This document shows positions 1-64,000 of a stretch of DNA of 64,000 bases, in pieces; position 1 is the first letter of the stretch, and each line of letters starts with the position of its first letter. The stretch spans positions 1-64,000 of the forward strand of contig CAWJTV010000039.1 in the NCBI GenBank assembly GCA_963845755.1, in the 5' to 3' direction. The stretch is from an uncultured Planctomycetota bacterium (GTDB lineage: Bacteria; Planctomycetota; Planctomycetia; Isosphaerales; Isosphaeraceae). The notes under the pieces are model-generated. The model made no database searches, had not been told where the DNA came from, and saw nothing but the letters and a program-made list of their open reading frames with translations. Both the position numbers and the translations under genes were made by a program.

Positions 1-47
1 AATTTGCACCCAAAGCACACAGCGCCAGGTCCAAGCACGTCTCAGGC

Positions 48-329
48 GCCCTCCTCGATCTGGTCACGACGCGCAGGTTCAATCTGTGCTTGGATATGGT
101 AGGGCTCCTCGGCTAGGCCGATTCCTCGCTGGCCACGCCGGTCGTTTACGCCGCCGCCTGCCGTTGGGCGCACGAGGGGGATGCCTGGCACTCTCGGGCG
201 TGGACTCACACCTTCGTGGTCGGTCGGCCGCTGCCGCTCTGGCCGTTTTGGCTGGCCGAAAACCTCGCGGTGCCCCTGGATTTCGAAGCGACCTACGAAG
301 AGACTTGCCGCATCCTGCGCATCCCGTAA
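48..329 (+). pseudogene. DUF4058-family protein, C-terminal relic
   Basis: Own translation: LLDLVTTRRFNLC...G*ADSSLATPVVYAAACRW...GRPLPLWPFWLAENLAVPLDFEATYEETCRILRIP*. This resembles the planctomycete DUF4058 C-terminus. In-frame TAG at 113-115 and no 5' part visible. Confidence 0.65.
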
Positions 330-447
330 CGCGGCGACCTGAGTCGAACCGTGCATTCAGCGGACGACGTCGTGATCTGCAATGTGAAATCACTTCCCAT
401 CGGGATGGCCGGGTGAGACTCATTGGACGGGAAATAAACTTGAAACT

Positions 448-481
448 TGGTCTAACCCCATGGATGGTCTGACCCCATGGA
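448..481. repeat. 17-bp tandem direct repeat, REP-like (GGTCTGACCCC core)
   Basis: tggtctaaccccatgga (448-464) followed by tggtctgaccccatgga (465-481), one mismatch. Confidence 0.8.
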
Positions 482-819
482 CAGCCGGGCTCGGCCGTTG
501 AATTGCGGAGCTACTTCGCCCTGCCGAGGTCGGACGAGAATCAGCTACGACTCGAACAGACTGCGATCAACATCACGCCGCGTGAGGGGCGACCTACCCG
601 GTGCGTGCGGGAATCAGCTTCGCCGATCTGGACCTGATTCCTCACGGTAGCCGAGGAAATGCGGCCATCGACGAAGCCATCGATCGACTCTCTGGCTTTT
701 TCAATGACGATGAGAATTGGCATCGCGTCGAATTGCTGGCCGATGGACTCGAAGACTGGAATTGGGCCAATCGGTTCGACCTTGGACACTTCTGCGCCGT
801 CACGGGATTGCAGCCATGA
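482..819 (+). pseudogene. 3' fragment of a hypothetical protein
   Basis: Protein-like frame (...ISFADLDLIPHGSRGNAAIDEAIDRLSGFFNDDENWHRVELLADGLEDWNWANRFDLGHFCAVTGLQP*) that starts abruptly after the 448-481 repeat. No family recognised. Confidence 0.35.
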
Positions 820-907
820 TTCTTCCGGACCCGGCGGAGATTTCACGTGCCGCGCCTCGCCTCGACTGACTTTTCTGCTTCTGTGCTGTCTTGCTATTCG
901 GGACTCT

Positions 908-3900
908 TCACCTGGCGCGCCTCGCTTGGAGCCGGCGTGCGACCGGAAAGGCGTCCCAGAGCCGCACCGTGGAGTCGCCCGAGCCGGAGACCAGCGTCTC
1001 GCCGTCCGGGCTGAACGCCAACGAGAAGACGTACGAGGAATGGCCCGGGAGTCGCACCAGCTCCTCGCCCGTGGCCGTGTCCCAGACGCAAATGCTCCGG
1101 TCGTGGCCGCCGGAGGCGATCCGCGTCCCGTCGGGGTGGAAGATGGCCGCGAGCACCTCGAGGCTGTGGCCGGCAAAGGTCCGGACTAAACGGCCTGTCT
1201 CCGAGTCCCAGAGCCGTAGCGTCGGATCCTGGCCGGCGGTCAGGATCTGGCGGCCGTCGGGGCTGAAGACGACCGACTGGATCCGCCCCGTGAAGCCGGA
1301 AAGCTCGGCGAGCAACTCGCCGGAATTCGCGTCGACGATGACGACCTTCGGGTCATCCCCCCCGGCCGCGAGTCGACGGCCGTCGGGGCTGAACGCCACG
1401 ACCCGGGCGGATCGGAGCGGGAGGCGCAGCGGTGCAAGCTCGGCGCGGGTCGCCAGGTCCCAAAAGCGGACACCCGACTCGGTGATTTCGCCGGGAGAGT
1501 TGCCGGCCTCGCTGACACCGTGCCCGGTGAGGGCGCCGAGCCGCTTGCCATCCGGGCTGAACACCAAGCTGTAAACCGAGTCCCTGTGATACATGCCCAG
1601 ATGCTTCAGATGGGGCTCGGATTCCTCGCCGGTCGCGGTGTCCCAAATGCGAATGGTCGAGTCCTCACCCCAGGACGCCAGGCGGGCCCCATCGGGGCTG
1701 AAGGCCAGCGCGCCGAGTGGCCTGGTGTGACCCCTCAGCGTGCGCGCCGGGCTGCCGCCCGCCGCGTCCCACAGGCGGACGGTCGAATCCCAAGACCCCG
1801 AGGCGATCCAGCGCCCGTCCCCGCTGTAGGCGACCGGATAGACGTAGCTGGTGTGACCGCGGAGCACGCGGGTGTCTTCCAGGCTGGTGACGTCCCATAG
1901 CCGGGCGGTGCCATCCCTGGCAGTCGAGGCGATCGTGCGGCCATCTCCGCCGAAGGCCACGCGGGTCACTTGAGCGGAGTGTCCATTGAGGACAAGCAGG
2001 GCCTCGCCGCCGTCGGCGTTCCAGAGCCGGAGCGTGCTGTCGCTGCCCCCCGAGACAAGCCGGCGGCCGTCCGGGCTGAACGCGACGCACGTGACGCCGC
2101 CGACATGGCCATGGAGGGTGCGAAGCAGGCGACCCGTCTCGACTTCCCACACGCGGATGGTCTGGTCGTCCGCGCACGTGGCCAGGCGCAACCCGTCCGG
2201 GCTGTATGCGACGCCGCGGACGATGCCCTGATGGCCCGAGAGGATCGCGGCCGGCTTTCCGGTTTCCGCATCGAAGAGGAAGACCTGTTGGCTCTCCTGG
2301 ACCGCCGCGATGCGAGTGCCGTCGGGGCTGAAATCGAGCGCCAGGAGATAGGAGTCGGGTCCGCCGCAAGTCGCAGTCCTCAGCCCGGTGGCGGTGTCGA
2401 ACACCTCGATCAGCGGCGCCGAGCCGTAGGGTGAGGTCTGCAGCGCGAGCCGTCGGCCGTCTCGGCTCATCGCCGTCACGAAGTCGCAACCGTCATGCCC
2501 GATCGAGTAAGCGGGCGGCAGCGTGATCCGGCTCAGGGTGACGCCGCCCGCGTCGGTGAGCGAGAAGGATGGGGTGTCCACCGATTGGTCGAGGATGAAG
2601 CGCAGTCCCGAGCGCGTTCCGAAGGCGTACAGCGCGTGGCACGGTCGGTCGGCGGCACGGACGGCGAGCGGCTTCCCGGTGACGGCGTCGAGGATCCGGT
2701 ACCCCCGGCCGTCGGCCACGGCGATCCGTTCGCCGGGTGGGCAGAAGGCGACGGATCCAAGCTCGGGCAGTCCGGTGACGACGGCGAGGCTCTGGTCGAG
2801 CCGGCCCTGGAGGTGCCGCCACTCCCAGCCGCGCCGCTCCTCCGGGGCCAACCGGAGCTGACGGCCCGCCTCCCGGACGTCGTTATGGCCCATCGCCGCC
2901 ATGGCCGCCGCCAGGCGTGCCTGGTACGCCTCACCCAGGGCGGCCATCCGCGCGGCCTCGGCTTGAAGGGCACTCGCAGTGGCCCGCTGCGCGTTGCGGT
3001 CGGCGAGCTGCCGCGCCTGTGACTCGCGCACGGCCATGACGCCCGTCGCCGTCGTCCCCAGCGGCGATCGCCGCCAGGATACCGGCCACGCCCCAGACCA
3101 CGGCCTGGTTGCGTCGGGCTAGCTTCACCCAGCGGTCGAGGGTCGAAGGCGGCCGCGCCAGCACCGGCTCGCCGCTCGAGGAACCGGCCGAGGTCGTCGG
3201 CCAGCTCCGCCGCGCTCGGAATAACGCCGCGCCGGCTCCTTCTCCAGGCACTTCAGGCTGATCGTCTCCAGGTCGCGCGGTACGTCCGGCTGGAGCCGCC
3301 GCGGTGGGATCGGGTCTTCGCTCGCCACGATGGCCAGCGTCGATTCGATCGAGCCGGAGACGAACGGCGGTCGTCCCGTGAGCAGCTCATAGAGGATCGC
3401 GCCCAAGGAATAGATATCGACCGCGGGGCCGAGCGCCCGTCCCTTGCCGTCGACCTGCTCCGGCGCCATGTAGCTGGGGGTGCCCAGGATCAGCCCGTGC
3501 TGGGTCAAGCTCACGTCATCAAGGCGCTTGGCCAGGCCGAAATCGGCGAGCTTCGGCGTCCAGATCGAGGTGGAGAGCGAAGCGATCGCACTGCCCATGG
3601 AGATCGGCCTCCCCATCGCGGGCCCGACGCCGTCTGCGTGCCGACCGGCTCGAGCAGGACGTTGGCCGGCTTAAGGTCGCGGTGGAGGATCCCTTGCTGG
3701 TGGGCGCAGGCGATGGCGCGGGCCAGGGTCTCGACCAGCGTGGCGGCCGCCCGGGCCGGCTGCGGCCGGCCCTGGCAGGCCCGGGCCAGCGTGGGGCCGC
3801 TGACCAGCTCCATGGTGAAGTAGGGGCAGCCGTCGCACTGGCCGATGTCGTAGATCTGGATGATATTGGGGTGGTGCAGCCGGGCCACGGCCTCGGCTTC

Positions 3901-4423
3901 GGTGCGGAAGCGGGCCCGGTCGACGGCGCCGGCGCGGGCCCCGGCGTGGATCATCTTCAAGGCGACCAGCCGATTCAAGCCGACCTGCCGCGCCGGTAGA
4001 CCACGCCCATGCCGCCCCGGCTGAGCTCGCCGAGGATCTCGTAGCCGGGAACCGCCGCCGGGGGCGGCGCGACGCCAGCAAGCCAGCCCGGGCTCACGCC
4101 GAGTCGTCACTGGCTTGGCTCGCGATCCCGTCGCGCGACCGCCTTGAGCAGCACATTCCGGCGGCGCCGTCGCCGCCGGCAAGGTGCGGCGCAGCCGCTC
4201 GCAGGAACTCGGGCGCCGGCTCGGGTTCGGCGTCGTCGTTGCCGATCAAGGCCGAATGCGCGCAGGGCGGGACCTCGGCTCGTCAACCGGTCCAGAAGTC
4301 CCTGGCAGGCGGTGCAGACCTCGACGTGCGCCGCCACGTCCTCGCTCGCCGTCCGCGCTCAAGTGTCCCGCCCAGGAACTGCTCCAGTAGCTCACGCCCG
4401 GCACAGCCTCTCATCGCAATCAT
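908..4423 (-). CDS. Membrane Ser/Thr protein kinase with N-terminal zinc-finger anti-sigma (ZAS-like) motif and C-terminal WD40 propellers; frameshifted in this sequence
   Basis: Stitched frames give HVEVCTACQ (HxxxCxxC), [43 protein letters not shown], a hydrophobic segment ([13 protein letters not shown]) and many GH...WD repeats (908-3037). ATG at 4423 lies just after the sigma stop. Confidence 0.9.
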
Positions 4424-4429
4424 CTGCCT

Positions 4430-5048
4430 TTACGTCTCTTGGTCTTCGTCCCACTCGAGAGTCTCGACCTCCTCGCGGAGCAGCCGCTGGATGTTGCTCC
4501 GGGCGGCGTAGACGTTGGCGATCTTCATGTCCAGCCGCCGGGCGACTTCGCGGGGTTCCACGCCGTCGATGGCCGTGAGCCGGAACGCCTCCCAGTTGTG
4601 CGGGGCGACCCGGAGCCGGACCCGGACCATGGCCTTCTCCAGCAGCTCGCGATCAAACTCCTGATCCAGACGCTGAACAAGGTCGTCGCGGGCCGCGATC
4701 GTGAGCAGCCGTTCCCATTGCCGACTGTCGCCGCCCCCGGTCAACACGTGTCGCCGGCTGGTCACCAGGTTGTGCCAGGCGTGGTGGGTGATTGTCTTCA
4801 GCCACGCACGAAAGCTCTGCGCCGGGTCATAGACGAAATCCTTCATCTTGGCCACGAGCAGCACGAGCACCTGCTGCGTCACTTCCTCGGCATCGGCGTC
4901 CTGGAGCTGCCAGTGTCGACACCACTTGTAGATCTGGCGGCCGTAGTGGTCGACGAAGTCGCGCCAGGCCATCTTCGTCGGCGGCGCCCGAACGGTACAA
5001 GCGGCCGAGCAAGCTAGCTCGCGTGGTGAGGTCGCATGCGTAACCCAT
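4430..5048 (-). CDS. ECF sigma-70 factor (planctomycete kinase-associated type); one apparent frameshift near 4975
   Basis: MGYACDLTTRASLLGRL...(D)EMAWRDFVDHYGRQIYKWC...DADAEEVTQQV...SFRAWLKTI...WEAFRLTAIDG...EVARRLDMKIANVYAARSNIQRLL: sigma regions 2 and 4. Confidence 0.9.
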
Positions 5049-5052
5049 CTGT

Positions 5053-5270
5053 AAATACCTGCCCAGAGGTCCGGATCTAAGGGCGCACGGCAACACTTTT
5101 TCCGCACAGCCCTCAGTATCTCAATGGTCATTGCCGATTGCACCGGACACTCCGACATGTTTTTTTTCGGAATATTCGCCGACCGCTACCAGAACCCGGT
5201 CCGCTGGATTGTGATCCGCCGACAACACCTGAAGTGCCCGGTCAGGAGTTGGAAGACCTTGACAGCGAGG
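5053..5270. promoter_or_regulatory. Bidirectional promoter-like cassette, copy 1
   Basis: Minus-strand motif CGCCCTTAGA-N14-CAGGTATTT at 5085-5053. Degenerate plus-strand motif CGCTACCAGA-N14-ATTGTGATC at 5184-5216. Homologous to 6008-6220 and 8990-9200. Confidence 0.7.
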
Positions 5271-5869
5271 TTTTTGGCCGCGGGGCTGGTCGAAAGTCAA
5301 TGGGTCGTCGTGCTTGTTCCGTCGTCGCGCGGACCAGGACGACAGCGCCGACGGCGACGGCGGGAGCAAGCAGGGCGAGACCGCCGGGTTCAGGGACGCT
5401 CGAGAGCGTCCCGACATAGGATCCGGTGATCGCGCCGGTCGTCGGTCCGGTGCTGACTTCCGTCCCGGTCACGGTTATTTCCCCCGTGGCCCCCGCAAAC
5501 AACCCGGTTCCCCCCGTGAACACGATCTCGATTTCAAATGTGCCGGTTCCCATGCCGGTCGTGGTGCCGCTCCCGGAACTGATGCCGAATAATGTCCCCT
5601 CGGAATAGGTCTGCGAGCACGTCCCATTCGAGATGATGATGTCCAGCGGATTGCTGAAGTCGACGGTCGACTCGCGATTGCATTGCAAACGAACCCAGGA
5701 GCGTGTCGTCTCCCACGCCGGTAAAGGTCTGGAGAAAGACGGGCGGCGAAATGGGCGTGAGGGTGGTGTCTCCTGATAGATCGCCTGAGATCGAGCCGGC
5801 GCCTGCCGGCGCGGCGAGGCCCCCCAGAACAACGAGGGCCACGAGAGGTAGAGTAATCGAGCGTCTCAT
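5242..5869 (-). CDS. PEP-CTERM sorting-domain protein (frameshift near 5675; exact stop uncertain)
   Basis: Signal peptide MRRSITLPLVALVVLGGLAAPAGA, Thr/Gly-rich body, VPEPGGLALLAPAVAVGAVVLVR. Confidence 0.85.
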
Positions 5870-6007
5870 TGCGAGGTGTCCTTCCGATATCTGGGGGCCG
5901 TGATCGCCTGACGCGCACGGTGGGAATCTTCATCGGCGGCGCCCGACCGAGCCAACCGGCCCAACACGTTGGCTCGCGTCGTCAGGTCGCTCGATAGCCT
6001 CATCAGT

Positions 6008-6220
6008 GATTACAAGTCGAGAAGCCTAGATCTAAGGGCGTGGGATGACTTTTTTCGGCGGGCCGCTATTCTCCAAATGGTTATTGCCATCGGCAGCGAA
6101 CAGCAGACAGCTTTTTGCGGGAATTTCGCCCGCCGCCCTTAGAACCAAGTCACCGGGCTTGTAATCCTTCCAGAGTACCCGAGGCAGCCGGTCAGGGCGG
6201 TGGACAGCCTTGAGAGCAAC
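6008..6220. promoter_or_regulatory. Bidirectional promoter-like cassette, copy 2
   Basis: CGCCCTTAGA-N14-CTTGTAATC on the minus strand (6040-6008) and on the plus strand (6134-6166), between divergent PEP-CTERM genes. Confidence 0.8.
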
Positions 6221-6339
6221 CCGGCGCCGACCGGTTTCTTCGGGACCCTGCGCAGCGAGAGCTCGCGCCGGATCGGCGGGGGTTGATCCCACCGAAACGA
6301 CCGGCAGCCAGTGCACCTTACACAACGGAGATTCACACC

Positions 6340-6921
6340 GTGAGATCGATCTTGAAGTTTTGCCTCGGACTCGTGGTGATCGGGCTAGTGGGTGAGGAAT
6401 TCGGCGCGGGCCAGGCTTACGCCGGGCTGACCGGATACACGGTGACCGGCGGTTTCGCCTTTAATGACACTGGCGGCCCGCTCGATTCGGGCACAATCTT
6501 TACGCCCAGCGGTTCGACGACCGTTCCTGGCACGATTGACGTTTTTGGGGGGCTAGCCACATTCGCCGCCAACTCATTTCAACTTTCCCTTACATCGGGA
6601 ACGAACTTCTCGGCTATCCCTTTCGTCGGGTTCATTTTCGAGACGGAAGCATCCGCCCCGGCTTTCACGGGAGTTACGATTCTGTCGACGCACGACATTC
6701 TGTCGGCGACAACCATAGCTCCGGACTTCACCGCCGCGGACGTGTCATCTAACGCGCACGAAGTGACGCTGAACTTTTCCGGTTTGTTTGCGGCCGGCCC
6801 AGGGTCGGTTGATATCGGATTCACCACACTACCCGAGCCTCCCTCAATCACCATGGGACTGACCGGGCTGGCGATGGCCGGCGGGTTCGGTTTGTCACGG
6901 CGACTTCGTGCGGCCAGCTGA
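6340..6921 (+). CDS. PEP-CTERM sorting-domain protein
   Basis: GTG start with GGAG RBS, signal peptide ending AYA, C-terminal LPEPPSITMGLTGLAMAGGFGLSRRLR. Confidence 0.85.
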   Translation: MRSILKFCLGLVVIGLVGEEFGAGQAYAGLTGYTVTGGFAFNDTGGPLDSGTIFTPSGSTTVPGTIDVFGGLATFAANSFQLSLTSGTNFSAIPFVGFIFETEASAPAFTGVTILSTHDILSATTIAPDFTAADVSSNAHEVTLNFSGLFAAGPGSVDIGFTTLPEPPSITMGLTGLAMAGGFGLSRRLRAAS

Positions 6922-7059
6922 GCTTCCTGCCCGACTTGGTCTCTGGGCGACTGCGCGGGAAGGCGCCTGACGCGGTCGCGCCTGACGCAGCTCATGAAAC
7001 GAACGAAGAATCCGCGAGTCGTTCCTGGCCCGTTCCCTTACTTCAAGAGGAGTCTACTG

Positions 7060-7872
7060 ATGAGGTCCTACTCGCCACTCCAACGGTTCTGGATTTCCCT
7101 CGTCATCGTCAGCACAGGTTTCGCGACCACGCCGGCCCATGGCGGTTGGTCGTACATCTACGTCACGAACGCCAGCGGCACGAAGGTCGCCGAGGTCGCG
7201 GAGCAGATCTTTTCCACGGGCACGCCCCTCGGTTATGACTACGAATACCGGGTTCTGAATCTCAGTCCGTCCGAAGCACCCATCATGGGATTTCTGGGCT
7301 ACGTGGGCAACCAGGCTGGCGCGGTGATACAGACAAGCTTCACGAACCCTCCCCTCATCCCTCCCCCCAGTTACGGAACTGTTTTCGGCTCCGTCGGCAA
7401 TCCAACGGTTCCGTTTCTCACAGCCGAGGCCAACACGTACTCCCCCGTAGGTTGGAACTTCACTGAGTACGACCAACGCCCGAGCGCCGTGACGGGTTAC
7501 GGGGTCCTTTGGACCACGCTCGTGCAGCCTCTTCCCTATGACCGCTGGACGGAATTTGACCTCTACAGCACCAATGGTCCAGTTAAGGGTGGGGGCGCCG
7601 TGGGTCCGTTCGCCGGGCCTGGTGGAATCGGTGTCGATATCTTTGGTGGCCTCTATCTGACTAATTTCACCGCGAGCGTGCCGATTTCGAGCAGCCAGGA
7701 CATGGCAAATCCATTTCCCGGCTACTCGGCATACAGTGTTCCGGAGCCCGGCTCAGTTGTCCTGCTAGCGAGCGGTGCGATGATCCTCGGTTACTGGGTG
7801 CGATGGCGCAGTCGGTCGATGTGCGGGGCCGCCGCCAGGACGAGAGAGCCGACGCGCCGGGCTGCTGATTAG
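7060..7872 (+). CDS. PEP-CTERM sorting-domain protein
   Basis: GAGGAG RBS before ATG 7060, signal peptide ending AHG, VPEPGSVVLLASGAMILGYWVRWRSR. Confidence 0.9.
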   Translation: MRSYSPLQRFWISLVIVSTGFATTPAHGGWSYIYVTNASGTKVAEVAEQIFSTGTPLGYDYEYRVLNLSPSEAPIMGFLGYVGNQAGAVIQTSFTNPPLIPPPSYGTVFGSVGNPTVPFLTAEANTYSPVGWNFTEYDQRPSAVTGYGVLWTTLVQPLPYDRWTEFDLYSTNGPVKGGGAVGPFAGPGGIGVDIFGGLYLTNFTASVPISSSQDMANPFPGYSAYSVPEPGSVVLLASGAMILGYWVRWRSRSMCGAAARTREPTRRAAD

Positions 7873-7903
7873 TTGGCGTCAGCGCGGATTAATTGGTGTC
7901 AGC
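7867..7903. repeat. 17-bp imperfect direct repeat (AATTGGTGTCAG core), REP-like
   Basis: gattagttggcgtcagc (7867-7883) and gattaattggtgtcagc (7887-7903). Confidence 0.7.
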
Positions 7904-7976
7904 ATATTTGTGTAATTGTTGATATTCAGCTCGGTCGCCGTGCTGGACTTAAGTGGGTTGGCGGTGAAGTTGTAAT

Positions 7977-8474
7977 CTGATCACCTTCAGCGGACCGGGG
8001 GTGATCGGCGGCTCGGTGCCCGACGGCAACTACACCCTGATCACCTTGTACAAGAAGGTGAATGTCGTCTCCGGCCCGCCGATCACGGCCAACGACGTCA
8101 ACACGTTCTTCCGCCTTTTCGGCGACGTCAACGGCGATGGCGTCGTGAACTCCCTGGACAAGGTCTACCTCTTGCAGGCGGAGGCCAACCCAGCGTCACC
8201 TTATGCACCTGACTTCGAGCATGACGGCAAGGACGTGATCGATAAGACCGACATTGCCCAGTTCAACAAACGCTACAAGGGCTCAGTGGATCCGCCCGCG
8301 AAGGCCCCGGCCAAGTTCCCTGGTCGGAAGGTGCAGCATCATGTGGCGGCACATCACGCAGCGACGACGGCCCGACCGGCGGGCGCAACCCCCGTGAACA
8401 CCGTGGATCGGTCGCGGGTCTCCGGGATCCTTCCGCTGCCCCTTCACCGCATCCGACACGACCGGGATTCGTGA
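7977..8474 (+). pseudogene. Orphan C-terminal fragment (dockerin-like/EF-hand domain) of a giant surface-protein paralog
   Basis: Near-identical to 15833-~16260 (ITFSGPGVIGGSVPDGNYTL...FGDVNGDGVVN...DGKDVIDKTD), with no N-terminal part. Confidence 0.85.
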
Positions 8475-8619
8475 GGGTCAATCCCCCGGACGGACGATCG
8501 TCGCAAAGTCCTCGGGCGCTGCCCGGTCAACGGCATGATGCCCTGACTCGGGGAGGGTTTTTGCCCTCGATCTCACCGTGACCGTCTCCGCCGAGAACAG
8601 GCCGCAATCGAGTCGTCGG

Positions 8620-8950
8620 TTAGCCAGCCGTCGCCTCGCGCCGTTGCCCGCGGACCACAACGATCGCGCCGACGGCCACGGCGGGAGCGAGCAAGGCGAG
8701 AGTACAAGGTTCGGGGACGACCGAAAGCGACCCGACATAGGACCCGGTTATCGACTCCGTCGTCGAGCTGGTGCTGGTGATCGTTCCCGTGAACGTCGCG
8801 CCCCGTGGCCCCGGCGAACAACCCAGTTCCACCCGTGATCACGAAGTCGATCGTAAATGTGCGGGTTCCCATGCCGGTCGTGGTGCCGCTCCCGGAACTG
8901 GTGCCGACTAATGTCCCCTCGGAAAAGGTCTCCGAGAACGTCCCATTCGA
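8620..8950 (-). pseudogene. 5'-deleted paralog of the 5242-5869 PEP-CTERM gene
   Basis: GTTTGMGTRTFTIDFVITGGTGLFAGATG...VVPEPCTLALLAPAVAVGAIVVVRGQRR. The start codon and signal peptide are missing because of a deletion at about 8951. Confidence 0.85.
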
Positions 8951-8989
8951 GGCTCGCGTCGTCAGGTCGCACCATGGCCCCCCATTAGT

Positions 8990-9200
8990 GATTACAAGTC
9001 AAGTGACCAAGATCTAAGGGCGCGGAATATTTTTTTCGGCGGGCCGCTATCCTGCAAATGGATATTGCCATCGCCACGGGACAGCCGACAGTTTTTTTGG
9101 GAATTTCGTCCACCTCCCTTAGAACCGCACCCGTCGCCGTGTAATCTCTCCAGAGCAGTCGAGACATCCGGTTAGAGCGGTCGAGAGTCTTGACTGCAAC
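8990..9200. promoter_or_regulatory. Bidirectional promoter-like cassette, copy 3
   Basis: Minus-strand CGCCCTTAGA-N14-CTTGTAATC (9022-8990) and plus-strand CTCCCTTAGA-N14-CGTGTAATC (9114-9146). Confidence 0.8.
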
Positions 9201-9460
9201 CCAGAGCCAGCCGGTCTTTCGGCACTCTCGACCTCGAACGCGGCGCTCCATACCGTCGCCCCGCCCCATGCAAGTTCGCCGGCCCATTCGCCGACCACGT
9301 CGGCCAGGGGAGAGCGACGTCCCGAAGGCTTGACCCACGACATTCGCTGCGCCGCCTGTGCACCGGCGCAATCGTCCGTGGTCCGCTCCCACCGGCTTCG
9401 CGGCGGTTGGTCCGGCGGGCACGACCGGCGCCTTCGCGCCTCCACCAAGGGAGATTGTCC

Positions 9461-10663
9461 ATGAATTCTCAGACTGCCACCGAAAACCTGGATTCCGCGA
9501 ACCCTGCGACCGCCGCTGAACCGGAGGCTTCGTCGAACCCCGAGGCCGCCACCGGAGCCGAGGCTTCGCCTCCCGCACCGCTCCGCAGCGTGCACACCGC
9601 GAATTTCCCCGCGATCCTGGAGCAGTTAGGCATTTCGGTCCTCGTCACCACCTACCAGGCGGGCAAGCTGGTGATGCTCCGGCCCGACGGCGGCGGCTCA
9701 ACACGCACTTCCGCGGCTTCAACAAGCCGATGGGCCTGGCCGTGCGACGGCGACCGGCTGGCCGTCGGCACCGGCGCTGGAGATCTGGGAGTACCACAAC
9801 GTCCCGGCCGTCGCCCGCCGGCTGGAGCCCGCCGGCCGGCACGACGCCTGCTTCCTGCCGCGTCGCGGCCATTGCACCGGCGACATCCAGATCCACGAGA
9901 TGGCCTGGGGCGCGCGAGCGATCTCTGGTTCGTCAACACGCGCTTCTCCTGCCTGTGCACGCTCGACCGGATTCACAGCTTCGTGCCGCGCTGGCGGCCG
10001 CCGTTCATCACCGCGCTGGCCCCCGAGGACCGCTGCCACCTGAACGGCCTGTGCCTGGTCGAGGGCCGGCCCGCGTACGTCACCGCCCTGGGCGAGACCG
10101 ACACGCAGGGCGGCTGGCGGGCCAACAAGAAGGACGGCGGCGTCCTTGATCGAGGTGGAGACCGGCCGGGTGCTGCTGCGCGGCCTGTCGATGCCGCACT
10201 CGCCGCGCTGGCACGACGGCCGCCTCTGGCTGCTGGAATCGGGCACCGGCGGCATCGGCTACGTCGACCCCTGGACGCGGCGCTACGAGCCGGATCGCCG
10301 AGCTGCCCGGCTTCACGCGCGGCCTCGATTTCGCCGGCAACCTGGCCTTCGTCGGCCTGTCGCAGGTGCGCGAGACGCGCCATCTTCAGCGGCATCCCCA
10401 TCGCCGAGCGGCCGGTCGAGGAACGCCGCTGCGGCGTCTGGGTGGTGGACATCACCACCGGCGCGACGGTGGCCTTCGTCAAGTTCGAGGACGCGGTGCA
10501 GGAGATCTTCGCCGTGCAGGTGCTGCCCGGCATCCGCTACCCCGACGCTGATCAACGACAACAACGCCCCTGATCGCCGACTCGTTCGTCCTGCCCGACC
10601 AGGCGCTGGGCACTCGTGCCGGCGCCGCTGCGTTTCCCTGCCCGTCAAACGATCGCATGCTGA
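9461..10663 (+). CDS. TIGR03032 (DUF4915)-family protein, frameshifted in this sequence
   Basis: Recognised motifs LRSVHTANFPAIL...TTYQAGKL, NTHFRGFNKPMGLA, TGDIQIHEMAWG, FVNTRFSCLCTL, SFVPRWRPPF, EDRCHLNGL, GLSMPHSPRWH, LPGFTRGL, FVGLSQVRE, VQEIFAVQVLPG. Confidence 0.85.
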
Positions 10664-10703
10664 ATCACACGTTCAGTCTCTCACCTTTAGGAGGTAAATA
10701 ACC

Positions 10704-13700
10704 ATGACTGCCTCGAACCAGTTTCCCAAGCGATTCGGACGCAAAGACGCTTCGTTTCTCCGGCCGGGCGCACGGTAGCATCGCGCCGGTCACAGGCCCG
10801 GCGAACGCGCCCGTCCTCGACCTGCTCGAAGAGCGAACGATGCTATCGACGACCATCACGGTCAACACACTCGCCGATCAGATCGATCAGGCCGGGAGCC
10901 CGACGGTCTCCCTGCGCGACGCGATCGCAGGCGAACGTCAACTGCGGTGCCACGATCGTGTTCGCCCCCGGTCTGGCCAGCCAGAACGCCGGTTTCGGCG
11001 CGGGCGTCATCGGCCTGACGAGCGTCGGCGACAGCACCGCCGGCCCTTCCGCCTTGGGAGTGAGCAGCAACGTCCGCATCGTCGGCCCGTCCACGGGCCC
11101 GGGTATCACCGTCGAGCGGCCTGCGACGGCGCCAGGGATCAACGTTCCCAACATGCGGCTGTTTTACGTCGCCCCTACGGGTAACCTGACCCTGGACAAC
11201 CTCACCCTGCAAGGGGGGATCGCCTTGGGGGGTAACGGCGCGGGTGACGGCGGCGGCGGCGCCGGCCTGGGCGGAGCCGTTTTCAATCAAGGCGGCCTGA
11301 ACATTCAGAACAGCCTTTTGACCGGCAACACGGCCCGCGGCGGCGCGGGTTACGGCGCCGGTAACGAAGGCGGCGGCGGCGGCGGCGGCGGTATGGGTGG
11401 CAACGGCACAAACGGCCCCGGCCGGGGAACGACGACCCCACCTTACTTTGGCTACGGCGGCGGTCCCAACGCTGGCAACCCCAACGGCGGCCCCGGCTAC
11501 TCGCACGGCTCCTACGTGGGCATCAATGGCGGCTTCGGCGGCGGCGGTTCCGCCGGTACGACCTTCGGCGCCAAGGGCGGCTTCGGCGGCGGCGGCGGCG
11601 GCAGCGGCAGCAGCGGCAGCGGCGGCTACGTGAGTGGGTATGCCGTCGGCGGCGACGGAGGCTTCGGCGGCGGCGGCGCCGGCGGCCGAACAGACCCCAA
11701 CGGCGGCATGGCCGGCTTCTCGGAGTTCGGCGGCGGCGAAGGCACCACGGGCGTATTACTGACTGCCATTGGCTCCGCCGTCGGCGGCGGCGGCGCGGGC
11801 TTTGGCGGCACCATCTTTAACGACCAGACAAGCGTCACGATCACCAACACCACCATCACCGGCAACCTGGCCGCCGCCGGTCCCAGCCCCGTCCATGCCG
11901 GCATGGGCGCCGGAGCCGGTATCTTTAACTATAACGGCACCGTCGCCGTCAACTACAGCACCCTCGTCCAGAACTACGCCGCCCAGGGCGGCGCCGACAT
12001 CTACAACCTTGCCGACGGCGTGGGCAGCGAAGCCGTTCTCGTTCTCAACGACAGCATCCTGGCCGACAGCCAAGGCTCCAGCGAAGACTTGCACTCGGCC
12101 AGCAACAATTCCGGCATCCCCGGGGTGCTGGGCACGAACAACCTGATCATGTCCTTGGCGGGAGCACCACCACCAGCCCATTCCTCATCAGCACCGCCAA
12201 CCCCATGCTCGGCCCGCTCCAGAACAACGGCGGCCCAACGCTAGACCATGGCCCCGCTGGTTGGCAGTCCCGTCATCAACCAGGGGGCCAACTCCGCGGC
12301 CCTGGGAGTGACGACCGATGCCCGCGGCCTGCCACGCATTTACGAGTACCCTAACGTCGCCAATTCCCCCAACGGTGACGGCAGCGACCTCGGGCGCCGT
12401 CGAGCTAGAGCCCCCGTCGATCCGGGTCGTGGCCGGCTCGGGCCAGAGCCAACCTCAACACGGCGGTGGCCAAGCCCTTGCAGGTCCAAGTTTTCGACGA
12501 CGGCGAACCGGCGGCCGGCGAGACGGTAATCTTCGCGGCCCCGTTGGGCGTTTTGATCAACCCCAATCTGCCCGGAGGGTCATTCCCCACGGGGCTTACG
12601 GCCAGCGTGGCCACCAACACCAACGGCATCGCCATCGCGCCGGCCTTAACCGCCAACGGCAACGCCGGCTCGTACTCCGTCACCGCCGCAGCCGCGGTCA
12701 ACAACACTGACGTCGGCCCGGTCTCCTTCACAGAGACGAACACCGTTCCCCCTACGGTCGTCACCGGCGGGCCCTACACGATTGCCCAAGGCCAATCGCT
12801 CTCACTCAACGCCTCGGGCTCGACCGACCCGTACGGCAAGACCCTGAGCTACTCGTGGACGATCAACGGCCACGCCAATGCCGCCACCGGCATCATGGCC
12901 ACGCTTACCTGGGCCCAGATCCAGGCCCTTGGCCTCGACATTGGAGTCGGGACCTTCCCAAACGTCATCAGCGTCCAGGTCTCCGACGGTGTGATGCAGC
13001 CCTACAACGTCTCGACGTCGCTGACGATCACGGACACTCCGCCAACGCCCGCGATCGCGGGCCTGCCCTCGGGAAATGCCGCCGCGGGTGCGGCCCTGAC
13101 GCTTACCGGTTCCGTCACCGACGTGAGCACGGCCGAGACCGCGGCCGGGTTTGACGATCTCTGGGAGGTCAGCGCCGGCCCGGGCCAGACGGTCATCGCC
13201 GGTCAGCAGCTCAACCTCAATGGCCAAGATCCGTTGCCACTCCCGTCCGGCCTGATTGCCAACGTCGCCTCGCTGACCGTCCAAGTGACCTTCCAGACCA
13301 CTGCCGACGGAGTGATCTTCGGCTACCAGAACCAGCCGGCCGGCACCACGCCGAATGCCTACATGCCGGCCTTGTACGTCGGCAGCAATGGCCTACTCTA
13401 CGCCGAGATCTTCGACGGCAGCTTCCGGCAGATGGTCAGCAGCACCCCGGTCAACGACGGCCAGCAGCACACCGCGGAACTGATCGAGACCGGCAGCGCC
13501 CAGTCGCTGTACCTGGATGGCGCCCTGGTCGCCACGCTCGCCGGCGTCCCGAACCCGAACTTTACGTACGACCAGCTCGGCACCGGCTACACTGTCGGCT
13601 ATCCGAATACTCCCGGCGGCTACTTCCCCTTCGTCGGCACGATCGACAAAGTACAGATCACCACGGGGAGTATGCTGACGGGATCAGTCTCGTTCCCAAC

Positions 13701-16321
13701 GAGCAGCAACAATCAGCTCATCCTGACCCCGCCGGTGCCGGGAACTTACTCAATCGGGCTTCAGTCCACGGACGAGAACGGCGGCACGGGCCTAACCAGC
13801 CGGAGCCTCGTCGCCGTGACACCGACCACCACGCCGGCGATCGGCGGCCTGCCCGCAAGAAGCCCAGAGGGTACGCCGATCACCCTGACGGCCTCTGCCA
13901 CCGATCTGGTGCCCTCGCTTCTTGCCGCCGGCATCAACTACGTCTGGTCCGTGACCGGAGGCCCGGGACAAGACGTGATCGCCGGCCAAGGTTTGAATCT
14001 CAACGGCAGCAATCCCGTGTCGTTGCCCAACGGCCTGATCTCGGACGCCACGCCGCTCGCCGTGAACGTGACGTTCCAGACAACTGCCGACGGAGTGATC
14101 TTCGGCTACCAGAACCAGCCGGCCGGCACCACGCCGAATGCCTACATGCCGGCCTTGTACGTCGGCAGCAATGGCCTACTCTACGCCGAGATCTTCGACG
14201 GCAGCTTCCGGCAGATGGTCAGCAGCACCACGGTCAACGACGGCAAGGTGCACACTGCGGAATTGATCGAGACGGGCAGCCCCAGTCGTTATACCTGGAT
14301 GGCGCCCTGGTCGCCACGCTCGCCGGCGTCCCGAACCCGAACTTTACATACGACCAGCTCGGCACCGGCTACACTTTCGGCTATCCGAATACTAATGGCG
14401 GCTACTTCCCCTTCGTCGGCACGATCGACAAGGTACAGATCACCACGGGGAGTCGGCTGACGGGATCCGTCTCGTTCCCAACGAGCAGCAACAATCAGCT
14501 CACCTTCACGCCGCCTGACGTGGGAACCTACACGATCGGCCTCTCGGCCACAGACCTCTATGGCGGCACGGGCGTCACGACGGCGTCGCTCACCGCGACC
14601 GACGTCCCTCCCACGCCGACGATCACCGGCCTGCCCACGAGCAGTCCCGAGGGCACGGCGATCACGCTGACGGCGTCCGCCACCGACATCAGCCCATTGA
14701 CGACGGCCGCCGGCTTCGACTACGTCTGGAGCGTGAACGCGGGCACGGGACAGCAACTCGTCGCCGGCCAAAACCTGACCTTCAACGGCTCGAACCCGAT
14801 CGCCCTGCCCACCGGCCTCATCAACGGCGCCACCAGCCTCACGGTGGACGTCACGTTCCAGACCACCGCGGGCGGTGTGATCCTCGGCTACCAGAACCGG
14901 GCCCTCGGCACCACGCCGACGAATTACGTGCCGGCCCTCTACGTCGGCACCAACGGCCTGCTCTATGCCGAGATCTGGAACGGAGCCGTCCACCCGATCA
15001 CGAGCACGACCAAGGTCAACGACGGCCAGCAGCACACCGCGGTGTTCACCCTCTCCGGATCGACCGAGACCCTCACGCTCGATGGCAAGCTGGTCGGGAC
15101 GCTTACGGGCGCGCCCAGACGCTGGACATGACCTTCGACGAGCTGGGCAGCGGCGAGACCGCGGGCTGGCCGGCGGGAACCGGGGGCTTCGATCCGTTCG
15201 CCGGCACACTCGCCAAGGTGCAGGTCACATCCGGCAATCTGCTGACGGGATCGGTGTCGTTCCCGACCAGCGGCGGCAACCAGCTCACCTTCACGCCGCC
15301 TGACGCCGGGACCGACACGATCGGCCTCTCGGCCACGGACGTCTATGGCCTCACGGGCGTCAAGACGGCGTCGCTCACCGAGACCGAAATCCCGGTGACC
15401 GTCAATGCGGGGGCTAACGCGGTGGTCCCGCAGGCCACGGCGTTCACTCAAACCGGCTCGTTCACCGATGCCCCCGGAGATGGACCGTGGTCGGCGACAG
15501 TCAACTACGGTGACGGCACCGGCAAGCAGTCGCTGGCGGTGAACGCCAACATGACCTTCACGCTCAGCCACACCTTCGCCAATGCGGGCACGTTCACGAC
15601 GACGGTGACGGTGACCAACCAGGATGGTCTCACCGGCACGGCCACGTTCAATGTGACCGTCAGCGGCTTCACGGTCAACGACGGCAGCTCGCAGCAGTCG
15701 ATGGTCAGGAGCCTGACCTACGTCTTCCCCTACCCGACCCAGGTCGAGCCGGACGCCTTCGTGCTGCTGCGCGACGGCAAGCCCAGCCACGTCCACCTGA
15801 ACATCGCGCCGCAGCCCGACGGGATGACCTACCTGATCACGTTCAGCGGACCGGGGGTGATCGGCGGCTCGGTGCCCGACGGCAACTACACGCTGATCAC
15901 CTTGTACAACAAGGTCAACGTCCTCTCGGGCCCGCCGATCACGGCCAACGACGTCAACACGTTCGTCCGCCTTTTCGGTGACGTCAACGGCGATGGAGTT
16001 GTGAACGCCGCGGACAAGGCCTACCTCTTGCAGGCCGAGGCGAACCCAGCGTCACCTTATGCACCTGACTTCGAGTACGACGGCAAGGACGTGATCGATA
16101 AAACCGACATCGCCCAGTTCAACAAGCGATACAAGGGCCCGATGGACCCGCCCGCGAAGGCCCCTGCCAAGTTCCCAGGACGGAAGGTGCGGCATCATGT
16201 CGCGGCACATTACGCAGCGACGACGGCCCGACCGGCGGGCGCGATCGCGGTGAAGGCCGCGGGTGGGGCGGGGATCGTCCGCAGCAACCTGCTGCCTCCT
16301 GGCAAGGTGCGTCATCGTTGA
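10704..16321 (+). CDS. Giant secreted surface protein SP1 (planctomycete extracellular/LEPR-XLL-type leader, CSLREA-like, Gly-rich, choice-of-anchor-Q-like, Ig/PKD, 3 LamG-like, dockerin-like C-terminus); several frameshifts
   Basis: AGGAGG RBS and ATG 10704; RPVLDLLEERTMLS; VNTLADQID...SLRDAI; GGFGGGG repeats; LGPLQNNGGPT...DARGLPR...DLGAVE; three VTFQTT...LYVG.NGLLYAE...VNDG..H units; VNYGDG PKD; FGDVNGDGVVN. Confidence 0.85.
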
Positions 16322-16491
16322 TTCCGTGCCGCGCGCCCGAGCGCGTCCGCCATCTCCCGCGGGGCCCGCAGACGCCTCGGGACGCTTTCCCAAGTCCCCT
16401 TGTCAGCCCTCCAGAACATTTTGGTCGTCTTACCCCCCTGACTGACGTCACCCTCCGCCCATCGGGCGGATCTTCCCAGGAGCCTCCTGCC

Positions 16492-19400
16492 ATGAGCCTA
16501 CAATCCCGGATCAACGGACTCTTCGGTCAAAAGTCCCCATTGCCCCGGCGCCGCCGGGTCGGTGCGGCCGGCGCACGGATCGCGGCGGCGAACGCGCCCT
16601 GTCCTCGACCTGCTCGAGGGACGGACGATGCTATCCACGACCATCACGGTCAACACCCTCGTCGATCAGATCGATCAGGCCGGGAGCCCGACGGTCTCCC
16701 TGCGCGACGCGATCAACGAGTCGAACCAGGACGGCGGTGCCACCATCGAGTTCGCCGCCGGTCTGGCCAGCCAGAACGCCGGTTTCGGCCAGGGCGTCAT
16801 CGGCCTGACGAGCGTCGGCGACGGCACCGCCGGCCCGTCCGCCCTGGGAGTGAGCAGTAACGTCAGCATCGTCGGGCCGTCCACGGGCCCGGGTATCACC
16901 GTCGAACGGCCTGCGACGGCTCCGGGGATCAACGTCCCCAATATGCGTCTGTTTTACGTGGCTTCCACGGGCGATCTGACTCTGGACAACCTCACGCTGG
17001 AAGGCGGGGTCGCCCTGGGCGGCAACGGCGCCGGTGATGGCGGCGGCGGCGCCGGCCTGGGCGGCGCCATCTTCAATCAAGGGTTTTTGGACATCCAGAA
17101 CAGCCTCTTGACCGGCAACACGGCCCGCGGCGGCGCGGCCTACGGCGGCTTCGGCGGCGGCGGCGGCGGTATGGGAGGCAATGGCACACACGGAGTCGGC
17201 GAGGGCGAGAACCATGGCTACGGCGGCGGTCCCAACGCGGGCAACCCGAACGGCGCCCCGGGCTCCTCGAACGGCTCCTACGTGGGTATCAATGGCGGTT
17301 TCGGCGGCGGCGGCTCCGACGGTTTTGTCTTCGGCGCCAAGGGCGGTTTCGGCGGCGGCGGCGGCGGCAGCTATGGCGGCGGTTTCAGTCCTTATGGCAA
17401 CGGCGGTGACGGCGGCTTCGGCGGCGGCGGCGGCGGCGGTCAAACGAACCCCGGAGGCGAGGGCATGGCCGGCGTCTCGGAGTTCGGCGGCGGCGAGGGC
17501 ACCACGATAACTGGTGGCGCACTCGCCCTCGCCTACGGCGGCGGCGGCGCGGGCTTTGGCGGCGCCATCTTCAACGACCAGACAAGCGTCACCATCACCA
17601 ACACCACCATCACCGGCAACCTGGCCGCCGCCGGCCCCAGCCCCGTCCATGACGGCATGGGCGCCGGCACGGCATCTTCAACTACAACGGCACGGTCGCC
17701 GTTATCTACAGCACCTTCGCCCAGAACTACGCCGCCCAGGGCGGCGCCGACATCTACAACCTCGCCGACGGCGTGGGCGGCGACGCCGTTCTCGTTCTCA
17801 ACGACAGCATCCTGGCCGACAGCCAAGGCTCCAGCGAAGACTTGCACTCGGCCGGCAACAATACCGGCATCCCCGGGGTGCTGGGCACGAACAACCTGAT
17901 CATGTCCGCGACGGGCGCCACCACCACCAGCCCATTCCTCATCAGCAGCGCCAACCCCATGCTCGGCCCGCTCCAGAACAACGGCGGCCCGACGCCGACC
18001 ATGGCCCCGCTGGTTGGCAGTCCCGTCATCGACCAGGGGGCGAATTCCACGGCGCTGGGAGTGACGACCGATGCCCGCGGCCTGCCACGCATTTACGAGT
18101 ATCCTAACGTCGCCAATGCCCCCAACGGCGACGGCAGCGACCTGGGCGCCGTCGAGCTAGAGCCCCCGTCGATCCGGGTCGTCGCCGGCTCGGGCCAGAG
18201 CACAACCTCAACACGGCGCTGGCACAGCCCTTGCAGGTCGAGGTCCTCGACGACGGTGAACCGGCACCCGGCGTGATCGTCACGTTCGCAGCCGCGTTGT
18301 CGTTCAATCCCCTTACAGGCAGCCCTGAGCCGACCGCCTCGTTTGCCGGCGGGATCGGCGGTGCCGAGGCGACCACCAACGCCCAAGGGATCGCGACGGC
18401 ACCCTTCCTCACGGCTAACGGCGTCGCGGGCTCCTATCTCGTTGGCGCCGACGCCCTTGTCGCCGGGGCAGATGTCGGCCCTGTCGCCTTCTCGGAAACC
18501 AACACCGTTCCTCCGACGGTCGTCACCGGCGGGCCATACACGATTGCCCAAGGCCAATCGCTCTCACTCAACGCCTCGGGCTCGACCGACCCGTACGGCA
18601 AGACCCTGACCTACTCGTGGACGATCAACGGCCACACGAACGCGGCCACCGGCGTCAACCCGACGCTCACCTGGAACCAGCTCGAGCATCTGGGCCTCGA
18701 CGTCGGAGCCGGGACCTTCCCGAACGTCATCAGCCTCCAGGTCGCCGATGGCGTCGTCCCGCCCTACACCGTCTCGACGTCGCTCACGATCAACGACACC
18801 CCGCCCGAGCCCGCGATCCTCAACCTGCCGTTGGGAAATCTCCCCGTGGGTTCGCCCCTGACACTCACGGCGTCCGGCACCGACGTCAGCTCCGCCGAGA
18901 TCGCCGCCGGACTCGACGACCTCTTCGAAGTCGGCGCCGGCACCGGTCAGACGGTCGTCGCCGGCCAGCAGCTTAACTTCGACGGCAAGAACCCGGTGCC
19001 CTTGCCCTCGGGCCTGATCGCCAACGCCGCCTCGCTGACCGTCGTCGTGACCTTCCAGACCACCTCCGACGGAGTGATCCTCGGCTACCAGAACCAGCCG
19101 GCCGGCACTACGCCGAATGGATACATGCCGGCCTTGTACGTCGGCAGCAACGGCCTACTCTACGCCGAGATCTTCGACGGCACCTTCCGGCAGATGGTCA
19201 GCAGCACCCCGGTCAACGACGGCCAGCAGCACACTGCGGAACTGATCGAGACCGGCACTGCCCAGTCGCTCTATCTCGATGGGACGCTGGTCGGGACACT
19301 CAGTGGCACGCCCAACCCGCTGAACATGACCTACGACCGCTCGGCACGGGCTACACGCTCGGCTACCCCAACGCCCCCGCCGGCTATTTTCCCTTCACCG

Positions 19401-21112
19401 GCACGATCGACCAGGTGCAGATCACCGAGGGAAGTCTGCTGTCCGGGTCGGTCTCATTCCCGGCAAATAGCAACTATGCGATCACCTTCACACCGCCCGC
19501 CCCGGGGACCGACACCATCGGCCTGTCGGCCACGGACTTTCAGGGCGGCACGGGCGTCACGACGGCGTCGCTCGCCGTGACCGACGTCCCTCCCTCGCCG
19601 ACGATCGCCGGCCTGCCCACGAGCAGCCTCGCGGGCACGGCGATCGCGCTGACGGGGTCCGCCACCGACGTCAGCCCATCCACGACGGCCGCCGGATTCG
19701 ACTACCTCTGGAGCGTGAGCGCGGGCACGGGACAGCAGGCCGTCGCCGGCCAGGACCTCACTTTCAACGGCTCGAACCCGATCGCCCTGCCCTCCGGCTT
19801 TATCAATGGCGCCACCAGCCTCACGGTGGACGTCACCTTCGAGACTACCGCGGGCGGTGTGATCCTCGGCTACCAGAACCGTGCCCTTGGCACCAGGCCG
19901 ACGAATTACGTTCCGGCCCTCTACGTCGGCACCAACGGCCTGCTCTACGCCGAGATCTGGAACGGGGCCGTCCAACCGATCACGAGCACGACCAAGGTCA
20001 ACGACGGCCAGCAGCACACCGCGGTGTTCACCCTCTCCGGATCGACCGAAACCCTCACTCTCGATGGTAACTTGGTAGGGACGCGCACGGGCTCGCCCCA
20101 AGCGCTGGACATGACCTTCGACGAGCTGGGTAGCGGCGAGACCGCATTCTGGCCGGGGGGGACCGGCGGCTTCGATCCGTTCGTCGGTACCCTCGCCAAG
20201 GTGCAGGTCACATCCGGCACGCTGCTGACGAGCTCGGTGACGTTCCCGACCAGCGGTGGCAATCAGGTGACCTTCACGCCCCCCGCCGCCGGGACCGACA
20301 CGATCGGCCTGTCGGCCACCGACGTCTATGGCAGCACGGGTGTGACCGCGAGCAATCCCCTCACCGTCACGGCGATCACGTTCAACCTGCCCACCGGCAC
20401 CGTCCAGGCCGTCCAGGGCCAGGCCTTCAGCCTCACGGGCAGCGTCACGGATCCCACGGGCGACTCGCCGTATTTCTTGAGCGCGAATTACGGCGACGGC
20501 ACCATCAACCGGCTGGGGAGCTATGCGGTCACCTCCTTCACGGCCAGCCATGCCTATGCCGACGCCGGCGACTACACCGTGACCCTGACGTTCAACGACG
20601 CCGCGGGCCACACCGCGCAGGCCGCGTTCCAGGTGATCGTCTCGGGCTTCACCGTCAACGACGGCAGTCCCAAGCCATCGATGGTCACGAGCCTGACCTA
20701 CACCTTCACGAACCCCGTGCAGCTCGAACCGGGCGCATTCGAGCTGCTGCGCGATGGTCGTCCCACCCGAATCCACCTGGCGCTCGACGAACAGCCCGAC
20801 CAGCAGACCTTCCTGATCGCGTTCAGCGGGCCGGGTGTCGTCAACGGATCGCTGCCCGACGGATCCTACACGCTGATCACCCGCCACAAGAAGGTGAAGG
20901 TTCTGTCCGGCCCCGCGATGACCCGGAACGACGTCAACACGTTCGTCCGCCGCCCGGGTGATGCGGTCGGCGACGACAAGGGCAGGATCAACAAGACCGA
21001 CATCACCGACTTCAACAAGCGGTACACCGGCCGGATGGATCCGCCCAATAGGGCGCCGGCCAAGTTCCGCGGTCGGACCGAGCATCATCAGGGTGTGGTC
21101 CGTCCGGCCTGA
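16492..21112 (+). CDS. Giant secreted surface protein SP2, tandem paralog of SP1 with 2 LamG-like units; several frameshifts
   Basis: AGGAG RBS, MSLQSRINGLFGQKS...RRRTRPVLDLLEGRTMLS. Same domain order as SP1 with long near-identical DNA blocks. Confidence 0.85.
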
Positions 21113-21340
21113 TCGCATCTCCGCCGATCGGGCGCGATCGCGGTCGAGGCCACGGATGGGACGCGGATTTCCGTCCTCCCTGCGCCGTCGATGAGACCGG
21201 TGGCTGGCGCCGGGGCCGCCCTGGGGGGCCGTAGGCCAAGGATGGCCCGCCGTCCCGACTCATGACGGCCCCGATCGAGTCCTTGAATCTCCTCTTCGCG
21301 CAGGAGCCGCTGGACGTCGCTCGGGGCCGCGTAAACGTCG

Positions 21341-21463
21341 GAGATCTTCGCCGTGCCGGCGCTGCCCGGCATCCGCTTCTCCGACCTGATCGGTGACTCC
21401 GACCCCCTGATAAACGACTCGTTTGTCCTGCCCGACGAGTCGCTCGACGCTGTCCCTGCCCCC
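21341..21463 (+). pseudogene. C-terminal relic of a second TIGR03032-family gene
   Basis: EIFAVPALPGIRFSDLIGDSDPLINDSFVLPDESLDAVP matches the end of the 9461-10663 gene (EIFAVQVLPGIRYP.LINDN..LIADSFVLPDQAL). Confidence 0.75.
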
Positions 21464-21562
21464 CAAGTGGGAACGAGAGCCGTCGGCCGCGTGAGTGTGC
21501 GGCCGCGATTCGTCCCCCGGACATTCCGCGTGCTTCGATCACCCAGAATACCCCCACTCTCA

Positions 21563-22476
21563 GAGCGTGTCTTGGAATTCACTAAATCAATGAAAAACGG
21601 TACGAAACCCTTCGATTTCCCACCACGGAACGAAAGGAGTCGTACCGATGTCCCACACGGAACGGGCGAAATATCTCACGGACCTGACCGACGAGCAATG
21701 GCAGATCCTTCGAAAACTTCTGCCGCAGCCTTCGCGGCGAGGAGCTCCGCAGAAGATCTGCCGTCGCGCGGTCCTCGACGCGATCAACTACGTTGTTCGC
21801 AGCGGCTGCCCCTGGCGGCTTCTGCCTCACGAATTTCCCAACTGGAAGACAGTTTACGGAATCTTCCTCGGATGGCGCAACGACGGGACTTGGCAGAGGA
21901 TTCACGACACGCTCCGGGACATGCTTCGGCGTCGCCTGGGACGCAAGAAGTCGCCCAGCGCGGCGATTATCGACAGTCAAACCGTCAAGACGACCGAGGT
22001 CGGCGGCCAGCGGGGTTACGATGCCGGAAAGAAGATCAATGGACGCAAGCGTCATATCGTTGTCGATACACTGGGCCTGATCCTGGCCGTCGTCGTCCAT
22101 CCCGCCGATGTTCAGGACCAGGATGGAGGCGCTGCTGGTCTTGGGAATTCTCGGCCGGCTCAAAGAACGGTTCCATCGGCTGAAAGTGATCTTCGCCGAC
22201 AGCGCCTACGGCCGAAACAACCTGCCCGAGTGTGTCAAAGACGCCTTCGGGTGGTTGCTGCAAGCCGTGCTGAGACCAGCAAAGGTCAAAGGGTTCGTGG
22301 TGCTGCCGAAGCGTTGGATCGTCGAGCGGACCTTCGGCTGGCTTGGGCGATACCGGAGGCACAGCAAGGACTACGAGCGCAACGCCGCATCGAGCGAGGC
22401 AATGAACTATATCGCCATGATTCATATAATGCTCCGACGGCTTGCGTGCCACAAACCCTAATTCACAGACACGCTC
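21563..22476 (+). mobile_element. IS5-family insertion sequence (IS1031-like), 914 bp
   Basis: Terminal inverted repeats gagcgtgtcttggaatt / aattcacagacacgctc (15/17 match), flanked by a TCA direct repeat (21560-21562, 22477-22479). Confidence 0.92.
21648..22461 (+). CDS. IS5-family DDE transposase (frameshift near 22128)
   Basis: YLTDLTDEQW, SGCPWRLLPHEFPNWKTVY, IIDSQTVK, GYDAGKKINGRKRHIVVDTLGL, FADSAY, RWIVERTFGWL. Confidence 0.92.
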
Positions 22477-22507
22477 TCAGCGAGCGGCGTACAGAGGATC
22501 TCTTCCC

Positions 22508-22861
22508 ATGGCTTTCGCATCCAGGATCAACCGATTGTTTGGCATGAAGTCCCGCTTGTCCGGCTCGAGCCGCCGCGCCGTAGCGGCCCGAGAGCAGGCC
22601 CGCCGCCGCCGCACCGCGCTGCATCTGGAATCGCTCGAAGACCGCGTCATGTTGACCTCCGTGACGCTTCAGGTGAACACGGTCAACGATGTGCCGCTCG
22701 GCACGTTGCTGCCGACCTTGGGATGGGATACGAACGATAATGGAGAGATCTCTTTGCGGTCGGCGCTCGGGGCGGTCAACTACTACGGGGCGGAGAACCA
22801 TGGGACGCTCAGCTCGATCACGATCGACGTCCCTTCCGGAGTTCCGGCGACACCATACTGA
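22508..22861 (+). pseudogene. Truncated third surface protein SP3 (N-terminus only)
   Basis: MAFASRINRLFGMKSRL...RRRRTALHLESLEDRVMLTSVTLQVNTVND...ISLRSAL. The frame ends inside the first repeat copy at about 22839. Confidence 0.8.
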
Positions 22862-23026
22862 TCTGGAGTTCCGGGGACACCACACTGAGTTCCGGGGACA
22901 CCATACTGATCGCCGAGCTCGCGAATCACGGAAGCGTTCGACTCGAGTTAGAGTTCCGGGGACACCATACTGATCGCCGGTTCGCGAATCGCGGAAGCGT
23001 TCGACTCGAGTTACGGGGCACCATTC
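22839..23026. repeat. Cluster of GAGTTCCGGGGACACCATACTGA repeats, including a ~64-bp tandem duplication
   Basis: Copies start at 22839, 22866, 22887 and 22951, with a degenerate copy at 23008. 22887-22950 is repeated at 22951-23013. Confidence 0.9.
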
Positions 23027-23331
23027 CGGTTTTCAGCTCGCAAATGGCGAACGCGTGTACCACGACTGAGGTTCGTCCGGGCCACGACGCCCGTTCGAGT
23101 ACACCAAGCCGATCGCCCGCTCGATGATCGCGCGACCGGGTTTCTCGCATGGCCCCTTAACACGGCGTCACGGTTCCCGAAGCGCTGGGTCAATGTCGAT
23201 CGCCGCGATCCGCCGTACTGGATTGCCCAGCCCTTGACGCCGAATGATCGATTCAAAGGCTACCCAAGTGGATCTAGGATCACGCTCGAACATCAGTTTT
23301 CGCTATAATTCGTTGCAGCCAAAGGAGATAA

Positions 23332-23375
23332 CTGGGGATCTAGGATTCGAACCTAGACTAAGTGATCCAGAGTCA
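23332..23375 (-). tRNA. 3' half of tRNA-Gln(CTG); probable att-site duplicate, not a full gene
   Basis: Reverse complement TGACTCTGGATCACTTAGTCTAGGTTCGAATCCTAGATCCCCAG has an anticodon loop with CTG, a T-arm CTAGG-TTCGAAT-CCTAG and an acceptor 3' strand. No D-arm or 5' acceptor strand upstream. Confidence 0.85.
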
Positions 23376-23884
23376 TGAGGGCTACCTTTCAGCAAACCTC
23401 CAAAATCTCGCTATCTCCGCAATTGAGTTGAACTTATGACTTTCCACATTTCTCATGGGTTGCTATGATTCTGCACGCTTTCCCGGTTTTGGCGTGCAGA
23501 AGCGTGTACGGCCTACTGTACCAGATGACCCGAGCTCCGGCCACTTCATCGCTCGACGTCTTCTGCCTTCAGCCGCCTCGGAACGCCCCGCTCGTCGCCG
23601 ATCCGGTAGGCTGGGATGCCTGCTCAGATGGCCTGCCTCGCCAGGTCTTTCGTCCAGGCATCGAGCAGTGCGCGGTGGAGGATGACGCAGAGCCCGGCGC
23701 CGCGGAGCATCGCGAGACTACGGAACGGGATAGACTCGTCACCCAGAAGGTCGAATTCGGCCGCGTGCCGCTCGGCCCCAATCCGCTGGCCCCGGGTTTC
23801 CGTCGCGAAGGATTCGGCCATCCCGGTATCGTCGCTATGGACGACGTGACACCGATCGGGAAACCACGGTTCTCCCTCACTTTC

Positions 23885-25346
23885 GTCCCCGCTGGCGAAC
23901 AGGGCCCGGAGATGGCTCATTTCATCCGCCCCGGCCTCGCCCCACCGCATCCCGCCCCCCTTCATCCGCTTGCCGGTGACCGTCCTGCACGCCGATTCCA
24001 CCGGACCGGACCCGATCGCCCATCCCTTGGACACGTAAGTCGGATAGTCCATCCGATGTACCTGATTCGCGACGTAGCCCACCATCTCGCTGTGCCCCGC
24101 CGCACCGACTCGCGGCCATCGAGCTCCATCCTGAGCAGCGGATCCAGCACCGCCTGGCCCCCCTCGTGCTTCAAGCGATGGCACCACCGCTCATACCACT
24201 CCACGCGGTCCGCCTCGTCGCCGGGATACTGGGCCCGGCCCTGATCCCCGAGGTGTTCCGCCGCGTCGTAGAAGTCCAGGATAACCGCCTCGATCCGCGG
24301 GAAGTTCACCTTCAGCAGGTCCTCCAGCCCGCTGCCGGCGGCGCCCAGCGCGATCCAGCGATCGGCCCGATCCCTGCCCACTTGGGCCGCTTGCTTCCGC
24401 AGCGGTTCGGCCGGCGAGGCCTGCCCCTTGAGCCCCGCGACGAATCGCGCCGGGAATCACGGCGCCCGGCCGCGGGCATTAGCCCATCGCTCCTGATCTT
24501 CGGACACGGGGTTGTAGACCTTACCCACCGCCGTCATCCACCCCTCGGCCGTTTTGGCGCCGGGGCCCTGCATGCCCAACCCGGTCAGGTCCAACGAGAC
24601 GTAGGCGCAGGTCTTCCCCTGGGTATCCTTGTGCCAACCCCAGTCGCGCGCCGCGCGGAAGGTCTCACCAGCGACCAGGCGGACCCCGATGTCCCGGCCG
24701 ACTGCTTCGCTGGTCCGCTGCACGGTCTACTAACTGAGGCGGACCCCCGCCATCTTGCGCAACACGACCTGGCCGGCCTCGGCGACGCTATCGACCGCGC
24801 CGGCGAGGCATAGAACCTCGCACAACCTGGGCGTCGAGGCGGTGCGATCGAGTCCCCAGGACGTCATCCCAGGGCACGAAGCCGTGCCCGCAATGGCGGC
24901 AGTGATAATAGGCCCGCTCCAACCCGACCGCCCCGATCAGGCTGGCGACGGTCTTGGGCCGGTAGCCGACGAACCGGGCCGATTCGTGGCAGTGGGGGGC
25001 AGCTCCTTGGTACCCCCCCTTTTTTCCGCTCGTTCAGAGCGGTCTGGAGGGCCGTGACTCCGATCTTGTGGACGCGGTCTCGGACCTCGAACTCGGTCTG
25101 TCCCAGGAGCTGGCGATCGGGCTGGGAGGCCAGGAGTTCGGCGAGGGAGCGGAGGTCGGATGCGACGGCCTGCTGCAGGGACTCGAAGATGCGCTCGGCC
25201 GACTCGGCTTGCTCGAGGGTCAAAGGCGATGTACACATGGAGGCCCTCTGTGAACAAATGACAATGAAATCTGGGCGAACCCATCGGAGGCCTCTGTTGT
25301 ACGATTTTTTCCACCTACTTTCGAGACGCCCCCACTTCATGCGCCC
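23885..25346 (-). mobile_element. Degraded ISKra4-family element (transposase pseudogene)
   Basis: LAELLASQPDRQLLGQTEFEVRDRVHKIG...NERKKGG, ILDFYDAAEHL, RMDYPTYVSKGWAIGSGPVESACRTV...RMKGGGMRW. Tandem in-frame TAG TAG at 24727-24732; right end appears lost. Confidence 0.8.
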
Positions 25347-26493
25347 ACACGATTGTTCCCACTTGAATTCATTGGGGGTTCTTTGCTAACATGCTGGCTG
25401 TGTAGCTGTGATGGTTCCCGAGCGGTCGTTTCCCTAAGAGACATCTGAGGTCGAAGACCTCGGCGTACGTTTCATTAAACACTCCTCGACGAATGCACGT
25501 CGCGGAAGATGCCGAGTTACGGCCCCGGATCGCTTGCGAAGCGGATCTTGCGACTCATTAGGGTTGTTCCGGAATAGGGGCATGAATCGAAGCAAGTAAT
25601 TGACAGCAAAGAACTTGCGGCCTGCTCTGAGATTATCCACAACCCATTGTCTCACAGTGACTTAGGCTTATTGTAGAACAACCCTAACAAAGTTGACGGC
25701 CGCACAGTCGGCAACCTCTGAGAACTCAGCATTTCCCGACGATTTGACTCGGGGCTGAGCCGCAGAGAGGGAGATTCTGGATTTCCGGAGGCTGGGAAAC
25801 CCGGGGATCCACTGATCGACTCGTGTGGAAGACGCAATGCGTGGTTGCGTGCGTGCCATCTGGCGATGTGTGCCCATGAGTGCGCCGATCGGGATCGTCA
25901 TCGGTGAAGAGGATGATAATAAGCCTGTCAAAACCCGGCGGGCCGCAATGTTTCAGTTTCTCCAAAAGGTTTTATCGGGATTTCTAGGAGTTTTCTGCCC
26001 AGATCATGAGGGACGCGGTTCGTACGAGAGACTGATCCAGCACGCTCGGTATTCGTCCTGGATCCGACGGACATCGTTGCGGCAGCGCGTGGCCTCGGTT
26101 TGAGCAAAGCCTTGGGGGGAGTGGTCGAAGGCCGAGTGACACGCCCGGGCACACGTGTCCGGATCCGCATCTCAGCGAAGAGATGTAGTATTATTCTTGA
26201 GCGTGTCCTTTGTGATTGACGTCGAGAATAAGCTTACAGGACCATGGCAGCCCGTCCGAGGGGGGGCGTATTGCGCCGGCAGCAATGCATGCAGTTACTC
26301 ATATAAATGCAATCGATTGACCTGCATTCTTCGAGGTCTTGGGTATCCGTCGATGTGCCTCCAGGTGTGCGCGAATACCGGGCTTTTTCGTTAACGAATT
26401 GCACCGTCCCGCCATGGAAGACGCAAGGGCATCAGATCGGTCCGGTTCCTGAGACCCCGGTGTTTCACCCATAGGGACCGTTGAAAGAGTGCC

Positions 26494-29816
<3,323 letters not shown>

Positions 29817-29857
29817 GGTGAATGGACGGGCAGCGGGACCTGGGGCGAGGATGACGA

Positions 29858-32800
29858 ATGCGGTCAACGGGACCTGAATACAGCGGGGCCATCGCGATCA
29901 TCGGGATCGGGGGACGCTTCCCGGGCGCGGCGGATCTCCACGAATTCTGGGAGAACCTGGCCCTAGGTAGGGAGTCTCTGCGCGACTTCGACGACGAGGA
30001 ACTCCGGACGGCGGGCGTGCCGGCGAGCCTGCTCGATGACCCCCGCTACGTGAGGCGGGGCACCTTCATCGAGGGAGCGTACCTCTTCGACGCGGCCTTC
30101 TTTGGGATGAACCCGCGCGAGGCCGAGGTCACGGATCCGCAGCACCGCGTCTTCCTGGAATGCGCCTGGGAGGCGCTCGAGGACGCCGGTTATGCGGCCG
30201 AACCGCGGCCGGGGCCGGTCGGCGTCTATGCCGGCGCTGGACCGAACACTTATTTACATCATAACATGCTTACGAATTCGGAGATCGTCGAGTCCGTCGG
30301 GGGATACCAGTTGATGCTGGCCTCCGAGAAGGATTATCTCGCGAGCCGCGTCTCGTACAAGCTGAACCTCCGCGGCCCGAGCCTGTCGATCCAGACCGCC
30401 TGCTCGACGTCGCTGGTGGCCGTCGCCGTGGCCTGCGAGCATCTGATTCGAGGATCCTGCGACATGGCCCTGGCCGGCGGCATCTCCCTGACCTTCCCCG
30501 CCAAGTCGGGCTACCTGTACACCGAGGGGATGATCCTGTCCCCGGACGGGCACTGCCGGCCCTTCGACGCGCGGGCGAACGGGACGCGCGGCAGCGCCGG
30601 AGCAGGCATCGTCGTCCTGAGGCGACTCGAGGACGCCGTGCGTGACCGCGACCATATCCGGGCCGTGATCCGCGGCATCGCGCTCAACAACGACGGCTCG
30701 AGGAAGGTCGGGTTCACGGCCCCGAGCGTCGAGGGCCAGGCGGAGGTGATCGCCGCCGCCCAGGCGATGGCCGCGGTGGGACCGGCGTCGATCTCTTACG
30801 TCGAGGCGCACGGTACGGCCACGCCGCTCGGCGACCCGATCGAGGTTGCGGCGCTCGAGAAGGTCTTCCGCGGGCACCGACAAGAGGCGCTTCTGTGCCA
30901 TCGGTTCGCTCAAGAGCAATCTGGGCCACCTGGACGCGGCGGCGGGCGTGGCCGGCCTCATCAAGGTCGTGCTCTCCCTGGAGAACAAAGCGATCCCGCC
31001 GAGCCTGCATTACCAGCGCCCGAATCCCCAGATTGACTTCGAGAACGGGCCGTTCTTCGTCAACGACCGACTCCGCGCGTGGGAGGCGGACGGGGGCCGT
31101 CGTCGCGCGGGCGTCAGCTCCTTCGGGATCGGCGGCACGAATGCCCACGCCGTCCTGGAGGAGGCACCGGACCCGCCCGAGATCGCGACGAGATGGCCGT
31201 GCCAGCTCCTGACGCTGTCGGCCCTCTCCGGCAGGGCGCTGGGCCGCGCGGCCGCCGACCTCGGCCGATGGATGGAGCGCCATCCGGAGTTCGACCTGGC
31301 GAACGTCGCCTATACCCTTCAGGTCGGCCGCAAGCGGTTCCCGCACCGGCTCGCCGTCCTGGCGCGGGGGCGCGAGGAGGCGATCCAGGCGCTCACCGGG
31401 AAGGGGCCCCACGCCCCATTCACCGGCAAGCAGGAGGCGACGGACCGGCCGGTGGCATTCCTGTTCAGCGGGCAGGGCAGCCAGCACGCCGGCATGGCCG
31501 CGCGGCTCTACGAGGCGGAGCCGACCTTCCGCGGGGCGCTGCAGGAATGCGCCGGGATCCTGAAGGGTCACCTCGGATCCGACCTACTGGAGTTGCTGTT
31601 CGGTCGGTCGGCCGAGCGCGACGGCGGCCCGATCGCGGCGACGGCCGCCTCGCGGCCCTCGCTGGTCCCGACCGCGCTGGCCCAGCCGGCGCTCTTCGCC
31701 GTCGAGTATTCGCTGGCACGAATGTGGATCCGCTGGGGCGTGGTACCGCGGGCGATGATCGGCCACAGCGTCGGCGAGTATGCCGCCGCCTGCGTGGCCG
31801 GGGTCTTCTCCCTGGCCGATGGGCTGGCGCTGGTCGCCGAGCGCGGGCGGCTGATGCAGCAGATGCCGGCGGGCGCGATGATTGCCGTCTCCATGGGGGT
31901 CGATCGGGCGGAGATGCTCTGCGGCGCCGGCCTGGAGATCGCCGCGGTGAACACGCCGGGCCTGTGTACCGTTGCCGGCCCAGTCGGCGAGATCGAGGAG
32001 CTCGGGCGCAGGCTGGAGGGGGAGGGGGTGGCCTGCCGCATGCTCCACGTATCGCACGCCTTCCACTCGCCGATGATGGACCCGATACTGGAGGCGTTCC
32101 GCGAGTACGTGAGCCGGATCGAGTTGCACGCGCCGCGGATCCCCTTCGTCTCCAACCTCACGGGCCGATGGATCACCGACCGGGAGGCTACCGACCCCGC
32201 GTACTGGGCCCGCCACCTCCGGCGCACGGTCCGGTTTGCCGATGGCCTGGCGGAGCTCGTGGGCGAGGTCGCACCCATGCTCCTCGAGGTCGGGCCGGGC
32301 GATGTTCTGAGCACGTTCGCGCGTCAGTGCGGCGAGACCGACGTCTTTACGTCCCTACCCCATCCGCGGTCGGCGGAGCCCGACTCCGAGCACGCGCTCG
32401 CGACGCTGGGCCGGCTCTGGATCGCCGGCGCGGCGGTGGACTGGGCCGGGTTCCACGAGCACGAGCGGCTGTGCCGAGTGCCCCTGCCGACTTATCCGTT
32501 TGAACGTCGCCCCTATGTCGTGCAGCCAAGCGGGAAGCCCGTGTCACGGGGCGACATCGGAGGGCTGCCTCCGAAGAAGACGGACCTGGCGGACTGGTTC
32601 TATGTCCCGACGTGGAGACGAACCCCAGCGCCGTCGAACATTGCATCCCGGTCGCCAGCCGGCAGAGGGCCGCTGGCTGGTGTTCGCCAACGACACGGCG
32701 CTCAGCGGGTCGATCGTCGGCGCTCTGGCGGCGGCGGGCCGGCCCGTGGCGACCGTGCTCGAGCGACCGAGCCGCTCGCGCCGCGGGACCTCCTACGGAA

Positions 32801-34432
32801 TCCGGCCGGGGGAGAGTGAGGACTACGAGTGGCTGCTTAGCGAACTCTCGGGGCAAGGCCTGGACCCCGACCATATCGTTCACCTGTGGAGCGTCACGGA
32901 GGGCCGCGAGCCGGCTCAGCCCGATGAGACCGGTTTCTTCAGCCTGATCGGCCTCGCGCGGGCCTGCGCCGACCTCCCGGACGAGAAGCGGCGAGACGTG
33001 CTCGTGGTCTCCGACGGTCTGCACTCCGTTCACGGAGGCGAGATTTTCTTTCCGGAGAAGGCCACGCTGCTCGGCCCGGTCAAGGTGATCCCGCAGGAGA
33101 TCACGTCGCTGCTCATGCGGGCCGTCAACGTCGAGGGCGTCTCGACGGGGCTCGAGCGAGAGCGCCTCGCGCGTGAATTGCTGCTCGAGATGGCGGTGGC
33201 CCGCGAGACCTCCCTGGCAGCCTATCGGCGAGGGCAGCGGTGGGAGCAGAGGTACGAGCCGCAGAGGCTAGACGAGCCGGACGGCGTGAGGTTGCGGCGG
33301 AGGGGGGCCTACCTGATCACCGGCGGGCTGGGGGGAATCGGGTTGGTACTCGCGCGGTGGCTGCGCGGGAGTGTCAGGCGAGGCTGGTGTTGACCACGCG
33401 GGGCTCCTTCCCGGCGCGCGACGACTGGCAGGAGTGGCTGGACCGGCACCCCGACGCTGAAGCCAATTCCCGCAGGATCCGCGCCTTGCTCGAGATCGAG
33501 GCCGCCGGTGCGGAGATCCTGATCGGGGTCGCGGACGCCGCCGACGAGCGGGCCATGGCGGCCGCCATCGAAGGGGCCTGGATGCGGTGGGGCAGGATCG
33601 ATGGCGTCATCCATGCGGCGGGCCTGCCCGGCGGCGGGCTGGTCCAACTGAAGACCCGGGAGGCTGCCGCGGCGGTCCTCGCCCCCAAGGTCAAGGGGAC
33701 CCGGGTCCTGGAAGACCTGCTCCGGGAGAACCCGCCGGATTTCCTGGTCCTTTGCTCGTCGATCAACGCGATCGGTGGCGGATCGGGTGCGGTCAACTAC
33801 TCGCCGCCAACCTGTTCCTGGACACCTTCGCGGCCTCGCCGCACGCGCTGGCCGGGACGCACGTGGTGGCGATCGGATGGGATGCCTGGCAGGAGTCGGG
33901 CATGGCCGCCAGCCGGGTCGTCCCGGCACACATGCGCGCGGCCCAGGCGCTGTTCCTCGAGCAGAAGATCCGGGACGACGAGGGGATCGCGGCGCTGCGG
34001 CGGGTCTTGGGCACGCGGCTCGAGCGGGTGGCGGTCATCCCGCAAGACCTCGCGATGCTGTTGCAGCTCCTGGCTGAACGGGAGCGGGCCGACGCGGGGG
34101 AGGCAACGGAAGAGGGCGCCGCGATGACGTCCCCGCCCCGGCCGGCGGCCGGGGTTCGAGGGAGGATCCTCGAGATCTGGCGGGAACTGCTGGGGATCCG
34201 GGAGATCGGGCCGGATGACAACTTTTTCGAGCTTGGGGGCCACTCGCTGCTGGGGACCAGCATGCTGTCGCGTGTGCGCCGCGAGCTCGGGGTCTCGCTC
34301 CCGCTGCGTGCCCTGTTCGAGGCACCGACGGTGCGAACCTTGGCCGAACGGGTCGAGACGCTGGTCTGGGCGGTCGCGGGCGTCCCCGCGCGGGATGGAG
34401 CCGAGGCCGACCGCGAGGAAATTGAAATATGA
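29858..34432 (+). CDS. Hybrid-type cis-AT PKS: KS-AT(malonyl)-KR-ACP with C-terminal SLiM; frameshifted
   Basis: SEKDYLASRVSYKLNLRGP...QTACSTS, HGTAT, GHSVGE, HAFH, TGGLGGIG, GGHSLL, C-terminus DREEIEI. Confidence 0.9.
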
Positions 34433-37400
34433 GCTGCGAAGCGATCCTCAGTGAACTACGCACCCGCCGGATCCGGCTCTGGGTGAACGGCGGCCGGCTG
34501 CGGTGCAGCGCGCCGAAAGGGGCGATGACGCCCGAGCTCGAGGACGCGATCGGCCGATACAAGTCGGATCTCCTGGGCCTCCTCAGTGCGGCCGGCACGC
34601 GCGAGCGGGAGGCCGTCGGGCGGGTGCCGCGGATGGCCAGGATGCCGCTCTCGTTCGGTCAGGAACAATTCTGGTTCCTCACCAAATTGTCACCGGGCAG
34701 CGGCTACAACATCGCCGCGTATTGGGAAGTCCCCGGCGAAGTAGACGCTGGGATTCTCGGGCGAGCCGTCGCGGCCGTCGTCGCCCGGCACGAAATCCTC
34801 CGGACGAGGTTCTTCGAGCATGGCGGCATGCCCTCCGCGTCGATCTCTCCCGACGTGCCGACGCCATTCGAGGTGATGGACGTGCCGAATGAGCCCCTGA
34901 CGGTCCTCAAGCAATTGGCGCAACAACCCTTTGATCTCTCGAGCGCACCGCTCATCCGCACGACGCTTATGCGAAGGCCCGGGGCGCCCGCGGTCTTCGG
35001 GCTGGTCGTCCACCACATCGTCTCCGACGGCTGGTCCCTCGGGGTGTTGTTCAAGGAGCTTGCGCTCGCATACGACGCCCTGTCCCGGGGTGCGGTCGTT
35101 CCCTGGCCGGAGCTCCCGGTCCAGTACGCGGACTATGTGGCATGGCAGCGGGAGCAGGTCGAGGCCGCGGGCTTCACCGCTGAGCTCGATTACTGGGAGC
35201 GGAAGCTCAAGGACTGCCCGACGACCCTGCAACTGCCCAGAGCCCGGCCGGCCGCCGGGGTGTGGGCGCGCGCAGCGCGGCCCTCACGTTCCCGCTCGGG
35301 CGTCGGGCGTCCGAAGGCGTCCGAGCACTGTGCGCACCGCGAGGGAGCGACGCCCTACATGGTCCTCGCGAGCATCTATGGCGCCCTGCTGTTCCGCTAT
35401 ACCGGGCAGGCGTCGATCCTGATCGGCGTCCCGGTGGCCAATCGGGTCCGTCCCGAGTTCGAGGACCTAATCGGGCTGTTCATGAACGCCCTAGTGCTCC
35501 GCGCGGATCCGGATCGCGATCAGACGGCCCGGTCGCTGGTACGTCAGGTGCGAGAGTCGATCCTGGAGCTGCATGCGCACTCGGAGGTCCCCTTCGAGAA
35601 GATCGTGGAGAGGGTCAGGCCGCAGCGCACCACCTCCTCCAATCCGCTGTTCCAAGTCGCGCTGGTGCTGCAGAACACGCCGCACAGCGACGAGTATCGC
35701 ACGGTAACGGGCGGTTCAGTGTCAGACCTGACGCTCTACGCGTGGGAGAGACCGGGCGGGGACATCGAGTGTACGTTGGAATATCGGACGGACATGTTCA
35801 GCCCCGCGACCGTCGAGCGGATCTCCGGTCACCTCGCGAACCTGGCCGCGGACTTCGCGTGCGATCCTGATCGCCCCATCGGCTGCCTAGAATTGCTCGG
35901 CGATGCGGAGCATGATGAACTGCTCGCCCTAGCTGAGAGGCCGCGGGAGGAATACCCCTCCGATCGCTGCCTCCACGAGCTGATCCGGCAGAAATGTCGC
36001 CGCACCCCGAACCGGATCGCGGTGGCCTGCGGCCAGGAGCTGACCTTCGGCGAGCTCGACGAGGCGTCCGATCGCCTGGCCGCCAGGCTCGAGCAACTCG
36101 GCGTGCGCCCGGGGGTCAGTGTGGGCATCGGCCTGGAGCGTTCGGTGCGGATCCCGGTGGCGCTCCTGGGCGTCCTGAAGGCCGGCGGCGCCTATGTGCC
36201 GCTCGACCCCCGCTTCCCCCGCCAACGCCTGGCCGACATCCTGGAGGACTCGGGGGCGGCGGTGCTGATCACCGAGAGGTCGCTGGCCGGCCGGATCCCC
36301 GCCGCAGGCGCCGTCCCGCTCTGGATGGATGAGGAACTGCCGCCGGGCCGCCCCACGAATGCGGCATCCCCCGACGACCTCGCGTATATCATCTACACTT
36401 CAGGTTCGACGGGGAGGCCGAAGGGGGTCGAGGTTCCGCACCGGGCCCTGGTGAACTTCCTTCATTCCATGCGCCGCGAACCGGGGATGCAGGCGGGCGA
36501 TCGGCTCCTGGCGGTCACGACGCTCTGCTTCGACATCGCCGCTCTGGAGATCTACCTGCCGCTCCTGGTCGGCGCCGCCTGGAGATCGCTCCGCGCGGCG
36601 CCGAGGTCGACGGGAACGCGCTGCGCCGGCTCATCGACGAGTCGGAGGCCACCGTCCTGCAGGCGACCCCCGCGACGTGGCGCCTGCTCGTCGAATCGGG
36701 CTGGGACGGCCGGGCCGGGCTGAAGATCCTGTGCGGAGGCGAAGCCCTGTCGCGCGACATGGCCGATCAACTGCTCGAGCGGGGGGCGGAGGTCTGGAAC
36801 CTGTACGGCCCGACGGAGACGACCGTCTGGTCCTCTGCGGCGAGGGTGAAGGCCGGGTCGCGCGCCGTGCCGCTCGGGGCGCCGGTGGCGAACACGTCGC
36901 TGTACGTGATCGACCCGCGCGGGCAGTTGCTCCCCAAAGGCGTGGCGGGTGAGTTGTACATCGGCGGGGATGGGCTGGCGCAGGCTATCGCAACCGGCCC
37001 GATCTGACGCGAGAGAAGTTCGTGGCCCACCCCTTCCGCCCCGGCGAGCGCCTCTACCGGACGGGGGACCTGGCGTGCTATGGCGAGGACGGGGAACTGG
37101 AGTTCCTCGGCCGGGCCGACCACCAGATCAACATCCGCGGATTCCGGATCGAGCCCGGCGAAATCGAGCAGCTCCTCGAGCGGCAGCCCGGTGTGCGGCA
37201 GGCAGTGGTCGTGGCCCATCGCGATGGCGCCGACGATCGGCTGGTGGCCTATGTGGCCGCGCAGGCCCGGGCACCGGCCGCAGCCAGGGGACCTGAGGGA
37301 CGCCGTGGACCGCACGCTTCCCAGCTACATGATGCCGGCGTCGTTCATGTTCCTGGACGACATGCCGCTGACCCCCAACGGGAAGCTGGACCGCGGCGCC

Positions 37401-38501
37401 TTGCCTGAGCCCGAGTTCCGCGCCGGGCCGTCGGCGGGCCGGGTCCGGCCGCGGACGGCGGTCGAGGCGGAGCTCCTGCAGATCTGGGAGGAGTCGCTGG
37501 GCGTCCGCGACATCGGCCTGACCGACAACTTCTTCGACCTCGGTGGCACGTCGCTGCTGGCGGCGAGCATGTTCAGCCTGGTCGAGAAGCGGTTCGGGCC
37601 GACGCCGATCTCGGTGCTGTTCGAGTCGCCCACCGTGGAACAGATGGCGCGGCGCATCGAGAGCTCGGCCCCCTGGTCGGGCTGGCGGTGCCTGGTCGCC
37701 GTCCAGTCCACCGGCGGTCGCCCGCCGCTGTTCGTCGTCCCCTTAGTCAACGGCAACGCCCTGAGCCTCGTCGGGCTGGCGCGGGCGATGGGGCCGGACC
37801 AGCCCATCTATGGCCTGCAGTCGCTGGGGCTAGACGGCGTGCAGGCGCCCCTGGGCCGCATCGAGGATATCGCGGCGTACTTTCTGGACGAGGTCCGAAC
37901 GCTCCAGCCGTCGGGCCCGTACCACTTGGCGGGGTTCTGCGTCGGTGGGGTGGTAGCCTACGAGATGGCGCGCCAACTTCACGCGCTGGGCTCAGAGACG
38001 GCCCTGCTGGCCCTGCTCGATAGCTGGCCGCCACATCATAGCAAGTCGGAGGATCGGCTGCTCCCCTACGAGACGCCGCTGCTCTGGGCACTCCGCTCCG
38101 CTATGCACAAGATGGTCTCGCTAGAAGTGTGGCGGTGGCCGGCATTCCTGCTTCGCAAGGTCCCTCGCCTGGCGAGGCGGATCCTCGGGGCCCGGGATGA
38201 ATATGACAGCTTGAGTTTCGCGCGCATGCGGGTCGTAACGGCCAATTTGAATGCCCTCGAACGATACCGGCACGAGCCCTACGACGGTCGCATCCTGTTC
38301 GTCGCGGCATCGGAGCACCCCCTGGAGGGTACGGCCGACCCTCGCCTGGTGTGGCTAAAGTCCGCGCACGGTGGCTGCGAACTGCGATACGTCCCGGCGC
38401 AGAACGCCGGCCAGCTCGTCCGATCGCCTTATGTCGAACGCGTGGCGGATCACGTGAACGAAGCCCTGGCCCTTTTGCAGACGGCGTCGTCGTGCCCATG
38501 A
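34429..38501 (+). CDS. NRPS 2: TubC-type docking domain-C-A(Gly predicted)-PCP-TE; frameshifted
   Basis: [71 protein letters not shown] motif GFCVGG. Confidence 0.9.
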
Positions 38502-38794
38502 AACTGATCATTGCACAGTACCCGAGGTCGGGGGGGCGGCTGCTGCAACTGGCGGCCCTGGGCGCGCTCGGCGGGCTGGCGTCCGCGGGACTGCTGGGGG
38601 TCATCAGCGCCGTGCTGAAGCGGCATTCTTCGGCAGCCGGTGACGACCGTTACTTCAACCGGGCTGACCGGCTCATCAAGCTCGATTGCGGCCGGATCGC
38701 CGGGTCGGTCGAGCCGCTCGAGGAGCCGGTCAGCCCGATTACGAGCCAGCCCCTCGCGCGGGGCGTTCATTGTTGGACCGGAGCCCGATCGTGA
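38498..38794 (+). pseudogene. Internally deleted cyclic-peptide export ABC transporter (SyrD/PvdE/YojI type)
   Basis: First TM helix (LLQLAALGALGGLASAGLLGVIS) is fused in frame to the ATPase tail DDRYFNRADRLIKLDCGRI. Only 98 codons. Confidence 0.75.
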
Positions 38795-39575
38795 GCACGG
38801 ATTATCTCATCCGCCCAAGCCCCATTCCGACGGCCGCAGTGCGCCTCTTCTGCCTGCCCCATGCGGGGGCCGGCGCCTCGGCGTATCGCGGTTGGGCCCA
38901 GGACCTGGGCCGGGATATGGATGTCTGTTACGTCCAGTTGCCCGGGCGTGAGAATCGATTCCGCGAACCGCCATTCACGTCGCCCGAATCGCTCGTGGAC
39001 GCCGTGGCGACCTCGCTGGCCCCCTGGGTGGACCGCCCTTACATCCTCTACGGCCACAGCTTCGGCGGGATCGTCGCCTTCGAGGTCGCGCGGGAGCTGC
39101 GACGCCGCGGACTCGGGGAGCCGCGGCACTTCTTCGCGTCCGCCAGCCGAGCGCCCACCTGCCGTGGCCCCATCCGCCCATCACGCAACTCGCCGACGCC
39201 GACCTGCTGCGTGAGGTGAACCGCCGCTACGATTCGGTCCCCGCCGCTATCCTCGAGGACGCCGAGATGCGGGATCTCCTCGTGCCGGCCCTCCGGGCGG
39301 ACCTGCGGATCCTCGAGACGTACCGCCACGCGCCGGGACGACCGCTCACGTGCGGCATCACGGTCGTCGGGGGACGCCAGGATCGTATGATCGCACGGGC
39401 CGAACTCGACGGCTGGAACGAGCACACGGCCGGCGCTTTTCAGCTCCACCTGATCGAAGGCGGCCACATGATGCTCCAGACCGCGCAGGCAACTCCTGGA
39501 CGTCATCGCCGGCACGCTCGAGGCGGGCACGAATCGGCGGCCCGGGCGGCCGGCAGGAGGATGATCAATGCCTGA
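38791..39575 (+). CDS. Type II (editing) thioesterase; frameshifted
   Basis: RLFCLPHAGAGAS, VQLPGRENRFRE, GHSFGG, LRADLRILETY, EGGHM. Confidence 0.9.
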
Positions 39576-42500
39576 GTGTCCGCGGGCTCGCGCGGTGCCG
39601 GACCGCGAGCCGGTCGCCATCATAGGCATGGGGTGTCGGTTCCCGGGCGCGAGCGGGCCGGAGGCGTTCTGGCAGGTGCTCCGCGACGCGCGGGACACCG
39701 TCGGCGAGTACCTGCCGGGGCGCTTCCCATTCATCGACTCGGTCTACGCGGGCACGAGCCCGGCCGGCCGGGTGGCGACCCGGGCCGGCGGGTTCCTGCC
39801 CGGACTCGACGGGTTTGACGCCGAGTTCTTCGGGATCTCGCCGCGCGAGGCGGCGTTCCTCGACCCCCAACTTCGCCTCCTGTTCGAGGTGAGTTGGGAG
39901 GCGCTGGAGGACGCCGGCCTTCCGCGCGAACAGCTCGCGGGGAGCGCCACCGGGGTCTTCATGGCGCTCTGGAACAGCGACTATGAGCTGGCCCTCCGCG
40001 ACGGGCCGCCGGAGCTCGATTTCCATTCCACGCTGGGAACCGGCCGCTACTCGGCCTCGGGCCGGCTGTCGTACTTCCTAGACCTCCGGGGCCCCAGCAT
40101 GACGTTGGATACCGCCTGCTCGTCGTCCCTGGTCGCGATCCACCTGGCTTGCCGGAGCCTCTGGTCGGGCGAATGCGAGATGGCGCTGGCCGGTGGCGCC
40201 AACGCGATCCTCCGGCCCGAGATCAGCCTGATCTATTCGCGAGCGGGCATGCTCTCGCCCGACGGGCTCTCGAAGTTCGGCGATGCCTCGGCCAACGGGT
40301 ACGTCCGCAGTGAGGGCGCCGGAGTGCTGGTGCTGAAGCCGCTCTCGAAGGCCCTGGCCGCGTGCGACAGAATCGAGGCGCTGATCCGGGGCGGCGCGGT
40401 GAACAACGACGGCCAGAGCAGCGGGCTGCTGGTCTCGCCGAGCCGCGAGGCGCAATCCGACCTGCTGCGCCTCGCGCTGGCCGACGCAGGCATCGGCCCC
40501 GGGTCGGTGGATTACATCGAGGCGCACGGCACGGGGACGCCGGTCGGCGACCCCGTGGAACTCGAGGCGATCGGCCGCGTGATGGCTGAGACCCGCGGCC
40601 GCCACTCGCCTTGCCGGGTCGGATCCGTCAAGACCAATATCGGCCACGTCGAATCGGCAGCCGGTGTTGCCGGCGTCATGAAGGCGGCCATGTCACTGCG
40701 CCACGGGGTGATCCCGGCGAACTTGCACTTCCACACGCCGAACCCGCGCGTGCCCTGGGAGGAGTTGCCCATCGAGATCCCGGTCGAGCCCGTGACCTGG
40801 CCCGACTGTGGCGCCCGCGCTTCGCCGGCGTGAACGGTCTGGGGATCACCGGGACGAACGCCCACGTCGTCCTCGAAAGCGGCCCGCCCGAGCCCGGCGA
40901 GAAGCGTCCCGAGTCGGGCGACGACCGGGCACATGTCCTCTGTCTTTCGGGGCACACCGAGGCGGCGCTGCGGGCGCAGGCGGATGGATGGGCCGGACAC
41001 CTGACATCGACGGATGCATCGATCGAGGACGTTTGCTATACGGCGGCGCAGGCGGAGGAGTCATCTGGAGCACCGGCTCGCGGTCGTCGCCGGCGGCGCG
41101 CGGGGTCTGCACGGGCAACTGGCGGCGTGGCGAGTCGGCGAGCCGGCGAGTGGCGTCTTCGCGGGGCAGGTACGCCCGGTCGCGGCCTGGAAAACGGCAT
41201 TCGTCTTCCCCGGCGCGGGAGGGCAGTGGCCCGGCATGGGCCGCCGGCTCTTCGAGGCCGAGCCGGTGTTCCGTCAGGCCATGGAGGCCTGCGCGGCGGC
41301 CGTGAAACGGAACGGCGGTCCCGACATCCTCGCCGAGATCGACCGCCCTGCGGAGACCTCGCGCCTCGGGGCGATCGACATCCTGCAGCCGCCCCTCTGG
41401 GCCGTGCAGGTGGCGCTCGCCGCGTTGTGGTCGTCCTGGGGCGTCCGGCCAGATGCCGTGATCGGGCACAGCCTGGGTGAGGTGGCCGCGGCGGTGGTGG
41501 CGGGGGCGCTCTCCATCGACGACGGCGCGGCCGTCATCTGTCATCGTAGCCGGCTGATGGGGCGCGTATCGGGACGTGGCCTGATGGCAGTGGCGGGCCT
41601 CGCGACCGAGGAAGTCGCGGACTGGATCGCTCCTTACCGCGGTCGGGTGTCGCTGGCCGGGCTGAACGGCCCGCGATCCGCGATCTTCTCGGGCGATCCC
41701 GACGCGATCGAGGACGTACTGGCCAGACTGACCGGAAAGGACATCTTCAGCCGCCGGATCAACGTCAACATCGCATCTCACTCAGCCCAGATGGACGCGA
41801 TCCGCCCGGAGTTCGAGTCCTGCCTGGGGTGGATCCAGCCCGGTTGCCCCCGGATCCCGTTCTACTCGACGGTGACCGCCCACGTCGTGGACTCCCCCCA
41901 CTCGACGCCGAATACTGGGGCCGCAACCTCCGCCAGCCCGTCCTGTTCTGGCCGGCCCTCCAGCGGCTGTTGGCCGACGGGTATAACGCCTTCATCGAGA
42001 TCGGCCCACACCCGGTGCTGCTGCACTCGCTCGAGGAGGCGGTGCGGAGGCGTGACGCCGTCGCCGCGGCGTCGAACTCGTCGGGACGACGATGAGACCG
42101 TCGCCATGCGACGCGGCCTAGCGACGCTCCACGTGGCCGGCTTCCCGGTCGACTTCCGGCACTTCTATCCTCGCGGGCGCATGGTAAGGCTGCCGCTGTA
42201 CGCCTGGCAGCGCGACCGCCACTGGATCGACGTCGGTGAACGTGGGTCCGAGACCGACGGGGGTCGGGTGCTCGGCCCTCCGATCGAGGCTTCGGTCGCC
42301 CCCGGCACCTGGCTCTGGTCCGTTCGCAGGCCCGGGACGGATCCGACGTTCGTCGCCGAGGCCCTAGCGGAGGCGGCGCCGGTCTTCGCACCCGGGGCGA
42401 TATCGGTATCGAATATCGAGTTCTCGTCCGAGTTCGAAGGGGACCTTCAACTCGCCGTCACTGAAGGGGGGCAGTTCCAGGTCGCGAAGCGATCCGAGGC

Positions 42501-44712
42501 CGGATGGGAGGTCTGCTGTCGCGGCGATGTTCAACCGATTGCCGCGGTCCGGCCGGTCTTCGGCGTCGCCGCGGCGACGCCGGCAAACGGCGCCCGCATG
42601 GCGGAGGGCGAGCCGTCCGGCGCGGCCTCGAGTGCCGTGCCCGGGCCAGCCCTGCCGCCGCTGACGCCGGGCTCGATCGGCCAGTCTGATCTCGCCTCGC
42701 GGGCTCACCATGGTACCGACCATCGCCGCTCCGCGGACCGCCTGACCGACGCGGGCACGCCCGTGGACCACGGCGTCCTCGCCGCCGCTCGCCAGGAGGC
42801 CGAGGACTTGGCCGGATGCCCATGCCGCCTCTCCGGCATCGGACGACTGGATATCCTGCCGTTCACTCGCTCCTCGAAGGTCGTCCTCGCCGCCGGCCTC
42901 GGCGGGTCGGAAATCGTCATTCGCGGAGAGCTTCGGGACGGCGACGAGACGCTCGCCACCAGCTTCGAAGGCGTGCGCTTCGACCCATCGAGACGGCAAA
43001 TGCGGCGGCCCACCTTTACGCGAGGCGCTGGCGTGACGCCGAGCGAGGCTCCGATCCGACGTCGCCGAAGAGGGTCTTCATCATCTCGGCTGACGCGTCG
43101 AGGCGAGAACTCCTGGCGGCGGAACTCCGACGCGTCGAGGTCGGTATCGCATCCGACGCATCCGGTGCCACGGACGTGGTCTGTCTCTGCTCCCAGCCCA
43201 TCGACCTCGTCCACGCCGCGAAGGCATTCTCGTCGTCGGCCCCCCGATTCTGGGCCGTGACCTCGAGATCCCTGTCAGTGGCCGGCAGCGACGATTTCGA
43301 TGTTACGCAGGCGCCCGCAACCGGATTAGTCAGCGCGCTCCGTCGGGAGCACCCGGAGTTGAATTGCTTTCATATAGATGTGAGCAATATTTCGGATTTT
43401 GATGTATTGGCCCGATTGATCGTGGCAGGGACATCCGAAGAGACAATCGTGTTGCGAGGGGCCGCAACTCGATCTCCCCGGTTCGAACGCCTGGAGGCCG
43501 GAACGAAGGAGGTCGCGTTTCGGGGAGATGCCACATATCTAATTTCGGGCGGCCTGGGCGGTGTCGGCCTCACGGTTGCCCGTTGGCTCGCGCGACGGGG
43601 AGCCGGCCATATCGTGCTCGTGAGCCGGCGCGATGCCTCCGGCCGGGCGATCGAGATCATCGAGGAGCTTCGCGCGGCCGGCGCCGACGTTCGGATCATC
43701 TCGGCGGACGTCGGCGATCCCGAAGCGGTCCGGAGAGTGCTGGCGGCCGCCAGCGACGGCCTGCCGCCTCTTCGTGGCGTCTTCCATGCCGCGGCAGACG
43801 TCGAGGACCGTGCCTTCGACGCGATCGACTACGAAGCGATGCGCCGCGCACTGCACGCCAAGGTCTCCGGCGCTCTCAACCTGCACCACCAGACCGCTGG
43901 TCTGGACTTCTTCGTGCTCTTCTCGTCGATCGCCGCGACCCTGCCTCAGCCCGGGCAAGGGATTTACGCCGCGGCCAACAGCGCGCCTCGATGCCCTGGC
44001 TGCCGAGCGGCGTCGGCTGGGCCTGCCGGCGGTGAGTATCCAGTGGGCAGGGTGGTCGGAGACCGGGCTCTCGAACGCGGCAGGGGCTCGGCGGAATCTG
44101 GAGGGCTTGCTCCAGCATGGTATTCGGCCGCTCACTCCCCAACTCGCCGTCGAGGCGCTCGGCTTGGCGCTGTGTTCCGACACCTCGTGCGTCCTGGCGG
44201 CTCCCGTCGCCTGGGATCGCTTTGCGCGGACCTGGGAGCCATGCCCACGTTCCCTGGCCGCGCTCCTCGGAACGCCGCAGTCCGAGAAGCAGCATGACAA
44301 AGATTCGTTCCGCGGCATCCTCGAAGCCGCTCGACCGGGCGAGAACGTCAACCTGCTGGCACGGCATCTGCGCGAGGAGCTAGGCCGGGTCTTGAAGATC
44401 CCGCCTGGGCGGATCCACGCGCACAAACCCTTCGGGGCCTACGGCCTGGACTCGCTGCTTTCCCTCGAGGTCGCACGCCGACTGGCGCAAACACTCGGAC
44501 TCCGGGTGCCGGTCACCGCGCTGTTCAACTTCCCCACGATCGAGACGCTCGCGGCGGAACTCGGCCGTCGCCTCGGTTTCGAGGTCAACCCGCGAGAGCC
44601 GGTCGTCCCCGTAGCTGCCGGCGCGTTCCCTTCTCCAGGAGCGACCGTGCCGCTGACGGAAGATGAGGCCATCCTAGCCCTGATCGGGGAGATGGAGGGT
44701 GCCCATGAGTAG
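39568..44712 (+). CDS. Type I PKS: KS-AT-DH(degenerate)-KR-ACP; frameshifted
   Basis: DTACSSS, HGTGT, GHSLGE, NIASH, no HxxxGxxxxP, SGGLGGVG, GQGIYAAAN, GLDSL, C-terminal docking helix LTEDEAILAL. Confidence 0.88.
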
Positions 44713-47700
44713 CTCGCTCTCCGCCGCGAGGTTGGCGCTATCGATCCGGCAATTGCAGAACGAAAACGCCGACGTTGAACTGCTGGCGTCCGAGCCGGTC
44801 GCGATCGTCGGCTTGGGCTGCCGATTCCCGGGCGGAATCAACTCCGCGGCGGGCTACTGGCAGTTCCTGCGACGCGGCGACACGGCCATTACCGAGGTGC
44901 CGAAGGACCGGTGGGATGCGGACGCCTGGTACTCGGCGGATCACCTCTCCCCCGGCAAGACGAACGGTCGCTGGGGCGGATTCCTCGAGGGTGTCGATCG
45001 ATTCGACCCCGCGTTCTTCGGCATCGCGCCTCGCGAGGCTCTCGCCATCGACCCGCAGCAGCGGCTGCTGCTCGAAGTCGCCTGGGAAGCGCTTGGCGAC
45101 GCGGGGTACGCGCCCGAGAATCTCGGTGGTAGCCCGACCGGCGTCTTCTGCGCGATCTACAGTTCCGATTACGCCCGCCTCCTGCTGAGGGATCGCGCCG
45201 CGATCGACTCCAACACGTGCGCCGGCGCCGCCAACAGCATGGCCTCGGGGCGGCTTGCGTACCTGCTGGATCTGCGCGGGCCCGCGATCTCCGTCGATAC
45301 CGCGTGCTCGTCCTCACTCGTCTCCGTCCACCTGGCCGTGCAGAGCCTTCGCACCCGAGGTTGCCGGATGGCGATTGCCGGAGGCGTCAGCCTCAGACTG
45401 GCGCCGGAGCACTATCTGTGCCTTTCCCGTCTCAACATGCTGTCGCCCGACGGGCGCTGCCATACGTTCGACGCCCGCCGCGAACGGTTTCGTGCCGGGT
45501 GAAGGCTGTGGGCTCGTCGTGCTGAAGCGCCTCGCGGACGCGCTCGCCGACGGCGATCGGATTCTTGCCGTGATCCGCGGGAGCGCGGTGAACCAGGACG
45601 GACGGTCCCAGACGCTGACCGCGCCCAACGGCCGGGCGCAGCGTGAGGTCATCCGGGCGGCGCTGGCCAATGCACGGGTCCGGCCGGCGGAGATCGGCTA
45701 TGTCGAGACCCACGGCACGGGCACCGAGCTGGGCGATCCGATCGAGGTCGAGGCGCTGGCCGACGTGCTCGGCGAGGGCACGACGCCCTGCCTCCTCGGC
45801 GCCGTGAAGACGAACTTCGGTCACCTCGAGGCGGCATCCGGCGTCGCCGGACTGATCAAGGCCGCGCTGACCCTCGAGCACGAAGAGATCCCGCCCAATG
45901 CGGGGTTCGAGGTACTCAATCCACACATCTCGCTGGAGGGCACCCGATTCGCGATTCCGATCGAGCCCAGGCCGTGGCCGCGGGGCCCCGAGCCCCGGTT
46001 CGCGGGGGTCAGCTCGTTCGGTTTCAGCGGCACCAACGCCCACGTCGTGCTGGAGGAGGCCCCACGCGTCCCCGTCGGGGCCGTCGAAGCCGCGGGTCTG
46101 AACCTCCTCACCATCTCGGCACGCACACCCGCGGCGCTCGACGCCCATGTCGAGCGCCACGCCGGGTATCTCGATGCGACGTCGGAGTCGGCCTCCGCGA
46201 TCTGTGCCGCGGCATCGCAGCGCCGTGCGCACTACGAGGAGCGCCTGGCCGTCGTCGGCGGTTCCAGAGCGGAACTGCGGGATCGGCTGCGCGACGTCCT
46301 CGCGGGCCGGCCGGCCTTCGGCATCGCGGGGGGTCGCGCCCGCTGGATCCCGGAGACGCCGCATTCGTATTCTGCGGGCAGGGGTCGCAATGGGCGCGGA
46401 TGGGACTCGGGCTGCATCAACGCGAGCCGGTGTTCCGTGCCGCCCTCGAGGAGTTCGATCGCCGGGTACACGAACGTGCCGGCTGGTCAGTCCTGGAGGT
46501 GCTGGCGGCGGATGAAGCGGACTCGCTCCTCGACCGGACGCAGTATGCCCAGCCCGCCATCTTCGCGGTCCAGGTGGCCCTCGTCCGGCTGTGGGCGGAG
46601 TGGGGCGTCGCGCCGTCGGTGGTGATCGGGCACAGCGCGGGAGAGGTCGCCGCGGCCTGCGTCGCCGGCGCGCTCGACCCGGACGAGGCGGTCCGCGTCA
46701 TCGTGCAGCGCGGTCGGGTGATGGAGGCCGCCGCCGGTCTCGGGCGGATGGCGGCCGTCGCGTTGCCCGAGGGGCGGGTCCGCGAGGAACTCGGTGCCCT
46801 CGACGGTCGGGTCGGCGTCGCAGCCGTGAACTCGCCGGTCTCCACCGTCGTCTCGGGCGAGCCGCAGATGGTCGAGCAGCTCGTGCGAGGGTGGACCGGG
46901 CAAGGCGTCGCCGCCCGGATGCTCCCGGTCGATTACGCCTTCCACTGCGTCCAGATGGAGACCATCGCCGACGCGCTGGCCGCCCGCCTCGGCCGGGTCG
47001 CGGCCCGAGGGCACGAGATCGCGATCCTCTCCACGGTCGCCGGCGACGAGGTCGCCGGGGGCGACCTACAGGCTGATTACTGGAGGCGCAACGTCCGTCA
47101 GCCGGTGCTGTTCCGTCGGGCCATCGGGCGGGCTCTGGCACGCGGCATCCGTTGCTTCATCGAGGTCGGGCCGCATCCCGTCCTGCATTCGGCAATCGCG
47201 GAGTGCGCGGCCGAGACGCACGATCGGGTCGTCGCCGTCGCCGGACTGCGCCGGGGGGCTGACGAACGTTCGGCGCTCCTGGCCGCGGCCGGAGAGCTGT
47301 ATACACTGGGCCACAGGCTCAACTGGCCGGCGATCTGCGGCAAGTCGCGACGCCCGGTGCTCCTGCCCGCATATCCCTTCGAGCGGCGGCGATGCTGGAC
47401 AGCCTCGCGACCGGATTCCGCCGGGCGATCCGCATCGGAGGCGGGACATCCGCTGCTGGGCCTTCCGCTCGATTCGCCAGCGCTCCGCGGCCGGGTGTGG
47501 CAGTCGGAGATCGCGGCGGATCACCCGATGATCCGCGACCACCGGATCTCGGGCTCGTGCATGCTGCCCCTGGCCGCCTATCTGGAGATGGCGCTCGCGG
47601 CGGCCGGCGCAGGCCATGCACTGGTCGAGGTGACCGTGAGCGAGCCGCTGCCGCTACCGGACAAGCGGGTCGTCGCCGTGCAGACTGTCGTGGAGGGTGA

Positions 47701-50700
47701 CCGCTTCGAGATCTACTCTCGGGCCGAAGCGACCTGGAAGCTCCATGCGACGGGGCGACTCGATCGGGCCGCCCAGGCACCGCCGGTACTCGGCGCTCCC
47801 CCTGGCCTCGAGCCGCTCGACGTCGCGGGATTCTACGAGCGGCAGGCGCGGCGTGGCCTGGAGTTCGGTCCCGACTATCGCACGATTCGCTACCTCGAGG
47901 CCGCATCCGGCGAGGTCCGCTCCTCGGTCTTCGTCGGCGAGGCCTCACACGTGGCCTGTCGGGTCGAGCCGGCGCTGCTGGACGGTTGCTTGCAGTCCGT
48001 GATGGCCGCGGTGACGGGCGACGACGAGCTCTACTTGCCCATCGGGATCGATCGGCTGGAGGTCTACCGCCCCGGGGCGACATCCGGACTTTGCCGGATG
48101 CGCCTCCAGCCCGCGTCGAACGCCGAGACGCTGTCCGCGGATTTCGAGATCACGAGCGAGGCAGGATCGGTCATCGCCGCCGGCTCAGGTCTCCACATCA
48201 AGCGCGTGCGCGCCGCGCGGTCGACCTACGAGTTTCGCTGGGAGAGCGGCCCCGGCGTCTCCGCCCCGCGGCGCCGCGCCGGCCGCTGCCTCGTCGTCGG
48301 CGATCCGGCCGGTGCAGCGGCAGCCCTCCGGCTGGAGCTGTCCTGCCTCGGGGCCCCATCCGCGTTGATCCCCGCGCACGCCTGGCCCGGCGATGTCGAG
48401 ATCGCGCCCGAAGATCGGGTCGTCCTGCTCGCCGCGGATGCAGTCTGGGACAACGGCGCCGACCCGACCGGAGCCGCATCGGACGCCTGTCGCATGGCGC
48501 TCGCGGTCATCCGGCGTGCCGCCGAGTCCGCCGGCGAGGTCTGGCTGGTCACCCGGGACGCGCAGCGGGCGCGTCAGGGCGACCTGTGCGAGGGGTTCGC
48601 CCAGGCCACCGTCTGGGGGTTCGCTCGCACGGCGGCGCTCGAGTACCCGGATCTCCGTTGCGTCCGCGTCGACCTGGACGGCAGCGGTGAAGCGATCGGG
48701 TCGCTCGCGGCCGAGCTGCTCGCCCCCGCGGGCGGGGACGATCTCGCCTTCCGGGGCCGCGATCGCTACGTGGCTCGCGTCGTGCCGGTCGCCCTGCCTG
48801 AGACCGGATCGCGACGGCTGACGATCCGCACCCGCGGTTCCATCGACCATCTGGAATACGGGTGGGTCGTGCGGCGCAACCCGCTCGCCGGCGAGGTGGA
48901 GGTCGATGTCGAGGCGTCGGCGCTGAACTTCCGCGACGTGCTCAACGTGCTGGGCGCCCTGCCCGGCGAGCCGGGTCCGCTCGGGCTCGAGTTCTGCGGG
49001 CGCATCGCTCGCGTCGGTCCCGACGTCCAGGGCCTCCGACCTGGAGATCGGGTCCTCGGCCTGGCGTGGGGCAGTTTCGCCGATGCCGTGGTCGCCAGGG
49101 CGGCGGCCGTCGTGCCAGTGCCCGAGGGACTCGATCTCGAGGGCGCGGTCACGTTGCCCAATGCCTTCGCGACGGCCTGGCACAGCCTGGTCGTCGCCGG
49201 CGGGGTCAAGCGTTCCGATCGCGTGCTGATCCACTCGGCAGCCAGCGGTGTCGGCCTGATGGCCGTGCAGATCGCGCGGCACCTGGGCGCGACCGTGTTC
49301 GCCACGGCGGGCAGCGAGTCGAAGCGCGATTACCTCCGCTCGATCGGCGTCGAACGCGTGTTCGATTCTCGCGCCCTGGGATTCGCATCCGAGGTCCTGC
49401 GTGCGACCGACGGCCGCGGCGTCGACCTGGTGCTCAACTCGCTCGCGGGCGAGTTCATCCCCGCCGGCCTGTCCACCGTGGCCCAAGGCGGTCGTTTCAT
49501 CGAGATCGGCAAGACCGGCATCTGGGACGAGTCCCGCGTGGCCGCGCTGGGCCGCGGGATCCGGTACACAGTCGTCGACCTCGGGCCTCTGCTCGACCGA
49601 CAGCCGGACGTTCTCCGATCGTACCTGAACGAGATGACCCGGCTGCTGCAAGACCGGGCCATCCACCCCCTACCGAGGCGGGTCTTCGGCTTCGAGGATG
49701 CCGCCGCGGCATTCCGGTACATGGCCCAGGCACGCCACACGGGCAAGGTCGTGCTGCGCCATAGCGGCGCGTTCCGGACCGAGGGTACCTGGCTGCTCTC
49801 CGGAGGCATGGGCGCGCTCGGCCTGGAGGTGGCCCGATGGCTTGTCGACGCCGGTGCATCGCGCCTGATCCTCGTCGGGCGGAGCGGGCCCAGCGCGGAC
49901 GCCCGCGCGGCCCTGGTGGCCCTGCGCCGCCGGGGAGTGGCGGTCGAGACCCTCGCGCTCGACGTCGGCGACGCCCGGGGCCTCGCCGAGGCCGTCTCGG
50001 GTCGGCCCCTGACCGGCATCGTCCACCTGGCCGGGCTGCTCGATGATGGCATCATCGAGCACCAGTCGTGGGACCGTTTCGCGCCCATCCTCCGGCCGAA
50101 GGTCGAGGGCGCCTGGAACCTGCACGAGATCGCCGGCGGAGAAAGCCATTTCGTCCTGTTCTCGTCGGCCGCCTCGTTCCTGGGCTCGCCCGGGCAAGCC
50201 AGCTATGCCGCGGCCAACGCGTTCCTCGACGGCCTGGCGGCCTATCGAGCCGCGCGCGGGCAGCCCGCGGTGGCCGTGAACTGGGGCGCCTGGGCGGAGA
50301 AGGGGATGGCCGCGTCGGTGATGGGCCGGCGGACCTTGGGTTTCATCCGGCCCATGTCAGCGACCGAGTGCCTTGCCGCCCTGGGTTCCGTGCTTGCCTC
50401 GGGTCGGAGCCAGGTCGCGGTTCTCTCGGCCGACTGGGGGGAGTGGGGCGCGATGGCGGGGTGCTCCCGGGTCGCGTTGGCCATCCCCGCGGCGGCGCCC
50501 GGCGCGACGTCCCGGCCTTGCCGGGCATCGCGAGCAAGCTAGAGTCGACCCCGCCATCGCGCCGGCGGAGCACGCTGGTCGAATACCTGCGAATCGAGGT
50601 CGCCCGCATCCTCGGCCTCGGCGACAACCATCCGATCGACGAGCGGGAGCCGCTCACGCGCCTCGGGCTCGATTCCCTCATGGCCCTGGAGTTCAGGAAC

Positions 50701-50904
50701 ACCCTGGCGATGGCGTTCGAACGACAACTGAGCGCCACACTCCTTTTCGATTGTCCCACCCTGAGCGCCCTGGCCGGTAGGCTGCTCGAGGCGGAACCCG
50801 GCAGAGATGGGGCCGGGCGTGACGGACTGCTGGAGGAGATCGCAGCCATGTCGGACGAAGAGGCCGAGCGACTCCTCGCGGAAGAAATGGGGAGCGGCAG
50901 ATGA
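44705..50904 (+). CDS. Type I PKS: KS-AT-DH-ER-KR-ACP; frameshifted
   Basis: DTACSSS, GHSAGE, YAFH, HRISGSCMLP...DGCLQ, LIHSAASGVG, LLDDG, GQASYAAAN, GLDSL. Confidence 0.92.
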
Positions 50905-53900
50905 GTGAGCTCGACATCGACGCGCTGTCGCCGGCCAAGCGGGCCCTCTACGAACTGAAGGCCAGGCGCGCCCGGGACGTAGCCTCCGGGGACGGCGCCG
51001 AGCCGATCGCGATCGTCGGCGTGGGCCTGCGCTTTCCGGGGGGCGCCGGCGACGTTGCGTCCTACTGGGACCTCCTCGCCCGCGGCATCGACGCCGTCCG
51101 CCCGATCCCGCCCGATCGGTGGGATCGCGATGGCTACTACAGCCCCGACCCCGATTCGCCGGGTCGGATGTACACACGAGACGGCGCGTTCCTCGACGCG
51201 GTCGACGGGTTCGATGCGCCCTTTTTCGGTGTCTCCCCGCGCGAGTCGGAATCCATGGACCCGCAGCAACGGCTGCTGCTCGAGGTCGCCTGGGAGGCGC
51301 TCGAGGACGCCGGGCAGGACCCGCGGAAGCTCGCCGGGACGCCCGGGGGCGTGTTCCTGGGGCTGAGCAACTGCGATTACGCGAGGCTCGTCTACCGCGA
51401 CGCCGAGGCCGTCGGCCCGTATGCGAGCACCGGCACGAACTACAGCGTCGCCGCCGGACGACTCTCGTTCACTCTCGGCTTGACGGGGCCGAGCCTGGTC
51501 GTGGACACCGCCTGCTCGGGGTCGCTCGTCGCAGTGCACCTCGCCTGCGGGAGCCTGCGTGAGGGCCACTGCCGGCTCGCGATGGCCGGGGGCGTGAACC
51601 TGATCCTCGCGCCGGAGATCCACATCAACTTCTGCAAGGCGCGGATGCTCTCCGCCGACGGCCGGTGCAAGGCGTTCGACGAGCGGGCCGACGGCTACGG
51701 GCGCGGCGAGGGCTGCGGCATCGTCGTGCTCAAGCGGCTCTCGGACGCGACGGCCGACGGCGACCGGATCCTGGCCCTGATCCGCGGCTCGGCGGTCAAC
51801 CAGGACGGCCGGTCCAGCGGCCTGACCGTCCCCAACGGACCGGCCCAGCAGGCCGTCATCCGCCAGACCCTCCGACTGGCCCGGCTCGAACCCGGTGATA
51901 TCGACTTCATCGAAGCCCATGGCACCGGCACATCGCTGGGGGACCCGATCGAGGCCCACGCCCTGGCCGCCGTTTTCGGGCCCCGCCGCTCCCGTCCCCT
52001 GGTCGTCGGGTCGGTCAAGACCAACCTCGGCCACCTCGAGGCGGCGGCCGGCGTCGCCGGACTGATCAAGGTCGTCTTGTCGCTTCAGAACCAGTTCATC
52101 CCCCGGCATCTCCACTTCGGCGCGATGAACCCGCACATCGACTGGGCGGGCACGCCCGTCGAGATCCCCGTCGAGGGCATGGCCTGGCCCCGGGGCGACC
52201 GGCCGCGCCGCGCCGGGGTCAGCTCGTTCGGTTTCAGCGGCACCAACGCCCACGTCATCCTCGAAGAGGCGCCCCCGACGCCCGAGGCGGCCGGCAACTC
52301 CCGCGACCTGCACCTGCTGGCCATCTCGGCCCGGACCCCGGAGGCCCTCGACGAGCTGACCCGTCGCTACGCCGAGCGAGACCTGGCCGTGGGGCTCGGC
52401 GATCTCTGCTATACCGCCGCCGTTGGTCGCGCCGACTTCGCCGAGCGTGCCGTCTACCTGGCACGCGGCGGCGGCGAGCTGCGGGCGAATTTGGAGAAGC
52501 GGCACGCAGTGGCCCGCGGTCGCACCGGCGGGACCCCGAAAGTCGTCTTCATGTTCACGGGCCAGGGCGCCCAGTATCCCCGGATGGGCCACCAGCTTTA
52601 CGAGACCGAGCCCGTCTTTCGCGCGGTCATTGACGAGTGCGGCGCGGACGAAGTGCTGTACGGTGCGGCGACGGGCCATCTCAACCAGACCCGGTACACT
52701 CAGCCGGCGCTGTTCGCCCTGCAGTGCGGCCTGGCGGCGCTGTGGAAAAGCTGGGGTGTGGAGCCGGCGGCAGTTCTCGGCCACAGCGCCGGCGAGCTGG
52801 CCGCCGCCTGCGCCGCCGGCATCCTCTCGCTGACCGACGGGCTACGCCTGGTCGCCGCCCGGGGTCGGCTCACCGGGGGTCTGCCCGAGGGAGAGGGGGC
52901 GATGTCCGCGATCCTGGCCCCCGCAGAGGAGGTCCGCCTCGCTCTCGCTGGCTTCGCCGGATCAGTCGGCATCGCGGCCTTCAACGGCCCCGAGAATGTC
53001 GTGATCTCCGGTCGGGTCCGCGACCACGATCGGATCGCCGAGCGATTCGCACAGCGGGGATATCGGGTGGAGCGGCTGTCGGTCTCGCACGCCTTCCACT
53101 CGCCGCTGATGGAGGTGGCCAGCCGGGCGTTCGTCGACGAGGTCAGGGGGGTTGCCTTCGGCCCGCCCCACGTCTCGTTCATCTCCACGGTACTGGGGCG
53201 GGAAGCACGCCCGGAGGAGATCGGGCAGCCCGATTACTGGCGTCGCCAGGTGCGTGATAGCGTCCTCTTCCAGCGCGCGATGGAGGCCCTGGAGGACTGC
53301 AATGTCTTCGTGGAGATCGGGCCCGGCTCGACGCTGTTGGGTATGGGGCGGGAGCTGATCGGCCGCGACTCCCGATTGTGGGTCGCGTCCCTCCGCCGCT
53401 CCCGCCCGGACGCCGAGCAAATGGCCGAGGGCCTGGCGGAACTCTACGTGCGGGGCGTCGAGGTGGACTGGGCCGGCTATCACCGGGGCCGCGGCGGCCG
53501 GCTCACCTCCGCGCCGACCTATCCGTTCCAGCGGCAGCGATACTGGTTCGGGGCGGGGCCCGAGGGGCCGTCGCCTGAGGCGATCTGGGACGCGGCCTGC
53601 GAGGCCGGCCGCCACCAGGCCGGCCGGAGCCGCCTCGATCTGGACCTCGCCACCTACGGGCGCTCGTTGGCAGGAACTTGATCAGCTCAGCGGCGCCTAC
53701 ATTCGAGCCGCCCTCCACGACCTGGGGGCCTATCGGGTCGCCGGCGAATCCCATACGGTCCAGGGCCTACTCGCCGGCTGGGGGATCCAGGGGACCTATG
53801 CCCGGTTGATCCGGCGCTGGCTCGACCGGCTCGCCTCGGAAGGCGCCGTCCAACGGGTCGGAGAATCGTTCGTCGCGCGCCATCCTCTCGAGCGGCCCGA

Positions 53901-55158
53901 TATCGCCCCGCACCTCGAGCTGGCGGCCGCGGTCTTCGGTGCCGATCGGATCTTCCTCGACTACGTCGTCGCCTGCGCGTCGCAGCTCGTCCCCGTCCTC
54001 ACGGGGGCCGTGAGCCCGCTCGAGACGCTCTTCCCCGGCGGAGACTTCTCGCGCTCCGAGGGTCTGTACCAGCACTCCCCGCTATCCGCCTACTTCGCGT
54101 CGATCGCCCGGGCGGCGCTAGAGGGAATCGTCCGGGGGCGTCGCTCACCGCTCCGCGTGCTCGAGATCGGAGCCGGGATCGGCGCGACCACGTCGGCGTT
54201 GCTGCCTGCGCTGTCGGGCACGTCCTCCGAATACGTCTTCACCGATGTCTCCGAGATCTTCCTCCGGCATGCCGAGACGAAGTTTTCCTCCTGCCCCTTC
54301 CTGAGCACGCGGCTCCTGGATATCGAAGAGCCCGACGCGGCGGCGGGCGGCTTCGACGTCGCGGTCGCCACCAACGTGCTGCACGCCACACGCGACCTCG
54401 ACCGCACGCTGGAAAACGTCCGGAAGCTGCTCGCCCCAGGCGGATACCTGATCCTCTGCGAGGCGACGACGTATCTACCGTGGTTCGATATCACGACCGG
54501 CCTGATCGGGGGCTGGCAGCGGTTCGAGGACGACTGGCGGCGCGATCATCCGCTCGTCTGCGCCGGGGACTGGCTGCGGGCGGCTCGAGGCGGCGGGTTT
54601 CGAGCGATCACTCTGCCTGCCCGAGCCGGAATCGCCCGCCTCGATCCTGGGCCAGCACGTGATCCTGGCGCGGAACGAGGGCACCGGCTCGGCGAGCCGA
54701 CTCGCCGCGGAGCCCGCGCGGCCGACCGAGTGCGACGGCTCGCTCGACGATTCGATGCTCGTCGCCCTGGGCGCGGCCACCGGTTCCGAACGTCGCGAGC
54801 AGCTCATCAATCTCATACGCCGGGAGTTCGCGGTTGTCCTCGGCGTCGCCGATCCCGAGATGCTCGACCGGCGCTCCCGCCTCATCGACCTGGGAATCGA
54901 TTCGTTGATGGCCATCCAGGTTCGAGCACGCCTCGGCAGGGCGCTGCGCCAGGATCGCCCGCTCCCGGCCACGCTGGTGTTCGACCACCCGACGATCGAG
55001 GCATTGTCCCGGTTCCTCGAGACGGAGATCCTCGGGTTCAAGGAGGCTCCGGTCGTCCCGGCGGAGGCCTCCCCGCTCGCGCAACAGGTCGCGGACATGT
55101 CCGAGGCCGAAGCCGAGGCGCTCCTGCTCGAACGAATCGAATCTTCGCGGATAATTTC

Positions 55159-55162
<4 letters not shown>
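50901..55162 (+). CDS. Type I PKS: KS-AT(malonyl)-C-methyltransferase-ACP, no KR; frameshifted
   Basis: DTACSGS, GHSAGE, HAFH, VLEIGAGIGATT, ATNVLHAT, GIDSL, docking tail MSEAEAEALLLERI. Confidence 0.88.

Positions 55163-64000
<8,838 letters not shown>

What the first reader, a model, noticed from the sequence alone, without database searches (positions are those of the whole stretch)
5053..9200. Triplicated ~200-bp cassette with back-to-back bipartite motifs CGCCCTTAGA-N14-CTTGTAATC: candidate portable bidirectional ECF promoter
Seen: six motif instances with an invariant 14-nt spacer of unrelated sequence. Minus strand: 5085-5053, 6040-6008, 9022-8990. Plus strand: 5184-5216 (degenerate), 6134-6166, 9114-9146. 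Each pair faces outward, 91-98 nt apart, with A/T-rich tracts just upstream. Five instances point at a gene or gene relic (sigma, three PEP-CTERM genes including the 5'-deleted one, TIGR03032). The most decayed instance is the one facing the 3' end of a convergent gene. Conserved boxes around a free spacer (17 nt from CTTAGA to GTAAT) fit -35/-10 geometry rather than an RNA stem. Inference: this is the promoter of the adjacent ECF, duplicated as a unit to recruit genes. I do not recognise this consensus.
Basis: partly seen in the sequence, partly recalled or inferred. Interest (0 to 1): 0.85.

Follow-up and report, generated by a model that had tools for sequence, protein, structure and literature searches.

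The report
Back-to-back promoters of a kinase-linked sigma
A short two-part DNA signal, present six times around one gene cluster of a planctomycete, is very likely the promoter read by the neighbouring kinase-controlled sigma factor; it gives a testable promoter for a sigma group whose promoter was listed as not conserved, and one copy sits on top of the sigma gene's own ribosome-binding site and start codon.

Summary
All six motif copies are real (five strong, one decayed), and the strong form occurs nowhere else in the 14.3-Mb genome. The motif is very likely the -35/-10 promoter of the adjacent ECF62-like sigma. A motif of the same geometry emerged de novo from 91 homologous loci and held in 19/29 held-out loci. 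Where a locus has both a self-facing and an outward site, the variable -35 bases match (0.86 vs 0.42 permuted), spacers do not (0.33 vs 0.33), and the -35 type follows the sigma clade. The 'portable cassette' idea is not supported: the back-to-back layout is ancestral and family-wide, and the three copies are local duplications of the sigma's upstream region carrying a 5' stub of the gene. New: the self site overlaps the sigma's Shine-Dalgarno sequence, with the start codon 9-10 nt from the -10 G (32/41 loci). It makes either a leaderless sigma mRNA or, slightly more likely, a transcript lacking the start codon. No expression data. Two earlier scan notes on other DNA describe promoters of kinase-linked sigmas (not checked).

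The parts
908..4414 (-). Ser/Thr kinase gene, position +1 of the sigma: N-terminal zinc finger, kinase, one membrane helix, WD40 propellers; frameshifted in this assembly
   Evidence: Pkinase and WD40 in window ORFs; zf-HC2 + Pkinase in G085/G061 orthologues; hydrophobic helix 2.33 in G085, partial in window
4430..5048 (-). ECF sigma factor (ECF62-like), start ATG 5048-5046; one frameshift near 4970, likely an assembly error
   Evidence: Sigma70_r2, TIGR02937 below cut-offs of named subfamilies; intact 202-aa orthologue in G085; a short-read contig lacks one base at 4970
5053..5085 (-). Copy 1 left ('self') site: -35 box, 14 nt, -10 GTA (G at 5058); overlaps an SD-like CAGGT (5061-5057); predicted start 5048 (A, leaderless) or 5046 (G of the start codon)
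   Evidence: (29.2 bits); orthologous sites in G085, G061, G055, G528
5097..5167 (.). Copy 1 core: T-runs 5097-5101 and 5160-5167 (likely UP elements) and a conserved central element 5123-5135 of unknown role
   Evidence: family A/T peak about 37-39 nt upstream of the -10 G
5184..5216 (+). Copy 1 right site, decayed; faces the 3' end of PEP-CTERM gene A
   Evidence: 2.0 bits; lost in G085, near intact in G061, intact and facing TIGR03032 in G055
5242..5869 (-). PEP-CTERM-type secreted protein gene A (signal peptide, VPEP + hydrophobic tail by eye; no Pfam hit); frameshift at 5672, likely an assembly error
5926..6003 (-). 5' stub of the sigma CDS (about 26 codons), now the likely 5' leader of gene A
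   Evidence: family D3, 72% over 115 nt
6008..6040 (-). Copy 2 left site, perfect; predicted start 6003 or 6001; points at gene A
   Evidence: 33.4 bits; boxes kept, spacer changed in G085 and G061
6134..6166 (+). Copy 2 right site, perfect; predicted start 6172; points at PEP-CTERM genes B and C
   Evidence: (32.6 bits)
6340..7872 (+). PEP-CTERM-type genes B (6340-6921) and C (7060-7872)
   Evidence: PF07589 16.3 and 20.0 bits, both below the 20.7 cut-off
7977..8474 (+). Orphan 3' end of the large secreted-protein gene (90% copy of 15833-16281): scar of a tandem duplication
8620..8985 (-). 5'-deleted copy A' of gene A (8620-8950) joined to a short sigma stub (8951-8985); ATG out of frame with it
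   Evidence: 81% over 305 nt; contig over 8910-9059 shows no indel in the G-run
8990..9022 (-). Copy 3 left site, perfect; points at the relic A'
   Evidence: 33.4 bits
9114..9146 (+). Copy 3 right site; predicted start 9152; points at TIGR03032 and the large secreted-protein genes (ancestral target)
   Evidence: (28.8 bits)
9461..10607 (+). TIGR03032/DUF4915 gene, frameshifted in this assembly
   Evidence: adjacent to the sigma's promoter pair in G055 (81%)

Best explanation
The motif is very likely the -35/-10 promoter recognised by the adjacent kinase-linked ECF sigma factor, and it occurs three times in back-to-back pairs because the sigma gene's upstream region was copied in local duplications. 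Shown: the sites, their restriction to this locus, their family-wide geometry and co-change with the sigma, the sigma stub in each extra copy and the duplication scars. Inferred: the zinc-finger/kinase/WD40 protein activates the sigma by phosphorylation; RNA polymerase with this sigma then fires the outward promoter (ancestrally TIGR03032 and large secreted proteins) and, after duplication, the promoters of PEP-CTERM genes A, B and C, giving a small local regulon of secreted or surface proteins. The self-facing site overlaps the sigma's own ribosome-binding site; I judge it slightly more likely (about 55:40) that it starts on the G of the start codon or just inside the gene, so that it would transcribe the kinase without making more sigma, than that it makes a leaderless sigma mRNA.
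For: De novo EM on the divergent strand of 91 homologous loci (window clade left out) gave the same two-block geometry, log-likelihood 341 vs 121 and 115 for shuffles. Held-out loci from another family: outward site 19/29 at the exact gap (0-8 at shifted gaps, 0/29 on the sense-strand control), self site 19/29. In 27 loci with both sites, -35 columns not used by the caller agree 0.86 within a locus vs 0.42 permuted; spacers 0.33 vs 0.33; with one locus per cluster (12 or 17 clusters) 0.85-0.87 vs 0.37-0.39, p 0.003 in every draw. The -35 type follows the sigma clade, and paralogues in one genome carry different types (G061, G085, G064). The top residue for -35 is the Arg176-equivalent and for -33 the Ser172-equivalent, pairs listed in PMC7776599 Table S1; all 86 sigmas have Phe/Tyr at the Arg171-equivalent, which in that paper's mutagenesis prefers G at -31 (0.86), and 85/86 sites have G there. 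Outward sites show a pyrimidine-purine peak 11 nt after the -10 G (34/75 vs 13 reverse) and an A/T peak at the distal UP position, as described for ECF promoters. A 74%-identical sigma in another family has the window-type -35 on both sites. Duplication. Self site: start codon at index 9-10 in 32/41, at 6-8 in 4/41, TTG/GTG in 6/41, SD pairing in 83% vs 29% at outward sites; paired test 11:1 and 16:1 clusters.
Against: No transcript, binding or reporter data. The residue-base register was chosen after reading the published table, its spacer is one base longer than the commonest RpoE spacing, the site caller itself favours G at -31, and the Thr169-equivalent/-34 pair (highest MI, 0.70) is not in Table S1. 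Tree-independent pair tests had only 1-2 supported pairs and were not significant. My first Tyr/Phe -> AGA/AGG rule failed in the held-out family. About 40% of training loci show no outward site (51/90 have one) and 79 of 120 show no self site. G085 has a window-type site beside a paralogue of another -35 type. Perfect left sites face deleted genes in G000 copy 3 and G061. For the self site, the RpoE -35-to-start rule (26/27 nt; long spacer goes with short discriminator) puts +1 at index 10-11, which fits a leaderless start at 5048.
Confidence: 0.87

Rival explanations
1. Same promoter, but the self site is an ordinary positive autoregulatory promoter giving a leaderless sigma-kinase mRNA that starts at the A of ATG (5048); the SD serves only a basal upstream transcript. 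This is an alternative for the self site only.
For: Start codon fixed at index 9-11 in 36/41; RpoE -35-to-+1 distances allow index 9-12; leaderless ECF promoters are known, 0.2-5% by clade; ATG kept in all four stub copies.
Against: TTG start in the G061 orthologue and 2 more loci, start codon at index 6-8 in 4 loci, no clear ATG enrichment (35/41 vs 61/79), outward sites peak at index 11 rather than 9-10.
Confidence: 0.4
2. The sites are read by another factor (a different ECF, the housekeeping sigma or a transcription factor) and merely lie near the sigma gene.
For: The -10 region resembles a housekeeping -10 in 5 of 6 bases; a window-type site lies beside a paralogue of another type in G085.
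Against: No sigma-70-type promoter called in 4900-9600; paralogues in one genome have different, clade-specific -35 boxes; co-change concentrates on recognition-helix positions; exact motif only in the three genomes with the closest orthologue.
Confidence: 0.07
3. A portable or mobile cassette (MITE-like or recombinase-moved) that spreads promoters.
For: Three copies 67-78% alike in different gene contexts; the gene right of copy 2 differs between G000, G085 and G061.
Against: No copy elsewhere in G000 or away from the sigma in 120 family genomes, none in viral contigs; copies carry a sigma stub and lie within larger duplicated blocks; no extra terminal repeats.
Confidence: 0.04
4. A structured RNA or DNA hairpin in which the two boxes pair.
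For: Copy 2 folds with z -3.2.
Against: Copy 3 z -0.85; left and right spacers agree at only 4-6 of 14 positions and family-wide at chance level; no Rfam match.
Confidence: 0.02

Closest known systems
ECF62 (Casas-Pastor et al. 2021, PMC7826278, supplementary text read)
   Same: Planctomycete ECF with a kinase at +1 that has an N-terminal zinc finger, one membrane helix and WD40 repeats; no anti-sigma seen.
   Different: That text says predicted promoter motifs are not conserved; here a shared A-G-[AG]-T ... GTA frame with clade-specific upstream -35 bases is found, mostly on the divergent strand.
Local ECF regulators and the ECF residue-base code (Todor et al. 2020, PMC7776599; parts 1-2, section 10, passages, SI appendix and first part of Dataset S3 read)
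   Same: Few linked targets, near-consensus two-block promoter, distal UP element, recognition-helix residues that track -35 bases.
   Different: Main text never mentions planctomycetes; Datasets S1/S2 were too large to read, so a motif for this family may be in them. A self site lying on the sigma's own SD and start codon is not described in the parts read.
EcfP/PknT (Vibrio) and EcfK/PknS (Xanthomonas), group ECF43 (review PMC8999054, passages)
   Same: Sigma encoded next to a Ser/Thr kinase, activation by phosphorylation expected; some family members face a type VI secretion gene (ImpA).
   Different: ECF43 lacks the acidic DAED motif; this sigma keeps DAEE followed by a Thr that is invariant in 12 aligned homologues, so the activation chemistry may differ.
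Streptomyces coelicolor sigma-E acting as a direct repressor (PMC10771440, abstract and passages)
   Same: An ECF holoenzyme site can block an overlapping or upstream transcript.
   Different: There the targets are other genes; here the candidate blocking site covers the sigma's own translation start. Untested.

Membership tests
ECF62 | Planctomycete ECF sigma | tested here: met
   TIGR02937 and Sigma70_r2; a same-family genome is titled Isosphaeraceae
ECF62 | Protein kinase at position +1 | tested here: met
   starts 15 nt after the sigma stop
ECF62 | Kinase with one membrane helix, WD40 repeats, N-terminal zinc finger (s1/s2) | tested here: met
   (zinc finger and helix best seen in the G085/G061 orthologues; zf-HC2 21.1 and 22.7 bits vs cut-off 22.2)
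ECF62 | Best score to the ECF62 group HMM rather than ECF59/61/217 | not testable with these tools
   ECF Hub models not available; the label rests on gene context
ECF promoter | Two conserved blocks at a fixed spacing with a free spacer | tested here: met
ECF promoter | -35 bases track sigma-4 recognition-helix residues | tested here: inconclusive
   MI and clade pattern agree with Table S1 for -35, -33, -31, but tree-independent pairs were too few and the register was chosen post hoc
ECF promoter | UP element and pyrimidine-purine start signature | tested here: met
   75 outward sites: A/T 70-77% at index -40 to -36 peak, YR 34 vs RY 13 at index 11; sites are related, so the effective number is smaller
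ECF promoter | Sigma-dependent transcription start | not testable with these tools
   needs 5' end mapping or a reporter
MITE / mobile cassette | Dispersed copies, terminal inverted repeats, target-site duplication | tested here: not met
ECF43-type phospho-activation | Loss of the acidic DAED motif in region 2.2 | tested here: not met
   DAEE retained (criterion)

The most novel reading that the evidence does not exclude
In a large family of kinase-activated planctomycete sigmas, each paralogue carries its own private -35 code on a back-to-back promoter pair, and the self-facing promoter is built into the sigma's ribosome-binding site so that transcription starts inside the start codon: the active sigma turns on its secreted-protein neighbours and its kinase while throttling its own synthesis, a built-in brake where ECFs normally have positive feedback. 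Local duplication of this region with a gene stub recruits new surface-protein genes into the regulon.
Probability: 0.33. Interest if true: 0.75.

Novelty: new variant of a known kind. Interest (0 to 1): 0.5.

Why it matters
Planctomycetes carry many kinase-linked ECF sigmas with no known promoter. A shared frame with clade-specific -35 bases explains why group-wide searches reported no conserved motif, names the likely targets (surface and secreted proteins, pilin-like DUF1559, type VI secretion), and gives base-level predictions for reporter tests, including a natural set of possibly orthogonal sigma-promoter pairs. The window itself is a readable record of how a local regulon grows by duplicating the regulator's upstream region. 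If the self site starts inside the start codon, it would be an unusual negative-feedback design for an ECF.

Tried and rejected
RNA hairpin or MITE: rejected. Genome-wide regulon: not found; beyond the five sites, matrix hits were at shifted-spacer background, and one 1-mismatch hit on C11 equals the control level. Tyr/Phe at the Arg171-equivalent deciding AGA vs AGG: seen, failed in held-out loci (21:13 vs 15:36, MI 0.06). Tree-independent pair tests: too few pairs. In-frame stub-gene fusion in copy 3 or translational coupling in copy 2: frames differ between genomes and the contig shows no indel in the G-run. Sigma-70 scan: none. Phylum sample of 400 other genomes gave no match at E<=1e-52; the metagenome scan gave one locus. 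Sequencing runs: no RNA holder listed; two DNA runs gave short scattered contigs only. A direct printed alignment to E. coli RpoE was not obtained; the helix register rests on printed alignments to two other ECFs plus the recalled RpoE sequence context. Jogler et al. 2012 is not held and Wiegand et al. 2020 did not appear in searches, so neither was read. Literature searches found no paper giving this motif or a self site on the RBS; the ECF classification supplement was cut and its logos and tables were not seen. Earlier-findings look-ups by sequence, place and a second word set were empty.
Full report
Observation. Four match the 19-base consensus with at most 3 mismatches against 0 in 100 shuffles. 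In the whole assembly (14.3 Mb, 64% G+C, 49 contigs) the only hits with at most 2 mismatches are four window sites, and no other spacer from 10 to 18 gives any. A matrix made from 12 sites of four other genomes ranks five window sites first (28.8-33.4 bits); the next hit (21.4) is at shifted-spacer level and the sixth site scores 2.0. So five strong sites and one decayed one.

Anatomy. Left of copy 1 lie an ECF sigma and a kinase-WD40 gene. The sigma starts at ATG 5048: the G085 orthologue is an intact 202-residue gene from that codon, and 49 of the 65 closest database homologues have the same N-terminal length. Every leftward site is followed 4 nt later by ATG and sigma-like codons; in copies 2 and 3 these are stubs. 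The repeated unit is thus the sigma gene's upstream region plus its first codons. In G055 the layout is kinase <- sigma <- pair -> TIGR03032 -> large secreted proteins, with one pair only: the ancestral state. G085 and G061 have two pairs with PEP-CTERM gene A between them. G000 has a further duplication: 5328-5632 and 5971-6249 recur at 8649-8951 and 8951-9228, and 7977-8424 is a 90% copy of the 3' end of the large gene at 15833-16281. That is tandem duplication followed by deletion and gene gain (inference), not transposition. The cassette DNA was found in 3 of 121 family genomes, always at this sigma; the exact 14-base pattern likewise (these are the three best sigma matches); none in viral contigs. 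Many of these genomes are incomplete.

Is it this sigma's promoter? I collected 96 distinct homologous loci (not all 104 matches were fetched). EM on the strand facing away from the sigma, using 91 loci without the window clade, returned a two-block motif with the window's geometry (AG, 18 nt, GTA), far above shuffles, and it scored the window's self site 16.5 bits. In training loci 51/90 had an outward site at the exact gap (19 at plus or minus 1, 3-11 elsewhere). In 29 held-out loci from the family of G528 (titled Gemmataceae; 29 of 39 matches), 19 had an outward site, 19 a self site, and 0 a site in the sense-strand control. In the 27 of 125 loci where a caller blind to the upstream -35 columns found both sites, those columns agreed 0.86 within loci vs 0.42 permuted, while spacers agreed 0.33 vs 0.33; with one locus per cluster the result held (12 or 17 clusters, p 0.003). 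On a FastTree tree the -35 type follows the sigma clade (CTTAGA, GGAGA, GCTAGA, GCCAGA, TGTCAGG, GGTAGG, GTTAGG, TATAGG), and single genomes hold paralogues with different types, which a shared host regulator cannot explain. A 74%-identical sigma from the other family has the window's -35 on both sites.

Agreement with the known ECF code. Todor et al. (PMC7776599) pair Arg176 with -35, Ser172 with -34/-33 and Arg171 with -31, and show Phe or Tyr at 171 prefers G at -31 (0.86). In 86 sigma-site pairs the most informative helix residue for -35 is the Arg176-equivalent (0.64) and for -33 the Ser172-equivalent (0.59); all have Phe/Tyr at 171 and 85 have G at -31. Caveats: I chose this register after reading the table, it implies a spacer one base longer than RpoE's commonest, the caller favours that G, the highest value (Thr169-equivalent with -34, 0.70) is not a listed pair, the helix numbering rests on alignments to other ECFs and recall, and tree-independent tests had too few pairs. 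Outward sites also show an A/T peak at the distal UP position and a pyrimidine-purine peak 11 nt after the -10 G, both expected of ECF promoters. This predicts starts at 6172 and 9152.

Targets. Of 68 ORFs called downstream of outward sites, 53 plus three from the window clade were scanned: DUF1559 pilin-like 4, RTX-repeat 3, DUF4915 2, ImpA 2, second ECF 2, zinc-finger/kinase 5, a few others, and 24 with no family, many with a planctomycete extracellular-type N-terminus by eye. In the window the targets are PEP-CTERM-type genes (tail motif below Pfam cut-off or seen by eye) and the TIGR03032 cluster. No distant regulon was found. This fits a local ECF regulator of surface or secreted proteins.

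The self site. In 41 of 120 loci with a callable start codon a site lies directly before the sigma start: first base of the codon 9-10 nt from the -10 G in 32, 11 in 4, 6-8 in 4, 14 in 1. These sites pair with the anti-Shine-Dalgarno in 83% of cases, like sigma genes without a self site (82%) and unlike outward sites (29%); paired by cluster 11:1 and 16:1. Six have TTG or GTG, including TTG in the G061 orthologue. In the window clade the SD-like CAGGT is kept before all four true sigma genes (G000, G085, G061, G055) and replaced in all four stub copies. If the start follows the outward sites (index 11-12), it falls on the G of the start codon and the RNA cannot make full-length sigma; if it follows the RpoE -35 distance rule (index 10-11), the window's RNA is leaderless. 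I favour the first slightly (55:40). Precedent for an ECF holoenzyme acting as a block exists (PMC10771440); untranslated sigma sequence ahead of the kinase could cause polarity (general knowledge), which argues against it.

Comparison. Gene context matches ECF62 s1/s2 (PMC7826278 supplementary text), whose promoters are described as not conserved; the group HMM could not be tested. It works like a local, kinase-linked ECF system; unlike ECF43 it keeps the acidic region-2.2 motif. Searches found no paper with this motif, but Jogler 2012, Wiegand 2020, ECF Hub logos and Todor Datasets S1/S2 were not seen. From PMC8103513, PMC7671368 and PMC4598750 I saw only search listings; from PMC1312014 and PMC8999054 passages. 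Two earlier notes of this scan on other genomes report promoters of kinase-linked sigmas, one filed near ECF62 and one with the same divergent layout but another motif; I did not test them and my reading was set before seeing them.

Rivals. Hairpin or MITE: copy 2 folds (z -3.2) only because the boxes are inverted; copy 3 does not (z -0.85); spacers do not compensate (4-6 of 14); no Rfam match. Another regulator: no sigma-70 promoter called and the clade-specific code argues against it.

Verdict. Real feature; very likely the promoter pair of the adjacent ECF62-like sigma (0.87), triplicated by local duplication. An ordinary kind of switch with a promoter not found in the literature searched, a paralogue-specific -35 code, and one unresolved oddity at the sigma's own start codon. 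Interest 0.5.

Noticed in passing
window 5123-5135, 6076-6088, 9057-9069: A central element (core AAT.G.CATTG) is conserved between the two promoters in all eight cassette copies from four genomes; role unknown, possibly a transcription-factor site or part of a housekeeping promoter.
   Followed up: partly
window 10800-16300 and 16560-21100; 21340-21444: Tandem copies (84% at the 5' ends) of a very large secreted-protein gene and a second 3' fragment of TIGR03032: the locus is a duplication hot spot.
   Followed up: partly
window 8620-8985; L037 9630-9970: PEP-CTERM gene A lost its 5' part independently in G000 copy 3 and in G061, with different breakpoints, yet the promoter boxes facing it are near perfect in both.
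   Followed up: partly
L048 3157-3189 (G085): A window-type site before an FHA-domain gene beside a second sigma-kinase-WD40 pair whose own sites are of the GGAGA type: possible cross-regulation between paralogues or a moved copy.
   Followed up: no
L014 (G000:C33 near 269,500): The closest paralogue in the same genome (52%) has an outward site ending in the same bases as window copy 2, with a different -35: possible cross-talk.
   Followed up: partly
L132, L140; L009, L056, L062, L147; L083, L090; L102, L103, L105, L110, L112: Outward sites of other family members point at type VI secretion ImpA, DUF1559 pilin-like genes, a second ECF, or a zinc-finger kinase placed divergently (56 ORFs scanned, many without a family).
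   Followed up: partly
window 4970, 5672, 6306, 9030: Short-read contigs lack one base at each place, so several frameshifts of this assembly are likely sequencing errors (low depth, one contig each).
   Followed up: partly
window 5053-5085 and orthologues: Self sites of this clade are more degenerate at -35 than the other sites (G085, G061, G055 and one contig each differ), while their spacers are well conserved.
   Followed up: partly
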